In this document: in pieces, positions 1-64,000 of the stretch
Numbering within the stretch: the first letter of the stretch is position 1
Layout of the letters: the number at the start of each line of letters is the position of its first letter
Assembly: GCA_044344255.1 (NCBI GenBank)
Contig: JBIJDH010000022.1
Span: forward strand, 1 to 64,000
Length of the DNA stretch: 64,000 nt
Direction: 5' to 3'
From: Myxococcota bacterium
GTDB lineage: Bacteria; Myxococcota_A; UBA796; UBA2385
Made by a program: the position numbers and the translations under genes
The notes under the pieces: model-generated
What the model was told of the DNA's origin: nothing
The model's database searches: none
The model's input: only the letters and a program-made list of their open reading frames with translations

Positions 1-76
1 CTCCCCGAAGCCTCACCGTGCGGGGCCCCCGCCCCCCGCGGCCACCGTTTGAAGGGTCGGAGGCGAACTCCAGGCC

Positions 77-120
77 GGACTACTTCTGGTGAGCACAAGT
101 GGTCTACTTCGGGTGAGCGC
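77..120. repeat. Two imperfect 20-bp direct repeats (possible IS end)
   Basis: GGACTACTTCTGGTGAGCAC (77-96) and GGTCTACTTCGGGTGAGCGC (101-120), 17/20 identical, 24-bp period. They lie just before the recognisable part of the next ORF. Confidence 0.45.
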
Positions 121-126
121 TCAAGG

Positions 127-417
127 CCCAGCCTCGACCTCGACGGGCTGCCGCGCCTCGATCTCTCCGTTCACGCTCCAGATGGGGGAATGGACACGGC
201 GTTCGTCGCTATGCTCGACCCTGCGCTGGTGCTCGCGCCGCCCGGCACGCCATCTTTGCTCGTCCTCCACGCCGTCCCGAGGGCGGAGAGCCTCTTCGTG
301 CCCGTCGACTCGGGGCCTCCATGGGCTGATCCCGTCGAGGCGCTCCTCGACCTCTACGACCTGCGGCTCATCGAACAGGCGGACGATCTGGTCCGCGCCC
401 TGCGGAGGCCACCATGA
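127..417 (+). pseudogene. C-terminal fragment of a putative AbiEi-like antitoxin/regulator
   Basis: DLDGLPRLDLSVH...WADPVEALLDLYDLRLIEQA resembles antitoxin C-termini. Its stop overlaps the next start (ATGA, 414-417). No credible N-terminus is present. Confidence 0.45.
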
Positions 418-1282
418 GCGGTGCGGGCACCGTCGATCCCCGCGCGTTGTTCGTGCGTCTCCGCCAGGAGCTCCCCGGCGATGTCCTTGACCACATTGTC
501 GTGGTCGGTAGCCTGGCCGCCGCGTACCACTACGCCGACCAGGTGGGGCGAGGCGTGGACACACCGTCGCGGCCCAGGAGATCGCGGGTCGCCTCATCCA
601 ACGCGGATGGCGCGAGAAGCGGGACCGGGCGCCGGGGACGGCATCCACGCCGCCGGGCGACCTACCCGCGATACGCCTCCACCCGCCGGACCACTACGAG
701 TACTTCGTCGAGCTACTCATGGTCCCCGAGGGTGAGGCGCCCGGCGCAAAGCCGTGGGTGGGCGTCGAACTCCCTGGTGGCTACTACGGACTGCCCGGCT
801 TCGAATTCCTCGCGCTCACGATGGTTGACCGGCAGCGAGCGGCCGACGGCATCGAGTACGCCCACCCGGCCATGATGGCGTTGGCGAACCTGCTCTCGCA
901 CCGGGAGTTGCGGCACCACGTCATGAGCGCCCCCATCGGGGGGCGCCTCGTGGAGCGCTACGCGAAGGACCTGGGGCGGGTCCTCGCGCTCGCCCGGTTG
1001 GCCAGTCGCGAAGAAGTCGAGGCCTGGGCTCCGCGGTGGCTGCTCGCGTTGCAAGAGTGTTTCCCGACGAGGTGGCCCAAGCTCGCCGGCTCCGTCGGTG
1101 CCGGACTCCGCGCGCTCCTGGACGACGCTGCGTTCGAGGAGGCGTGGCACTGCTGCAGCGTCGGCCTGCTCGCGAACATGGGAGTCACGGAGACTCAGCT
1201 GCGAGCGATCGCCCGGCAGGTGATCGTGGATGCGATCGAGCCGGTCGAGGCGCGAGGGAAAGCAGGGCGGGACCCCTCTTGA
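414..1282 (+). pseudogene. Frameshifted nucleotidyltransferase-fold (AbiEii-like) gene
   Basis: N-terminal IVVVGSLAA motif in the 414 frame. Plausible coding continues from 563 in the 719 frame (TVAAQEIAGRLIQRGW...YAKDLGRVLALA). Frameshift at about 561. Confidence 0.6.
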
Positions 1283-1869
1283 GCTGGCAAGAAGCACTCC
1301 GGCTGCGCTTCCCAGACTCGGGCGCCGCAGCCGCTCGCCAGCAGTGGCGATCGTCGCCACCCAAGCTCGCGGTCGGACAGGCCGTCGAGGGAGTGGTGGT
1401 GGCACGAGCACCCTTCGGCGTGTGGCTCGACATCGGGGTCGGACACGCCGCCCTGCTGCTCGTCACGAACATGGACGGGGTTCGAACGGTGAGGTTGGGC
1501 TTCGAGGACTACCCTCCGCTCGGCGCCCACCTCGTCGGGCATGTCTACGTGCTGGGTCCCGATGCGGAGATCGGCATCACGCAGCTCACAAATCCTACCT
1601 CTCTGTCGATCGGACCCGCTGTCGCTCCAGCCGGCTCCGACGATGACCTCTGGGCCGCACTTCGTGCGAACGGTCCCGTCGAGGCACTCACGACCGTGGT
1701 TCTTGCCTGGAAGGTGCGAGGCGTCACCGCCGCTGAGGCAGAGCAACGCCTGACTGCGTTTCTGCACGTCGTCATGAACGTGGGCGTGCTCGACGAAGAC
1801 GACCCGGTGCGTGACGTGCTCGACTTCGTCACGGGAGAGTGTTCGCCGCACTCGCGGCTGTTTCCCTGA
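1279..1869 (+). CDS. S1 RNA-binding-domain protein with an uncharacterised C-terminal domain
   Basis: LAVGQAVEGVVVARAPFGVWLDIG is S1-like. The TTG start at 1279 overlaps the upstream TGA. Confidence 0.55.
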   Translation: MSWQEALRLRFPDSGAAAARQQWRSSPPKLAVGQAVEGVVVARAPFGVWLDIGVGHAALLLVTNMDGVRTVRLGFEDYPPLGAHLVGHVYVLGPDAEIGITQLTNPTSLSIGPAVAPAGSDDDLWAALRANGPVEALTTVVLAWKVRGVTAAEAEQRLTAFLHVVMNVGVLDEDDPVRDVLDFVTGECSPHSRLFP

Positions 1870-1918
1870 CGCTTCGCAGTGGACGTGCTGGCGCAGTGCC
1901 TCGTGCATCCACCGACTC

Positions 1919-2366
1919 GGGGTCGGGACTCTCCAATTAACAACAGAGTCGCCCGGCCCGCGTCCCCGTCCCAGCAGGTGGCATCCCCCGTGGGCGCGCC
2001 CTCTCCGCCTTCGGCTCCATCCCGGCTCCTTCGCGGCTCCAGCTTCTCCTGCCAGACACCCAGGGGCAGACCCTACCGCCGCATCTCCCCTGCGCACCTC
2101 AGCCACCCTCTCACGGAGACCGCGGTTCCTCCGATCAGCTCTCCCTTAAGCAGACCGCTGCCCTGATGGAGGCACCAGCAACGCGACACCTCCCGGCGGA
2201 TGGCCGTGACCAGGATGCCGCCCGCGCCTTCGGCAAAGACGGCGTCGTGGCGCGCCTACCCGAGGCATGGCGTGGGCAGGACCAGCGAAGTCGCCGCGGG
2301 TAGGCGCTACCATGCGGGAGCAGGGGGACGAAAGACCGGAGCTGTCAATTGGAGAGTCCTGACCCC
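1919..2366. mobile_element. 448-bp segment bounded by 24-bp inverted repeats (MITE-like)
   Basis: GGGGTCGGGACTCTCCAATTAACA (1919-1942) versus the reverse complement of 2343-2366, GGGGTCAGGACTCTCCAATTGACA: 22/24 match. No convincing internal gene and no clean target-site duplication. Confidence 0.5.
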
Positions 2367-2455
2367 ACTAAGCCCGCCGTCGGCAGCCATTGACAGCGGG
2401 TGGCGCTCAACCAGCCCCCAGCACCTCCCGGGAGCCCCGTATTCAAGGGCGTACA

Positions 2456-2959
2456 CTACCTTATGGACACCGAGAGCTGCCACGTTCGCGACGAAGCACG
2501 CGCCAGAATCTCCTCAACTGAGGTGATGAGCAGCTCCCCAGTGCGCTTGTTGTAAAGGGCTACCCGATGACGCGAGCCCAGAACCGCAGCGGCCTCGATC
2601 TCGCCCTCGGTTAGGGCGAAGAAGAACCCGCTGAACCCGGGTCCGACGCGCGGCTGGTTGGACGTCTTGATTTCGACGAACGTGAACGCCGCAAGATGCT
2701 CGTCGATCCACAGGGAGTCGTGGAGGCGCGGCTCAAGACCAGCCGGAAGCGCGATCGCATCGAAGCTCGACCCCTTGATAGGGGTACCGGCGGCATCCAG
2801 CGCCCGGAGCAGCGCCTTAAGCTCGCGGCCCCGTGGCCTCTCCAGCCACTCTGGCCTGCCGGTCACCAATTCGACCTCGCCCTCGCGTCCACCCTGGTTG
2901 GCGAATCGCGTTAAGTGCGTTCTGCGCTCGGCAATCAGGGCTCGAAGGTCGGTGGGCAT
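2456..2959 (-). CDS. PD-(D/E)xK restriction-endonuclease-like protein
   Basis: SFDAI...FVEIKT motif followed by FFFALTEGE; 167 aa. Confidence 0.6.
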   Translation of the reverse strand: MPTDLRALIAERRTHLTRFANQGGREGEVELVTGRPEWLERPRGRELKALLRALDAAGTPIKGSSFDAIALPAGLEPRLHDSLWIDEHLAAFTFVEIKTSNQPRVGPGFSGFFFALTEGEIEAAAVLGSRHRVALYNKRTGELLITSVEEILARASSRTWQLSVSIR

Positions 2960-3047
2960 CAGCAGTCCTATTCGAGCGCATGAAGCGCACGCAGCCCCAC
3001 CCAGCCCCGAAAAATGACGATCGAAGCTGGGGGTTCTGTTGAAAAAG

Positions 3048-3425
3048 TGGAGGCGGCGGGAGTCGAACCCGCGTCCGAAACAGTGAGATGTCGGCCACTA
3101 CGTGCGTAGCCCCGAGTTTACAACTCCCGTCAGGTCTCGAGACACACCCCGAACGGAAGTCAGCGGCGAATTTGTTTGATTATTTATCGTCCCCACCCCC
3201 CACGCCATCATAGAGGGCCAGGACTATCCAGGTCGTGACACGCCCGTCTCTGGACCCCTGGCAATACCAGGACGGACGGCTCTAAACTACTACCTTGTTA
3301 GGCGGCGAGAGCGAAGTGCTTGTTGTTGTTGGCACTTGTTGGTTTTTTCCGGTGATTTACGAGGATCCGAATACCTCGGCACGCAACCTAAACCGCAACA
3401 ATCCCGTCGAAACCGGTTCGCCCCC
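3048..3425 (-). ncRNA. ssrA: tmRNA
   Basis: 5' GGGGGCGAACCGGTTTCGACGGG and 3' GGACGCGGGTTCGACTCCCGCCGCCTCCA. Tag ORF ANNNKHFALAA* at 3333-3298. CCA is not encoded. Confidence 0.97.
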
Positions 3426-3735
3426 ATTTCATCTTCGCGCTTCAGAGTCCTGAACCCGAGTGTTTCCACCGCGGGTCCGCTGCGAGCAGCTATCCCCAAC
3501 ATGCCCACCGGCCCCCCGGATGTCAAGGTGGACCGAACACGCCGACGAGGGCGAGGACGCGCGGGGAGCGGCGCGGGAGGCGCGCGGGCGGACGACCGCG
3601 GCAGCGCGGGAGGCGCGGAGCCGCCCGCACGCAGGCGACCGCGGCCGTGGCCGCGGGCCTTCCGCCGAGGGGGCGGTCGGGCTACGCTCGCGCGGCGTCG
3701 GGGGGCGGGAACGGGTTGCCTCCCAGGGAGTCGAG

Positions 3736-5295
3736 ATGGTCCGTCTGAGGTCCTTTGTCGGGGGTCGCTGGGTCGAAGGGTCGGGGGCGCCGATCGCGCT
3801 CGTGAACCCCTCCACAGAGGGTGTGGTGGCCGAGGTCCTGGGCGGCGGCATCGACTGCGGGCCGGCGCTCGAGTACGCGCGCGCGGTGGGCGGCCCCAAC
3901 CTGCGCGCGATGAGCTTCGCCGAGCGCGGTGAGCTGCTCGGCAAGATGGCCAAGGCCATCCACGTGCACCGGGAGGCCCTGCTCGACCTCTGCCGTGACA
4001 ACAACGGCTGCACGCGGGGCGACGCCAAGTTTGACGTCGATGGGGCCACGGCCACGCTGGCGGCCTACGCCAAGCTCGGGCAGGGCCTCGGGGCGGCGCG
4101 CTTCCAGATCGACGGCGAGGCGGAGCGGCTCAGCACCGGCGCCCGCTACGTGGGCCAGCACGTGCGGCTGCCGCGGCCGGGCGCGGCGGTGCACATCAAC
4201 GCCTTCAACTTCCCGGCCTGGGGCACCTTTGAGAAGGTGGCGGTGGCCTTGCTCGCCGGCGTGCCGGTGGTCTCGAAGCCGGCGACGGCGACGGCGCTCA
4301 CGGCCTTCCGGATGGTCGAGATCCTGGTCGAGTCGGGGCTGATGCCGGAGGGGGCGCTCTCCTTTGTGGCGGGGCCCCCGGGCAACCTGATGGACGTGCT
4401 CGGCCCGCAGGACTGCCTCGCGTTTACCGGCTCGGCCGACACCGCGGCGCGGCTGCGGTCGAGCGCGGCGGTCTCGGCGCGCAGCACCCGCGTCAACATC
4501 GAGGCCGACTCGCTCAACGCCGCCCTGCTCGGGCCGGACGTGGAGGTGGGCGGTGACCTCTGGAACCTCGCGGTGCGCAACATCGTGCGCGACATGACCC
4601 AGAAGACGGGCCAGAAGTGCACGGCTGTGCGCCGAATCTTCGTGGCCGAGGGCCAGGCTGACGAGCTCGCCGGCGCGATCTCCGACGAGCTCGCCCGCGT
4701 GGTGGTGGGCGACCCGGCGGAGGACAAGGTCACGATGGGGCCGGTGGCCACCGCCGCCCAGCTCCGCGACGTGCGCCAGGGCATCCGCCACCTCTCCGAG
4801 CAGGCCCGCGTGGTGACGGGCGGCCTCGAGGCCGTGCAGGGCGTAGGGGCCCCCGAGGGCAAGGGCTACTTCGTGGCGCCGACGCTGCTCCAGGCCGCCG
4901 ACGCCGACGCCGCGCCGCGGGCCCATGAGCACGAGGTCTTCGGGCCGGCGGCCACGCTCATCCCCTATGGGGGCGGGGCCGCCGAGGGGGCCGAGCTCCT
5001 GGCCCGCGGCAAGGGCTGCCTCGTGAGCGCCGTCTACGGCGACGACCGCGACTGGCTGGGCGAGCTGCTCTTCGCGGCGGCCCCCTGGACGGGGCGGCTG
5101 CAGGTGGTGGGCACCAAGGTGTCCGACCAGACGCTGCCCCCCGGCCTCGTGCTGCCGAACCAGGTGCACGGCGGCCCCGGGCGCGCGGGCGGCGGCGAGG
5201 AGCTCGGCGGCCTCCGCGGCCTCGACTTCTACACCCAGCGGGTGGCCCTGCAGGGGGACACCGCCGTGCTGAAGAAGCTGCTCGGCCAGGCCTGA
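3736..5295 (+). CDS. PaaZ-N/BoxD-like CoA-semialdehyde dehydrogenase (ALDH)
   Basis: HINAFNFPAWG, FTGS, EADSLN, GQKCTAVRR, HGGPGRAGGGEELGG. No MaoC domain. ATG 3736 chosen as start. Confidence 0.85.
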   Translation: MVRLRSFVGGRWVEGSGAPIALVNPSTEGVVAEVLGGGIDCGPALEYARAVGGPNLRAMSFAERGELLGKMAKAIHVHREALLDLCRDNNGCTRGDAKFDVDGATATLAAYAKLGQGLGAARFQIDGEAERLSTGARYVGQHVRLPRPGAAVHINAFNFPAWGTFEKVAVALLAGVPVVSKPATATALTAFRMVEILVESGLMPEGALSFVAGPPGNLMDVLGPQDCLAFTGSADTAARLRSSAAVSARSTRVNIEADSLNAALLGPDVEVGGDLWNLAVRNIVRDMTQKTGQKCTAVRRIFVAEGQADELAGAISDELARVVVGDPAEDKVTMGPVATAAQLRDVRQGIRHLSEQARVVTGGLEAVQGVGAPEGKGYFVAPTLLQAADADAAPRAHEHEVFGPAATLIPYGGGAAEGAELLARGKGCLVSAVYGDDRDWLGELLFAAAPWTGRLQVVGTKVSDQTLPPGLVLPNQVHGGPGRAGGGEELGGLRGLDFYTQRVALQGDTAVLKKLLGQA

Positions 5296-5298
5296 GGC

Positions 5299-6213
5299 GT
5301 GCTCGACCCCGCCTGCCTCGAGCCCCTGCGGCGGGCGGGGCTGGAGCCGCGCCTCGACGAGCCGCTGCTCCGCCACGGCTACTGGCGCATCGGCGGGCCG
5401 GCGGACTGCCTCGTCGAAGTGCCGGACGAGGAGCGCTTGCTCGCCGTGATGGCGATCGGGGCCCCGGTGACGGTGCTCGGCAACGGGAGCAACAGCCTCA
5501 TCTCCGACCGCGGCGTGCGCGGCTTGACGGTGCGCCTCGGCGGGCGCCTCCGCGAGAGCCAGCTCGACGGCGACACCCTCACCGCCGGCGGGGGCCTCCT
5601 GAACGCCGTGCTGCTGCGGCGCGCCGAGCAGGCGGGCGTGGGCGGGCTCACCAGCCTCGCCGGCGTGCCGGGCACAGTGGGCGGCGCGGTGCGGATGAAC
5701 GCCGGCACGGCCTTGGGCGAGATCGGCCCCACCGTGCTCTCCGTGCGCGTGGCCCTGCCCGGCGGGGCGGTCTGCGAGCTGCCGGGGAGCGAGCTCGAAT
5801 TCGCCTACCGCCGCGCGACGCTCCCCCCGGGCGCCATCGTGATCTCGGCCCGCCTGCGCGTGTGCCGGGAGGGGGTGGCCGAGGAGCAGGCCGCCGTGCG
5901 CCACCACCTCGAGCGCCGTAAGGCCACCCAGCCCCTCGACCTCCCCTCCTGCGGCTCGGTCTTCAAGAACCCGCCAGGGCACCACGCCGGCGCCCTCATC
6001 GAGCGGGTGGGCCTCAAGGGCCGGGTGCAGGGCGGGGCGGCGATCAGCGAGCGACACGCCAACTTCATCGTCAACCAGGGCGGGGCCACGGCGATGGACG
6101 TGCTCACCCTCATCCGCCTCGCGCAGGCCCGCGTACAGGGGGAGGTGGGCGTGCGGCTCGAGCCCGAGGTCCACGCGATGGGAGACTGGGCCCCCGCCGA
6201 GTGGCCGCCCTGA
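5299..6213 (+). CDS. murB: UDP-N-acetylenolpyruvoylglucosamine reductase
   Basis: RIGGPAD, LGNGSN, GTVGGAVRMNAG, SCGSVFKNP, HANFIVN. Confidence 0.95.
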   Translation: MLDPACLEPLRRAGLEPRLDEPLLRHGYWRIGGPADCLVEVPDEERLLAVMAIGAPVTVLGNGSNSLISDRGVRGLTVRLGGRLRESQLDGDTLTAGGGLLNAVLLRRAEQAGVGGLTSLAGVPGTVGGAVRMNAGTALGEIGPTVLSVRVALPGGAVCELPGSELEFAYRRATLPPGAIVISARLRVCREGVAEEQAAVRHHLERRKATQPLDLPSCGSVFKNPPGHHAGALIERVGLKGRVQGGAAISERHANFIVNQGGATAMDVLTLIRLAQARVQGEVGVRLEPEVHAMGDWAPAEWPP

Positions 6214-6241
6214 CGCAGCCGAACTGCGCTACGATGCCGCC

Positions 6242-7648
6242 GTGTCGGACGTCACGAGCACCATCGCCAACGCGCAGCACCGCCAGATCCGCCTGCGCCG
6301 GATGCGGCTCCGCTGCGTGGTGGGCGCCGAGCTCGGCAACACCTGGGAGCTCGAGCAAGACCTCGTGCGCATCGGCAGCCAGGCCGGCAGCCACGTGCTG
6401 CTCACCGACGACACCGTCTCCCGGCGCCACGCCGAGCTCGTGCGCACCCGCGACGGCGTGCTCCTGCGTGACCTCGAGTCTCGCAACGGCACCTTCGTGG
6501 GGCCGATCCGCATCAAGGAGGTCTTCCTCCCGCCCGACGCCCGCTTCCGCGTCGGCCGCAGCGAGCTCGTCTTCAGCTCGAAGGACGAGGTGCTCGAGAC
6601 CCGCCCCTCCGAGGAGCCGCGCTTCGAGGGCCTCGTCGGCCAAAGCCTGGCGATGCGCGAGGTCTTCGGCGTGCTCAGCCGCGTCGCCCCGACTGACCTC
6701 ACCGTGCTCCTCACCGGCGAGACGGGCACGGGCAAGGAGCTCGCCAGCCGCGCGCTGCACGCCCGCTCGCGGCGGGTGGGCGGGCCCTTCGTCGTCTTCG
6801 ACTGCGGGGCCGCGCCCGAGAACCTGATCGAGAGTGAGCTCTTCGGCCACAAGAAGGGGGCCTTCACCGGCGCCGTCGAGGGGCGGCCCGGCGTCTTCGA
6901 GCTGGCGCACGGCGGCACCATCTTCCTCGACGAGGTGGGCGAGCTCCCGCTCGAATTGCAGCCGAAGCTGCTGCGGGCCCTCGAGCAGCGCGAGGTGCGG
7001 CGGGTGGGCGACAGCCGCACCGTGAGCGTCGATGTGCGCGTGGTGGCCGCCACCAACCGCGATCTGACCCTCGAGGTCGCCGCCGGCCGCTTCCGGGAGG
7101 ACCTCTACTACCGCCTGGCCGTCGTCGAGCTCCGCCTGCCGCCGCTGCGGGAGCGCCTCTCCGATCTGCCGCTGCTCATCGATCACATCCTCCGGGTGAG
7201 CCCCCACAACCGCGGCGTGCGCGGTCTCTCCCCCGAGGTCTCCGCCCTGCTCGAGGCCTGGCGTTGGCCAGGCAACATCCGCGAGCTCAGCAACGTCATC
7301 GGCCGGGCCCTGCCCTTCTGCGACGGCGAGCTCATCGAGCTCTCCGCCCTGCCGGCGGGCCTCCGCTCGGCCCAGGTCCAGCCTCCCGGCGCGGCGGGCG
7401 GGCCCATCCCGGTCAGCACCGGCCCGGCCAACACCGGCCCGTCCCTCAGCGGTGAGGCCCTCTCGGCCCTGCCCTTCAAGGACGCGAAGGACCAGATGGT
7501 CGAGGCCTTCGAGCGGGCCTACCTCATCGACCTCATCGACCGCTACGACGGCAACGTCTCCCGCGCCGCCACCGCCGCAGGCATCGACCGCAAGTCGATC
7601 ACCCGGCTGATGAAGAAGCACGGCATCACCCGCCAGACCACCGACTGA
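6242..7648 (+). CDS. FHA-domain sigma54-dependent enhancer-binding protein
   Basis: FHA (VSRRHA, SRNGT), GETGTGKE, GAFTGA, FREDLYYRL, WPGNIREL and a Fis-type HTH. Confidence 0.93.
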   Translation: MSDVTSTIANAQHRQIRLRRMRLRCVVGAELGNTWELEQDLVRIGSQAGSHVLLTDDTVSRRHAELVRTRDGVLLRDLESRNGTFVGPIRIKEVFLPPDARFRVGRSELVFSSKDEVLETRPSEEPRFEGLVGQSLAMREVFGVLSRVAPTDLTVLLTGETGTGKELASRALHARSRRVGGPFVVFDCGAAPENLIESELFGHKKGAFTGAVEGRPGVFELAHGGTIFLDEVGELPLELQPKLLRALEQREVRRVGDSRTVSVDVRVVAATNRDLTLEVAAGRFREDLYYRLAVVELRLPPLRERLSDLPLLIDHILRVSPHNRGVRGLSPEVSALLEAWRWPGNIRELSNVIGRALPFCDGELIELSALPAGLRSAQVQPPGAAGGPIPVSTGPANTGPSLSGEALSALPFKDAKDQMVEAFERAYLIDLIDRYDGNVSRAATAAGIDRKSITRLMKKHGITRQTTD

Positions 7649-7670
7649 GCGGCACGCGGCCCCCGCCGGC

Positions 7671-8357
7671 TCAGAGGGCGCTGATCTTGCCGGTCTCGAG
7701 GTCTTCGTGCCAGACCTGCTCCGGGCCCCGCACGAAGCCCACCTGGGGCTTGCCGCAGGGAGCGCCGAGGCCGCCCGCGTTCATGCAGACCATCTCGCCC
7801 AGGCGGATGACCCCCGCCGCCTCGTGGATGTGGCCGCAGAGCAGCACGCCGCGGCGGGAGAGGGCGAGGGCCCGGATGCTGGCCGAGCCGACGTGATCCC
7901 CGCTGAGCACGACGTCGAGGGCGGTGTCCTTGGGCGGAGCGTGGGCGAGGTAGACGTCGGCCTCGGGGATCACCCGCGCCGCCAGCTCCTCGTCGCTCCA
8001 CTCGTAGGGGAAGCCGAAGCGGTCGGGGCCGGCGCCGCCGATGCCGGCCACCCGGTAGCCGGCCACCTCCTCCACCCGGTGGTCGAGGTTGCCCTCGAAG
8101 GGGGGCGAGGGGATGTCGTGGTTGCCCGGCACCCAGCGCACGGGCACGTCGAGGCTGCGCACCTCGCGGAGCACCCCGTCGACGTTCATCAGGTAGCGGG
8201 TGCGGCGGAGGCTGTTCGGCGGCGCGTGGTGTGCGCAGGCGATGTCGCCCACGAGCAAGATGCCATCCACCTTCTCGGCGGCGATGCGGCGGAGCACCAG
8301 CTTGAGGCGGCCCCACTCGGCGTGTACGTCGCCGATCACGGCGAGGGTGGCGGGCAC
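7671..8357 (-). CDS. Metallophosphoesterase
   Basis: GDVH, GD, GNHD and GHIHE motifs. Confidence 0.88.
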   Translation of the reverse strand: MPATLAVIGDVHAEWGRLKLVLRRIAAEKVDGILLVGDIACAHHAPPNSLRRTRYLMNVDGVLREVRSLDVPVRWVPGNHDIPSPPFEGNLDHRVEEVAGYRVAGIGGAGPDRFGFPYEWSDEELAARVIPEADVYLAHAPPKDTALDVVLSGDHVGSASIRALALSRRGVLLCGHIHEAAGVIRLGEMVCMNAGGLGAPCGKPQVGFVRGPEQVWHEDLETGKISAL

Positions 8358-8362
8358 GCGAC

Positions 8363-8767
8363 TTAGCCGTGGGCCGACATGATGCCGAAGGTGGCGATGA
8401 CGGCCACCAGCTCGATCACCACCCCCACCACCATCCGGCTCGATCCGACGCCGCCCTCCCGCACGGCGGCGATCTCCGGGCGCATGAAGCGCTTGTTCGC
8501 CACCTCACAGGGGGCCCAGAGCAGGAGGCCGGCCCAGGTCCACCAGGTGGCCACGCCGAAGCCCGGCAGCGCCGCCCAGAGGGCGAGCCCCAGCACCACG
8601 GCGATCCGCCCCGCCATCATGAAGCCGAGCAGGTGCGTCCAGTGCAGGAGCGTGGCGGTGCGGGGCTCGGAGCGCCCCCCCGCCACCACCAACACCACGT
8701 TGACGAGCCCGACGAGGAAGACCAGGTAGCCGAGGCCCTGGTGGCTGTGCATGAGAGCAGATTCCAA
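8363..8767 (-). CDS. Hypothetical membrane protein (about 4 TM)
   Basis: Hydrophobic helices with His residues; co-oriented with its neighbours. Confidence 0.7.
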   Translation of the reverse strand: MESALMHSHQGLGYLVFLVGLVNVVLVVAGGRSEPRTATLLHWTHLLGFMMAGRIAVVLGLALWAALPGFGVATWWTWAGLLLWAPCEVANKRFMRPEIAAVREGGVGSSRMVVGVVIELVAVIATFGIMSAHG

Positions 8768-8824
8768 GTTCTTTCGCTCCGACCCAGTGCGACCTGGATC
8801 TCCGGTTGGTTCTTCGTGGCGGAG

Positions 8825-9895
8825 TTAGAGTCCCCCGCCATCACCCTTCCCTTTCGCTTTCCCTTTCGCCTTCCCTTTGCCCTTCCCCTTCCCCTTCCCC
8901 GCGCCTGGGTCGCCGTCCCCGCGCCCCTCGGTAGCCCGATCGGCGGCCTCCGTCTGCGCCGCGCGGCGTCGCTCCACGGCCGCCTCCTTGGTGGCGGCGT
9001 TCGGGTCGGCTTCGATCGCCCGCCGCAACAAGGGCTGCGAGAGCGCGGGGCGGACGAGGGGAGGCCGGGTGACCTTCGCCTCGGCGGGGCCGAGGTCAAC
9101 GCGGAGGTTGACCCGCACGGTGTCCTCCACGGACTTGTGATCGCAGAGCACACGCAGCAGCGTCAGGCGGTCGGCGAGGTGGAGCGCGGCCACGGAGAGG
9201 GCGATGGGCTCGGTGGTGTCGACGTGGTAGTCGCTCGGCCCGCTGCGGCTCAGCCGCACCTTCGCCGACACGTCGACCGTCTGCCCGTGAACCGTGAGCT
9301 TGCCCGTCGCGGTGGCGGGGCTGTCGTAGCCCACGGCGATGCCCTCCTCGGGGACCCCCTCGAGGCTCGTGAGCTGGAACTGGGCGCTTCGGTGCTTCGA
9401 CACCTCGAAGAAGACGTCCACGACGTTCTGATCGCGGGCGGGGAGGCCGGAGTCGAAGCGGGCGAGATCGATCGAGGCGGAGCCGGAGAGCCCCTGCTGG
9501 TGTGCGCCGTCGCGGAAGGTGAAGTCGCCGGTGACCCCGTCGAAGCGCGCCGGCACCTCCGTCTCACCGTCCTTCACCGCGATGATCGAGACCTCGCCCC
9601 GCTTCACGACGAGGTCTTGCAGGGCGGGCGGGGCCTCCATCGGCGCCGCCGAGGCGCCCCCGCGGCCCTCCCGGTCGGACTCCTTCGCCGGTTCGCCGGC
9701 TTCGTCGCCCCCCTTGGCCGCCTCACCCTCGTCCGCGCCCACCCCCGCCTCGCGGGCGAGGGCCTTCACCTTCTCACAGCCCGAGCCGAGGCCCAGCAGG
9801 GCCAGGGCGAGCAGGACCGCGACGCGGACGGGAGATCTGCGGACGGGGAATCTGCGGATGGGGGATCTTCTGAGATTGGACCTGTCGAACGACAT
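8825..9895 (-). CDS. YceI-like lipoprotein with a Gly/Lys-rich tail
   Basis: Lipobox-like LGSGC, IDLARFDSGLPARD, ATGKLTVHG and a C-terminal GKGKGKGKAKG. Confidence 0.7.
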   Translation of the reverse strand: MSFDRSNLRRSPIRRFPVRRSPVRVAVLLALALLGLGSGCEKVKALAREAGVGADEGEAAKGGDEAGEPAKESDREGRGGASAAPMEAPPALQDLVVKRGEVSIIAVKDGETEVPARFDGVTGDFTFRDGAHQQGLSGSASIDLARFDSGLPARDQNVVDVFFEVSKHRSAQFQLTSLEGVPEEGIAVGYDSPATATGKLTVHGQTVDVSAKVRLSRSGPSDYHVDTTEPIALSVAALHLADRLTLLRVLCDHKSVEDTVRVNLRVDLGPAEAKVTRPPLVRPALSQPLLRRAIEADPNAATKEAAVERRRAAQTEAADRATEGRGDGDPGAGKGKGKGKGKAKGKAKGKGDGGGL

Positions 9896-9986
9896 GCCGC
9901 ACCTCCGAGGCCTCCCGGCTAACCTGGAACGGCGACCGCCGGTCGGCTACACAGGCGGCCCCTCCACCGGACCCGCCTGGAGCGCC

Positions 9987-10865
9987 ATGCGCGAACGATT
10001 CGTCGCCCTTCAGGAAGACCGCCTCGACCGCTGCGTCGCCGGCTCCACCCAGCTCTCCCGCAAGAAGGCCCGCTCCCTCATCGGGAAGGGCGGGGTGCGC
10101 ATCGACGGCACCATCACGACGCACCCCGCGGCCCACGTGCCGGTGGGGGCGGTGGTCGAGGTCCGCACCGTCGCTGACCGCGTAGAGACCCCGAAGCTCC
10201 CCATCCGCTACGAAGACCGCGGCCTGCTCGTGGTCGACAAGCCCGCCGGCCTCCCCTCCCAGGGCACGGCCGAGGGCACCCGGGTGCACGTCTACGGCAT
10301 CCTCTCCGAAGCGGAGCGGTACGTCGGCCTGCACCACCGGCTCGACACCCCCGCCTCCGGCCTGCTGCTCGTCACCCGCAGCCCCGACATGAACGTTGAG
10401 ATCGCCAAGGGCTTCCGCGAGGGTGGCATCAAGCGCAACTACCTCATCGTGGTGGTGGGCGATCCCGGGCCCGAGGGCGACTGGACCACCCCGATCGACG
10501 GCGAGGACGCCCACAGCCGCTTCCGCCGCATCTCCTCCGGCGCCGGGATGAGCCTCGTCGAGGTGGCGCTGAAGACGGGCCGCACCCACCAGATCCGCAA
10601 GCACGCCGCCGAGGCCGGCCACCCCGTGGTCGGTGACCGCCGGTATGGCGGCTACGCGGCCCGGGCCTGGTCCCGCCTCGCGCTGCACGCCTGGAAGCTC
10701 CGCTTCTGGCATCCGGTGAGCCGGCAGCGCATCCAGGTGCTCTCGCCCATCCCCCTCGACCTCCAAGACCTCGTGCTCAAGGTGGGCGGCCTCCCCGACG
10801 ACATCCCCTTGGCGCCCCCCGAGGAGCCGAGCGACGACGAGGCCGAGGAGCTCGACGAGGAGTAG
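9987..10865 (+). CDS. RluA/RluD-family pseudouridine synthase
   Basis: S4-like N-terminus, VDKPAGL, HRLD, TGRTHQIR, LHA. Confidence 0.92.
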   Translation: MRERFVALQEDRLDRCVAGSTQLSRKKARSLIGKGGVRIDGTITTHPAAHVPVGAVVEVRTVADRVETPKLPIRYEDRGLLVVDKPAGLPSQGTAEGTRVHVYGILSEAERYVGLHHRLDTPASGLLLVTRSPDMNVEIAKGFREGGIKRNYLIVVVGDPGPEGDWTTPIDGEDAHSRFRRISSGAGMSLVEVALKTGRTHQIRKHAAEAGHPVVGDRRYGGYAARAWSRLALHAWKLRFWHPVSRQRIQVLSPIPLDLQDLVLKVGGLPDDIPLAPPEEPSDDEAEELDEE

Positions 10866-10873
10866 GCCCCCGC

Positions 10874-10917
10874 TCAGATCCGGTGGGTCAGATGCCCGGT
10901 GGGTCAGATCCGGTGCG
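10874..10917. repeat. Three tandem ~14-bp copies of the MATE gene end
   Basis: TCAGATCCGGTGGG / TCAGATGCCCGGTGGG / TCAGATCCGGTGCG. Confidence 0.8.
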
Positions 10918-12217
10918 TCTGCCAGCCGCCGCGCCAGACCGACCAGCCCTTGCCGGCCGCCTTGGCGATCGTGGTGAGGTTGATCGCCCACCACACGCCG
11001 GCGGCGCCCATCCCGAGCGGAAAGGCGAAGAGGTAGGCGAGCGGGATGCGCAGCAGGTTCAAGGGGACCGACCAGATGAAGATCGCCCGCGTCGCCCCGG
11101 AGCCCTCGAGCACCCCCTCGGAGAGTGACTCCCAGGCCACGAAGAGCTGGGAGAAGGCCAGCACCTGCGCGTAGAGCACCGCCTCACGCAGCACGGCAGG
11201 GTCCCGGGTGAACTGCGCGCAGAGGGGCTCGGCGGCGAAATAGAAGGCGAGGGCGGCGAGCAGGCCGGCCGCGCTGGAGATGGGGAGGCCAAAGCGGACG
11301 GCGCGCAGGGCCTGATCGACCCGCCCCGCCCCGAGCTGCCGCCCAACGATGCTGGCGACGGCCAGCGAGATGCCGTGGAAGAGCGGCCAGGTGAAGCCCT
11401 CCAAGGCCGAGAAGCCGATGCCGAGCGCGGCGTTGACGTTCGGGCCGAGGGGCGAGATGGCGATCCCGAGCATCGCCCAGTAGACGAGCGCGTAGTTGGC
11501 GGTGTTGAGCGCGACCGGCGCCCCCACGCGGGCGATGCGGCGCAGCGTGTCCGGGTGCGGGCGGAGATCGGCCCAGGTGGGCCCGATGATCCGCAGCAGC
11601 AGCGAGAGGCCGATGAGGACGGTCACGAGCCGCGAGAGGCCCGAGGCCAGGGCCGAGCCGGAGATTCCGAAGCCGAGCGTATAGATGAACAGCGGGTTCA
11701 AGGCGGCGTTGAGCGCGGTGGCCAGGAACATCAGCGCCATCGGGATGGCGGTGCGGCCGAGGGCGAAGAACGCGGCGTCCATCACCGGGGCCACCGCGAG
11801 GGCGAGGCCGGTCATCGACAGCATGCGCATCCACTCGACGGCCATCCGGGCCGGCTCCCCCTCGAGGCCGACGAGGCCCGCCAGGGTGGGGGCGGTGAGC
11901 CCCGCCACCCCGAGCACGAGCAGGCCGACGACGATCGAGGCCAGGAGCCCATTGCCGAGCACCCGCCGCTGCATCGCGGTGTCCCCGGCCCCGGTCGCCC
12001 GGGCGAGCAGCGGCCCGAGCCCCGCCGCCACCAGCGACCAAGCTGCGTAGCAGAGGATGAGCACGAAGATGAAGGAGCCGATGGCGGCCTGGGCGCTCGT
12101 GCCGAGGCCTTGCACGCTGTACTGGTCGACCACCCGCCAGGCGTTGTTCAAGATCACCGACAGCGCCGCGGGGACCGCGAGGCGGATCATCGATCGGGCG
12201 GTGACGGGCTCCTGCAC
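10904..12217 (-). CDS. MATE-family efflux transporter
   Basis: About 12 TM; LNAALNPLFIYTLGFGISGSALAS; VGRQLGAG. Confidence 0.9.
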   Translation of the reverse strand: MQEPVTARSMIRLAVPAALSVILNNAWRVVDQYSVQGLGTSAQAAIGSFIFVLILCYAAWSLVAAGLGPLLARATGAGDTAMQRRVLGNGLLASIVVGLLVLGVAGLTAPTLAGLVGLEGEPARMAVEWMRMLSMTGLALAVAPVMDAAFFALGRTAIPMALMFLATALNAALNPLFIYTLGFGISGSALASGLSRLVTVLIGLSLLLRIIGPTWADLRPHPDTLRRIARVGAPVALNTANYALVYWAMLGIAISPLGPNVNAALGIGFSALEGFTWPLFHGISLAVASIVGRQLGAGRVDQALRAVRFGLPISSAAGLLAALAFYFAAEPLCAQFTRDPAVLREAVLYAQVLAFSQLFVAWESLSEGVLEGSGATRAIFIWSVPLNLLRIPLAYLFAFPLGMGAAGVWWAINLTTIAKAAGKGWSVWRGGWQTHRI

Positions 12218-12247
12218 GCCGCCCGCCTATCACCCGCACCCCGTTCG

Positions 12248-12282
12248 GCTATCCGCCGTCCGCTATCCGCCGTCCGCTATCC
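12248..12282. repeat. 2.5 copies of a 14-bp tandem repeat
   Basis: GCTATCCGCCGTCC x2 plus GCTATCC; includes the stop codon of the 12277-13617 gene. Confidence 0.85.
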
Positions 12283-13617
12283 CCCGACCTCGGCGCGCAG
12301 GGCCTGGGCGATGCGCCGGAAGACGCCCGACCAGTCCCCGTCTGCCTCTTGGCGAAAGAGCCGCATCGTGGGGTACCAGGCATAGACCTCCCCCGTGAGG
12401 CCGTAGCGCCAGTCGGGCACCCGCGGCAGCGCCACCCACACCCGCTGCCCGAGCGCGCCCGCGAGGTGGGCCACCGCGGAGTCTGACGTGATGAGCAGAT
12501 CGAGCTGCGAGAGCACCGCGGCGGTGTCTTGGAAGGGGGCGGTGCCCTCGTCGAGCTCGGGGCCGAGGTTGACGAGACCGAGGCTCGGGCCGAGGGCGGC
12601 CACCTGATCGAGCCCGTGCTTCTTCTGGAGGCTGAAGAGCTTGACCCCGGCGAGGGTGGCCAGCGGCGCGAAGGCCGCGAGCGGGATCGAGCGCTCCCGA
12701 TCGGCGGGGTAGGCTGGGTTGCCCTGGAAGGCCAGGCCCACCCGGAGGCGCCCGCGCAGCCGGGGGCGCCAGGCCTGCACGAGCTCGGGCCTCGGCCGGA
12801 GGTAGGCGACGTGCCGCGGGAGGTCGCCCGCGTCGAGGCCGAGGGTGAAGGGGAGGCTGAGCAGCGGCACGGTGGTGTCGGCCTCGGGCAGGGGACCGCC
12901 GATCGCCACGACCTCATCGGCCTGATCGCGGAGCAACGAGACGAGGGGGGCCTGGACCGCGAAGACGAGGTGCTCCACCTCTGGGCGATGGTCCTGGCGG
13001 AGGTCTCGGAGGAAGCGACAGAACTGCAGGGAGTCGCCGAGGCCTTGCTCGGCGGTCACGAGCAGCCGCCGGGTCGGGCCCCCCGTCCAGCGGGGCAGGT
13101 CGACGTCGCGGCGCGAGAAGCCGGGGAGGCGCAGCCGGGCCTCGTAGCGCCGCCAACCCTCCCCGTGCGCGCCCTCCATGAGATCGACCAGCGCGAGGTT
13201 CCAGGTGACCTCAGCGTCACCGGGGCAGGCCGCCTCGACCTGCTCCAAGATGAAGCGGGCGCTCGGGAGGCGCCCGACGGTGCGCAGCGCGACCCCGAGG
13301 TTGGCGGCGGCGCGGAGGTGGCTCGGCTGGACCTCGAGCGCGCGGACGAGCAGCGGCACCGCCTCGGCGGCTCGACGGGCGGTGAGCAAGGCGGTGGCGA
13401 GGTTGTAGAGCAGCTCGGGGTGATCGGGGCGCAGGGACGCGGCGGCCCGCAGGTCTGCGATGCCCCGCTCGTACTCCTGGGCGGCCATCCAGGCGGCGCC
13501 GCGCTCGCTCCAGCGCAGGGGGTCATGGGGATCGGCCACCAGCGCGCGATCGAGCTCGGCCATCGTGTCCAGGGCCTGCCCGGCAGCGCGCAGCGACTGG
13601 AAGTCGGACAGCCTCAT
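12277..13617 (-). CDS. TPR-repeat protein with a GT9-like glycosyltransferase domain
   Basis: TPR helices, then AEQGLGDSLQFCRF, PLLSLP, DLLITSDSAVAHLAGALG, WYPTMRLFRQ. Confidence 0.88.
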   Translation of the reverse strand: MRLSDFQSLRAAGQALDTMAELDRALVADPHDPLRWSERGAAWMAAQEYERGIADLRAAASLRPDHPELLYNLATALLTARRAAEAVPLLVRALEVQPSHLRAAANLGVALRTVGRLPSARFILEQVEAACPGDAEVTWNLALVDLMEGAHGEGWRRYEARLRLPGFSRRDVDLPRWTGGPTRRLLVTAEQGLGDSLQFCRFLRDLRQDHRPEVEHLVFAVQAPLVSLLRDQADEVVAIGGPLPEADTTVPLLSLPFTLGLDAGDLPRHVAYLRPRPELVQAWRPRLRGRLRVGLAFQGNPAYPADRERSIPLAAFAPLATLAGVKLFSLQKKHGLDQVAALGPSLGLVNLGPELDEGTAPFQDTAAVLSQLDLLITSDSAVAHLAGALGQRVWVALPRVPDWRYGLTGEVYAWYPTMRLFRQEADGDWSGVFRRIAQALRAEVGG

Positions 13618-13646
13618 CGTCCCCTCGCCTCGACCGGCCTCGACCC

Positions 13647-14531
13647 TCAGCGTTCGCCGAGCCCACAGGTAGAGCCCATCAGCTCACCCTGTAAGGTCCA
13701 GCTCGCACAACCGTCGCAGCGGGTGGCGCCGTCGAGGTCAACCAGCGGCCGATCCCGCCCCCGCAGCGAGATCTTGCCGCCGAGCGGCTCGGAGGGGCAC
13801 AAGCTGTCGTCGACCCGCCAGGCGCCCTCGACGTAGAGGGGAGCGAGGGCCGTGTCGACCGCACCCGTGACGGTGGCCTCGTAACGGTCGAGCGGGCCAC
13901 CCTCCGCCTCCGCGTCGGCCGCAAGGTAGAGGGTGAAGGAGAGGTCGATCGTGGTCAGCCCGGAGGCGCAGGCCGGGCCCGGGCCGCCGCACCAGGAGGC
14001 GGCGGCGTCGATCAACACGAGCTCACCCTGCTCTTCGAGCTCCACCGAGCCGTCGAGCGCAAACAGGAGCTTGTCGCCGTGGAGCGGGTCGCTGTGGAGC
14101 GGGTCGCTGCGGCGCACCGCGAAGCCCTCCCCGGACACCCAGGCGCTCTCCGGGCCATCATAGAGCTCGAGGCGCCCCTCGAACACGAGGCCGTCGGCGG
14201 TGGTGCAGCCGCCGACCCAGCTCTCTCGGAGGCCGTCGTCCACCTTGGGGACGGAGAGCACCGCCGGGCAGGCGGCCCCGACCTGCACGAAGGCCCTCGG
14301 GTTGTTGACGAGCTCGATCAGGGGCTCCGGGCGGAGGGCCCGGAGCGCGGCCGCCACCATCGGGGCCTCGGTGCGCCCCTCGAGCTCGACCGGCGCCTCA
14401 GACTCGCAGCCGAGCAGGAGGCCGAAGCACACCGCCCCGCCGAGCCCCCGCAGCGAGGACCGACCATTCGAATCCTGTAAATTCCGCGATCGCGAGCGGC
14501 AGGTCGAGCGATGGAGGGGGCGACAGGCCAT
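13647..14531 (-). CDS. Hypothetical Cys-containing lipoprotein (start uncertain)
   Basis: LLLGC lipobox; beta-rich body ending DGATRCDGC. Confidence 0.6.
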   Translation of the reverse strand: MACRPLHRSTCRSRSRNLQDSNGRSSLRGLGGAVCFGLLLGCESEAPVELEGRTEAPMVAAALRALRPEPLIELVNNPRAFVQVGAACPAVLSVPKVDDGLRESWVGGCTTADGLVFEGRLELYDGPESAWVSGEGFAVRRSDPLHSDPLHGDKLLFALDGSVELEEQGELVLIDAAASWCGGPGPACASGLTTIDLSFTLYLAADAEAEGGPLDRYEATVTGAVDTALAPLYVEGAWRVDDSLCPSEPLGGKISLRGRDRPLVDLDGATRCDGCASWTLQGELMGSTCGLGER

Positions 14532-14730
14532 ACAATCACCTATGGCGCTCCCAGCGGCCGCGCCAACCGGACCCCGAGGACGCCCCCGACACGGGGGCGT
14601 TCGCCGCGGGCGGGCCGCCGTGTTCGTGGGGTCGCGTTCGGAGTCTCTTATGCACGCCTCGTCTCGCACCCAGGCCCGCGACCTCCACGCCACCGAGCTG
14701 GAGGCCGCCTGGAAGATCGGCTCCGTGCCG

Positions 14731-17619
14731 ATGACCACCTCCGGCACCGCGCCCCCTCCCGAGCCGCCCGCCCACGACACCCCCTTCGAGGGCCTGGCGG
14801 GTCTCCTCGAGCACCCCATCCTCGCCTCCGATCCGGAGGCCTTGGGCGCCCTGTTGGGCGTGGTCCACCCCTCCCCGACGCCCTACCGCGGCCGCCGGGA
14901 CGGCCCGGGGGGAGAGGCCACGCCCCTCATCCGGGCCGGCCAGCCGCCCGACCGGATCTTCCTGATCCGGTCGGGCGTGGTCAAGGTGCTCAACGTGGGG
15001 CCGGACGCCCTCCCCATCACCTTGGCCCACGTGGGCCCGGGGCAGTGGATCGGCTGCGCCGAGCTCTACTCCCGCTTCACGCTCCAGGAGAACCACACCA
15101 ACCTCTCCAATATCGAGGCCCACCGGGCGATCTCGCTCGCCTCGCTCCGGGCCGAGGAGGCGCTCCGAGACGAGGCCTACCGCGCGGGCGCCGGCCTGGA
15201 TGAGGCCAATGACCGCGTGGACACGTGTCGTGCCACGCTCGGCAACATCGACACCTTGCTCGCCCTGCTCCAAACGGCGCTGCCGAACATGGAGGTCGTG
15301 CCCCACGCGCTCTCCGTGGTCGAGACCTTCCACATCCTCTCCGCCGACCTCCTCCCGCTGCTCGGTCGATATTCGAAGCTCCGCGAGTGGCTCGAGCAGC
15401 TCGTCGGCACCGGCTCCTGGAGACCGGCCCTGATCCAACGCGCCATCGCCGCCAACGCGAACCTCGACGGGCTCTCGGGCGTCGTCCGGGAGCGGGCGCT
15501 GCAGGCCGCGACGATCCGGGAGTACCGCGCCCCGACCGACCGCGACGCGGAGCGGCGGCCCTGGCTCCCCGCGGGGGTCCGCGGCGGGCGGGTGGGGCTC
15601 CTCCTCTGCGGGACCGGCCAGCGATACCTCCCCAACGGGGACTACGCCGGCGCCATCGTCGCCGGCGAGCTGTTCGGAGACGAGCGCCTCCAGGACGTCG
15701 GTTGTTTCAGCCAGGACGCCGCGTCCAGAGGTTGGCTGGACGAGCCCCTGCGGACCCTCGAGGTCCACCTCGACGACGGGGCGCTCTTCCTCGACTGGAG
15801 CTGGTCCACCTTTCGCGCCATCCTACAGATGCACAGCTCGCTCTGGCGCCGATACCTCTCCGCGGTGCAGCGCAGCTCTGTGCAGGTCGATCCACCCGCG
15901 GCCGGGATCACGGTCTTCGTCGGTCAGGACATCGACCTGCCCATGTCCGCGCTGGCGATCGGAGCCGCGTTCAGCATGCACAACGAGGACCCCTCCCTCC
16001 GCCGGAAGATCTGCGTCATCGACAGCGACGGCCCCATCAACGTCGACTCGCTCTACAAGGGCATGGGCCTCACCGCGGTCGACGACATGCTCGATGACGT
16101 GCCCATCCAGCGGCTCGTCCGAGCCACGGGCCAGCCCGGCGATCCGGGCGCGGAGCGCCTCTCCGAGCGGGTCGACGTGATCTGGTCGACACCGTCCTCC
16201 AACGGGGCCCCCTTCGTCCGGTCCGACACGGGTCTGCTCAACGCCGCCCGCTTACACCCCGCCTACGAGCGGGTGCTGCTGACGGACGGCCGCTCCAAGG
16301 GCGCCGTCCTCGCGGCCCTGGTCGACCACGCGACCATGCACGAGGCCACGGTGGTCTGGGCCACCGACAAGCCGCACGACACCTACGCCGTCACCTCCGA
16401 GGTCCCGCCCGACACCATCCGCATCGACCGCGTCAACTCCGGCTACGAGCGGCTGGCGCGGGAGGCGGGGGCCAAGGTCGTGGCCGACTGGGCCGCCGAG
16501 TGCGCCCCCGCCGAAGCCCCGAGGGCGCGGCCGAACCAGGTGGTGCGCCTCGTCTCCGATCCCGAGGGGGCCCGCGCCCTCCGCGAGGGCCGCTTCACAG
16601 AATTGCTCTCGCAGTACCAGACCCGCCCCCTCGGCCGCGCCCTCCGGCGGATCGCCCGCGCGGTGGTCGGCCGCACGGTGGGCCTGGCCCTGGGCGGCGG
16701 CGGGGTCTGGGGCTGCGGCCACATCGCGCTCCTCCGCCAGCTCGAGGCCGCGGGCGTGCTCATCGACCTCGTCGCGGGCTCCTCCTTTGGCTCCGTCGTG
16801 GGCGCCCTCTATGCCGCGGGCGGCATGCCCCTGCTCGAGCGGATGGTGCAGGTCGAGAGCTTGCCCCCCGGAGAGCGGGTGCAAGGTGTGCGAGCGACCG
16901 TGAAGGGCTCGATCCACAGCCCCTTCTTCCGCGCCGTCCTGCGCGGGAGCCTGCTCACCACCCGGGCCATCCAGAGGTGGCTGGACGACTACATCGCCAC
17001 CTTGCCGGGCTTCGCCAACGACCTCGCCTGCACCGAGATCCCCTTCTTCCCGGTCTCGACCAACCTGAACAAGGCCGAGCCGCACCTCACCGTGTCGGGC
17101 AGCGTCGGCTTCGGGGTGCGGGCCGCCTCGGGCCTGCCGCCCTCCCTCCCCGGGATGCGCTACCACGGCGACCGCATCCTCGACGGCGCCGTGATCGCCA
17201 ACGTCCCCGCGAAGGTGCTGCGCGTGCACGGCGCGGCCTTCGTGATCACGAGCAACGTGATCTCCCCCTCCGAGGAGAACAGCGTCACCGGCGTGACCGA
17301 CCTCCTCTACAACGCGACCGTCCAGCGGGTCCTCGACACCATGGGCGCCCTGTGGACGGTCATCTGGAAGTCGGGGGAGTCCGAGGGTGACCTCGCAGGG
17401 GACGTCTGCGTCAACATCCGCATCAAGGGGGCGCCGCTCTTCGCGAGCTGGCAGTGCCGCAGCATCGTCGATGCCTGCAACGCGGCCCTCGTCAAGGCCG
17501 ACATCGGCGCGACCACCCGAGATCACTGGAAGACCGAGCAGCGCTGGGGCGCCCAGGTGCACCGCGAGGTCGAGTGTGTCGTCGGCGACGGGCTGGGCAA
17601 GGCGCCCACCGCCCAATAA
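14731..17619 (+). CDS. cNMP-binding-domain patatin-like phospholipase
   Basis: cNMP-like IRAGQPPDRIFLIRSGVVKV; patatin motifs LGGGGVWG, GSSFG and DGA. ATG 14731 chosen as start. Confidence 0.8.
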   Translation: MTTSGTAPPPEPPAHDTPFEGLAGLLEHPILASDPEALGALLGVVHPSPTPYRGRRDGPGGEATPLIRAGQPPDRIFLIRSGVVKVLNVGPDALPITLAHVGPGQWIGCAELYSRFTLQENHTNLSNIEAHRAISLASLRAEEALRDEAYRAGAGLDEANDRVDTCRATLGNIDTLLALLQTALPNMEVVPHALSVVETFHILSADLLPLLGRYSKLREWLEQLVGTGSWRPALIQRAIAANANLDGLSGVVRERALQAATIREYRAPTDRDAERRPWLPAGVRGGRVGLLLCGTGQRYLPNGDYAGAIVAGELFGDERLQDVGCFSQDAASRGWLDEPLRTLEVHLDDGALFLDWSWSTFRAILQMHSSLWRRYLSAVQRSSVQVDPPAAGITVFVGQDIDLPMSALAIGAAFSMHNEDPSLRRKICVIDSDGPINVDSLYKGMGLTAVDDMLDDVPIQRLVRATGQPGDPGAERLSERVDVIWSTPSSNGAPFVRSDTGLLNAARLHPAYERVLLTDGRSKGAVLAALVDHATMHEATVVWATDKPHDTYAVTSEVPPDTIRIDRVNSGYERLAREAGAKVVADWAAECAPAEAPRARPNQVVRLVSDPEGARALREGRFTELLSQYQTRPLGRALRRIARAVVGRTVGLALGGGGVWGCGHIALLRQLEAAGVLIDLVAGSSFGSVVGALYAAGGMPLLERMVQVESLPPGERVQGVRATVKGSIHSPFFRAVLRGSLLTTRAIQRWLDDYIATLPGFANDLACTEIPFFPVSTNLNKAEPHLTVSGSVGFGVRAASGLPPSLPGMRYHGDRILDGAVIANVPAKVLRVHGAAFVITSNVISPSEENSVTGVTDLLYNATVQRVLDTMGALWTVIWKSGESEGDLAGDVCVNIRIKGAPLFASWQCRSIVDACNAALVKADIGATTRDHWKTEQRWGAQVHREVECVVGDGLGKAPTAQ

Positions 17620-17653
17620 GTCAAGCGACGCCCCCCCGCGCTCGGAGCCCCCC

Positions 17654-19369
17654 ATCCCGACCCTCCACGGCAACACAGACGGGCTCAAGCACAGCGAGTC
17701 CAAGGCCCTGCTCTCGCTCTACGACCGCAGGGTGCCCGCCAAGGCCTTCATCAACCCCGAGGTCGCCCGGCGGCTCACCGAGGTCTCCCGCCTCGTCGCC
17801 CGCCAGGTGGGCCTCGTCATCGACCGCCGCGGCACCGTCAGCCACGTCATCGTCGGCGACGCCCACCGGCTCTTCATCCCGGATCTCAGCCGCGCCCGAG
17901 CCGGCTCGGGGCGCTTCCGCGGCATCCGGCTCGTGCACACGCACCTCCGCGGCGAGCCCCTCACCCAGGACGACGTCACCGACCTCTCCCTCCTCCGCCT
18001 TGACGCCATGATCGTCGTCGAGGCCAAACGAGACGGGCTCCCCGGCTTCGTCGAGGTCGCCACGCTGCGCCCCGAGGTGCCCGGTGAGCTCCCCTACGAT
18101 CACGAGCGCCGCGAGTCCGTGCACGGCTGGGAGGCCGACTTCGAGGCCTTCATCACCGAGCTCGAGGGCCGCTGGAGCCAGGGGGAGGTCACCCGCAGGG
18201 TGCCGGGCAAGGAGGCCTGCATCATCATCGGGGTCGCCACCCGCGACGCCCCGGCCGCCAACGCCTCCCTCGATGAGCTCTACCGCCTCTCCGAGACCGC
18301 CGGCCTCCAGGTGATGGGCCGCGTGCTCCAGATGCGCAAGGAGCGCGACCCCCGCTACGTCATCGGCGAGGGCAAGCTGAAGGAGATCGTGGTCCGGGCG
18401 ATGCAGCAAGGGGCCGAGGTGCTGGTCTTCGATCAGGAGCTCGCGCCCAGCCAGCTCCGCAACATCGCCACCGACACCGAGCTCAAGGTGCTCGACCGCA
18501 CGCAGCTCATCCTCGACATCTTCTCGCAGCGCGCCCGCAGCCGCGAGGGGAAGCTCCAGGTCGAGCTCGCCCAGCTCCGCTACCGCAGGCCCCGCCTCGC
18601 GATCATGCCCACCGCGATGAGCCGGCTCACCGGCGGCATCGGCGGGCGCGGGCCCGGCGAGACGAAGCTCGAGATCAACAAGCGGCGCGCCGAGGAGCGG
18701 CAGACGCGCATGGAGGGGGAGCTCGAGCAGCTCGGGCGCAACCGCGACCTCCGCCGGGCCCGCCGCAAGCGGGTGGGCCTGCCGAGCGTGGCCATCGTCG
18801 GCTACACGAACGCCGGCAAGAGCACCCTGCTCAACACGATGACCCGCGCCCAGGTCGACGCCGAGGACAAGCTCTTCGCCACGCTCGACCCCACCAGCCG
18901 CCGCATGCGCTTCCCCGAGGAGCGCGAGATCATCATCACCGACACCGTCGGCTTCATCCGCAACCTCCCGGCCGACCTGCTGCACGCCTTCCGCTCCACC
19001 TTGGAGGAGACCGTCGAGGCCGACCTCATCCTCCACGTCTGCGACGCCGCCAGCCCCGAGCTCGACGTGCACCTCGCCGAGGTGCAGAAGACGCTCGACT
19101 CGCTCGGCGTCGCCGACTCCCCCATCCTGCTCGTGCTCAACAAGGTCGACGCCGTGCCGCCCGAGCTCTGGAGCAGCCTCCGCGAGCGGTACGGCGGCAT
19201 GCTCGTGAGCGCCCAGTCCGGGGAGGGCCTGGAGGCCCTGCTGCTCGAGCTCGAGCGGCGGCTGTTCCGCGCCGGGGCCCGCCAGCGCAGCGTTGGAGCC
19301 CACGAAGAACACGAAGCACACGAAGCACACGAAGGACAAGAAGAAGCCCAATCGCCCGAGCCCGCCTGA
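17654..19369 (+). CDS. hflX: GTPase HflX (long form), probable ATC start
   Basis: DRTQLILDIF, GRGPGETKLE, GYTNAGKS, LFATLD, DTVG, NKVD. GGAG at 17644-17647 and in-frame ATC at 17654. Confidence 0.93.
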   Translation: MPTLHGNTDGLKHSESKALLSLYDRRVPAKAFINPEVARRLTEVSRLVARQVGLVIDRRGTVSHVIVGDAHRLFIPDLSRARAGSGRFRGIRLVHTHLRGEPLTQDDVTDLSLLRLDAMIVVEAKRDGLPGFVEVATLRPEVPGELPYDHERRESVHGWEADFEAFITELEGRWSQGEVTRRVPGKEACIIIGVATRDAPAANASLDELYRLSETAGLQVMGRVLQMRKERDPRYVIGEGKLKEIVVRAMQQGAEVLVFDQELAPSQLRNIATDTELKVLDRTQLILDIFSQRARSREGKLQVELAQLRYRRPRLAIMPTAMSRLTGGIGGRGPGETKLEINKRRAEERQTRMEGELEQLGRNRDLRRARRKRVGLPSVAIVGYTNAGKSTLLNTMTRAQVDAEDKLFATLDPTSRRMRFPEEREIIITDTVGFIRNLPADLLHAFRSTLEETVEADLILHVCDAASPELDVHLAEVQKTLDSLGVADSPILLVLNKVDAVPPELWSSLRERYGGMLVSAQSGEGLEALLLELERRLFRAGARQRSVGAHEEHEAHEAHEGQEEAQSPEPA

Positions 19370-19975
19370 ATGGAGCCGCTCGGCCGCCGGGGAGGCACGA
19401 GCGCCCGCTGCGCCCGCTTCGTCGTCGGCTGGGTCAGCCTGATCGGGCTCGGCGCAGGCTGCGGCAGCACCTGCGACACCGCCACCGAGGACTGTGATGA
19501 CGGCGGCAGCGGCGGCGACGGCGACGAGGGCGTCCAGATCGACGACCTCCGCTGGGGCTGCTGCGAGGCCGGCACGGCCGGCTGCGACCGCTTCGGCACC
19601 TACTGGTACTCGCTCTCCATCGAAGGCCACGCCGGCGTGGTGGAGCTCACGGTGTTGGAGTCGGCGGCGGCGGCGGTGCCCTGGATCGAGGAGCAGAACC
19701 TGCCGCGGGTCCAAGGCAGCGCCAGCCAGGGCTGGGAGGACCACTACCTCGAGCTCCCCTCCGTAGACACGAGCGCCTGCGCCACCCGCTCGGACTGCGC
19801 CGACTCCTGGAAGCAGGGCAAGAACACGCTCTTTGCCTGCGCGGGCCCCGCGACGGCGGAGACCACCACCTGGGTGATCCGCCTCTTCGAGCGGGAAGGC
19901 GGCAAACAGCGCGGCTGTCGCGCCTGGGGCCTCGAGGCCGACACCATCGAGAGCTGTGTGGTCATCGCCCCATGA
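19370..19975 (+). CDS. Hypothetical Cys-rich lipoprotein
   Basis: LGAGC lipobox-like motif; starts immediately after the hflX stop. Confidence 0.6.
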   Translation: MEPLGRRGGTSARCARFVVGWVSLIGLGAGCGSTCDTATEDCDDGGSGGDGDEGVQIDDLRWGCCEAGTAGCDRFGTYWYSLSIEGHAGVVELTVLESAAAAVPWIEEQNLPRVQGSASQGWEDHYLELPSVDTSACATRSDCADSWKQGKNTLFACAGPATAETTTWVIRLFEREGGKQRGCRAWGLEADTIESCVVIAP

Positions 19976-19985
19976 GCGGCCGGCC

Positions 19986-21518
19986 GTGAGGCGGCTCGGC
20001 GGCGTCGCCCTCGCCCTCGGCGTCCTCGGCATCGGCCTCACCGCGCTCGGCCCCCTGCTCCCGGCGATGGCCGACCACGTCTGGGGCTCGGACTATGCCT
20101 GGACTCACCGCGACTTCCTCGGCGGCTGGTGGCTGTGGTGGGCGAGCGGCCATGGGGGAGCCGCGCGCTGGCTCGCGCTCCAGAGCTGGCCCGAGGGCGC
20201 CCTGCCGCTGGTCTTTCACATCCCGAACCCCTGGGATGGCTGGCTCCTCGGCCCCCTTGGCCTGCCGATGCCGCTCGGCTGGAACCTCGCCTCCCTCGGC
20301 CACCACCTGGGGAACCTGCTCGCCGCCGCGCTCCTCCTCCGCGCCCAGGGCCTCCGGCTCGGCACGACCTTCATCATCACCGCCCTGCTCGCCACCTGCC
20401 CGGTCTCCTTGTCGGAGATCAGCGGCGGGCGCACGCTCTCCGGGGTGGCGTGGCCCGGGCTGCTCGCGCTCGTCGCCCTCCACCGCCCCGGCGGCCGGGC
20501 GGGCGTCGCCGCTGGCCTCCTCCTCGGCCTTCAGGGCCTCTGCTACCTCTACACGGGCCTGCTCTTCGGCCTCGCCGCCCTGATCCTCCGCCCCCGGGCC
20601 GGCCTCCTCGCCGCGGCCCTGCCGCTGCTCCCCTACGCGATCTGGCTGTCCCCCCTCCGCGGCGCCTTCCCGAGCGAGGCGCCCCCCGCCGGCTTCACCC
20701 GGCTCCCCCTCGCGGGCGCCCTCGGCCACGACCTCGTGCCCGAGCGCCTCCGCCTGCAACCGGCGCTGCTGCTCGGACTCCTCACCCCGCTCGCCCTGCG
20801 CGGACAGCGGCGCTGGCTGGCGGTGACCCTGCTCGCCGGCACGATCGCCCTCGGCCCCACGGTCGGCTGGACCCGCGAGCAGCCCCTCTTCGTCTCCCCC
20901 TTCGCCTGGGCGCTGCACCTCGTCCCCGGCCTCTCGCGCATGCACCACCCGCTGCGGGCGATCTTCTTGTTCGTCCCCGCCCTCGGGCTGCTGCTCGGCC
21001 GCGGCCTCGATCGCCTCCCCCTCCCCCTCCGCGCCCTCCCGCTCGGCGCCGCCCTCGCCTTCCTCCCCGCCACCCGCCTCGCCACCTCGGTCGGGGCCAG
21101 CGGGGAGCCCACCGGGGCCGAGGCGGCGCGCTGGGTGGCCGACCACGGGGGCACCGCGGTGGTGGACCTCTCCGGCGAGGGCGGGGCGGCGCTCGGCCTC
21201 CAGACCGTCCACGGCCTGCCGATGCTCGAGGGCCTGCGCCCCCGGCGCGAAGACGACGTGGGCGGCCGGCTGCGGCGCCGCTGTGACGCCTGGCTGCGCG
21301 GCGAGCGAGACCCGTCCCTGCCCGCCGACCTGCGCGCCGCCGGCTTCAGCCACGTCCTGGCCATCGAGCGCGACGGGCGCCAGATCCCCGACACCCTCGA
21401 GCAGGACCTCGGCCCGCCGGTGGCACCTGGGGTCTACGCGCTCCCCCCGGCCCCGGGCGCCCAACCGCCCGGGGGGGCCGAACCGCCCGGGGGGGCCGCG
21501 CCGAGCGAGGGTGGTTAG
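19986..21518 (+). CDS. Polytopic membrane protein, possibly GT-C/YfhO-like
   Basis: Many TM segments; LVPGLSRMHHPLR; soluble C-terminal domain. Start uncertain. Confidence 0.6.
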   Translation: MRRLGGVALALGVLGIGLTALGPLLPAMADHVWGSDYAWTHRDFLGGWWLWWASGHGGAARWLALQSWPEGALPLVFHIPNPWDGWLLGPLGLPMPLGWNLASLGHHLGNLLAAALLLRAQGLRLGTTFIITALLATCPVSLSEISGGRTLSGVAWPGLLALVALHRPGGRAGVAAGLLLGLQGLCYLYTGLLFGLAALILRPRAGLLAAALPLLPYAIWLSPLRGAFPSEAPPAGFTRLPLAGALGHDLVPERLRLQPALLLGLLTPLALRGQRRWLAVTLLAGTIALGPTVGWTREQPLFVSPFAWALHLVPGLSRMHHPLRAIFLFVPALGLLLGRGLDRLPLPLRALPLGAALAFLPATRLATSVGASGEPTGAEAARWVADHGGTAVVDLSGEGGAALGLQTVHGLPMLEGLRPRREDDVGGRLRRRCDAWLRGERDPSLPADLRAAGFSHVLAIERDGRQIPDTLEQDLGPPVAPGVYALPPAPGAQPPGGAEPPGGAAPSEGG

Positions 21519-21544
21519 GCTCCAGCCCCCAGCAGAGGGCGCGC

Positions 21545-23221
21545 ATGTACCACGACTTCCTGATCCTCGGTGGCGCCGGCCTCGTCGGCCTCCAGGTGTG
21601 CCGTCACATCGTCGAGCAGCTCGACCCCCGGCGCATCGTCGTCGCGTCGCTGCTCCGTGCCGAGGCCGAGGCCGCCTGCAAGGTGCTCGAGGCCGAGTAC
21701 GGCGACCGCGTCGCCTTCGTGCCCGCCTGGGGAGACCTCTTCCTCCCCACGGACCTCGCCGAGCAGCCCCGCGCCAAGGTGATGGCCGATCCCACCCTCC
21801 GCCGTAGGCTGCTCCGCACCCTCTACGATGACTTCGAGTCCTCCTACCAGGAGAACCACCTCGTCCGCCTGATCCGTCAGCATCGGCCCGAGGTGATCGT
21901 CGACAGCGTCAACACCGCGACCGGCCTGTCCTACCAGGACGTCTTCGACGGCGCGGCCAAGGTGCGGGAGTGGCTGCGCGAAGACGGGCTCGATCCCGGC
22001 GGCCTCCAAGACGTCGAGACCTTCCTCCTCAGCCAGTCGGTGCCCCAGCTCATCCGCCACGTGCGGCTGCTGCACAAGGCCACCACCGACTACCAGACAC
22101 GCGTGTACCTGAAGGTGGGCACCACCGGCACTGGCGGCATGGGGATGAACATCCCCTACACCCACTCCGAGGACAAGCCGAGCCGCAAGCTGCTCGCCAA
22201 GACAGAGGCCGCCTTCGGCCACACCGGCCTGCTCTTCCTGCTCGCCCGCACGCCAGACTCCCCCATCGTGAAGGAGGTCAAGCCGGCCGCGATGATCGGC
22301 TACCGGGCCGTCCACATCCGCCGCGCTGTGGACAAACATGGCAACTCGGATCTGTTCAAGCCCCGGCAGGTGACCTTCGACGGCCCCACCCTCGCCCTCC
22401 GGGAAGACCCCGCCGGCTATGAGAAGGACGGCGAGCTCGTCGTCCCCGTGGTCGACACCGGTGAGAACGGCGTGTTCACCCGCGGGGAGTTCGCGGCCAT
22501 CACCGCGCTCGGTCAGATGGAGTACATCACCCCGGAGGAGATCGCCCGCGTCGTCGTGCAGGAGATCCGCGGCGCCAACACTGGAAACGACTGTATCAGC
22601 GCGCTCGACGGCGCCGTGATGGACCCCTCCTACAAGGCGGGCCTCCTCCGCAGCACCGCCCTCTTTGACCTCGACCAGGTCGAGAAGGAGAGCGGCATCA
22701 CGAGCGTGGCCCTCGGTCGCCTCGGCCCCCCCGAGCTGAGCAAGCTCCTCTTCGAGGCCCAGCTCTTCAAGCACGCCTACGGCTCGGTCGAGCGCCTCAT
22801 CGCCCAAGACCTCGATCCCCTCGCTATCTCCGAGGCCCTCTTCGTCGCGCTCGAGCCCTCGGGCGTGGCCCGCGTGGCCCCCAGCATCGGCATCCCCGTC
22901 CTCTTGCCGGACGGCCACCGGATGCTGCGCGGCCCCCGCATCAACGTGCCCGAGCTGGTGGGCCACGGCACCACCGTGCCGCTGAGTGAGACCCCGGCCC
23001 GCGAGGTCTGGATCGCCAAGGGCTGGATCGACCTCCGTCCGAGCAACATGTCCCGCTGGGTCGAGCGCTTCCGCAAGATGCTGCGCTCGCGCGCCGTCCT
23101 GCGCGACGCAGGGTCGGCCGCCGCCACGATCCAGACCTACATGGGCGACCGCTTCGAGATCGGAGAGGTCGTGGCCTGGATCTTCAACAACGAGATGGGC
23201 GGGTACCGCATCAAGGCCTAG
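21545..23221 (+). CDS. NAD(P)-binding Rossmann-fold protein (atypical SDR-like)
   Basis: ILGGAGLVG; KVGTTGTGGMGMNIPYTHSE; strong coding-like codon usage. Confidence 0.75.
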   Translation: MYHDFLILGGAGLVGLQVCRHIVEQLDPRRIVVASLLRAEAEAACKVLEAEYGDRVAFVPAWGDLFLPTDLAEQPRAKVMADPTLRRRLLRTLYDDFESSYQENHLVRLIRQHRPEVIVDSVNTATGLSYQDVFDGAAKVREWLREDGLDPGGLQDVETFLLSQSVPQLIRHVRLLHKATTDYQTRVYLKVGTTGTGGMGMNIPYTHSEDKPSRKLLAKTEAAFGHTGLLFLLARTPDSPIVKEVKPAAMIGYRAVHIRRAVDKHGNSDLFKPRQVTFDGPTLALREDPAGYEKDGELVVPVVDTGENGVFTRGEFAAITALGQMEYITPEEIARVVVQEIRGANTGNDCISALDGAVMDPSYKAGLLRSTALFDLDQVEKESGITSVALGRLGPPELSKLLFEAQLFKHAYGSVERLIAQDLDPLAISEALFVALEPSGVARVAPSIGIPVLLPDGHRMLRGPRINVPELVGHGTTVPLSETPAREVWIAKGWIDLRPSNMSRWVERFRKMLRSRAVLRDAGSAAATIQTYMGDRFEIGEVVAWIFNNEMGGYRIKA

Positions 23222-23256
23222 GGCAGCGCATCAAGGCCTAGGGCAGCGCATCAAGG
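23207..23256. repeat. 2.5 copies of a 20-bp tandem repeat
   Basis: CGCATCAAGGCCTAGGGCAG x2 plus CGCATCAAGG; spans the stop codons of both convergent genes. Confidence 0.9.
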
Positions 23257-24489
23257 AGCAGCGGGCGGGAGCCCTGAATACGGCTCCACGTCGAGCTTCC
23301 GTACGTCGGCATCCCGCACCCCGAGGAAGATCGGGGCCGCGCCCTGCCGGTAGATGTTGATCTTCGCGTTGAACATGAAACGACGCACGCCGTGCTTGTC
23401 GACCGCGCTGTAGCGCGAGGTGCCGAAGGTGCCGTCAGCCTCCGCCGGCCCGGTGAGATAACATCGGATGTCGCGTACTTGTTCGCCCGCGATTCGGATC
23501 CCGGCGAGCCCGGTGACCTCCCGCTGCATGCGAGAGACGAAGTCCGGCGCCGCCTCTACCGGCGAGCCCGAGTGGACGCCCGGCTGCGGGAAGTCGCCGA
23601 TGACGATCTGCCCCGCCATCGCCCGCTCCAGCATCCGCGCGAGGTCGATGGTGACCTGCCCGACCAGGTAGCTCGTGAGGGAGGGTGAGAGGCCTTCGGA
23701 CTGGAAGAACTCGTAGTGCTCGCCCACGTGAAAGCCCGCCCTGAGCTCGGGGACCGCGCGAGTCCGGGACTTGGCGCGGGCGATCGCGTTGTCGGCGAGG
23801 AGGAGCAGCATCAGCTTGTAGAGCTCGACGTTGCCCCGCGAGTCCGGCGAACGGCTCCAGAGGTAGAACCCGTCGCCGGTCGGGCTGCGGGCGAACTGTA
23901 CAGACCCGTCCTGACCGGACAGCTTGTCATAGGCTGCGTTGATCGAGAAGGACAAACTGTTCAACAGCGTGGCCTGCTCGATCGGCGAATGGGTAGAAAA
24001 CCCGACGATGTCGAGCAACACGACGGCCCGATCTTGGAAGAGGGACACGCTGTAGCGGCGCACCAGGGCATCGACCAGCTCGGGGCCCAGCTCGCGCACG
24101 GGATCGAAGGGGAGGGCGCAGTCGATCGGCTTGACGTTCAGCTTACGAGCGACCTCGTCGAAGCGTGGGGCATCGGCGCGCTTCCCCTCGGTCACCAAGG
24201 CGTCGATGAACCGCACGGGATCAGCCTCCCCGGTGATCTCCCGCACGCCCGAGACATACTCGGCCAAGGCGTAGTGCGGAAAGTTGAGGAGCCGCAAGTG
24301 GCGCCCCTCGCTGCACCAGAGCAGGACCACTCGCTCGCCGAGGTGCCAACACTCGTACAGACGCTCGTCAAGTAGGGCGAGGCGCAGATGGGCCTCATCG
24401 CGGCCGACGCCGGGCGCGGGCGAGAACCGCGAGAACGCATCGAGCCACGACTCCCGCCGCCGGATGTGAACGGGGCTCCCCACGGTCAT
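23251..24489 (-). CDS. Class III nucleotidyl-cyclase-like protein
   Basis: LLDIVGFS...TGDGFY...LRAGFHVG...IDLARM. Confidence 0.6.
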   Translation of the reverse strand: MTVGSPVHIRRRESWLDAFSRFSPAPGVGRDEAHLRLALLDERLYECWHLGERVVLLWCSEGRHLRLLNFPHYALAEYVSGVREITGEADPVRFIDALVTEGKRADAPRFDEVARKLNVKPIDCALPFDPVRELGPELVDALVRRYSVSLFQDRAVVLLDIVGFSTHSPIEQATLLNSLSFSINAAYDKLSGQDGSVQFARSPTGDGFYLWSRSPDSRGNVELYKLMLLLLADNAIARAKSRTRAVPELRAGFHVGEHYEFFQSEGLSPSLTSYLVGQVTIDLARMLERAMAGQIVIGDFPQPGVHSGSPVEAAPDFVSRMQREVTGLAGIRIAGEQVRDIRCYLTGPAEADGTFGTSRYSAVDKHGVRRFMFNAKINIYRQGAAPIFLGVRDADVRKLDVEPYSGLPPAAP

Positions 24490-24697
24490 GCTGGACTCCG
24501 AGCCGGCTACAGTTCGACCAGGCTGGCTGGCGCTCGCTGTAGGGGGGTGGGCTCAATGTGAACGACGCTCGCAACTGCCAACCTATCATAGCCGCCCTCG
24601 AGACACTCTCGCAAGCCTCGACCCTGTCCGCCGTGGAGCGACCGCCCCCGACGCGCCGCGGCCGGCGCGTTAGGGCCCGAGTTTGGGAGTCCTCGTC

Positions 24698-24916
24698 ATG
24701 TCTGAAGTAGAGCCGACCTCGCCCGCCCCCGACACCGCCGAAACCGCCGAGGGGGTCGACACCGACATCCCCGCGCCGGCCACCCCCTCCTCTCCCTACC
24801 CCTTGATGCCGAGCTCCGTGCTCACGCAGGAGTCGGATCAGGCCGTGCGGCCCGGCTTCCGCAGCCCCGCGAACAAGGGCTCCAAGGCCCAGAGGTCCGC
24901 GAAGAAGAAGCGGTAG
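24698..24916 (+). CDS. Small hypothetical protein
   Basis: GGGAG RBS, basic C-terminus, followed by a terminator hairpin. Confidence 0.5.
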   Translation: MSEVEPTSPAPDTAETAEGVDTDIPAPATPSSPYPLMPSSVLTQESDQAVRPGFRSPANKGSKAQRSAKKKR

Positions 24917-24922
24917 TCCCCT

Positions 24923-24961
24923 CGCCCCTCCGGGCCCCGCGCTCGGAGGGGCGCTTCGTTT
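24923..24961 (+). terminator. Intrinsic terminator
   Basis: 13-bp stem CGCCCCTCCGGGC/GCTCGGAGGGGCG followed by CTTCGTTT. Confidence 0.6.
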
Positions 24962-25110
24962 CGGCGCCTCGGCACCTCGGCCGTGCCCTGAGACCGGAGT
25001 CTGTTGACGAGCTGATCTGCGACACACGCGGACCGGATGCCACAGGTCGTGAGGCACTGACCGCGAGGAAGATCCCGTCAATCGGTATAAATCGAAGTAT
25101 CCACGAGGGG

Positions 25111-26787
25111 ATGATCCACTCTGCGAAGGGGAGGCCAGCCGTGGACAATCAGACCGTCAGCGCCGCCCGCGGGGGGCACCTCTCCGGAACGGCGGCCAAC
25201 CGCACGCTGGAGCAGGAGCTGCTTGAGCTCCGTGGCCGCCTCGACCACCAGGCGCGTGACCTCAAGCGCCTCACCCGCGCCTTCGCCCGCCTCATCCGGC
25301 GCAACGACGCATTCCCCGTCGCACCGACCTTCGCCGAGATGATCATCGACGTCCTCGACCTCGAGGTGGGGGCGGTCCTCCTCCCGACCGAGGGCGGCGC
25401 CCCCTCCTTCGCCGTCCGCGGCCTGCCGGATGGTGTCAGCGCCGAACAGCTCGAGCGGGCCCTGCGGTCGATGAACGCGGCGACCCAAGGTGAGATCGGG
25501 GTTCGTCCACTCCGGCCCGATCAGCTCGAGGCGCTCCCCGGGCAAATCCTGCACGAGGGGGTGCTCTGCATCATCACGGGGCGCCGGGAGCAGACCCGCG
25601 CCCTCCTCCTCGGCGGGAACACCCGGACCCGCCTCGAGATGGTAGACACCCTCACCGACGGCACCCTGCTGATGCTCGGGTTCGTGGCCGAGCAGTGCGC
25701 GGCCTACCTGGACCAGCAGGCCGACCAGCGCCTCATCCAGGAGCAGCTCAACACGATCCGCGAGTCTGAGGAGCGGCTGGCCCTCGTGCTGGAGGGGACG
25801 AACGACGGCTGGTGGGATTGGGACCTGTCCCGCGACGCCTGCTCGTACTCCGCCCGCTGGGCGGAGATGCTCGGCCTGCCCCCTCAGGGCGCTTCGTTGG
25901 CCGGCGCCTTCTGGCGGGAGCGGGTCCACCCGGACGACCGGCCGGCCTTCGACGCCCTGCTCGAGCGCGCGCTCACCCTCACCGAGCACGCGATTGACGT
26001 AGAGCTGCGCCTCCGCTGCGAGGACGGGAGCTGGCTGCCCGTGCACGTCCGCGGGATCCTCTGTCACGACGCCTCCGGCCAGCCCATCCGCCTCGCAGGC
26101 TCGATCCAGGACCTCACCGAACGCCGACGGCATGAGGCGTACGTAAACCACCTCGCCTTCTACGACTCTCTCACCGAGCTGCCGAACCGGCGGCTCCTCG
26201 AAGACCGGCTCCAGCAAGCGCTCCTCGGCCATTCCCCCGACCGCGAGGCCGTCGCGGTGATGATGCTCGACCTCGATCGTTTTAAGACCCTCAATGACAC
26301 CCACGGGCACGCGACGGGAGACCAGCTCCTCCAGGCGGTGGGTCGGCGGCTGGTGCAGACGGTTCAAGAAGCGGACACCGTCGCCCGCCTGGGGGGCGAT
26401 GAGTACGTCGTGCTCATCGAGAACCTCGGCGCCGACCTCGATCGGGCGACGCAGATCGCCGAGAAGGTGGCGAACCGGATCCTCAGCGCCCTGAACGAGC
26501 CCTACATCCTCGATTGTGGCCTCCACCATTGCACGGCTAGCATCGGCCTGGCCCTCACCGTGAACGGTGGGCTGAGCCCCGGGGCCCTCCTCAAGCAGGC
26601 CGACCTCGCCCTGTATCGCTCGAAGGAGGCGGGGCGAAACACCGTGCGCCTCTACCAGCCGGAGATGCAGGTTCGAGCGGCCTCCCGGTCGGTTTACGAG
26701 GCCCAGCTCCCCGCCGCCCTGCCGAACGAAGAGCGCGACCCAGATGATCAGTCCGAAGTGGACGGTCCTGGCCGGATCATCGGCTGA
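25111..26787 (+). CDS. PAS-domain diguanylate cyclase
   Basis: NDGWWDWD PAS, DSLTELPNR, DLDRFK, GGDEY. No EAL domain. Confidence 0.88.
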   Translation: MIHSAKGRPAVDNQTVSAARGGHLSGTAANRTLEQELLELRGRLDHQARDLKRLTRAFARLIRRNDAFPVAPTFAEMIIDVLDLEVGAVLLPTEGGAPSFAVRGLPDGVSAEQLERALRSMNAATQGEIGVRPLRPDQLEALPGQILHEGVLCIITGRREQTRALLLGGNTRTRLEMVDTLTDGTLLMLGFVAEQCAAYLDQQADQRLIQEQLNTIRESEERLALVLEGTNDGWWDWDLSRDACSYSARWAEMLGLPPQGASLAGAFWRERVHPDDRPAFDALLERALTLTEHAIDVELRLRCEDGSWLPVHVRGILCHDASGQPIRLAGSIQDLTERRRHEAYVNHLAFYDSLTELPNRRLLEDRLQQALLGHSPDREAVAVMMLDLDRFKTLNDTHGHATGDQLLQAVGRRLVQTVQEADTVARLGGDEYVVLIENLGADLDRATQIAEKVANRILSALNEPYILDCGLHHCTASIGLALTVNGGLSPGALLKQADLALYRSKEAGRNTVRLYQPEMQVRAASRSVYEAQLPAALPNEERDPDDQSEVDGPGRIIG

Positions 26788-26811
26788 GGAGCCCGCCACG
26801 CCTCAGGCGGC

Positions 26812-28749
26812 TCACCAACAGCTCGCCAGCGCCTCCGCGGGCATCGGGCGCCCGAGCAGGTAGCCCTGACCATAGTCGCAGCCGAGCTCCTCGAGCAGGG
26901 CGCGCTGCTCTTCGGTCTCGATGCCCTCCGCCACCACCTGGAGGCCGAGCGAGTGCGCCATCCGCAGGATGCTCTCGCAGAGGAGATAGTCCTTCGACCC
27001 CCTCGTGAGCCCGCTCACGAAGCGCCGATCGATCTTCAGGAGGTCCATGTCGAAGCCGTGGAGCTGCCCGATCGAGGAGTAGCCCGTACCGAAGTCGTCG
27101 AGGGAGAGCTGTATGCCCGCCTCGCGGAGGGCGGCGAGCCGGTCTCGGGTGCCGGGGTCTGCGTCGAGCAGGACGCCCTCGGTGACCTCCAGCACCACCG
27201 CGTCGCCGGGGGCCGAGAGCTCATCGAGCATGAGCAGGCAGGGGTGGCGGCTGTCGGGGTCTTCCCGGAACTGGACCGGCGACCGGTTGATGCTGATCTG
27301 GAAGCCCGACGCCCCCGCGGCCCTCCAGGCGAGGGTCTGGCGGACGGCCTCTCGAAACACCCAGTCTCCGATGTCGTGGATCGTGCCGTTCGCCTCGGCG
27401 ATCGGGATGAACTCCGCGGGGCTGACCGCGCCCATCGTGGCGTGCCGCCAACGAACGAGGGCCTCGGCCTTGACCATCCGGCCGGTCTTCAGGTGGACGA
27501 TCGGCTGATAGACGACGAAGAGCTGCCCCTGCGCGAGCGCGCCGTGGAGGTCTTGGGAGAGGATGAAGGCGCGATCGGAGCCGTCGACCGCGCTCTGTCG
27601 CGTGAGGATCACCACCCGCTGGCGCCCGCCCCCCTGGGCCAAGGCGACCGCCTGATCCACACGCTGGAGGACGGCCTCGGCCTCCGCCGGCTCGTCGGCC
27701 TCGACGAACACCACGCCGACCCGCACCGAGAGCCGCAGCTCACGGCCACGGACCCGCCGTGGCCGCTCCAGGGACTCCGCGATCCGGGTCGCCCGACCCT
27801 CCACCTCCGCCGGGCCCGCGAGCCCCCGCAGCAGCAGCAGGAAGTCATGCGTCGCCACCCGCGCCGCCGCCTCCCCCTCCCCGATCTCGGCCCCCACGGT
27901 CATGGCCACCTGCTTGAGCGTCTCCTCGGCAGAGTCTCGACCGAGCGCGTTCGACAACCGCGAAAACTGTTCGATCTCGAACCGCAGGACGGTGATCGAG
28001 CCGCGGGGAGATGCGTCGTCGGCGTTGAGCCGGGCCAGGCGCTCCGCGAAGCCGTGCCGGTTGCGCAGGCCGGTGAGGGGGTCGTGAAAGAGCGCCCCCA
28101 ACATCCGTCGGTGCGCCCGGCTGGCCGCGCGCAGCCCCTCGTCGTGGAGCCACCGCAGCGCCACCACGAGCCCGAGGATGGCGACCATGTTGATCCAAGA
28201 ATTGGGACTGATCAGCGCTGGCTGAAGCCCGTGTCTCGCGAACAGAAACATGAACTCGAGACCGAAGCAGACAAAGGCCCACCGCAGGTCACAGGTGGCG
28301 GCGGCGATCAACACCGGCACCCAGACGATCTGCGGTATCGCCTCCTGTAACCAAGCCTTTGGCGCGGCGATGCCGCACAGCGCCGCGCTCGCCAGCACCA
28401 CGCCGACCCACGACCCACCGACAGATTCCCGCTTGTATCCACGGCGGAGCGTGAGCGTGATGATGCCCGTCAGGACGCCTCCGGCGATGACGGCCCAGGG
28501 CTGCTCCACCCTCCGAACTGTGGGCAATACAAGGACACCCTTCGCCTGCAGGCCGAGGAAGAGAGCCTGTCCAAAGCAGACCGCGGCGACGGCGAGCGTG
28601 ACCCAGCCGACCACGCGCCCCCGCAGAGCGGAGCTGATCTCTGATTCGGAGACGGGGGTGTCGCCGGTTGATCCCAAGCGTTGATCCTCTCGGTGCCCCC
28701 TATCCAGCCGGAAGGGGACGGCGATGGATCTAAAGTCGACAAAATTCAC
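26812..28749 (-). CDS. Membrane EAL phosphodiesterase with a degenerate GGDEF domain (start uncertain)
   Basis: N-terminal TMs; ATHDF in place of GGDEF; EAL, DDFGTGYSS, EGIE, QGY. Confidence 0.88.
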   Translation of the reverse strand: MNFVDFRSIAVPFRLDRGHREDQRLGSTGDTPVSESEISSALRGRVVGWVTLAVAAVCFGQALFLGLQAKGVLVLPTVRRVEQPWAVIAGGVLTGIITLTLRRGYKRESVGGSWVGVVLASAALCGIAAPKAWLQEAIPQIVWVPVLIAAATCDLRWAFVCFGLEFMFLFARHGLQPALISPNSWINMVAILGLVVALRWLHDEGLRAASRAHRRMLGALFHDPLTGLRNRHGFAERLARLNADDASPRGSITVLRFEIEQFSRLSNALGRDSAEETLKQVAMTVGAEIGEGEAAARVATHDFLLLLRGLAGPAEVEGRATRIAESLERPRRVRGRELRLSVRVGVVFVEADEPAEAEAVLQRVDQAVALAQGGGRQRVVILTRQSAVDGSDRAFILSQDLHGALAQGQLFVVYQPIVHLKTGRMVKAEALVRWRHATMGAVSPAEFIPIAEANGTIHDIGDWVFREAVRQTLAWRAAGASGFQISINRSPVQFREDPDSRHPCLLMLDELSAPGDAVVLEVTEGVLLDADPGTRDRLAALREAGIQLSLDDFGTGYSSIGQLHGFDMDLLKIDRRFVSGLTRGSKDYLLCESILRMAHSLGLQVVAEGIETEEQRALLEELGCDYGQGYLLGRPMPAEALASCW

Positions 28750-28768
28750 GATTCAGCACCCGGGAAGG

Positions 28769-28806
28769 CCCCCAGTCCTCCCCCCAGTCCTCCCCCCAGT
28801 CCTCCC
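28769..28806. repeat. Three copies of a 12-bp tandem repeat
   Basis: (CCCCCAGTCCTC)-type unit repeated three times in the intergenic region. Confidence 0.75.
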
Positions 28807-28848
28807 GCCCGTCCTCCCCCGTCCGGGAGGCGCCTCCGGGCTGCGCGG

Positions 28849-30027
28849 TCAGAAGGTCAGCCGCTCCACCGCGCCGATGAGGTCGTCGAACACGTCCTCG
28901 GGGCTGGACTCCGCCCGGAAGTAGCCGTCCGTCGTGTTGGTGAAGACGACGATCGTCGTGTCTTCATCGGGGTAGTAGTACATCTCCGAGAGGTAGCCCT
29001 CGAGCGCCCCCCCGTGCCCCACCACGTCGCCGTAGCGGCTCGGGAAGACGCTGATGCCCAGCCCGTAGTCATCACCCTCCCCGGTCTCGATCGTGTCGCC
29101 GAAGAGGGCGCCTCGGACGGGGTCGGAGAGCAGGCGGTCACCGGCGCCGAGCGCGCGGATGTAGGTGCCGATGTCGGCCGCCGTGGCGACGATCCCGCCG
29201 TCGGCGAGCCCGTAGCCCTGCTCCAGCTCGTCGGTGTCGAAGAGCTCGTCCCGCTCGAAGTAGTAGCTGTATCCGTGGACGAGGTCGCCGGTGACGGGCT
29301 CCTCCAGCTCATAGAAGGTGTGCGTCATCCCGAGGGGGTCGAGGATGCGCTCGCGGATCTCGATCGAGTGGTGGTGACCGACCACCTCATCGATGACGAG
29401 CCCAGCCAGCAGGTAGTTCGTGTTGGAGTACTCCCAGTCCGTCCCCGCCCGGAAGCTGGCAGGCTCATCGTAGGCGTAGGTGAGGGCCTCTTCGGTGGTC
29501 CAGGCGCGGGTCCGTCCGTCATCCACCTCCTCCCAGAAGCCGTCGGAGCCGAGGTAGTCGTACATCCCGCTCGTGTGGTTCAGCGCCTGCCGGAGCGTGG
29601 CCTTATCGGCGTTCTCGATGCGGGAGACGAGGCCAGCGGGCAGGTGGTCGGCCAGGGGATCGTCGAGGTCGAGCCTCCCCTCCACGGCGAGCTGAGCGGC
29701 GACCACGCCCAGGAAGGACTTCGAATTGCTGGCGATGCGGAACAGATCGTCCGGTTGGTAGTCCGCCTCGCCGAGCAGCCGCTCCCCCGCGGCGCCGTCG
29801 AAGTGGTCCCTCGGCGAGGACACGTAGAGCGCGACGCCCGGCAGGCCCGCCTCGACGGCCTCGTCCATCAGCTCACGGTAGGAGTCCCCCTCGAAGGAAC
29901 CCTTCCCGCAGCCCGCGAGCGACGAGATGCACAGCGCGGACCAGAGGTACCGCGCAGGGGCGGGGCGCAGCGCGACGGGGTGCGGCTGGGAGCGCGGGCA
30001 GGGTGTATGATGGAGTGGTCGGCGCAT
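28849..30027 (-). CDS. Serine hydrolase (beta-lactamase/D-Ala-D-Ala peptidase family) lipoprotein
   Basis: FRIASNSK (SxxK), LNHTSG, YSNTNY, GHGG; LAGC lipobox; AGGAGGAG RBS. Confidence 0.9.
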   Translation of the reverse strand: MRRPLHHTPCPRSQPHPVALRPAPARYLWSALCISSLAGCGKGSFEGDSYRELMDEAVEAGLPGVALYVSSPRDHFDGAAGERLLGEADYQPDDLFRIASNSKSFLGVVAAQLAVEGRLDLDDPLADHLPAGLVSRIENADKATLRQALNHTSGMYDYLGSDGFWEEVDDGRTRAWTTEEALTYAYDEPASFRAGTDWEYSNTNYLLAGLVIDEVVGHHHSIEIRERILDPLGMTHTFYELEEPVTGDLVHGYSYYFERDELFDTDELEQGYGLADGGIVATAADIGTYIRALGAGDRLLSDPVRGALFGDTIETGEGDDYGLGISVFPSRYGDVVGHGGALEGYLSEMYYYPDEDTTIVVFTNTTDGYFRAESSPEDVFDDLIGAVERLTF

Positions 30028-30183
30028 CAGGGTCTCCTCCTGTTTCCGTCGGACGACCTCATCCTACGCTCCCATCAAACGGCCCGCTTACAGCCAACTT
30101 TCAGCGTTACCCCCTCTCAACGCGCCACCTCTCAACGAAACAGCCCCGCGCGGTCGGGGCCCCACGACTTGGAGTCCCCTCCC

Positions 30184-33084
30184 GTGAAGCCGCCTCGTCC
30201 CTCGAACATCCTCCCCACGCTCCTCCTGTGCCTGACGCAGGCCAGCCTGCTGAGCCTGACCCAGGCCTGCGGGGGCGAAGGCGCCTCGGGCAAGGTCGGC
30301 GGCGCCGACAGCGCACCGACGGAGGGCGAGGGCGAAGGGGAGGGCGAGGGCGAGGGGGAGGGCGAGGGGGAGGGAGCAGACCCCTGCGCCGCCGGAGAGC
30401 GCGTGCTCGACCACGCCTGCGCCCCCTGCGACCCCGGCACGGTCAACGAGGCGGGAGACGAGCCCGACGGCCCCGACACCACCTGCGATCCCTGCGCGGC
30501 CGGCACCTACGAAGACGCGGGCGCCTGCTCGCCCTGCGAGGCCGACTGGGGCTCGACCGCAGGGGCCACCGCCTGCACCTTGACGGCCGGGACCCCGACG
30601 CTCAGCGCCCAGGACTACGGCTTCCTGTTCTGGCCGGGCAATCACTGGACCACCTGGGGAACGTATACAAACATCCAGCAGATCCAGACTGGATATTACG
30701 GGCTCTCCTTCGACGTCTCGACCGGTGACCTCGTGCAGCTCGGCGCCGCCACCGAGGCGCTCTCGGTCGAGGAGGCCCTCCAGTCCGACGGAGCGGTGAT
30801 CTCCGCCCTCCCCGCAGCGAGCGTGCGCTACTCGGTCGTCACCGACGGGGTCGAGGTCGTCGCCGACGGCTTCTTCAGCGCGACCGGCAGCACCACCAAC
30901 CCCTCCGAGCTCACCGACATGGGGCGCTTCATGCAGCGGGTGGAGATCCCGCTCATCACCTACAGTGACGCTCCGGGGCTCACCGGCAGCCTGCAGCTCG
31001 CCGCGATGCCCCGGCACTTCGTTCTCACCCACCGCAGCATCACCTCCGGAGCGCCGAGCACCCTCTCGGTCACCCTCCAGCTCAGCGGCGAGGCGCTGTC
31101 CCCCTTCACTGAGACCGAGTGGCTGGAGGGCGGCCGGGCGGTCCACGTCCACGACGGGGCCGGCGACGGCTGGACCTTCATCATCCCGGAGGAGGACGGC
31201 GCCACCCCCGACCTCTCCCGAGACGCCGAGGGCGGGCTCCTCTTCCAGCGCAGCCTTGACCACCCCGCCGTGGGGGCCGAGCTGAGCCTGTCGGTCATCG
31301 CCGTGCCGGACGACGCGGCAGACGAAGAACAGCGCTCTGTCTGGCTCCGCCCCGGTGAGACTGTCCACGTCGCCGCCGCCCAGCTCCAACGGGACGGCAG
31401 CGGGGGGGAGACCCTGGTCGACGCCACCTTCGATCCGGAGCGAGGGCTCTATCTCATCCCCCTCTCCGATCTCTCCCGGGTCGGCGCGCCCGCCAGCGCC
31501 GACTGGACCGAACCCTCCAACCACACCTGGTACAATCGGCACCGCCTCGTCCTGGAGAACACCAACAGCGGCCCGGTCTCGATCCCGCTGGCCTTCGAGG
31601 GCGGCAACAACGCGGCCTTCTACATCGTCGGCGGGAGCCCGGTCTTCCGCGACACCGACGGAGAGCCCACCGGCGCCCCCGTGCAGATCTCCAAGAACTG
31701 GCACGAGTCCCCCTATTGGTACCACCTCTACAGCACGCTCTTGACCGAGAGCGGCACCCAGGAGCTCGAGCTCACCTTCGCCCACTCGAAGTGGGGGAGC
31801 GCCTACGCGGTCGCGCACGCCCAGCTCTGCCTCGTCGGCTGGGGCGTGAACCAGCAGTGGGATGAGTCCTCGCTCGGCGCCTTCGGGGAGTCCATCACCT
31901 ACGACCCCGACCTCACGCTCGGGCGCTCGATGGTCGACGACGTCCGCCCCTTCCTCGTCAACGCCGGCAGCGAGTGGGGGTGGACCGGGAACGTCGGCGG
32001 GGCCAACTTCCTCGTCTATGACGGAGAGGAGACGGACTCCCGCCCGGAACACCAGCTCTCCCGCCTCCGGACCCACTACGCCTACACAGGCCCGAACCTC
32101 ACCGACGTACGCTACGCCGGCGTCACCCGAGACGGCAAGATCGAGGCCGAGATCTCCACTCAGCTTGGCCGGACCGACGATCTGGTGCGGGTGTACTATC
32201 ACCTTCGAACCACCTTCCTCGAAGACGTCGCCTACGATCGGCTCGCCCTCTTCCAGATGGCCGCCGACCGGTACGCCGACAACGGCTTCACCCGTTACGC
32301 CTACGGCAATGAAGCCGGGGCCGTGCTCGACGAGGCCATCCCCGACCACAAGACCACCGGCTACGCCGCCGAGGCCGACCGCGCGATCCCCCTCTCGGGC
32401 GACGCCCCCTGGGTGTTCCTCTACGCAAACGAGCGCGTGGAGAGCTCCCTCCCGGAGCGCCTCGCCAACGTCGGCTTCGTGGTGCGGGCCTATGAGGCCA
32501 ACATCGGCGGTGTGATCACCACCTCGCCCGTCATCAACCTGATGCGCACCTACAACGGAGGCTGGTCGCAGGTCTCCTTCGAGCTCGGCCTACCCGAAGA
32601 CCCGAGCGCGCGGGTCATCCCAGCGGGGAGCGTCGTGACGGCGACCCTCGAGTACCTCGTGATCCCCTCCGACAAGGACGCCTACTACGGCGAGAGCGAC
32701 CACCTGCTCGCGACCCCCGCCGAGGACTACGACACGACCGAGATGATGCGCGCGCTGGCCGAAGGCAATCGCCTCACCGTGAGCGCGACGGTGGGCACCC
32801 TCACGCGCAGCCAGCCCGTCGAGATCACCGCGGCGGAGGGCGCGACCGCCGCCGAGCTCACCCTCCAGGGCGGTCTCGGCTACACCCCGCTCACCTTCCA
32901 CGGCCTCGTCCGCCCCGACGGCTGGCGCCTCGAACAGGAGGTCGAGGGCGCGTGGGAGCGGGTCGACCAGTCGGTCGAGGGTAACGACTATTGGCAGTCC
33001 TACGAGGACGCCTCCGCTGGCACCTGGGACCTCGTGTTCAACGTCCACAACGAGGGCGAGCGGCGGTTCCGGCTGGTGCGCTGA
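30184..33084 (+). CDS. Large lipoprotein: (GE)n linker, Cys-rich repeats and an uncharacterised domain
   Basis: GTG 30184; LTQAC; EGEGEG tract; CAPCDPGT / CDPCAAGTY / CSPC repeats; about 800-aa aromatic-rich body. Confidence 0.75.
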   Translation: MKPPRPSNILPTLLLCLTQASLLSLTQACGGEGASGKVGGADSAPTEGEGEGEGEGEGEGEGEGADPCAAGERVLDHACAPCDPGTVNEAGDEPDGPDTTCDPCAAGTYEDAGACSPCEADWGSTAGATACTLTAGTPTLSAQDYGFLFWPGNHWTTWGTYTNIQQIQTGYYGLSFDVSTGDLVQLGAATEALSVEEALQSDGAVISALPAASVRYSVVTDGVEVVADGFFSATGSTTNPSELTDMGRFMQRVEIPLITYSDAPGLTGSLQLAAMPRHFVLTHRSITSGAPSTLSVTLQLSGEALSPFTETEWLEGGRAVHVHDGAGDGWTFIIPEEDGATPDLSRDAEGGLLFQRSLDHPAVGAELSLSVIAVPDDAADEEQRSVWLRPGETVHVAAAQLQRDGSGGETLVDATFDPERGLYLIPLSDLSRVGAPASADWTEPSNHTWYNRHRLVLENTNSGPVSIPLAFEGGNNAAFYIVGGSPVFRDTDGEPTGAPVQISKNWHESPYWYHLYSTLLTESGTQELELTFAHSKWGSAYAVAHAQLCLVGWGVNQQWDESSLGAFGESITYDPDLTLGRSMVDDVRPFLVNAGSEWGWTGNVGGANFLVYDGEETDSRPEHQLSRLRTHYAYTGPNLTDVRYAGVTRDGKIEAEISTQLGRTDDLVRVYYHLRTTFLEDVAYDRLALFQMAADRYADNGFTRYAYGNEAGAVLDEAIPDHKTTGYAAEADRAIPLSGDAPWVFLYANERVESSLPERLANVGFVVRAYEANIGGVITTSPVINLMRTYNGGWSQVSFELGLPEDPSARVIPAGSVVTATLEYLVIPSDKDAYYGESDHLLATPAEDYDTTEMMRALAEGNRLTVSATVGTLTRSQPVEITAAEGATAAELTLQGGLGYTPLTFHGLVRPDGWRLEQEVEGAWERVDQSVEGNDYWQSYEDASAGTWDLVFNVHNEGERRFRLVR

Positions 33085-33129
33085 CCGGCCGCGTTCGAGC
33101 GCCGCTCAGGCCCGGAGGGTGTCGCCCCC

Positions 33130-33280
33130 ACCGGGCGCGAGAGCGTGCTCCCCACCATCGTCCAGACCGGGGTCGCGTTGTAGCCCTCGCCCTGGAGGGC
33201 GGCCCCCATGGTCTGTCGGCCCATCCGAGAGACAAACCAAGCCACGTCCGCCCGCCACTGCCGCCACCGCACCTTCGAGC
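33130..33280 (-). pseudogene. Possible remnant of a membrane glycosyltransferase-like gene
   Basis: Peptide RWRQWRADVAWFVSRMG...GYNATPVWTMVG looks protein-like but has no start or body of its own. The family assignment is from memory. Confidence 0.3.
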
Positions 33281-33291
33281 GCCGCGGCGGC

Positions 33292-34329
33292 TCAGCCCCG
33301 CCCGGCCGCCGCCTCCACCGCCGCCGCGAGGCCCCGGTTGACCGACTTGTAATGAGCCACCCGCACGTCGAGGTCGAGGCCCGCGGCGCGGGAGAGGGCG
33401 CGGCCGATCGCGTCGGTGATCCAGGCGCTGTCGTTGCCGAAGGCGCCGCCGCCGAGGAAGGTGAGCCAGACCCGACCGCTGCCTGCCCCCTCGGCCCGCT
33501 CGATCGCGGCGGCGAGCAGGGTGGCCTCATAGGCCCCCTCGAGCACGAGGCGGGCGAAGGGCTCCCAGAGGCCATTCGGCAATCCCGAGTAAGCGCAGGA
33601 CAGGGCCGAGCAGAAGGCCTGGCTGACCGACTGAGCCCGGTCGAGGGGCACGAAGCGGCTGGAGAAGGTGACGCCCACCCCCGTCTGGAGGCCGATCTCC
33701 AACGCGCCCATCAGGGTCTCCCGGGCGGCAGGGTCGAGCGCCTCCAGGCGAGCCCGGAGCCGGGACAAGCGAGCCGCCGAGGAGAAGGTGTAGCCGTTCT
33801 TCGTGTCCCAGAGCGCAGGGACCTCGCCGAGCGCCGCCCGGAGGCCGTCTGTATTGTCGATCTGACGGTCTCTGCTCTGTCCGATCCCCCCCTTCACCGG
33901 GACGAAGAGGTGCCGATAGACCGTGGCCGCCGCCGCGGCGAGGGCGCAGGCGGGGCCCTGCGTGGGATCATGGGCGTAGCCGGTCACCCCGTCCTCCGGC
34001 ACCGTCGAGGGGCCCGGGAACTCCAGGCAGTTGAACTGAGAGGCCACCTGGAAGAGGGCGCCCTCGTTCTCGGGCAGCGCATGAAGCCCGAGCACGTCAC
34101 CCACGGCCTCGTGCCGGAGGCGCAGCCCGCGCCCGCGCCCGCGGGGGAGTGCGAGGGCGGCGGCGCCGGCGCGGAGCGAGGAGAGGGAGGGCGTCGAGAA
34201 GCGCCCCACGCGGAACGTGGCCCCGTTGACCCGGCTCTGGAGCTGGTCTCCCGAGAGCGCCAGCCGCGCACGGGTGGAGTCCGGGTCCTGCTCACTGAAG
34301 CCAAAGAGCTGCTCGAACCACATGGTCAC
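33292..34329 (-). CDS. Conserved hypothetical protein, possibly macrodomain-like
   Basis: LFQVASQFNCLE, DPTQGPAC, LTFLGGGAFGN. Confidence 0.65.
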   Translation of the reverse strand: MTMWFEQLFGFSEQDPDSTRARLALSGDQLQSRVNGATFRVGRFSTPSLSSLRAGAAALALPRGRGRGLRLRHEAVGDVLGLHALPENEGALFQVASQFNCLEFPGPSTVPEDGVTGYAHDPTQGPACALAAAAATVYRHLFVPVKGGIGQSRDRQIDNTDGLRAALGEVPALWDTKNGYTFSSAARLSRLRARLEALDPAARETLMGALEIGLQTGVGVTFSSRFVPLDRAQSVSQAFCSALSCAYSGLPNGLWEPFARLVLEGAYEATLLAAAIERAEGAGSGRVWLTFLGGGAFGNDSAWITDAIGRALSRAAGLDLDVRVAHYKSVNRGLAAAVEAAAGRG

Positions 34330-34401
34330 ACCCCCGCGCTCCGCCTAATCCGCGCGCGTCTCCGCCGGCGCGCGGCCGCGTCCGCCGACCCGTTGCACGA
34401 T

Positions 34402-34468
34402 GAAACAGGGCGAGTCTGAAACATGGTCCTGGAGACCTGCAACCCCCGACCCGTCGAAACAGGGCGAG
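34402..34468. promoter_or_regulatory. Candidate upstream activator sites
   Basis: Exact 13-bp direct repeat GAAACAGGGCGAG at 34402 and 34456, upstream of the sigma54 box. Confidence 0.45.
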
Positions 34469-34521
34469 GGGCAAACCTCAAGAGTGACCGATTAACCTGA
34501 ATTGACCCGCCCACCAAAGTC

Positions 34522-34537
34522 TGGCACGCCTCTTGCT
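34522..34537 (+). promoter_or_regulatory. Sigma54 -24/-12 promoter
   Basis: TGGCACG-CCTC-TTGCT matches TGGCACG-N4-TTGCW, about 50 bp before the rhodanese ATG. Confidence 0.85.
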
Positions 34538-34589
34538 AAAGGCCTCACCGTACCCGCTGAGCCCCTCAGCCCCCTCCCGTGGAGCCCCC

Positions 34590-35030
34590 ATGTCGAGCCC
34601 CCTCCTCCTCTCCCGTTCGGACGCCCAGCCGGCCGGGTTCCGTGACCTCAGCCCCCAGGCGGCCCTCCTCCACGCGCATGAGCTCCGCCTCATCGACGTG
34701 CGGGAGCCCGACGAGTTCGTCGGCCCTCTCGGGCACATCGAGGGCGCGGAGCTCGTGCCCCTCGCGACCCTCCCCGCCGCCGCCGCAGGCTGGGACAAGC
34801 GCGCGCCGGTGCTCCTGATCTGCCGCAGCGGCGCCCGCTCGGCCCGAGGCGCCGGCACGCTCGCCCAGCTCGGCTTCACCCAGCTCTTCAACCTCGTCGG
34901 CGGGATGCTCGCCTGGGACGCCAGCGCCCTGCCCCGCCACAGGGCCGACCCCAGCCCGGAGGGGCGCCCCGTCCCTTCGCCCGACGACACGATGAAACCG
35001 GCTGCAACACGCAGCGTCGGACCGAGCTGA
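34590..35030 (+). CDS. Rhodanese-domain protein
   Basis: LIDVREPDEF, GHIEGA, CRSGARS, LVGGMLAW. Confidence 0.92.
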   Translation: MSSPLLLSRSDAQPAGFRDLSPQAALLHAHELRLIDVREPDEFVGPLGHIEGAELVPLATLPAAAAGWDKRAPVLLICRSGARSARGAGTLAQLGFTQLFNLVGGMLAWDASALPRHRADPSPEGRPVPSPDDTMKPAATRSVGPS

Positions 35031-35033
35031 ACC

Positions 35034-35774
35034 ATGATGCTCCTCGCCCTCGCGCTCTCCCTCCTCATCGGCGTCGCCCTCGGTCTCCTCGGCGGCGGGG
35101 GCTCGATCCTCACCACCCCGATCCTCATCTACGGCCTCGGCGTCGAGACCAAGGCCGCCATCGCCACCTCCCTGCTCGTGGTGGGCATCACCAGCGTCGC
35201 CGCGGTGATCCAGCACGCCCGCGCCGGCAACGTCGTCTGGCGCACCGGGCTCATCTTCGGCGGCGCAGGGATGGCGGGGGCCTACATCGGCGGCTTCATC
35301 GCCGGCTGGATCCCCGCGACCGTGCTCATGGTCCTCTTCGGCGGGATGATGCTGGCCACCGCTGGGGCGATGTTCCGAGGCCGTAAGGACTCGGGGCCGG
35401 GCACCGGAGAGGCCCAGGCCCTGTGGAAGGTCATCGGTGAGGGCCTCGTGGTGGGCGTGGTCACCGGCCTCGTCGGCGCGGGCGGCGGCTTCCTCGTCGT
35501 GCCTGCCCTGGCCCTCTTGGGCGGGCTCCCGATGAAGAAGGCGGTGGGCACCTCGCTCCTCGTCATCGCCCTCAAGAGCTTCGCCGGCTTCGCCGGGCAC
35601 GCCGCGCATGTCACCATCGACTACCAGCTCGCCGCCCTCGTCGCGACCTCTGCGGTGGCCGGCTCCTTCATCGGCAGCCGCCTCGCGGACCGCATCCCCG
35701 CCGAGCTGCTCAGGAAGGGCTTCGCCATCTTCGTGCTGGTGATGGCCGTCTTTGTGCTCTATCAACAGGCCTGA
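35034..35774 (+). CDS. TauE/SafE sulfite exporter
   Basis: GLLGGGGSIL and GLVGAGGGFLVVP; AVGTSL. Confidence 0.92.
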   Translation: MMLLALALSLLIGVALGLLGGGGSILTTPILIYGLGVETKAAIATSLLVVGITSVAAVIQHARAGNVVWRTGLIFGGAGMAGAYIGGFIAGWIPATVLMVLFGGMMLATAGAMFRGRKDSGPGTGEAQALWKVIGEGLVVGVVTGLVGAGGGFLVVPALALLGGLPMKKAVGTSLLVIALKSFAGFAGHAAHVTIDYQLAALVATSAVAGSFIGSRLADRIPAELLRKGFAIFVLVMAVFVLYQQA

Positions 35775-35864
35775 GCTATCCAAAGGCGCGCGACCGGGCG
35801 CCTTACAACACAGAACTTCCTCTCTCTTGTCATCGAACATGTCATCGAAATTCCGAGGTGAATC

Positions 35865-36299
35865 GTGTCTCCGGACTTCACGCCCCTCCTCTCCACCCTC
35901 GGCGGCGCGCTCATCGGGGCGTCAGCCTCGGCCATGCTGCTGGTCGAGGGCCGAGTGGCCGGTATCAGCGGCATCGTCGGCGGACTGTTCAGCCCCAAAG
36001 CTGGCGACATTGGTTGGCGGGTCGCCTTCCTGGCCGGCCTCGGCCTGGCCGGGCTCGGGGCGACCCTCCTCGCTCCGGCGCTCGTGGCGGTCGAGACCGA
36101 CCGGACGCCCGTAATGCTCGTCGCCGCCGGGCTCCTCGTGGGCGTGGGGACCCGAATCGGAAACGGCTGCACGAGCGGCCACGGCGTCTGCGGCCTCTCG
36201 CGGATGAGCCCCCGTTCCCTCGCGAGCGTGATCACCTTCATGACGGTGGGCGCCCTCGTCGCGGTCGCGGTCGGCCGGCTGATGGGAGGTGGAGCATGA
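35865..36299 (+). CDS. YeeE/YedE-family sulfur transporter subunit
   Basis: GRVAGISG; GTRIGNGCTSGHGVCG. Confidence 0.92.
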   Translation: MSPDFTPLLSTLGGALIGASASAMLLVEGRVAGISGIVGGLFSPKAGDIGWRVAFLAGLGLAGLGATLLAPALVAVETDRTPVMLVAAGLLVGVGTRIGNGCTSGHGVCGLSRMSPRSLASVITFMTVGALVAVAVGRLMGGGA

Positions 36300-36721
36300 A
36301 GAGCGTCTTGCTCTCCCTCGGGACGGGCCTCCTCTTCGGCGTCGGCCTCCTCCTGTCGGGGATGACCCAGCCGGCCAAGGTCGTGAACTTCCTCGACGTG
36401 CTCGGAGACTGGGATCCCTCCCTGGCCTTCGTGATGGGCGGCGCCATCGGGGTGCACTTTCTGGCCTATCGCCTCGTGCCCCGCCTTCAGCGGCCCGCCT
36501 GGGCCCCGACCTTCGCCATCCCCAGCCGACGGGACATCGACGCGCGGCTGATCGGCGGCGCCGCGCTCTTCGGGGCCGGCTGGGGCCTCGGGGGCTACTG
36601 CCCGGGGCCCGCCCTCACCTCCGCCGTGAGCGGCGCCTCCTCCACCCTGATCTTCACCGGCGCGATGTTGGTGGGGATGTGGGTCCACTCCCTCTGGGAG
36701 ACCGCGAAGGCCCGCTCCTGA
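36296..36721 (+). CDS. YeeE/YedE-family partner subunit
   Basis: SGMTQPAKVVNFLD, WDPSLAFVM, GWGLGGYCPGP; ATGA overlap with the upstream gene. Confidence 0.9.
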   Translation: MKSVLLSLGTGLLFGVGLLLSGMTQPAKVVNFLDVLGDWDPSLAFVMGGAIGVHFLAYRLVPRLQRPAWAPTFAIPSRRDIDARLIGGAALFGAGWGLGGYCPGPALTSAVSGASSTLIFTGAMLVGMWVHSLWETAKARS

Positions 36722-36794
36722 CCGGCAGTTCGCGCCCCCTACCCGCGCACCTCTCCACCCCTCTCGGACCGCGGCTGACGCGACCGGAGCCCCC

Positions 36795-37334
36795 GTGAAC
36801 ATCCGCACCATCCTCGTCCCCGTCGATTTCTCCACCTGCTCGATGCTGGTCACGAAGCAGGCGGCCGGGCTCGCCGTCCGCCTCGGAGCCCGCCTGGTGA
36901 TCCTGCACGTCGCCGAGCTCCCGCCCGGCCTCCGCCGCACCACCCCCGTCCACCCCGATGGCCTCGACCGGACCGCCGCCGAATACCTCACCGAGGACTC
37001 CACCAACCGGCTCGGGGAGTTCGCCCTGGCCGCCCGCGCCCTCGGCGCCGAGGCCGAGGTGGCGGTGGCGCTCGGTCCCATCGTGCCCACGATCCTCACC
37101 GCGACCGCCTCCCACGCCGCAGACCTCATCATCATCGGCACGCACGGGCGCACGGGCCTCGCCCGCGTCGTGCTCGGCAGCGTGGCCGAGGGGGTCGCCC
37201 ACGGGGCCCACGTCCCGGTCATGCTGGTACGCCGGGAATCCCGCCCCGAGTGCGCCCGGGAGAGCTGCGAGTGGTGCCCCCATCAGGGGCGGAGCCCGGC
37301 CGAAGAGCGCATCGACGCGGAGTCTCAGGGCTGA
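36795..37334 (+). CDS. Universal stress protein
   Basis: ILVPVDFS; DLIIIGTHGRTGLARVVLGSVAE; C-terminal CARESCEWC. Confidence 0.9.
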   Translation: MNIRTILVPVDFSTCSMLVTKQAAGLAVRLGARLVILHVAELPPGLRRTTPVHPDGLDRTAAEYLTEDSTNRLGEFALAARALGAEAEVAVALGPIVPTILTATASHAADLIIIGTHGRTGLARVVLGSVAEGVAHGAHVPVMLVRRESRPECARESCEWCPHQGRSPAEERIDAESQG

Positions 37335-37371
37335 CCTCTCGAAAGGGGTCGTGAGGCAGACTCCCCGCCGC

Positions 37372-37409
37372 GCCCGCGGTCTGGTAGGATGCCCGCGGTC
37401 TGGTAAGAT
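37372..37409. repeat. 19-bp tandem duplication in a promoter region
   Basis: GCCCGCGGTCTGGTAGGAT / GCCCGCGGTCTGGTAAGAT. Confidence 0.8.
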
Positions 37410-37438
37410 GGCTGTAAGAGCGAGGTAAGCGGATCAAC

Positions 37439-38023
37439 GTGGCTGCCACCAATCGAAGAACTGTGTTGGCAGGCCTGTTCGGGGGCTGCGCGCTCATCGC
37501 TGCCGGGGGCGGCTACGTTTGGTACAACGTCGGCTACGAGGCTGACCCGGAGGACCACCTCCTCATCCTCGACGCCAAGGAGGCCCTCGTCCTCCGTGCC
37601 CTCTTCGAGGTCCTGATGCCAAAGGGCTCCGACCTCCCCACGCCCAAGGGCATGAAGCTGATGGACCGCTTTGACGAGCTGGTCTGGTCGGCGAGCGACG
37701 AAGAGCGGGCCGACTTCCAGGGCGCGCTCTCGATCATCGAGCACGCTCCCCCTCGTTACGGTCAGCTCCACCGCCTGAGCGGGTTGAGCATCGCCGATCG
37801 CGGCCGCTTCCTGGGCCGGGTGCTCGCCGGAGACCACGGCGACCACATCCGGGCATTGACGGGCATCAAGCAGCTCTGCTACCGGTTCACCTACGGCCAC
37901 CCCAACGCCTGGACCCCCATCGGCTACGACGGGCCGTGGGTGCTGGAGGCGGTGCCGCACCCCTCTCGTGGGGCCTACGAGGCCGCGAAGGCAGAATTGG
38001 CAAAGAAGTCGGAGAAGACGTGA
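37439..38023 (+). CDS. Gluconate 2-dehydrogenase subunit-3-like Tat protein
   Basis: TNRRTVL twin-arginine motif; YGHPNAWTPIGYDGP; overlaps the GMC gene start. Confidence 0.75.
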   Translation: MAATNRRTVLAGLFGGCALIAAGGGYVWYNVGYEADPEDHLLILDAKEALVLRALFEVLMPKGSDLPTPKGMKLMDRFDELVWSASDEERADFQGALSIIEHAPPRYGQLHRLSGLSIADRGRFLGRVLAGDHGDHIRALTGIKQLCYRFTYGHPNAWTPIGYDGPWVLEAVPHPSRGAYEAAKAELAKKSEKT

Positions 38024-39609
38024 TCTTCCAAGCGCGCGACATGCTGGCCGCGGTGGCGAACGGCGTCCTCGAAGACCGATGCCAGGTCTGCATCGTCGGC
38101 AGCGGCTGTGGCGGCGCCACCGTCGCTCGCCGCCTCGCCGAGCGGGGCATCGAGGTGATGATCCTCGAGCAGGGCGGGTGCTGGGTCCCCAACCAGGACT
38201 TCGACCAGCGCGAGCTCAACATGATCCCGCGCCTGAGCGGCGGTCGGGGCGTCGAAGAGAGCGACGACCGCTCGGTCACGCTCGCGTACGGGCAAAACCT
38301 CGGCGGCGCCTCGGTCCAATATCGGGCCAACTCCTACCGCACGCCCATCGACCGCCTCGAGCTGTGGGCCTCGAAGTACGGGCTCCAAGGCCACGGGCTC
38401 GACGACCTCGGGCCCTTGTTCACCCGCCTCGAGGCCGAGCTGTCCATCCAACCCGCGGGCGATGAGCTCGTCAACCCGATGAACGCCCGCGTGCGCGACG
38501 CCGCCACCCGCCTCGGCTGGACGGTCGGCCGGGTGCCGCAGGCCCGCACAAACTGTAGCAAGTGCGGGTATTGTTCAGAGGGCTGCGCCTACGACGCCAA
38601 ACAGAGCATGCTCGTGACCGCGCTCCCCGCCGCGATGGCCGCTGGGGCGCGGATCTACACCGACTGTAGGGCCAAGCAGATCACGCGCGAGCGCGGCCGG
38701 GTCAAACACCTCCTGGTCGACATCATGGACCGGGCCACCGGCCGCCCGACGGGCCTCAGCTTCCGCGTCGACGCCCAGGTCTTCGTGATCGCCGGCGGGG
38801 GCTACGGCAGCCCCACCTTCCTGCTCTCTCAGGGCTTCAAGGACGAGCTCCCCGAGCTCGGTCGCCACTTCTTCTGCAACCCGAGCCCCTCTGTCCACGC
38901 GATCTTCCCCGAAGACACAGAACAGTGGCGCAACATCCCCAGCGCCTGGGGGGTCGAGGAATTCCGCCTCTCCCGTCACGACAGCCGAGGCGAAGAAGAC
39001 TCCCCCTTCTTCGGCAAGAAGGGCGAGTACGTCGAAGGGGGCTATCTCATGATGGCCAACCAGCTCCACCCCGCCGCCTTCGCGTCTGTCCTCCCCGGCT
39101 TCGGCGACGAGCACGCCCGCCTGATGTCCCAGTACCGCCGGCTCGGCGGCACCATCGCCTGGATCGACGACGCCGAGGAGGGCACCATCGAGTGGGTTGA
39201 GGGCGCCCGCAAGATCACGGTCCCGCTCACCGGCGGGAACGAGCGGCGCATCCGGGACGCCTACCGCAAGCAGGCCCAGCTGCTGCTCTCGGCGGGCGCG
39301 ATCGAGGTGATCTTCGGCGACGCCAAGGACACCCGCGTCCGCGTGGCGGCCGACGTAGACGACGCCGTGGACGCCCTCGACCTCCGCCCCGGCCGCAACC
39401 TGCTGTCCGCCCCGCACCCCGGCGGCGCCTGCCGGATGGGCACGGACGCCTCAAACTCGGTGGTGGGCCTCGACAACCGGGTCCACGGCTTCGAAAACCT
39501 CTACGTCACCGACTCCAGCGTCTTCCCCACCGGGCCGAGCGTCGATCCGAGCCTCACCATCATGGCCTTCAGCCACATCGCCGCAGGCTCGATCGCCAGC
39601 GCGCTCTGA
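38020..39609 (+). CDS. GMC-family oxidoreductase
   Basis: IVGSGCGG, CSKCGYCSEGC, HPGGACRMG, VTDSSVFPT. Confidence 0.92.
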   Translation: MIFQARDMLAAVANGVLEDRCQVCIVGSGCGGATVARRLAERGIEVMILEQGGCWVPNQDFDQRELNMIPRLSGGRGVEESDDRSVTLAYGQNLGGASVQYRANSYRTPIDRLELWASKYGLQGHGLDDLGPLFTRLEAELSIQPAGDELVNPMNARVRDAATRLGWTVGRVPQARTNCSKCGYCSEGCAYDAKQSMLVTALPAAMAAGARIYTDCRAKQITRERGRVKHLLVDIMDRATGRPTGLSFRVDAQVFVIAGGGYGSPTFLLSQGFKDELPELGRHFFCNPSPSVHAIFPEDTEQWRNIPSAWGVEEFRLSRHDSRGEEDSPFFGKKGEYVEGGYLMMANQLHPAAFASVLPGFGDEHARLMSQYRRLGGTIAWIDDAEEGTIEWVEGARKITVPLTGGNERRIRDAYRKQAQLLLSAGAIEVIFGDAKDTRVRVAADVDDAVDALDLRPGRNLLSAPHPGGACRMGTDASNSVVGLDNRVHGFENLYVTDSSVFPTGPSVDPSLTIMAFSHIAAGSIASAL

Positions 39610-39615
39610 GGGGGC

Positions 39616-40491
39616 TCACCCGCGGCGACGCAGGCCCGGCCCGAGGGTAGCGATCCCCACCCCGACCAGCACCACGAGCGCGCCTACGGCCTCCAGCCGG
39701 CCCGGGATCTCGTGCAGCACGAGGGCGCCGAGCAGGGCCGCCCCCACCGGCTCGAGGAGGATCGCCGCGGTGACGGTGGCCGCGGGCAGGTAGCCGACGG
39801 CGTAGTTGAGGCCGAGGTGACCGATGAGCTGCGGCCCCACCACCATCCCGGCGATCGCCAGCCAGGAGGCCGCGGGCCAGCCCGAGAGCGGGACACCGAG
39901 GAGGAGGGCGGCCGGCAGCAGGCTGAGCGCGCAGGCCCCATAGACGAGGGCCCCGTAGCGGTTGATCTCGACGCTCGGCCGCACCACCCGCCCGATGATG
40001 AGGTAGCCGGCCGACAAGAGGCCCGCGGCGAGGGCCAGCAGATCGCCCTCGAGCAGCGAGGCCGCCGAGCGCCCCTCTCCCGCGCGCTCCCCCACCCCGC
40101 CGCTCATCGCCGCGACCCCCGCGAGGGCGAAGGCCACGCCCACCCAGAAGGGGGCCTTCGGCCGAACCTTGAGGATCAACCACTCGAGCAGCCCAGCCCA
40201 GACAGGCGTGAGGCAGGCGAGCAGGGTGGAGCGCAGCACGGTGGTGAGGTGAAGGCTGGTGAACCACAACACGAAGTGGAGCGCCAGCAAGACCCCGCCG
40301 AGCGCGCCGAGGCGCCGCGCCTGCCGCGGCACCGGGCCGAGCAGCGGCTGCCGACGGACGAGCAGGAGGCCCGTAAGCAGCGCCGCCGCCGAGCCCGTGC
40401 GCCAGAAGGCCACCGCGAGGGGCTCAACCCCCTCGGCGAGCCTCACCAGGACCGCCGCCCCGCTGATCGCGCTGATCGCCGCGACGAGCAC
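39616..40491 (-). CDS. DMT/EamA transporter
   Basis: AFWR, LALHFVLWFTSL, LLEPVGA; about 10 TM. Confidence 0.88.
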   Translation of the reverse strand: MLVAAISAISGAAVLVRLAEGVEPLAVAFWRTGSAAALLTGLLLVRRQPLLGPVPRQARRLGALGGVLLALHFVLWFTSLHLTTVLRSTLLACLTPVWAGLLEWLILKVRPKAPFWVGVAFALAGVAAMSGGVGERAGEGRSAASLLEGDLLALAAGLLSAGYLIIGRVVRPSVEINRYGALVYGACALSLLPAALLLGVPLSGWPAASWLAIAGMVVGPQLIGHLGLNYAVGYLPAATVTAAILLEPVGAALLGALVLHEIPGRLEAVGALVVLVGVGIATLGPGLRRRG

Positions 40492-40550
40492 CAGCCCCGG
40501 GCGGGCCGCGGCGCCAAGGGGCGAACCCTCACCCCCGAGCGGCGGACCCT

Positions 40551-40751
40551 TCAGAGATGGCCCTTCGGGCGGGTGGCGTACATCACGTCCATCAGGGCGT
40601 TGAACAGCTCCTCTTCGCTCTCGAGCTCCGCCTTGTTCTCCAGGAGGTCCCAGATCTTCTCATCGGAGTACTGGTTCTTGAGCGTGCCCAAGGAGGGGTC
40701 AGACTCGACCATCTCGGCCACCAGCTCGCGGGTCACCTGGAACTTGCCCAT
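40551..40751 (-). CDS. Small hypothetical protein (66 aa)
   Basis: GGAGG RBS, coding-like codon usage, co-oriented with its neighbours. Confidence 0.7.
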   Translation of the reverse strand: MGKFQVTRELVAEMVESDPSLGTLKNQYSDEKIWDLLENKAELESEEELFNALMDVMYATRPKGHL

Positions 40752-40787
40752 CCTCGCCTCCCCGCGGGCTCGCCGCGACCCGGAGCC

Positions 40788-41612
40788 CTATCCGACCCGC
40801 TTTGCCTCGTCTTCGGGCCAATGGCACTTCTTGTACTTCTTGCCGCTCCCGCAGGGGCAGGGGTCATTCCGCCCGATCTTGGGCGAGGCCGACGCGGGCT
40901 GCGGGCCGCTCTCGGCCTCCAGCAGCCGCCGCGCCACCGCCTCGACGCGGGCGATCCGCTCGGCGGAGGGGGTCGGGGTGAAGTGGGCCTCGGCCTCGGC
41001 GAGGTCGCTCACGTCGATGTAGAGCACGCCTTCGCCTCCGCCCTCCTCCACCGAGCGCAGCAGGGCGTCGAGCTTGGCGGTGATGGCCGGGAGATCGGCC
41101 TCCGAGCCATACCGCTGCAGGAAGTACGCCCCGAGGCCGGGCAGGGTGTCGAGGCACCGCAGGGCCCGCTCGTAGAGCAAGGGGCTCTCGAGCTGGAGCC
41201 GGACCGCGAGCTCCATCAGCGCCGCGCCGCGGGTGCCGTCGGCGTCGTCGGTGCCCTCGAGCTGAACGAGCAGCGCGGGGCCGATCTCGGGGCCGAGGGC
41301 CTCGAGCGCCCGCATCGCGACCTCGAAGAGCACGTCCCCGGGCTCGGCGGCGGCGAGCACGGTGAGGAGGGGCTCGGTGGCCTCGAGCGAGCCCACCCGG
41401 CCGAGCAGGTGCGCGGCGTGCACCGGCACGTAGCCGCCCCCGGGGGCCTCGCGGTCAGAGAGGGCGACGTCCATCAACAGCTCGATGAGCTCGGGGACCA
41501 CGGCCTCGCCGCGCTCGAGGATGTGCCGCTCGGTCGAGGCGGGGAGGGACTCGGCCGCCCGGACGAGCTGCTGCAGAAGCGTAGGGGGGGTTCGTTCACG
41601 ACGGGCCATCAT
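40788..41612 (-). CDS. HEAT-like protein with a SEC-C motif
   Basis: C-terminal [20 protein letters not shown]. Confidence 0.85.
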
Positions 41613-42079
41613 CACACCAGGGGAGGTTCGATTGGAGCGGTGAGGAGGGGGCGGATGCAGTCCAGCAGCGGCAGATCGGCGGCGGCCCACTCGAGCTCGT
41701 CGAGGCCATCGGCCCCGACCCAGCGGAGCTCGGTGTGCTCGACCCGGACGGGCTCGCCGTGGGGCAGCGCGGCGGCGTACGCGAGGAGCTGGATCCGCCG
41801 CCGCGGCTGGTGGGCCAGGGACTCGCCGAGGAGCTCCCCGACGACGACATCGATGAGCAGCTCCTCTTGGAGCTCGCGGCGCAGGGCCTCGGCGTCGGAC
41901 TCGCCGGGCTCCACCTTGCCGCCAGGGAGCTCCCAGCGGCCCGGCTCGGACTTCTCGGGCGGGCGCTGCGCGGCCAGCAGGCGGCCCCCGCGGATCACCG
42001 CGCCGGCCACCACCCTCACGACCGGCGGCGGCCCGTGGGTCGGGTACGGCGTGTGCGGTGAAGCAGGGGGGCTGGACAT
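41612..42079 (-). CDS. NUDIX hydrolase (MutT/NudG-like)
   Basis: [31 protein letters not shown]. Confidence 0.9.
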
Positions 42080-42143
42080 TCGCCGCGCTCCGTCCGTGGC
42101 CGCCACGGTGGGCAGGGAGGGGCGGCCCGTATAGCGTGGCCGG

Positions 42144-44693
42144 ATGTCCGCCGCAGGTGCCCCGCGCTCCGCCCCTTCACCCCACTCCCTCACCCTCTCC
42201 CCCTCCCAGGACGGCGGCGGCCTGCACGCGGGCGGGCTCCAGGCGGGCGGGATCCACGCCCAGCTCGGGCCCACCAACACCGGGAAGACCCACCGCGCCA
42301 TCCGCAGGCTGCTCGGTCACCGCAGCGGCATGATCGGGCTGCCGCTCCGCCTGCTGGCGCGGGAGGTCTACGATCGAATCAAGGCGGAGAAGGGCGAGCA
42401 GGCCGTCGCCCTCATCACCGGCGAGGAGAAGCGGGCCCCTGCGAGCGCGCGCTACTTCGTCTGCACCGTCGAGGCGATGCCCCTCGACCGGCCGGTAGAG
42501 TTCCTGGCGGTCGACGAGATCCAGCTCGCCGCCCATCGTGAGCGGGGCCACACCTTTACAGACCGCCTGCTCCACGCCCGCGGCCTCCGCGAGACCTGGT
42601 TCATGGGCTCGGACACGATGGCCGCCCTGCTGCCGAGCGTGGTGCCCACGGCCTCGATCGAGGGCAACCCGCGGCTCTCGAAGCTCCGCTACGCCGGGCC
42701 CAGCCGCCTGAAGGAGCTCCCTCCCCGCACCGCCCTCGTCGCCTTCTCCACCGCTCAGGTCTACGCTCTGGCCGAGCGCGTGCGGCGCGAGCGGGGCGGC
42801 GCCGCCGTGGTGCTGGGCGCCCTCTCCCCCCGCACCCGCAACGCCCAGGTAGCGCTCTACCAGAACGGGGAGGTGCCGATCCTCGTCGCCACCGACGCTA
42901 TCGGCATGGGCCTCAACATGGACGTCGACCACGTCTGCTTCGCCGACCTCCACAAGTTCGACGGCGCCGAGCACCGGCGCCTCGAGCCCGCCGAGATGGC
43001 CCAGATCGCAGGCCGGGCCGGCCGCTACCGCAGAGACGGCACCTTCGGCGTCCTCGCCGACGGCGGTGACCTCGAGGGGGCCGAGATCGAGGCCATCGAG
43101 GCGCACCGCTTCGCCCCCGTGACCCGCCTGTGGTGGCGGAGCAGCGACCTCGACCTCGACAGCCTCGACGGGCTCATCGCCTCGCTCCAGGCTCGCCCCC
43201 GCCGCGGCTGGATGCGGGCCGCCGAGAAGGCGGAAGATCAGGCCTCGCTCCTCGCCCTCGCCGCCGATCCCGGCGTCCGCGCGCTCGCCCGCGGGCCGGC
43301 GGCGGTGGGGCTGCTCTGGGAGGTGGCCCGCATCCCCGACTTCCGCCACACCCTCGAGGGCAGCCACCATCGGCTCCAGGCCGCCCTCTACCGCTACCTC
43401 ACCGGCCCCACCGGGCGCGTGCCGGCGGCCTGGGTGAGGGAGCGCGTGGAGCGCCTCGACCGCCCCGACGACGACATCGACAACCTGCTCACGCGCATCG
43501 CCTACATCCGCACCTGGACCTACGTGAGCCAGCGGTCGGACTGGGTGGAGGAGGCCGAGGCCTTGCAGGAGCAGGCCCGCCTCATCGAAGATCGGCTGAG
43601 CGACGCGCTCCACGCCCGCCTCACCGCGCGCTTCGTCGACCACCGCACCGGGCTCATCCTCGGCGGCAAGGCGCAGGGGGCCCCGGTGACCGCGATCTCC
43701 GACGATGGCGCCCTCTCCGTAGGCGGGCACGCGCTCGGCCGTTGGACCGGCTTCGACCTCGAGCTCAGCGACATCCGCGACCGCAACGAGGCCCGCGTGC
43801 TCGGGCAGGCGGCCCGGGGCGCGCTCGAGGCGCGGGTGGCGGAGCGGCTGGGGCGCCTGCTCGCGGCGCCCCACGTCGACATCGCGCTGGACGACCAGCG
43901 GCGGCTCGTCTGGGAGGGGGCCGCCCTGGCCGAGGTGGTGGCCGGGCCGAGCCCGCTCAGCGCCGAGGTCAAGCTCCGCCCCCTCGAGCTGCTCGGCCCC
44001 ACACAGCGGCGACAGGCCCACCAGCGCCTCCTCCGCTGGACCCGCGAGGCCCTCGAGGCCCTGCTCTCCCCCCTCCGCCCCGCCGCGGGGGGCCCGCCCG
44101 TCTCCGCCGCCGTGCGCGGCGTGGCCTACGCCGTCGAGCGCGGGCTCGGCATCGCCCCCGTCGAGGCCGTGTGGGAGCACCTCCAAGCCCTCGACCCCGC
44201 CGACCGCCGGGCGCTCGCCCGCCTCGACCTCCGCCTCGGACAGCGCTGGGTCTACTCCCACTCGCTCCTCAAGGCCGAGGCCCTCTCCGCCCGCGCCCGC
44301 TGGTGGGCCGTCTTCCAGGGGGAGGAGGACGTGCCGGCCCTGCCCCGGCCCGGCGCCGCCTCGGTCGCGGTGACCGCCCGCGCCGACTTCTACGTCGCCA
44401 TCAGCTACCCCCCGCTCGGCGGGCGCGCGGTGCGGGTCGATCTCGCCGAGCGCCTCGCCGCCGAGCTGCGCGCCCTGGCCCGCCGCGGCCCCTTCCAGCT
44501 CCCCGGCGAGGTGTCGGCGGGCATCGGCTGCCCCGCGGCGGCGATGCCCGGCGTGATGGCGGCCCTCGGATACAGTCCGGTGGGGGACTGGAGCGAGACG
44601 CCCAACCGCTACGGGGTCGAGGGTCGGCCGCGGGGGCCGGCCCCTACGGGGGCGAGAGGATCCAGTCCAGCGGCCCGTGATCGACGCCGTTGA
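42144..44693 (+). CDS. Suv3/MgpS-like SF2 helicase
   Basis: [36 protein letters not shown]. Confidence 0.9.
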
Positions 44694-45735
44694 CGCGGAG
44701 GTGGAGGCGCTGGGGCCCCGGGCGGAGGGGGCGGGTGGAGACGGGCCGGGTGGAGAGCCTCCCGGTGAACCGCCAGCGCTCCCCCGCCGCCACCGCGCGG
44801 ACCGCCCCTCGGAAGGTGCGGCTGGACCAGGCCCCGGCGCGGGCCCCCGGCCAGGACCAGACGAGGTCGATCCGCACCGTCACCGCGGCGTCGACGGTGA
44901 CGTCGGCCTCGACCTCCAGGGCCTCGCCCACCCGCAGGGCGGCGCTGGTCAGCCGGAGCGCGAGGACGCTCACCCCGCCGTCGCCCTGGCCGAGGAGGCG
45001 CAGCGCGCCGGGGTGGCCCTTCTTCAGCAGGTCCCGCAGCCCGTGCGTGACGAGGGCTCGCCGCGACGGGGCCCGGGCCAGCCACTCGCCCATCCAGGCG
45101 ACCGTGCCGTCTGGATCGAGCTTCCCGAGGTCACCGACGTGGTTGGCCACCGAGCGGCGGACGTAGTCCGAGGGATCGTCGGCGAGGCGGTCGAGCAGCG
45201 GCCGGGCGCGGCCATCGGCCGGCAGGTGGAGGCCCCAGGGGAGCTTCGGCCGGCTCCCTTCGCTCACGAGGCGCCGAACGTGGGGGTCGGGATCCCCCAC
45301 CCAACGCGCGAGGGCGGCCCAGGCGGGCTCAGGCGCGTCGCGGAGCAGCGGTCGGATCGCGAACTCGGCGGAGAAGCGGCGCGTCATCTCGCGGAGGGCA
45401 ACGAGGCTCCGCTCGGGGTCCGCGAGGCCGTGGTCCTCCACCACCTGGAGGAGGGGCCAGAGGCGCATCCCGCCGGTGGTGCCATCCGTGCCCTCGAGCG
45501 GCGGTGGCAGCGCGGCCACGAGGAGCCGCAGCGCCTCGGGCCACTGCGCAGGGAGCGCGGCCCGCAAGGCCAGGGCCACCTGCTTCACCCGCGCCTTGAG
45601 GGCCAGCGGGCCGAGGTCTCGGCTGGCCTCGATGACGAAGGCGGGGGCGTCGAAGGACGGGTACGCGGCGCAGAGGCGCGCGGCGATGTCCTCGATGGCC
45701 TCGCGGTTGATCAGCTCTTTGAAGGGCTCGGCCAT
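44644..45735 (-). CDS. DNA alkylation repair protein (AlkC-like HEAT glycosylase)
   Basis: FSAEFAIRP, HVRRLVSEGSRPKLPW, YVRRSVANH and an Ig-like C-terminal domain. Confidence 0.85.
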   Translation of the reverse strand: MAEPFKELINREAIEDIAARLCAAYPSFDAPAFVIEASRDLGPLALKARVKQVALALRAALPAQWPEALRLLVAALPPPLEGTDGTTGGMRLWPLLQVVEDHGLADPERSLVALREMTRRFSAEFAIRPLLRDAPEPAWAALARWVGDPDPHVRRLVSEGSRPKLPWGLHLPADGRARPLLDRLADDPSDYVRRSVANHVGDLGKLDPDGTVAWMGEWLARAPSRRALVTHGLRDLLKKGHPGALRLLGQGDGGVSVLALRLTSAALRVGEALEVEADVTVDAAVTVRIDLVWSWPGARAGAWSSRTFRGAVRAVAAGERWRFTGRLSTRPVSTRPLRPGPQRLHLRVNGVDHGPLDWILSPP

Positions 45736-45766
45736 CTCTACCTCGTCGAGGTTGGACTCCCTCCGC

Positions 45767-46279
45767 TCAAGGGGGCGGCGCCTGGCCGGCCACCGCGCCG
45801 AGCGAGGCGAGCAGGCGGGCGATGCGCACACCGTAGTTCACGTCGGGCACGGTGACGGCGGTCTTTCGACCTTGCTTCGTCATCAGATGCAGGGCCGTGA
45901 AGACCATGCCCCGCCGCTCCACCACCATGAGGTGCATGCGCACGATCTCCGCGGGGCGCGAGTACACGAAGCGGCGCAGCAGGAAGATGCGGATCCAGAA
46001 CCAGGCCCAGGTGCCCCCGCCGACGAGGCCGATGAACAGCCCCATCAGCACGCACACCACCATCGCCACCACCTCGTCGGGGCGGTGAGGGGCGAAGGCG
46101 GCGAGGCCCAGCATGCCCATGCAGCAGAGCACGCTCACGGCGCCGAAGCAGCCCCAGAGCATGAGGTTGCCCCGCACGCAGGGCTCGACCAGCAGCTTGA
46201 GGTCAGCCCGGGCCTGCGCCGGATCGGCGGCCGGCGTGCTGGGGACATCAATAGACAGCGTGCTGTTTCGGCCGGCCAT
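45767..46279 (-). CDS. Hypothetical membrane protein
   Basis: Two TM helices; co-oriented with the repair gene. Confidence 0.6.
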   Translation of the reverse strand: MAGRNSTLSIDVPSTPAADPAQARADLKLLVEPCVRGNLMLWGCFGAVSVLCCMGMLGLAAFAPHRPDEVVAMVVCVLMGLFIGLVGGGTWAWFWIRIFLLRRFVYSRPAEIVRMHLMVVERRGMVFTALHLMTKQGRKTAVTVPDVNYGVRIARLLASLGAVAGQAPPP

Positions 46280-46388
46280 CGCGCGTCACCTCAGAGGGGC
46301 CGCTTATGCGAAGGACCCGGAGTTGGCAGCCCTCGCATAAGCGCTCCGCGTGCGCTATCGTGGGGGGAGTCACAACTGTGGAGCCTCG

Positions 46389-49334
46389 ATGCCGTCTCCT
46401 CGCCGCCCCTATCCTCGCTGCTCATCCCCGTACGCCCTCATCGCATTGCTCGGGGTCCTCAGCGCGTGCGGCGGGGGCATCAGCCCCAAAGCAGACCAGA
46501 GCACCGAGCGCGATCCCACCTGGGGCGACACCCCCACGCCCACCGACAGCGGCGGCGTAGACACCGGCGATCCGCTGCCCGCGGCCGACTGGGCGCTCGT
46601 GGCGTCGGACACGAAGTCGGCCCTGATGAGCATCCACGGCCGCGGCCCCGATGATGTCTATGCCGTCGGCGCCGACGACGGTTCGGGCGGCCTCATCCTC
46701 CACTACGACGGCAGCAGCTGGAGCCGGGTCACGAACGGCGACAAGCACGACCTGTGGTGGGTCGAGACCTTCCCCGACGGCTCCGCCATCGCCGCCGGCT
46801 CGGGCGGCACCATCCTCCGCGACAAGGGCGACGGCGCCGGCTTCGTCCGCGACGTCACCCCCGGCCTCGGCTCGCAGACGATCTACGGCGTCTGGGGCTC
46901 GGGCTCCGACGACCTCTGGGCGGTCGGCGGCTTCGCCGGCCGCTGGGGCTTCCTCTGGCACTGGGACGGTGAGTCCTGGACCAACCAGGAGCTCCCCGAC
47001 GGCCTCCCCCTCTCCGCCGATGGCGAGCTCCCCGCCCTGTTCAAGGTCTGGGGCCGCGCCGCCGACGACGTCTGGGTGGTGGGCGGCAACGGCACCATCC
47101 TCCACTACGACGGCGCCGCCTGGTCGGTGATCGACGGCGGCACCGATCAGCTCCTGTTCACGGTGCACGGAAACGCGGACGAGGTCGTGATCGTCGGCCC
47201 CGAGACGGTGCTCGTGGGCGGCCTCGACGGCTTCACCAACCAGGTCCCCGAGGGCGCCGGCATCCTCCAAGGCGCCTGCACCGAGCCCGACGGCGGTGTG
47301 CTGGTGAGCGGGCAGAGCGGCACGCTGTGGGTGCTCTCGGTCGAGGGGGAGTGGGAGCAGCAGGTCAACACCTTTGGCGTGAGCCCGGAGTCGCTGCACG
47401 CCACCTGGGTCGACCCGACCGGCGGGCGCTGGTCGGTGGGCGGGAGCGTGCTCTCCGGCGCCCTCGACCAGGGCATCGTCGTGCACCAGGGCGAGCTGGC
47501 CTCGACCTACACCCGGCCGGCCGATCCCGATCCCATCCCCGCCTCCTGCTCTGCCGACGACATCGACCCCGACCCCTCCGGCTCGATGGCCCGCCGCTGG
47601 AACGAGCAGCTCCTGAACGCGATCCGCCGCGACATCCCGCGGCCGGTGGTGCACGCGCGCAACCTCTTCCACACCTCGGCCGCGATGTGGGACGCCTGGG
47701 CCGTCTATGACGACACCGCCGATCCGTACCTCGGTGAGCCGCGCGTCACTTTGGCGGATCCGGGAACCCTCGAAGCGGACCGCGACGTCGCCATCTCCTA
47801 CGCCGCCTATCGGGTGCTCACCCACCGCTACACCGGCCAGATCGGCGGTGAGACGAGCGTGGCCTGCTTTAACGCCTTCATGGACAGCCTCGGCCTCGAC
47901 CCCGACGACGCCCACACCGACGGCGAGGCCGACGATCCCATCGCCCTCGGAAACCGCATCGGTCAGGCCTACATCGACGCCTTCGCCGACGACGGATCCA
48001 ACGAGGCCAACAACTACGCCGACACCACCGCCTGGGTCTCGCCGAACGCCCCGCTCGTGGTCGACAACCCCGGCAACGTGATGGTGGAGCCGAGCCAGTT
48101 CCAGCTCCTCAACCTCGCCAACGCCGAGACGCAGAACGGCATCGTGCTCGAGAGCGGCAACCAGAAGTACATCGGCGCCCAGTGGGGCCTCGTCACCCCC
48201 TTCGCCCTCGGCGATCACACGGGCACCTACGGCTACATCGACCCCGGCGGTGAGCCCCTGGCCTCCGACCCCGAGATGGCCGAGTGGGTCCTCGACGTGC
48301 TGCGTAAGAACGCGCTGCTCGACCCCAACCTCGATGGCACCCTCGACATCTCCCCGGGCGCCTACGGCAACAACAGCCTCGGACAGAACGACGGCGCGGG
48401 TCATCCTGTAAACCCGATCACCGGCCTGCCCTACGCGGCGAACGTGGTGAAGATGGGTGACTTCGGCCGCGTGCTGGCCGAGTTCTGGGCCGATGGCCCC
48501 GCCTCGGAGACGCCCCCCGGCCACTGGAACACGATCGCCAACTACGTGAGCGACGAGGCCGATCAGGACACCCTCGGCGAGGCCGCCTTCGGGGCGCCGA
48601 TGGACCGCCTCGCCTGGGACCTGCACCTCTACTTCGCGATGAACGGCGCCCTGCACGACGCCGCCATCACCTCCTGGGGCCTCAAGCGCGAGTACACGGC
48701 GTCGCGGCCGATCAGCCTCATCCGCTGGATGGCCTCCCAGGGCCAGCGCTCCGATCCCACGCTGCCCTCCTACAGCCCCGACGGCCTGCCCCTGGAGGCG
48801 GGCGTCACCGAGCTCATCACCGCCGAGAGCAGCGCGCCCGGTGAGCGCCACCACAACCTGCGCGTCTTCCAGGGCGAGGTGGCGGTCAAGATGTGGCTCG
48901 GCGAGCCGGGAGACCGCGCCAACCAGACCACCGGGACGGGCTGGGCGCGGGCCAAGGAGTGGTTCCCCTATCAGCGCCGCACCTTCGTGACCCCGGCCTT
49001 CCCCGGCTACACCTCGGGCCACAGCACCTTCTCGCGCTCGGCCGCCGAGGTGCTCACCCTGCTCACGGGCTCCGCCTACTTCCCCGGCGGCCTGGGCGAA
49101 TTCGACGCCCCGGCGGGCACCTACCTCGTCTTCGAGGACGGCCCCTCCGAGACCATCACGCTCCAGTGGGCCACCTTCCAGGACGCCGCCGATCAGGCTG
49201 GACAGTCGCGCATCTACGGGGGGATCCACATCTTCCCGGATGACCAGTACGGCCGGGAGGCCGGCTACACCGTCGGTCATATGGCCGTAGACGAGTCCAG
49301 CGCCTGGTTCGACGGCACCGCCATCGCCGACTGA
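46389..49334 (+). CDS. Lipoprotein with N-terminal beta-propeller repeats and a vanadium haloperoxidase/PAP2-like domain
   Basis: LSAC lipobox; DDVWxVG..G.ILHYDG repeats; K...RP, TPAFPGYTSGHSTFS, SRIYGGIH. Confidence 0.85.
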   Translation: MPSPRRPYPRCSSPYALIALLGVLSACGGGISPKADQSTERDPTWGDTPTPTDSGGVDTGDPLPAADWALVASDTKSALMSIHGRGPDDVYAVGADDGSGGLILHYDGSSWSRVTNGDKHDLWWVETFPDGSAIAAGSGGTILRDKGDGAGFVRDVTPGLGSQTIYGVWGSGSDDLWAVGGFAGRWGFLWHWDGESWTNQELPDGLPLSADGELPALFKVWGRAADDVWVVGGNGTILHYDGAAWSVIDGGTDQLLFTVHGNADEVVIVGPETVLVGGLDGFTNQVPEGAGILQGACTEPDGGVLVSGQSGTLWVLSVEGEWEQQVNTFGVSPESLHATWVDPTGGRWSVGGSVLSGALDQGIVVHQGELASTYTRPADPDPIPASCSADDIDPDPSGSMARRWNEQLLNAIRRDIPRPVVHARNLFHTSAAMWDAWAVYDDTADPYLGEPRVTLADPGTLEADRDVAISYAAYRVLTHRYTGQIGGETSVACFNAFMDSLGLDPDDAHTDGEADDPIALGNRIGQAYIDAFADDGSNEANNYADTTAWVSPNAPLVVDNPGNVMVEPSQFQLLNLANAETQNGIVLESGNQKYIGAQWGLVTPFALGDHTGTYGYIDPGGEPLASDPEMAEWVLDVLRKNALLDPNLDGTLDISPGAYGNNSLGQNDGAGHPVNPITGLPYAANVVKMGDFGRVLAEFWADGPASETPPGHWNTIANYVSDEADQDTLGEAAFGAPMDRLAWDLHLYFAMNGALHDAAITSWGLKREYTASRPISLIRWMASQGQRSDPTLPSYSPDGLPLEAGVTELITAESSAPGERHHNLRVFQGEVAVKMWLGEPGDRANQTTGTGWARAKEWFPYQRRTFVTPAFPGYTSGHSTFSRSAAEVLTLLTGSAYFPGGLGEFDAPAGTYLVFEDGPSETITLQWATFQDAADQAGQSRIYGGIHIFPDDQYGREAGYTVGHMAVDESSAWFDGTAIAD

Positions 49335-49361
49335 GCGCCGCGCGCGCGGCGTCGCCCGGCC

Positions 49362-50192
<831 letters not shown>

Positions 50193-50365
50193 CGAGGGCT
50201 CCTTGTCCCATCCTCCTACACACAGCCCCCGGGCGCGGCTGGACCCCGCCGCGGGACGGGCTGTTCCGTGCGCGCAACACCTCGGGCTGGGGCCTCCCCC
50301 GCGCCTCCCCCGCGCCTCTCGCGGCCGAGGCCCCCCTCGATCGCTCCGCCTGGCTGCGCGGTCGC

Positions 50366-50938
50366 TCAGCCGAGCGGGGCCACCCCGATCAGCCACTTGT
50401 GGAAGAAGAGCAAGGTCACCGCGTACAAGCCGAGGCCCCCGACCACACAGATGAGGTCGTTCCAGCGCCCCCGCGGCGCCCCCGGAACCGGGCGGACGGG
50501 CCGCCACCGCAGCGAGAGCAAGTCCAGCGCCGCCCACACGAGGAAGGCGCCGAACAGGGCGAGATCGTGGAGCGCCCCGTTCACCAGCAGGTGCGATGCG
50601 GCCCACAGGCCCACCGCCAGCAGCATCGGGTTCTTCACCGCGTCCGAGATCCGCCCCGGCATGTACGCGGCGAACAGCAACGGGAAGAAGGGCAGCATCA
50701 GGGCGAGCACGCCGTGCCGGAGCCCAAAGGGCGGCCACCAGAGGAAGACGGGGCTCCGCCGCGCCACGGCGTAGCCGAAGACGACGAGCCCGAGGCCGAC
50801 CATCGAAACCAGGGAGTACAGCCCCTTCCAGGCGTTCTCCCCCATGCGGGCTACCATGGCGTCTCGCCAGCGGTTGGCCACGATCGACACCGAGTGCACG
50901 CCGAGGAAGAGGCCGAGGCCGAGGACGAGCAACAGCAT
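50366..50938 (-). CDS. NnrU-family membrane protein
   Basis: LFLGVHS, KGLYSLVS, PML..WAASHLLVNG. Confidence 0.85.
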   Translation of the reverse strand: MLLLVLGLGLFLGVHSVSIVANRWRDAMVARMGENAWKGLYSLVSMVGLGLVVFGYAVARRSPVFLWWPPFGLRHGVLALMLPFFPLLFAAYMPGRISDAVKNPMLLAVGLWAASHLLVNGALHDLALFGAFLVWAALDLLSLRWRPVRPVPGAPRGRWNDLICVVGGLGLYAVTLLFFHKWLIGVAPLG

Positions 50939-51351
50939 GTTCAGCGCTCCCTTTGCCTCGACCCCCTATCGGCTCCGCCCCGCGTGGCGAGCCGCCTCAC
51001 CCCCCGGCTCCCCGAGGCTCACCGGGCCACAACATAGGTCCTCCCCCTATCTCCTCCCAGCGGGCTGATCTCCAGCAGGTTCGGTTCGTTCTACAGCGGC
51101 AGGCTCGAAGGGGCGGGAATAGATCCAAGACGTTCCCAAGGGGAACAACGAGTCCGCTCAGAGGAGCCTCAAGTCCCCCTGAGTCTACGTACCGTCCACC
51201 GCCTTTGAAATGGTTCGAAGACCCTCGCGCTGCTCAACAGCGCACGGTGCAGGTGTAAGATTCGGTAGCCCGCTCGACGCCTCACGCGCCCCGCTCACCC
51301 CGAACACCTGAGGGAGTCCGACTCCCCACCCCATCTGATCGGAGCCCCGTC

Positions 51352-53634
51352 ATGTCCAATTCTGCCCGGCCCCTCCTCCTCGGCGCTGCCCTGCTGCTCT
51401 CGCTCTCTGCCGGCTGCGGTGGCGGCGCAGGCGCTGACGGCAAAGACGGCATCAACGGCAGCAACGGCGCCAACGGCGAGAGCGGCGCACCCGGCGGCAA
51501 CGGTCTCGATGGCGTCAACGGTGTCGACGGCATCAACGGCGTCGATGGCGTGGACGGGGAGACCGGCGCGGACGGTCACGACGGCCGCGACGGCCATGAC
51601 GGTGAGGGCCCCTGGGGCATCAACCTCACCCTCGTCTCGATCGACGGCGGCAGCGGCTCCGCCGGCGCCTTCCAGGTGGGCGACTTCCCGAGCGTGACCT
51701 TCACGCTGACCGACGACGACGGCCACGAGTACGACGTCTCCGAGCTCACCGGCTTCTACTTCAACGTCGCCGGCCCCACGAGCCACTACGCCAACGCGAT
51801 CCTCTACTCCGACCTCGCCAAGGTCGCCGACACCGCGGTCTACAACTTCGACGGCACCTGGACCTACGACTTCGACATCGCCTTCCCCGCGACCTACCAC
51901 GCCGTGCTCAACGACACGACCGACCTCGGCACCGACGACGGTGACTGGGGCGGCGAGGCGCTGGTCGACGGCACCTACACCGTGGCGGCCTGGGCCTACA
52001 GCAAGGTCACCCTCGACGACGGCAGCTACTACTACGAGGCCGGCAACGCGACCTCTGACGTCCTCTTCGGCACCGCGACGGCCATCGAGCCCCGCGAGGT
52101 GGTGCTCGAAGAGAACTGCGCCAACTGCCACGGCGACGAGTTCATGGCCCACGGCGGCAGCCGCCGCGACCTCGACGTCTGCCTCACCTGCCACGTCGAC
52201 GGCACCGAGGATCGGTACTCCGCCACCGACAGCACGGTCACCCCGGGCACCTCGGTCGGCATGACCACGATGATCCACAAGATCCACATGGGTGAGGACC
52301 TGAGCAACGGCTACACGGTCGCCGGCTACCCCGCGGACACCACCGATCCGGGCTACCCGAACTACAACTCGATCGACTACTCCGAGGTCGTGTTCCCGAG
52401 CTTCAAGGAGGGCTCCGCCTCCTGTGACTCCTGCCACAGCGGCGCGGCCGACGGCGACGTGAACACCCGCCCCACCCGCCAGGCCTGCGGCGCCTGCCAC
52501 GACAGCGTCGACTTCGCGGCTGGCACCAACCACGAGGGCGGCGCCCAGACCAACGACACCAACTGCGCGGTCTGCCACACCCCCGACAACATCGACGGCT
52601 ACCACCTCGACGCCCGCTTCGACACCACGTTCAACCCCGGCATCAACGTCGAGATCCTGACCGCCTCCGGCGGATCGGGCTCGGGCGGCGCCTTCCAGGC
52701 CGGTGACACCATCACCATCACCTTCAAGGCCACCCACGACGACGGCACCTACGTGCAGAAGTCGGAGTTCGCCTACTCCTCGTCTTCGTCCACCTGCGGC
52801 ACCCTCGCCGGCGGCTCGACGCTGTACCTTGGCGGTCCCACCGAGCACATGGAGCGGATCCAGTACTCCACCTCTCCCAGCAGCTCGTCCACGGTGGGCT
52901 CGGTCTACGGCAGCTCCACCTACGACTCCAGCACCGGCATCTACACCTACTCGATGCCCGCTGTGATCCCCTCGACGATCCCCGCGCAGCTCAACGACAC
53001 CACGGCCTTCGGCGAGGCCGAAGGTGACTGGTACGGGCTGCCGCTGCCCTCGGGCACCTACCGCCTCGGCCTCGCCCTCTACACCACCCTCTGGGACGCC
53101 GACTGCAACCGCGTCCGCGTGGCCGATACCACCTACTTCGACATCCTGATGGGCACCGCCACCACGATCGAAGACCACGACTTCGTGGACAACGCCTCCT
53201 GTGAGAGCTGTCACGAGACGGTGGAGTTCCACGGCGACACCCGCAATGACGTCTCCTACTGCGTCATGTGCCACACCCCGGGCTCGGAGGACTCCTCCTC
53301 TGTCAACCCGACCACCAGCCTCGACTTCCCCGTGATGATCCACAAGATCCACGGCAGCAGCATCCTCGAGAACGGCTACTGCGTCGGCTCGACCTGCTTC
53401 GACGTCACCTTCCCCCGCTTCGACGGCGGCGTTCAGGCCTGCACCGCCTGCCACGGCGCCACCGACAAGTGGGAGAACCCCTCGACCCGCGGCTGCATCA
53501 CCTGCCACGACTCCGAGGACGCGGCGGCCCACGCGGCCATCATGACCGATGACGTCTACGGTGAGAGCTGCGACACCTGCCACGGGCCGGGCCGCGACTA
53601 CTCCTCCGAGTCGGTCCACGCCTGGACTCGCTGA
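51352..53634 (+). CDS. OmcA/MtrC-family decaheme c-type cytochrome lipoprotein with a collagen-like linker
   Basis: LSAGC lipobox; 20 Gly-X-Y triplets; 2 x 5 CXXCH, each set preceded by a beta domain; PREVV..NC..CH; MIHKIH twice; PTRQACGACH. Confidence 0.92.
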   Translation: MSNSARPLLLGAALLLSLSAGCGGGAGADGKDGINGSNGANGESGAPGGNGLDGVNGVDGINGVDGVDGETGADGHDGRDGHDGEGPWGINLTLVSIDGGSGSAGAFQVGDFPSVTFTLTDDDGHEYDVSELTGFYFNVAGPTSHYANAILYSDLAKVADTAVYNFDGTWTYDFDIAFPATYHAVLNDTTDLGTDDGDWGGEALVDGTYTVAAWAYSKVTLDDGSYYYEAGNATSDVLFGTATAIEPREVVLEENCANCHGDEFMAHGGSRRDLDVCLTCHVDGTEDRYSATDSTVTPGTSVGMTTMIHKIHMGEDLSNGYTVAGYPADTTDPGYPNYNSIDYSEVVFPSFKEGSASCDSCHSGAADGDVNTRPTRQACGACHDSVDFAAGTNHEGGAQTNDTNCAVCHTPDNIDGYHLDARFDTTFNPGINVEILTASGGSGSGGAFQAGDTITITFKATHDDGTYVQKSEFAYSSSSSTCGTLAGGSTLYLGGPTEHMERIQYSTSPSSSSTVGSVYGSSTYDSSTGIYTYSMPAVIPSTIPAQLNDTTAFGEAEGDWYGLPLPSGTYRLGLALYTTLWDADCNRVRVADTTYFDILMGTATTIEDHDFVDNASCESCHETVEFHGDTRNDVSYCVMCHTPGSEDSSSVNPTTSLDFPVMIHKIHGSSILENGYCVGSTCFDVTFPRFDGGVQACTACHGATDKWENPSTRGCITCHDSEDAAAHAAIMTDDVYGESCDTCHGPGRDYSSESVHAWTR

Positions 53635-53673
53635 AGCGGATGGTGTGACGGCGCCTCGCAGCGGGGCGCCCTG

Positions 53674-53710
53674 AGCGGGGGGCGGCGTCTTCGGGCGCCG
53701 CCCCCTCGCT
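53674..53710. terminator. GC-rich hairpin between convergent genes
   Basis: GGGGGCGGCGTC-TTCG-GGCGCCGCCCCC (cUUCGg loop); no U tract. Confidence 0.6.
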
Positions 53711-53727
53711 GCGTCTGGCCCCTTGGC

Positions 53728-54531
53728 TCAGGGCTTGGCGGCCACCGGGAACAAGACCGCCTCGGTGACGATCACGGGGTAGCTGTAGCCGGAGCCGTAG
53801 TCCTCATCGACCTTCACGAGGCCCTGCGCCTCGACCTCGACCCCCATCGCCGCCGCGGACTGGGTGGTCACGGTGAGGTCGTTCGTGCCGGAGGCGCCCG
53901 TGCCGTCCTGGATGTGGAGCCAGTTCCGCCCCATCACGCCCGGGGTGTACTTGACCACCTTGCCGCGTACGGTGACCGTCTTCCCCGCGAGGGCCTGGCG
54001 ATCGGACCACACCGAGGCGATGGTCTGGACGGGGCCGCCCGCGCGGGGCGCCGTGGGCGCAGGGATCGAGGCCGGCGCGGCCTCGCCGACGGGGGCCGCT
54101 GCGGCCGGCGTGGCGCCGTCGCCCGGGGCGCTGAGGCTCTCGACGAAGTAGACGAGCGGGAAGTCTCGGTTGAGCGTGTCGCTGTGGAAGTCGCGCATCG
54201 GCAGCGACAGGGTGAGCGCCACCCGGCTGCCCACGGGGGGCGCCGCGCCGCCGCTCGCCGCCCAGAGCTCCCCCTCGACCGTCTGGACCCGCACATAGCT
54301 GTACGGGGGAGCGGAGAGCCCCTCCACCACGGTGCCTTCGACGGTGGGGCCGGTGGGCTTGGTCGCCATGCCCGGCGCGGGGGCCGGGGCCTGCCCGGAG
54401 GTCGGGGCCTGAGCCGCGCCGAGGTCTTGGAAGGCCCCCGGGCTGAGCTGTCCGGGGCGGGCGCCCTCCGCGGGGGGGGTGGGCGCGGCGCCGTCACAGG
54501 CGACGAGGAGCGAGAGGAGCAGGAGGCGCAT
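53728..54531 (-). CDS. NrfJ-like OB-fold lipoprotein
   Basis: LVAC lipobox; YSYVRV...LWAA; FHSDTLNRDF; VRGKVVK...MGRNWLHIQDGTG; DYGSGYSYPVI. Confidence 0.75.
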   Translation of the reverse strand: MRLLLLSLLVACDGAAPTPPAEGARPGQLSPGAFQDLGAAQAPTSGQAPAPAPGMATKPTGPTVEGTVVEGLSAPPYSYVRVQTVEGELWAASGGAAPPVGSRVALTLSLPMRDFHSDTLNRDFPLVYFVESLSAPGDGATPAAAAPVGEAAPASIPAPTAPRAGGPVQTIASVWSDRQALAGKTVTVRGKVVKYTPGVMGRNWLHIQDGTGASGTNDLTVTTQSAAAMGVEVEAQGLVKVDEDYGSGYSYPVIVTEAVLFPVAAKP

Positions 54532-54719
54532 GGGCGATGATCCGAAGGGTGGGTTTGCGGGAGCCGATTAGCCGCCGCAGCGCGCGCAGGCTCCCTCCCG
54601 CCGAGGGGGGGAGCGTGCCCCAACCCGCCGAAGCCTGCCCTCGATCATGGTAGCGTCGAGGCCCTCTGCGCACAGGCGCGCTACAGGCTCCCTCCCGCTG
54701 TCACCCACGCGGCGCTCCG

Positions 54720-56819
54720 ATGCGCGAAGATCCGCTCCAGATGCTCTCCACACGCCCACGCACGGATGATCCTCTGAGCCTGCATCCGCCCGCTCTGTTC
54801 GCGAGCCCCGCGCAGCGGCTCGGTCGCCTGTCGCTCGCCCTGCTGCTCGCCGGCTGCGCGGGGGGAGACGGCTGGCCCGACAGCGAGGAGCCCCGCCCCG
54901 CCGCCCTCGCCGCCACCCCCGCGGGCGCGCTCGAGGGGGAGCTCACCGGGCCCGACGGGGGGCCGCTCGCGGGCGCCTTCGTCACCACCGATCCCCTCGG
55001 CATGGGCGCGACCACCGGCGAAGACGGGCGCTTCCGGATCGAGCGCCTGCTCCCTGGCGAGTACACCGTCACCGCCGCCGCCGCCGGCCTCTCGGCCGTG
55101 GAGTCCGAGCCCTTTCTGATCGAGGCCGAGGGGGTGGCCTCGGTCTCCCTCACGCTCCCGGCCCTCCCCGAGCAGGACGGCCTCCTCCGCGTCACGGTGC
55201 TCAACGCCTTTGACGAGCCCGCGGCCGCCGTCCACGTGATCGCCACCGACGGCACCCTGACGGTCGAGGGCGACACCGACGCCTCGGGCGCCCTCACGCT
55301 GTCTGGCCTCGGCGGGCGCACGGTGAGCGTCTACGCGGCTGACCCCGCCGGTCGGCACGCCGCCCGCTCCACCGACGAGATCGCGGTGCCCGCCCTCGGC
55401 GGCGCGCAGGTCTCCTTCGCCCTCTCCGGCCAGCCTGACCCCGAGTGGCTGGGCACCTCTGGCACCCGCATCTGCGTGATGTGCCACGAAGACATCGCCG
55501 CGGTCTATCAAGGCTCGGCCCACGCCCAGGCGATGTCGGCGGTCGAGGGCGCCCCCGCCCTGGCCTTTGACCTCGGGCTCACGGTCGACCTCGAAGGCGC
55601 CACCGCCACCCTGAGCCGCGAGGGCGGCGAGCCCGTCGTCACCTTGGAGGACAGCGCCGGCGCCACCTCCACCTGGCCCGTGGCGGGCCTGCTCGGCGGA
55701 GAGCGCCGCGGCGCCATCCCCTGGACCGAGGTCGACGGGGTGTCCTGGCCGCTGCCCCTCGCCTGGCGCCCCGCCGATCCGCGCCGCCCGGGATGGGAGG
55801 AGCCCGCCTGGGTGGGCACAGACCTCGACGCCTGGTTCGACACCGACGGCACCTTCGCCTTCAGCGGCACGCCCCCCGCCGCCGCCTCGGCGGAGAACCG
55901 CTGCTTCGCCTGCCACGCCACCGGCTTCACCCTCGCCTCGGACGGCGGCGGGCAGGTCACGATGACCGCGACGAGCGAGCCCGACGCGCGCTGGGACGAA
56001 GCCGCCGTCGGCTGTGAGCGCTGCCACGGCCCCGGGCTCAGCCACTCGGCCGGCCTGCTCTCGGAGAAGCGCGCCACCATCATCAACCCCGACCGGCTCG
56101 ACGTCGCGCGGGGCAACGAGGTCTGCGGGCAGTGCCACTCCGCCCTCGCAGGCGCAGCGCACACCCCCTACGCCTGGAGCGAGGCCGAGGGCCTCTTCGC
56201 CCCGGGGGAGACCCTCTCCGACTACGCCGCCAGCGACTTCTCGGCCTGGACGGAGTCTGGTGTCACCGACCTCCCCGGCGCCGCGGCCGACGAGCTCAGC
56301 CGGTCGGCGCACGCCACCAACGGCTGGGAGGCCCGCTGCACCGACTGCCACGATCCGCACGGCAGCAGCGTCCGCTCCGACCTCCGCCAGGAGAGCGAAG
56401 ACAACACCCTCTGCAGCAGCTGTCACCTCGGCCTCGACTACGCGGGCGACGCGGCGGCGATGGCCGCCCACACCGGCCACAGCGCCTACGATCCAGGCAG
56501 CGAGGGGCACTCGGGCCAGTGCACCGGCTGCCACATGCCGCCCACGGCCACCCGCTCCGCCTGGTCCGACCTCTCCGCCGCCGGAGACCTCGCCAGCCAC
56601 CGCTTCCTCGCCGTGCCCCCCGCCGAGTCCCTCGCCTACTTCGAGGCCGCCGGCGCCACGACGCTCGAGCCCGGCACCTTCGTCCCCAACGCCTGTCAGG
56701 AGTGCCACGCCTGGAACGGGTGGCGCCTCGGCGCCGCCTTCACCGGGCCCACCGGCGACATGACGGCGCGCGCCACCCACGAGGCCCTCGACGGCGCCTA
56801 TGGGCTGATGTTCCCATGA
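54720..56819 (+). CDS. Octaheme cytochrome c lipoprotein with N-terminal carboxypeptidase-regulatory-like Ig domains (start uncertain)
   Basis: LAGC lipobox; CVMCH, CFACH, CERCH(GPG), CGQCH, CTDCH, CSSCH, CTGCH, CQECH. Confidence 0.88.
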   Translation: MREDPLQMLSTRPRTDDPLSLHPPALFASPAQRLGRLSLALLLAGCAGGDGWPDSEEPRPAALAATPAGALEGELTGPDGGPLAGAFVTTDPLGMGATTGEDGRFRIERLLPGEYTVTAAAAGLSAVESEPFLIEAEGVASVSLTLPALPEQDGLLRVTVLNAFDEPAAAVHVIATDGTLTVEGDTDASGALTLSGLGGRTVSVYAADPAGRHAARSTDEIAVPALGGAQVSFALSGQPDPEWLGTSGTRICVMCHEDIAAVYQGSAHAQAMSAVEGAPALAFDLGLTVDLEGATATLSREGGEPVVTLEDSAGATSTWPVAGLLGGERRGAIPWTEVDGVSWPLPLAWRPADPRRPGWEEPAWVGTDLDAWFDTDGTFAFSGTPPAAASAENRCFACHATGFTLASDGGGQVTMTATSEPDARWDEAAVGCERCHGPGLSHSAGLLSEKRATIINPDRLDVARGNEVCGQCHSALAGAAHTPYAWSEAEGLFAPGETLSDYAASDFSAWTESGVTDLPGAAADELSRSAHATNGWEARCTDCHDPHGSSVRSDLRQESEDNTLCSSCHLGLDYAGDAAAMAAHTGHSAYDPGSEGHSGQCTGCHMPPTATRSAWSDLSAAGDLASHRFLAVPPAESLAYFEAAGATTLEPGTFVPNACQECHAWNGWRLGAAFTGPTGDMTARATHEALDGAYGLMFP

Positions 56820-57694
56820 GTGAGACCAACCTCCTCCGCTCCCCTCCCGGCGCCCGCGCGGTCCGCCACGGGCTGCTCCTCCTGGCCCTCAGCGCCGTCG
56901 CCTGCGGCACGCCGGTCGAGCCCGCCAAGGGCGCGTCCGGCTCCAGCGGGGCCGTCCAGTTCCCCCACGCCGCGGGCTACAAGGCGGGCACCGACCACGG
57001 CGCCGAGGCCCTCGCCCTCGGACAGGCGGCCTGTAACGAGTGCCACCGCCCCGAGACCAACGCCCCCACCTGCGCCTCCTGCCACGAGGGCTACCCCCAC
57101 GAGGAGGGCTGGCTCGCTGGGACCGCCCACGGCGTCGGCCTCATCGGCGAGACCGGGGCCGCGGCCCTCCAGGTCTGCGGCGACTGCCACGGAAAGGCCG
57201 AGCTCACGGCCCCCTCCTGCACCACCTGCCACGACTCCTACCCCCACCCCGAGGGCTGGGAGCTCGCCGGCCAGCACGGCGCCTACACCCTCGCCCGCGG
57301 CTCGGCGGTGGCGGCCTGCGGAGGCTGCCACGGCGCCGCCCTCGAAGGGGTGACCGACCCCGACCGGGCGAGCCCCTCCTGCACGTCCTGTCACGCCACC
57401 TGGCCGCACCCCGAGGGCTGGGCCGCGGTCGAGGGCCACGGCGCGACCTCAGCCGCGCAGCTCCCCGACTGCTACGCCTGCCACGGTGAGGGCGGCACCG
57501 GCGGCATCGTCGCCCTGGCCTGCTCCCGCTGCCACGACGCCTTCCCCCACGCCGACGGCTGGACCCAGGGCCACCTCGCCTGGGTGAACGCCCGCGGCGA
57601 TCAGGCCTGCTTGAGCTGTCACGACGCCGGCTCCGCGGCCCCCACCATGCCGGCCTCCTGCGGCGCCGCCTGTCACTCTGGGAGCGGCGGATGA
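56816..57694 (+). CDS. Repeat-built decaheme cytochrome c lipoprotein
   Basis: ATG 56816 (ATGA overlap); AVAC lipobox; 9 CXXCH plus a terminal CGAACH; recurring [FYW]PHxxG[WY] motif. Confidence 0.88.
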   Translation: MSETNLLRSPPGARAVRHGLLLLALSAVACGTPVEPAKGASGSSGAVQFPHAAGYKAGTDHGAEALALGQAACNECHRPETNAPTCASCHEGYPHEEGWLAGTAHGVGLIGETGAAALQVCGDCHGKAELTAPSCTTCHDSYPHPEGWELAGQHGAYTLARGSAVAACGGCHGAALEGVTDPDRASPSCTSCHATWPHPEGWAAVEGHGATSAAQLPDCYACHGEGGTGGIVALACSRCHDAFPHADGWTQGHLAWVNARGDQACLSCHDAGSAAPTMPASCGAACHSGSGG

Positions 57695-58971
57695 TGCTCC
57701 TCCTCGGCGGGATCTTGTCGGCCACCGCCGCCGACCGCGACACCAGCCAGGGCGACGATGGGCTCCTCGACGGCCTGCACGCCTACGTCACCTCCGCGGC
57801 GGAGGTCCGGCCCGACCTCGTCGGCGAGCGGGACGTCCGGGCCCGACAGAGCCTCGGCCTGTCCACCCCGGTGGGCGAACACTGGTCCTTCGACCTCTCC
57901 GGCGCCCTCCGCCACGGCAGCGTCCACGACGCCGATCTCGACCTCCACGCCCTCCACCTCCAGGGAGAGGGGGAGCGGCTGCACCTCGAGCTCGGCCGAC
58001 AGGTGGTCGTCGATCCCCGCGGCCTGCAGCACCTCGACGGCCTCCGCCTCGAGCGCAGCGCCGGGCTCGTGGTCCCCGCATTCTGGCTCGGCCGGCTGTG
58101 GGCCCCCGAGGCCCCCTTCAAGGACCCCCGGCAGGCCGAAGACGACGCCGCCCACGGCACCCTCGTCGGGGGCGCCTCGGTAGACCTCCACCCCCCCGGC
58201 CCCGACGGCGAGCCCTCCGGCCGCGCCGGCCTCCGCCTGGGCTTCGAGGAGCAGCTCGAAGCCAGCGAGGCCCGCTCCCACGTCTTCGGCGCCGCCGAGC
58301 TCAACGGGCCCCGCGGCGGCCGTGGCACCCTGGACGCCGAGGCCGTCCCCGGCGAGGGGCAGCGCCTCGGCCTGCGCGCCATCGGGCCGGTGGGCCGTGT
58401 CCTCACCCTCGGCCCCGAGCTCCGCTACGAGGCCCTCGGCGTCAGCACCGTCTCCACCACCCGCCGCGACGCCATGGACTGGCTCGGCGGGGATGGCTAC
58501 GGCGTCGGCAGCCTCCTCATCGCCGGTCACCAGGGCGAGTGGACCGCCAGCGTCCAAGGCGGGCCGGTCTATCGGCCCGACCGCTCGGCGGGCGCCACCG
58601 GCAACGCCAACCTCCACTACCAGGCGAGCCCCACCTTCGGCCTCGGCCTCTTCGGCCTCAGCGCCTATGTCGAGGGCTCCGCGGTCACCGGCGGCGGGCT
58701 CCAGGCCGCCACCTCCCCCGAGGGCCTCCGCGTCAGCGGCGACGTCGGGCTCTATCGATTCACGCCGCTGACCGGCGCGGTCGCATCGGTGGGAGAGGCC
58801 CGCCTGCGGGCCAGCGCCCCCCTGCTGCGCCGCACCCACGGCGCCCGCGAGACCGCCGGCCTCCGCTTCCAGGCCGAGCTGGCGAGCGGCGCCGATCGAA
58901 ACCTCCAGCCCTGGATGCGCGGCGGCGTCGCGCTCAGCGGCAACCTCGGTCCGAGTGGGGACCACCCATGA
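57691..58971 (+). CDS. Putative outer-membrane beta-barrel (porin of a porin-cytochrome complex)
   Basis: Heme-free; alternating amphipathic strands; LELGRQ...HLDG; lies between cytochrome genes. Confidence 0.65.
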   Translation: MMLLLGGILSATAADRDTSQGDDGLLDGLHAYVTSAAEVRPDLVGERDVRARQSLGLSTPVGEHWSFDLSGALRHGSVHDADLDLHALHLQGEGERLHLELGRQVVVDPRGLQHLDGLRLERSAGLVVPAFWLGRLWAPEAPFKDPRQAEDDAAHGTLVGGASVDLHPPGPDGEPSGRAGLRLGFEEQLEASEARSHVFGAAELNGPRGGRGTLDAEAVPGEGQRLGLRAIGPVGRVLTLGPELRYEALGVSTVSTTRRDAMDWLGGDGYGVGSLLIAGHQGEWTASVQGGPVYRPDRSAGATGNANLHYQASPTFGLGLFGLSAYVEGSAVTGGGLQAATSPEGLRVSGDVGLYRFTPLTGAVASVGEARLRASAPLLRRTHGARETAGLRFQAELASGADRNLQPWMRGGVALSGNLGPSGDHP

Positions 58972-59591
58972 CGCCCCGCTTCGTCTCTCTCCGCCTGTCG
59001 GCGCTCCGCCTCTCTTCCTTCTGTCTGCCCGCGCTGCTGGTCGGCCTGCTCTGGTCGGGCGCCGAGGCGAAGGACGGGCCGGACCCCGCCCTCCTCCCCT
59101 CCCCCTTCCGGCACGCCGAGCACAAGGGCGCGTTCCAAGACGCCTCGGTCACCTGCGTAGACTGCCACGCGGTCGGCCTCCGCGGCGCCGACACCACCAT
59201 CGCGGTGCCGGTGATGCCCGCGGCGCCGTGGTCCACCTGCCACGGCTGTCACCGAGACGAGGTCCGCCGGGCCCCCGCCGCGGCCCCCTCCACCTGCCTC
59301 ACCTGCCACAGCTCGATGGCGGCGCTGAAGCCGACCGACCATCAGGTCGACTGGGTCCACCAGCACGGGGACGCCGCGCGGTCTCTCCAGGCCGACTGCT
59401 CGAGCTGCCACGACAAGGTGACCTGTGTCTCCTGCCACGAGGAGCGCGGCGCCCTGTCCAAGAACCCGCACCCGCCCGGCTTCGCCGCCTTCCACGGCGT
59501 ACAAGCCCAGCTCGACCCTCGCTCCTGCACCACCTGCCACACGCCCTCCACCTGCACGAGCTGCCACCAGTCGGGAGCTGCCCCATGGTGA
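58968..59591 (+). CDS. Periplasmic heptaheme cytochrome c (c3/c7-like N-terminus)
   Basis: AEA signal peptide; FRHAEH; 7 CXXCH. Confidence 0.88.
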   Translation: MTPRFVSLRLSALRLSSFCLPALLVGLLWSGAEAKDGPDPALLPSPFRHAEHKGAFQDASVTCVDCHAVGLRGADTTIAVPVMPAAPWSTCHGCHRDEVRRAPAAAPSTCLTCHSSMAALKPTDHQVDWVHQHGDAARSLQADCSSCHDKVTCVSCHEERGALSKNPHPPGFAAFHGVQAQLDPRSCTTCHTPSTCTSCHQSGAAPW

Positions 59592-59878
59592 GCCGCCGCT
59601 GCGCCCTGCTCTTGTCCTTGCTCCTCGTCGCCTGCGGCGAGGAGGACCCCTGCCCCTACGGCTCGCTGCTCGACAGCCCGGCCGGCCTCACCCTGACCGC
59701 GGCCGAGCACCCCACCGGCTGGGGACAGGCGGAGTGTGTGAGCTGCCACGTCATGGAGACGCTGCACCGCTCCGGCTGCTCGCCCGACATCGATCCCGTC
59801 GAGCTCCAAGACGAGGTCGCCGCGCGGGGCCTCGAGGGCTGCGTGGACTGCCACGGCAATAACGGGGTGTCCGAATGA
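59585..59878 (+). CDS. Small diheme cytochrome c lipoprotein
   Basis: LVAC lipobox; HPTGW..CVSCH; CVDCHGNNGV. Confidence 0.82.
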   Translation: MVSRRCALLLSLLLVACGEEDPCPYGSLLDSPAGLTLTAAEHPTGWGQAECVSCHVMETLHRSGCSPDIDPVELQDEVAARGLEGCVDCHGNNGVSE

Positions 59879-60771
59879 GCGCGCCTCTCGCCCTGTCCCT
59901 CAGCCTCTCGCTCCTCCTCGCCGGCTGCCTGTCCGCAGAGGCCACCGAGCGGCTCGGCAAGAGCCCCCACGGCGCCAAGGACGGCTGCGTGGCCTGCCAC
60001 GTGAGCGGTGCGGGCGCCCAGGGCGTCGGGGCGACGAAGCCGATCGAGGCCACCTGCCGCTCCTGCCACCCCGACGCCGACATGCACCCGGTGGGCATGA
60101 AGCCGCGCACGGTGAAGGTCGCCGCGGGCTGGCCGCTGGAGGACGGCGTGGTCACCTGCGCCACCTGCCACGCCGAGCCCGCCCACGGCGGCGTCGCGGC
60201 CACGCTCCCCTCGCCCTGGCATCGCGGCGGCCCCTATCCCACGACCACCGCCTTCTGCGCGAGCTGCCATGACATCGCGGCGTACTCGCGACAGAGCCCT
60301 CACACGAAAGAGAAGACCCGGGATCCCAAGGGCGCCACATGCACGGCCTGTCACAGCGGCCTGCCGGTGACCGGCGCTGCCCCTTCGGCGTCCCGCACCC
60401 GGGTGCCTGCCGACCAGAGCTGCACGGGCTGCCACGAAGGGCAGATCCACGCCGGAGTGGTCGAGCACGTCGGCAAGAGCGTGAGCCCTGCGGTGCGCGC
60501 CGCCCTCCCGCCTGCGGTCGCCGTCAACGCCGACGGCACCATCGCCTGCTGGACCTGCCACGAGGTCCACGACGGCGTGACGGCCACTCACCCCAACCGT
60601 CGTGTCCTCGCCGACGGCCTCCGGAGCCGCGCCTTGAAAGAGGACTGGACCGCCTATGCGGGGTCGGCCTATCTCTGGCCCCGCGCCGAAGCGGATGAGG
60701 GTTCGGCCATGCTGGCCCTGTCGATCGACGACGGCGCGCTCTGTCAGGCCTGTCACGGAGAGGGCCCATGA
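59875..60771 (+). CDS. Octaheme cytochrome c lipoprotein (paired-CXXCH type)
   Basis: LAGC lipobox; 8 CXXCH; HPVG...PL..G.VTCxTCH. Confidence 0.9.
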   Translation: MSAPLALSLSLSLLLAGCLSAEATERLGKSPHGAKDGCVACHVSGAGAQGVGATKPIEATCRSCHPDADMHPVGMKPRTVKVAAGWPLEDGVVTCATCHAEPAHGGVAATLPSPWHRGGPYPTTTAFCASCHDIAAYSRQSPHTKEKTRDPKGATCTACHSGLPVTGAAPSASRTRVPADQSCTGCHEGQIHAGVVEHVGKSVSPAVRAALPPAVAVNADGTIACWTCHEVHDGVTATHPNRRVLADGLRSRALKEDWTAYAGSAYLWPRAEADEGSAMLALSIDDGALCQACHGEGP

Positions 60772-63290
60772 CCGCCTCCATCGCCCCGCTCCGCCCGCTC
60801 CTCTTCGCCTTGCCGCTCGCGCTCGGCGCCTGCGACCTGGTCGAAGTGCCCGAGATGGCCGACCACCCGCCCCTGCACGGGGTCACCGTCGTCTCGAAGG
60901 TGAAGCTCGACGCCTTCTACCCTACCGACGTCCTGCCCACGGCCGCCGGGGCGCTCGTGATCGACGGCTACAACAGCCGCCTCCTCGCCATCGACGCCGC
61001 CGGCGCCTCCCAGGAGCTCTCGATCGACCCCGCCACCTGGGCCGGCAGCCTCCGGCTCGGCGCGGGCAAGGAGGGGCATTGGGTCTCCGACGCGGGGGCG
61101 CGGGTCCTCCTCATCGCCCCCGACGGCGGCATCCTCCGCGAGCTCGAGCTGCCCTTCGGCGCCGACGACGTCCACGAGCCCGTGGCCCTGCTCGACCGCG
61201 GCGCCGAGCTGCTCGTCACCGACCGCCAGCACCACCTCCACTGGCTCGACCCGCAAGACGGCCACTTCCTCCGCTCGGTCGACCTCGGCGCCGAGGCCCC
61301 CGCCGTGCTGACCGACCTCGTCCCGCGTACGGGCGGCGGCTTCTGGGCCACCGATCCGCTCGCCGCCCAGGTCATCGGCTTCTCCGCCGACGGCGTGGTC
61401 GAGCTCCGCTTCGGGCACCGGGGCGGCGGCGTGGGCAACCTCGTCCAGCCCAAGGGGCTCGCGGTGGTGCAAGGCGGCGTCTTTGTCGCCGACTCCGCGC
61501 TCGGGATCGTCCAGCTCTTCGATGAGAAGGGCCAATTCCGCGCCGCCCTCTCCGACTTCGGAGACAAGAAGCAGGAGGCCCCGCTCGACTTCGGCCACCC
61601 CGTCGCCGTGGAGGACGCCGGAGACGGCCGACTCCTCGTGCTCGACGCCGAGGGCCCCACCCTCTGGACCCTCGAGCTCCGGGCGCCGGCCGTCGCCGCC
61701 CGCCTGGCCCAGCCCCCCGGCCGCTGGCAGCGCAGCCCGATCCTCGAGGTGATGGACAAGGTCCCCGGCGAGAACGGAGAGACCTGCCTCCAGTGCCACG
61801 ACGGCTTCGTCAAGGACAGCCGCCGCAATTGGGATCCCACCCGCTCACACCACCCGGTCCACACCGAGGTCAAGCGCGAGCTCCCCGCCTTCTTCCCCCT
61901 CGACGACAAGGGGCAGCTCGCCTGTGAGACCTGCCACAGCCCCCACGGCGAGGTCAACCCCAAGCAGGCCATCGAGGCCAAGACCGAGGAGGAGCGCGCG
62001 CAGCTCAAGCGCCAGGAGACGGGGAGCTTCACCCGCCTCTCGATGGACGACGCCTCCCTCTGTATCGCCTGTCATGCCGGCGACCCCCACGCGGCCGTCT
62101 CCGAGCAGCTCGGCGTCGGCAAGAGCCACCTCGCCGGGCAGGCCCTCCGCGAGGCCCTCGAGCGCCGCCCGAACGCGGTGCCGGGAGAGGCCGCCCAAGC
62201 CGACCTCGGCTGCGTCGGCTGCCACGCCGTCCACGGCGGCGACGGGGAGTCCCTCTCTCGACAGACGAGCGACGGGCGGGTCTGCGCCAACTGCCACGAG
62301 TCGCAGGCCACCACGGGCCACCCCACCGGGACCCGCGCCGCCTCCCGCCCCTCTCCGAGCCTCGCCTCAGCGATCCCGCTCGACCAGCAGGGACACGTGA
62401 GCTGCATGTCCTGCCACGACCTCTCCGACGCCCGGGGAGAGTCCCTGCTCCGAGATCCCGCCGACGGCGGCCAGCTCTGCGCCTCCTGCCACAAAGACCT
62501 CGCCGCCACCGTGCGGACCGAGCACAGCGGCCACGGTCTCGCCTGTCAGGACTGCCACGACCCCCACGCCGGGAAGGGCGAGCACCTGCTCGACGCGAGC
62601 CTCGTCGCCGCCACCGCCCGCGCTGAGTCTGACCCCCTCGGCTGCACGAGCTGCCACGGCCCGAAGGGGAAGGGCGGCGCCGTCACCGCCCTCCACCCCC
62701 TCGGCGCCAAGGCCCCGAACGGCAGCACCGTCTCGTGCGCGAGCTGCCACACCGACGCCCACGCTCCTTCCAAGGCCCCTGCGGCCGGCTGCGCCGACTG
62801 CCACACGGAGCAGGCCCAGGCCCAGAAGGCGGGCGGCCACGCCGGGCACGGCGACGTCGCCTGCGTGACCTGCCACAACCCCCACAAAGCCAGCGCCACC
62901 GCGGGCCTCGCCCCCGCGGGCACCAACCCTGCGTCCCTCCGCTGCCTGACCTGTCACTCGGAGAGCGCCCGCGGCCAGGCCGAGGCCCCCAAGGTCGCCG
63001 CCTACGAGCACCCCGCGCCGGTCTTCAAGACCGACGGCACCCGCTGGGAGCCGCTGGGCGGCCTGCCCCTCTACGACAAGCGCGGGATCGCGGTCGGCCC
63101 GAAGGAGAACGGCGCCCTCACCTGCCAGTCCTGCCACCTCACCCACGGGCCGGCGGAGGGCGCCGAGAAGCTGCGCCGCCCCGACGGCTGGAAGGAGGCC
63201 TGCGCCTCCTGTCACGGCGCCGACAGCCTCGTGCTCTATCGGTACTTCCACCAGCCCGACCGCCGCAAGGACATCGTGGTGAAGCCGTGA
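60768..63290 (+). CDS. NHL beta-propeller fused to a 15-heme cytochrome c, lipoprotein
   Basis: LGAC lipobox; FGHRGGGVGNLVQPKGLAV..VFVADS; 15 CXXCH counted in the C-terminal ~500 aa. Confidence 0.9.
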   Translation: MTASIAPLRPLLFALPLALGACDLVEVPEMADHPPLHGVTVVSKVKLDAFYPTDVLPTAAGALVIDGYNSRLLAIDAAGASQELSIDPATWAGSLRLGAGKEGHWVSDAGARVLLIAPDGGILRELELPFGADDVHEPVALLDRGAELLVTDRQHHLHWLDPQDGHFLRSVDLGAEAPAVLTDLVPRTGGGFWATDPLAAQVIGFSADGVVELRFGHRGGGVGNLVQPKGLAVVQGGVFVADSALGIVQLFDEKGQFRAALSDFGDKKQEAPLDFGHPVAVEDAGDGRLLVLDAEGPTLWTLELRAPAVAARLAQPPGRWQRSPILEVMDKVPGENGETCLQCHDGFVKDSRRNWDPTRSHHPVHTEVKRELPAFFPLDDKGQLACETCHSPHGEVNPKQAIEAKTEEERAQLKRQETGSFTRLSMDDASLCIACHAGDPHAAVSEQLGVGKSHLAGQALREALERRPNAVPGEAAQADLGCVGCHAVHGGDGESLSRQTSDGRVCANCHESQATTGHPTGTRAASRPSPSLASAIPLDQQGHVSCMSCHDLSDARGESLLRDPADGGQLCASCHKDLAATVRTEHSGHGLACQDCHDPHAGKGEHLLDASLVAATARAESDPLGCTSCHGPKGKGGAVTALHPLGAKAPNGSTVSCASCHTDAHAPSKAPAAGCADCHTEQAQAQKAGGHAGHGDVACVTCHNPHKASATAGLAPAGTNPASLRCLTCHSESARGQAEAPKVAAYEHPAPVFKTDGTRWEPLGGLPLYDKRGIAVGPKENGALTCQSCHLTHGPAEGAEKLRRPDGWKEACASCHGADSLVLYRYFHQPDRRKDIVVKP

Positions 63291-63439
63291 CCGCCCCCAC
63301 CGCCACCGATCCGAGCGCCAACCGGCTCCGGACCCTCAAGCTGTCGCTCCTCGCCTTCATCCTCGGCTTCATCGCCGTCGGTGGGGTCGCGATGAACATT
63401 CGGTTTCTGTGGAACGCCTATCTGCACGGGGGCCTCTAG
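63287..63439 (+). CDS. 50-aa single-TM protein
   Basis: GTGA overlap upstream and TAG/GTG overlap downstream; LSLLAFILGFIAVGGVAM. Confidence 0.7.
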   Translation: MTAPTATDPSANRLRTLKLSLLAFILGFIAVGGVAMNIRFLWNAYLHGGL

Positions 63440-64000
63440 TGTCAGCCCATCCTGAACCCTCCGAGGGGGCCGCGGGGACCTCCCTCCTCGGCGCCCCCTT
63501 CCGCTGGCTCCGCGACACCTTCCGCTTCCTCGGCGCCCACCCCTCGAGCTTCGCGGTGGTCGGCGTGGCGCTCGCCGCCGGCGCCCTCGCTGGCGTGCCC
63601 ATGCACGAGAAGGGCTACGACTACATGTGGCGGGACGCGCGCTTCTGCGACGACTGCCACGTCCACGACTATGCGAACGAGGCCTGGGCCACCTCCATCC
63701 ACGGCGGCGTGACCACCTGTCACGACTGCCACCGGGTGCCCATCCGCCACTACCCGCGCAACCTCTTCGTCACCGTCTTCGACGCGCCCCAGTCTGAGGC
63801 CGACATCCACCGCCCCGAGGTGGGCACCCAGATCTGCAGCCAGTGCCACCTGCGCGAGGAAGGAGACGAGCCGCTCACCGGCCCCCTGCCCGAGGCGGTC
63901 CGACAGAAGCTCGTCAAGGTCGACGACAGCCCGCTGCACAAGGTCCACATGTCGGCCACCTCCCGGCTTCCCTCCGCCTACCAGCGCGGCAAGGAAGACC
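63439..64000 (+). CDS. NapC/NirT (NrfH/CymA)-like membrane cytochrome c, 3'-partial
   Basis: Translated by hand; absent from the ORF track. TM helix, then YMWRDARFCDDCH..WATSIH..CHDCH...ICSQCH. Open to the window end. Confidence 0.8.
   Translation, partial: MSAHPEPSEGAAGTSLLGAPFRWLRDTFRFLGAHPSSFAVVGVALAAGALAGVPMHEKGYDYMWRDARFCDDCHVHDYANEAWATSIHGGVTTCHDCHRVPIRHYPRNLFVTVFDAPQSEADIHRPEVGTQICSQCHLREEGDEPLTGPLPEAVRQKLVKVDDSPLHKVHMSATSRLPSAYQRGKED

Follow-up and report, generated by a model that had tools for sequence, protein, structure and literature searches.

The window, the whole 64,000-nucleotide stretch of DNA that was analyzed, ends in a dense cluster of multiheme cytochrome genes built around a gene for a predicted outer-membrane barrel. 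The features, with coordinates and strand, are as follows:

51352..53634, +, OmcA/MtrC-family decaheme lipoprotein, 760 aa (by TIGR03507, PF22113, and PF01391)
53728..54531, −, heme-free lipoprotein, 267 aa, without a known family (no match in Pfam or NCBIfam)
54720..56819, +, lipoprotein with eight hemes and, at its N-terminus, Ig-like (CarboxypepD_reg) domains (by heme motifs and domain search)
56816..57694, +, decaheme lipoprotein, 292 aa, with nine CxxCH motifs and one CxxxCH; not MtrA/DmsE
57691..58971, +, predicted outer-membrane beta-barrel, plugless, 22 strands, 426 aa, of a family without a name (by AlphaFold2)
58968..59591, +, predicted periplasmic heptaheme cytochrome, 207 aa, with a signal peptide and without a lipobox (by heme motifs and complex model)
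59585..59878, +, diheme lipoprotein, 97 aa; its order after the heptaheme gene is kept in relatives
59875..60771, +, octaheme lipoprotein, 298 aa (by heme motifs)
60768..63290, +, 15-heme lipoprotein, 840 aa, whose N-terminus forms an NHL-type propeller region
63287..63439, +, 50-aa protein with a single membrane helix, coupled to both neighbors
63439..64000, +, membrane-anchored hexaheme cytochrome, 267 aa, cut by the window and ending at contig position 64242 (by helix and heme motifs)

Within the window, the eight cytochrome genes hold 63 heme motifs (10, 8, 10, 7, 2, 8, 15, and 3 per gene), the minimum given by an earlier sequence-only reading of this DNA, and 66 once the last gene is completed to its six hemes. 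Across the six frames of 51352-64242, 65 CxxCH motifs were counted, whereas 100 triplet shuffles gave a mean of 0.32 and a maximum of 2, and the rate over the whole genome predicts 0.7. The reported start/stop overlaps of all nine genes from 54720 onward were likewise recovered at eight of eight junctions (ATGA in five cases, then ATGGTGA, GTGA, and a 1-base TAG/GTG overlap), with the start of the last gene corrected to GTG 63439 and its product to 267 aa; downstream of its end at contig position 64242, no additional heme gene was found. The MtrC-like gene (51352) lies outside this run, across a 1085-base gap holding the opposite-strand lipoprotein gene, and a promoter and terminator scan of 50900-54800 gave no signal above shuffles.

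Contig positions 60000-65999 are spanned unbroken by a contig from a separate river run that differs at 90 letters; inside operon genes, 26 of the 29 differences listed are synonymous (40 of the 87 difference rows being listed), as are all 14 listed for the last gene. On the basis of this coverage and of the recurrence of the operon in relatives, an assembly artefact was rejected. No RNA run is among those listed as containing the stretch, and the one RNA run that was examined yielded only short pieces of it.

The predicted barrel and its modeled heptaheme partner

AlphaFold2 modeled the 57691..58971 product as a 22-strand barrel with a pLDDT of 91.0 and a pTM of 0.83, in agreement with the small non-Mtr porin proposed by the sequence-only reading, for which a product that is not a beta-barrel had been named as the refuting outcome. 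A fold search with this model returned generic barrels of 22-24 strands, with MtrB only at rank 19 and an OmbB-like entry absent among the matches listed, a result still compatible with kinship to OmbB. The barrel has 79 relatives at E ≤ 0.001; the family and its remote relatives had no match among NCBIfam, Pfam, and PDB sequences, libraries that may hold no OmbB, OmaB, or ExtB model. It is a full-length remote relative (97.7%) of barrels that, elsewhere in the phylum, adjoin a 12- to 13-heme cytochrome; a search for relatives of these remote barrels gave 15 proteins, none titled Anaeromyxobacter, all being either unnamed or titled Sandaracinus or Myxococcota.

Modeling of the porin together with the 58968 cytochrome, which had been proposed as a check, gave a complex score of 0.74, as compared with 0.02 for the best of three controls, with contacts agreeing at 76% or more between runs and a partner pLDDT of at least 61. 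According to these models, the heptaheme cytochrome would thread the barrel via the region of hemes 4-7, which is placed inside it and contacts 21 of its 22 strands. Among solved complexes, 116 of 157 attain the score mark used, as do 2 of 215 mismatched pairs; the pass of this barrel-cytochrome pair may partly reflect likeness to the solved MtrAB complex. Unrelated control proteins made up to 277 low-confidence contacts. Conserved barrel positions in the modeled interface (9 of 25, versus 104 of 397 residues) showed no clear enrichment and were therefore left out as support for the complex. Searches of the heptaheme family and of the second decaheme family, which may resemble Geobacter OmcB, against the PDB gave no informative heme-domain match.

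Candidate surface and quinol-side modules

As judged from profile and motif matches, the 51352 product is a true member of the OmcA/MtrC family, consistent with the Shewanella-type decaheme claimed earlier: it scores 270.4 bits against TIGR03507 (curated cut-off, 209.3), and its best cytochrome matches are MtrF (3PMQ, E = 2.9e-16) and MtrC (6R2Q, E = 1.9e-11). A hydrophobic leader and an LSAG-C lipobox (Cys22) are followed by a collagen-like stalk at residues 27-84 (PF01391) and by ten CxxCH motifs in two groups of five (256-405 and 617-740), with PF22113 matching two stretches. A CX8C disulfide in domain III is a feature of the OmcA/MtrC family; this product lacks CX8C, its non-heme cysteines being 22, 482, 585, 677, and 682. 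Homologues with 47-58% identity occur at the operon in seven relatives, and the protein is likely the surface terminal of the conduit. The neighboring heme-free lipoprotein travels with this MtrC type: a homologue (49%), there with a weak TOBE/OB match, lies directly 3′ of the MtrC gene in locus L101, and a protein of the same type also adjoins MtrC in L124.

Among the other coupled genes, the 56816 decaheme changes place between relatives, and the 50-aa protein has homologues at the equivalent place in L016, L018, and L019. The 60768 product, with weak NHL/ScyF matches and six Paired_CXXCH stretches, is likely a periplasm-spanning wire; a paralogous split of this type (NHL plus 4 hemes, then 12 hemes) accompanies the CbcL-like module described below.

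For the hexaheme at the inner end, the claim of an own NapC/NirT quinol oxidoreductase holds in part. The protein appears NapC/NrfH-like only in its first third, where a membrane helix (about residues 36-54) precedes the first heme pair, and a 44-column profile match (94.8%) links it to the NrfH of the same genome. It has six hemes versus four in the NapC/NirT/NrfH/CymA family and scores below the cut-offs of PF03264 (Pfam NNT; 21.3 versus 24.1 bits) and NrfH (32.9 versus 134.2); its atlas neighbors carry PF03264. Heme 1 has CxxCHxH, the last His being invariant in six of six aligned sequences, versus CxxCHxM in the genome's NrfH, a motif that has a role at heme 1 of NrfH. The titled ones among its 219 relatives are nearly all "hypothetical," and its AlphaFold2 model, from a six-row alignment, has low confidence (pLDDT 37.9). 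Because the likeness is partial and below cut-offs, the hexaheme is treated as a candidate quinol-side module, for which we infer quinol activity from its position and from the finding that relatives can have a CbcL-like module in its place. That module, seen in relatives only, has eight CxxCH motifs, about six hydrophobic stretches, invariant membrane His pairs, and FdnI matches that fall short of the equivalog cut-off (E = 1e-11 to 7e-17). In five relatives, it resembles CbcL/MtrH/MtoC in its N-terminal c hemes and FdnI-like cytochrome b region and differs from their descriptions by three extra C-terminal CX3-4CH motifs; the operon in the window is without it.

Conservation of the core across the class

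The synteny search suggested earlier, with the heptaheme alignment as query, flanks of about 20 kb around the core, and duplicates merged, found the operon order preserved in 52 distinct loci; with flanks of this length, distant partners are missed. Loci without an intact seven-motif heptaheme were dropped (L022-L025, L092, L093, L095, L097-L099, L103, L127, and L136), including frameshifted operon copies (L022 and L127). The heptaheme gene lies directly 3′ of a porin-family gene in 51 of the 52 loci, and barrel, heptaheme, and diheme constitute a fixed core, both ends of the conduit being exchangeable modules. On the outer side, surface decahemes occur in 22 loci and the fetched flanks of the other 30 hold none; MtrC, found in 13 of the 52, is an optional end piece. 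On the inner side, among 46 loci uncut by a contig end, the hexaheme is present in 29, a divergent hexaheme (97.1% profile match) in 4, and the CbcL-like multiheme/cytochrome b protein in 5, where it replaces the hexaheme three times and accompanies it twice; overall, a membrane-bound cytochrome is present in 36 and absent from 10.

At the level of genomes, the MtrC-like gene is tightly linked to the operon across the class: it was matched in 32 of the 182 genomes, and 31 of these also carry the heptaheme. Within-family shuffles, which preserve families and not genera, gave a mean of 13.8 and a maximum of 23 co-occurrences versus these 31, a count that overstates the link since kin are not independent. 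These data bear on a reading in which the nine-gene conduit is self-sufficient and the MtrC-like protein is a loose, undocked, OmcA-like surface cytochrome, so that "hybrid" describes a neighborhood and not a complex. Such an arrangement would accord with the separate transcription unit in the window, with the 18 of 32 genomes that do not show the MtrC-like gene close to the heptaheme gene on one contig (it is within 14 kb in the other 14), with the 20 of 51 heptaheme genomes that have no MtrC-like match, and with the MtrC/F/OmcA-like proteins reported from Desulfuromonadia without porin operons (PMC11492766). It is nonetheless improbable, given that only 1 of 131 heptaheme-free genomes has an MtrC-like gene, that MtrC is the in-line last gene in six relatives (3′ of the hexaheme on the same strand in L101, L121-L124, and L126), that the nearest relatives of the window's MtrC, octaheme, and decaheme all fall in one set of loci, and that no MtrAB able to reduce the MtrC-like protein was found. 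In particular, MtrB (TIGR03509) matched none of the 182 class genomes, including the 95% complete host genome, while its positive control matched 26 of 401 phylum genomes; MtrA (TIGR03508) gave nothing above cut-off in the host genome and nothing in the 182 at E ≤ 1e-25, in a search where no positive control matched. MtrA and MtrB are the partners on which a Shewanella-type MtrC ordinarily depends. An mtrAB pair elsewhere in the genome, which the sequence-only reading had named as an outcome that would overturn it, was thus rejected as the partner of MtrC.

Relation to known conduits and proposed electron flow

The predicted conduit would work like the Geobacter Pcc or Mtr conduits, is not MtrCAB, and among the described clusters compared by gene content, none maps onto it one-to-one, the other outcome set against the original proposal. 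According to Shi et al. 2014 (PMC4245776), Pcc clusters combine barrels of 18-22 strands, periplasmic multihemes with 5-14 hemes, and lipoprotein cytochromes, and to that extent the 22-strand barrel followed by a periplasmic heptaheme and lipoprotein cytochromes resembles Geobacter OmbB-OmaB-OmcB and ExtABCD. The remote relatives adjoining a 12- to 13-heme cytochrome fit the description of the two-gene pcc of Anaeromyxobacter. "Geobacter-type" applies to the porin in size and strand count only; the NCBIfam, Pfam, PDB, and fold searches above gave no link to OmbB, OmaB, or ExtB. Unlike Geobacter Pcc, the operon has seven cytochromes in a single coupled run, the NHL/15-heme protein and the membrane-anchored hexaheme included, and an MtrC-type surface partner. 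With Shewanella MtrCAB plus CymA (6R2Q), it shares an OmcA/MtrC-family decaheme and a cytochrome-in-barrel layout; however, MtrB has 649 modeled residues and 26 strands, MtrA is a decaheme instead of a heptaheme, and MtrB was found in none of the 182 class genomes. In Rhodoferax, the mtr cluster, which includes cymA and mtrH, joins quinol module, barrel, and surface decaheme (PMC6295460), and in Desulfobacterota mtrC can stand apart, but mtrAB is present (PMC12133095).

Identity with the Uet, Occ, PCC3, and PCC4 clusters was rejected on gene content. Uet (Tenderiales, 10.1101/2022.05.06.490989) and Occ (10.1101/695007) are likewise multi-cytochrome clusters with NHL propellers, and Uet has a barrel; by description, Uet differs in its 28-strand barrel, extracellular undecaheme, trihemes, tetraheme, and cupredoxin, and Occ in its 19 genes and extracellular undecaheme, and neither maps onto the barrel size and heme counts here (10, 8, 10, 7, 2, 8, 15, and 6). 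PCC3/PCC4 (He et al. 2017, PMC5566968) also group a porin and multiheme cytochromes with a redox protein of the inner membrane, but their defining member is a heme-b protein of that membrane with five helices and two HX13H motifs (PCC4 hemes, 4, 5, and 10); a simple hydropathy scan found no five-helix protein in the operon, each product having at most one hydrophobic stretch. Desulfovibrio ferrophilus (DFE_0448-0451 and DFE_0461-0465, compared by description) clusters multiheme cytochromes with NHL propellers, in a genome with no apparent porin-cytochrome conduit (PMC9769857).

The host, probably myxobacterial as first supposed and as borne out by the record and protein titles, has genes for cytochrome c assembly and futalosine menaquinone synthesis, three heme-copper oxidases, and an NrfH plus NrfA-like pair; no photosynthetic reaction-centre gene was found in its genome, and a photosynthetic link was rejected. 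The stretch is present in 20 runs of 18 studies of lake and river water, 3 of them possibly its source, and a water-column host with three heme-copper oxidases suggests that oxygen is often at hand.

Taken together, the operon probably encodes a trans-envelope conduit passing respiratory electrons outward. Menaquinol would be oxidized at the membrane-anchored hexaheme, and electrons would cross the periplasm by way of the 15-heme NHL protein and the lipoproteins with eight and two hemes; they would then reach the heptaheme, modeled with its N-terminal triheme part in the periplasm and hemes 4-7 in the barrel. At the outer face, the decaheme lipoprotein and the octaheme with its Ig-like stalk may take up the electrons, as may the MtrC-family decaheme, held out on a collagen-like stalk; to judge from habitat and from Shewanella MtrC, the latter could reduce humic quinones, Fe(III), or Mn oxides under low oxygen.

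Several observations count against an outward conduit: the hexaheme's scores below the NapC/NirT cut-offs, the 10 uncut loci without a membrane cytochrome, the 30 loci without a decaheme, the position of the host's MtrC gene outside the coupled run, the oxygen often available to this water-column host, and the intact Fe(III) oxide reduction of D. ferrophilus after deletion of NHL-linked multiheme clusters (PMC9769857). The same wire might run inward, from external reduced humics or Fe(II) to quinone and on to oxygen or nitrite; the oxidases and Nrf pair of this lake and river host and an anatomy reminiscent of Uet, proposed for uptake, would fit. This direction is unlikely, as oxidative MtoAB/PioAB are without an extracellular MtrC part (PMC6344600; Olmsted preprint), surface decahemes occur in 22 of the 52 loci here, and the host has no detected reaction-centre gene. 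Doubtful to a similar degree is a role apart from mineral respiration, with the hemes storing charge or feeding a surface enzyme (the octaheme acting on a soluble or prey substrate, or reductive iron acquisition). In favor of it, part of the Ig-stalked octaheme (lipobox Cys at 46, start codon uncertain), whose gene comes first in most relatives' operons, is c554-like, and the protein gives weak UshA-like matches; the host is aerobic-capable, and some operons are truncated at one end or the other (10 of 46). Against this role, many loci without the octaheme keep barrel, heptaheme, and diheme, the recruited ends (MtrC and CbcL-like) are of extracellular-respiration kinds, and charge storage needs no barrel-threading cytochrome.

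Beyond outward flow itself, there is about an even chance that the 22-strand barrel, heptaheme, and diheme represent a separate porin-cytochrome family in roughly a quarter of one uncultured, probable-Myxococcota class, with plug-in ends comprising a quinol module inside, either the new hexaheme or one resembling CbcL, and an MtrC-family or unrelated Ig-stalked decaheme outside, and with MtrC charged by a non-MtrAB conduit in bacteria of the water column that respire oxygen and can turn to humics or metal oxides instead. Surveys that require complete mtrCAB discard MtrC genes without MtrAB (PMC8805035, PMC12133095), and since the barrel and heptaheme have no curated family, the conduit is invisible to marker-based scans for iron and humic cycling. 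As the entire path lies in one 13-kb stretch, it is clonable and testable in mtr-null Shewanella. If the proposal is true, MtrC would be a portable surface module that receives its electrons through a smaller, unrelated barrel in which only about four hemes bridge the membrane, the cytochromes of the quinol side would include a new family, and a widespread uncultured lake and river lineage would contribute to extracellular respiration.

Gene content and integrity of the cytochrome cluster

The contig measures 140 kb, of which the window takes up the first 64 kb, and it belongs to a genome of 8.18 Mb that is 95% complete. All eight cytochrome genes, like the porin-like gene, lie where the sequence-only reading had placed them, and its minimum of 63 heme motifs agrees with the 63 counted in the window (66 once the last gene is completed to 64242).

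Genes of the cluster (by start, or full extent) and their heme motifs
51352: MtrC-like cytochrome, 10
54720: octaheme, 8
56816: decaheme, 10 (one CxxxCH)
57691-58971: barrel (porin-like gene)
58968: heptaheme, 7
59585: diheme, 2
59875: octaheme, 8
60768: NHL/15-heme protein, 15
63439-64242: hexaheme, 6 (three within the window)

Fewer than one heme motif is expected by chance in a stretch of this size, and the claimed overlap of neighbors in the nine-gene run holds at all eight junctions. Among the other ORFs of the genome with at least three CxxCH motifs, none has more than eight and no comparable cluster was found. The 3′ six kilobases are spanned by a single contig from another sequencing run, with 26 of 29 in-gene differences synonymous (among the differences listed, 40 of 87), suggesting that the genes are maintained. 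The feature is real. Leader sequences contain lipoboxes in the products of 54720, 56816, 59585, 59875, and 60768, and a near-consensus lipobox in the MtrC-like protein; none was found in the heptaheme leader, suggesting that this cytochrome is a soluble periplasmic partner.

Protein titles among relatives include Myxococcota, Myxococcales, and Sandaracinus, and the host probably belongs to the Myxococcota. The stretch is present in 20 runs from lakes, freshwater, and rivers, drawn from 18 studies; three of these runs may be its source. Several other genes in the window and host genome were recorded:

46350-49334 (+): probable lipoprotein of 994 aa; repeats near the N-terminus, and a C-terminal part resembling vanadium chloroperoxidase (DUF6851 passes its cut-off, VCPO_2nd is a weak match)
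49362-50192 (-): LigB-type dioxygenase, upstream of the MtrC-like gene
50366-50938 (-): NnrU-family membrane protein, adjoining the MtrC-like gene on its upstream side; NnrU has been connected with NO metabolism
Host loci L106, L115, and L119: three UshA-like multiheme proteins (150-233 bits, under the cut-off of 275)
Elsewhere in the host genome: several weak ExtKL-like matches

The barrel and its heptaheme partner

Searches of Pfam, NCBIfam, and PDB sequences gave no match for the barrel, which has 79 relatives at E≤0.001; from these relatives together with the query, 68 sequences formed the AlphaFold2 input alignment. The model (pLDDT 91.0) is a plugless barrel of 22 strands, bearing out the proposed beta-barrel fold. 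Its fold matches are TonB-receptor and usher barrels (Z 17-20), with MtrB at rank 19 (Z 16.0, rmsd 4.5, 332 aligned), a generic likeness.

The suggested complex of the porin with the 58968 cytochrome was likewise recovered, scoring 0.74 versus 0.02 for the best control, with at least 76% contact agreement between runs and a partner pLDDT of at least 61. Of 157 solved complexes 116 passed the score mark, as did 2 of 215 mismatched pairs; these figures are only approximate for the alignments used here, and the pass may owe part to likeness with the solved MtrAB pair. In the model, heptaheme residues 123-199 (hemes 4-7) contact 21 of the 22 strands, which would place these hemes in the barrel lumen. 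The best-placed contacts are close to long barrel loops that, from usual barrel topology, would face outwards.

A porin-family gene immediately precedes the heptaheme gene in 51 of 52 distinct fetched loci with an intact heptaheme, and the three barrel subtypes match one another in profile comparison, at 98.1% over the full length and at 95.2% over 111 columns. Strong barrel matches (E<1e-97) within a sample of 401 genomes of the phylum occur only inside the class, in 13 genomes including the host, and weak matches outside it are barrels adjoining a 12-13-heme cytochrome (full-length relation 97.7%). The latter, remote relatives of the window's barrel, form two-gene pairs in further classes of this phylum, with a heptaheme-like part in the cytochrome:

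L092:7959-10531 (-): barrel and 12-13-heme cytochrome
L093, L095, L098, L099: further pairs

In addition, L097:2-2341 is an ORF with at least 28 CxxCH, followed by a gene with 10-11 hemes and by a weak match to the barrel.

An MtrC-like protein and exchangeable ends

Assignment of 51352 to the MtrC/OmcA family was upheld by a score of 270.4 versus a cut-off of 209.3, and by MtrF and MtrC as best PDB cytochromes. Shewanella MtrC has a CX8C pair, which was not found in the window's protein. A collagen-like Gly-X-Y stretch (51421-51606), directly after the lipobox and shared with related MtrC genes, is possibly a stalk raising the hemes above the cell surface.

The view that the small-porin conduit is non-Mtr also stands. 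MtrB was found in none of 41 relatives and, by profile search, in none of 182 genomes of the class, while the same model matches 26 of 401 phylum-wide genomes, every one outside the class. MtrA/DmsE had no match at cut-off in the host genome and none at 1e-25 in class genomes, in a search where no positive control matched. Identity with MtrCAB was rejected, since MtrB matches are absent from the genome and the class.

At E≤1e-30, the heptaheme profile matches 51 of 182 class genomes and TIGR03507 matches 32, of which 31 are among the 51; within-family shuffles (200,000) averaged 13.8 and never exceeded 23. The link covers seven families, although related genomes are not independent of one another and many are incomplete. 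The two genes lie at most 14 kb apart on one contig in 14 of the 32. That MtrC is a loose neighbor of the conduit is quite improbable. Here its gene lies outside the overlapping run.

An MtrC-family gene occurs in 13 of 52 loci, a different Ig-domain decaheme in 10, and either in 22. MtrC lies 3′ of the hexaheme on the same strand in L101, L121-L124, and L126, at 47-58% identity to the window's (L123 outside the identity table); in L121-L126 the assignment rests on BLAST to the window's protein and genome-level TIGR03507 matches. The second decaheme family (800-900 aa, an Ig domain and two five-heme repeats, 41-61% identity between species) does not, taken in its entirety, pass the cut-off of any curated family and is a candidate unnamed surface cytochrome. 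Examples include:

L032:14756-17485 (-)
L030:3297-5726 (-)
L041:2843-5683 (+)

The window's locus is a mosaic. Its MtrC, octaheme (45-53%), and decaheme (48-56%) have their nearest counterparts in seven MtrC-bearing loci; the barrel and heptaheme have theirs in another set of 13 (heptaheme, 42-51% versus 33-36%). This pattern suggests joint movement of the MtrC, octaheme, and decaheme genes as a surface module. Operon copies L022 and L127 carry many frameshifts, from decay or assembly error.

At the inner end, 46 loci are uncut by contig ends: 29 finish in the hexaheme, four carry a divergent form (97.1%), five a CbcL-like protein (three without a hexaheme in the locus, two with), and ten neither hexaheme form nor CbcL-like module. 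Among three genomes with a hexaheme replacement, another operon copy has a hexaheme in two and none does in one. The CbcL-like protein (~1000 aa) combines 8 CxxCH with an FdnI-like cytochrome b region and comes with NHL/4-heme and 12-heme partners of its own. It lies within the operon beside its NHL cytochrome pair, with three extra C-terminal CX3-4CH motifs:

L036:11339-14824
L037:11624-14677
L101:10536-13889 (-)

Proposed electron path and novelty

The hexaheme has one membrane helix. Its alignment with the host's own NrfH covers only 44 columns, the end of the helix plus hemes 1 and 2; two residues past heme 1 it carries a His in place of the Met of NrfH, and it reaches neither the NapC/NirT nor the NrfH cut-off. 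With 219 relatives, it forms a separate family. The conduit's supposed own quinol oxidoreductase is thus retained as a membrane-anchored protein with an NrfH-like start but not as a NapC/NirT or NrfH member; this anchor and start, with exchange for the CbcL-like module, make a role at the quinone pool a candidate one.

Electrons would pass from menaquinol to the hexaheme, then through the NHL/15-heme protein and small lipoproteins to the heptaheme, modeled as seated in the barrel, and on to the surface decaheme, octaheme, and MtrC, and finally to humic quinones or metal oxides. This whole outward path is somewhat favored. Inward flow through the same wire is unlikely, and so is a use of the hemes for charge storage or for a surface enzyme. 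Genes for cytochrome c assembly and the futalosine menaquinone route are present in the host genome, as are three heme-copper oxidases and NrfH with an NrfA-like neighbor; reaction-centre genes gave no match.

The operon was not found described in the literature searched, whose coverage excludes most subscription journals. As far as their available text goes, PCC3/4 (PMC5566968), Uet (10.1101/2022.05.06.490989), and Occ (10.1101/695007) differ from it in gene content, ruling out one-to-one identity. The feature most likely works like a porin-cytochrome conduit. The novelty lies in a defined, class-wide set of genes whose barrel-heptaheme core is unnamed and whose ends are exchangeable, possibly kin to Geobacter Pcc, and in an MtrC with no MtrAB to serve it.
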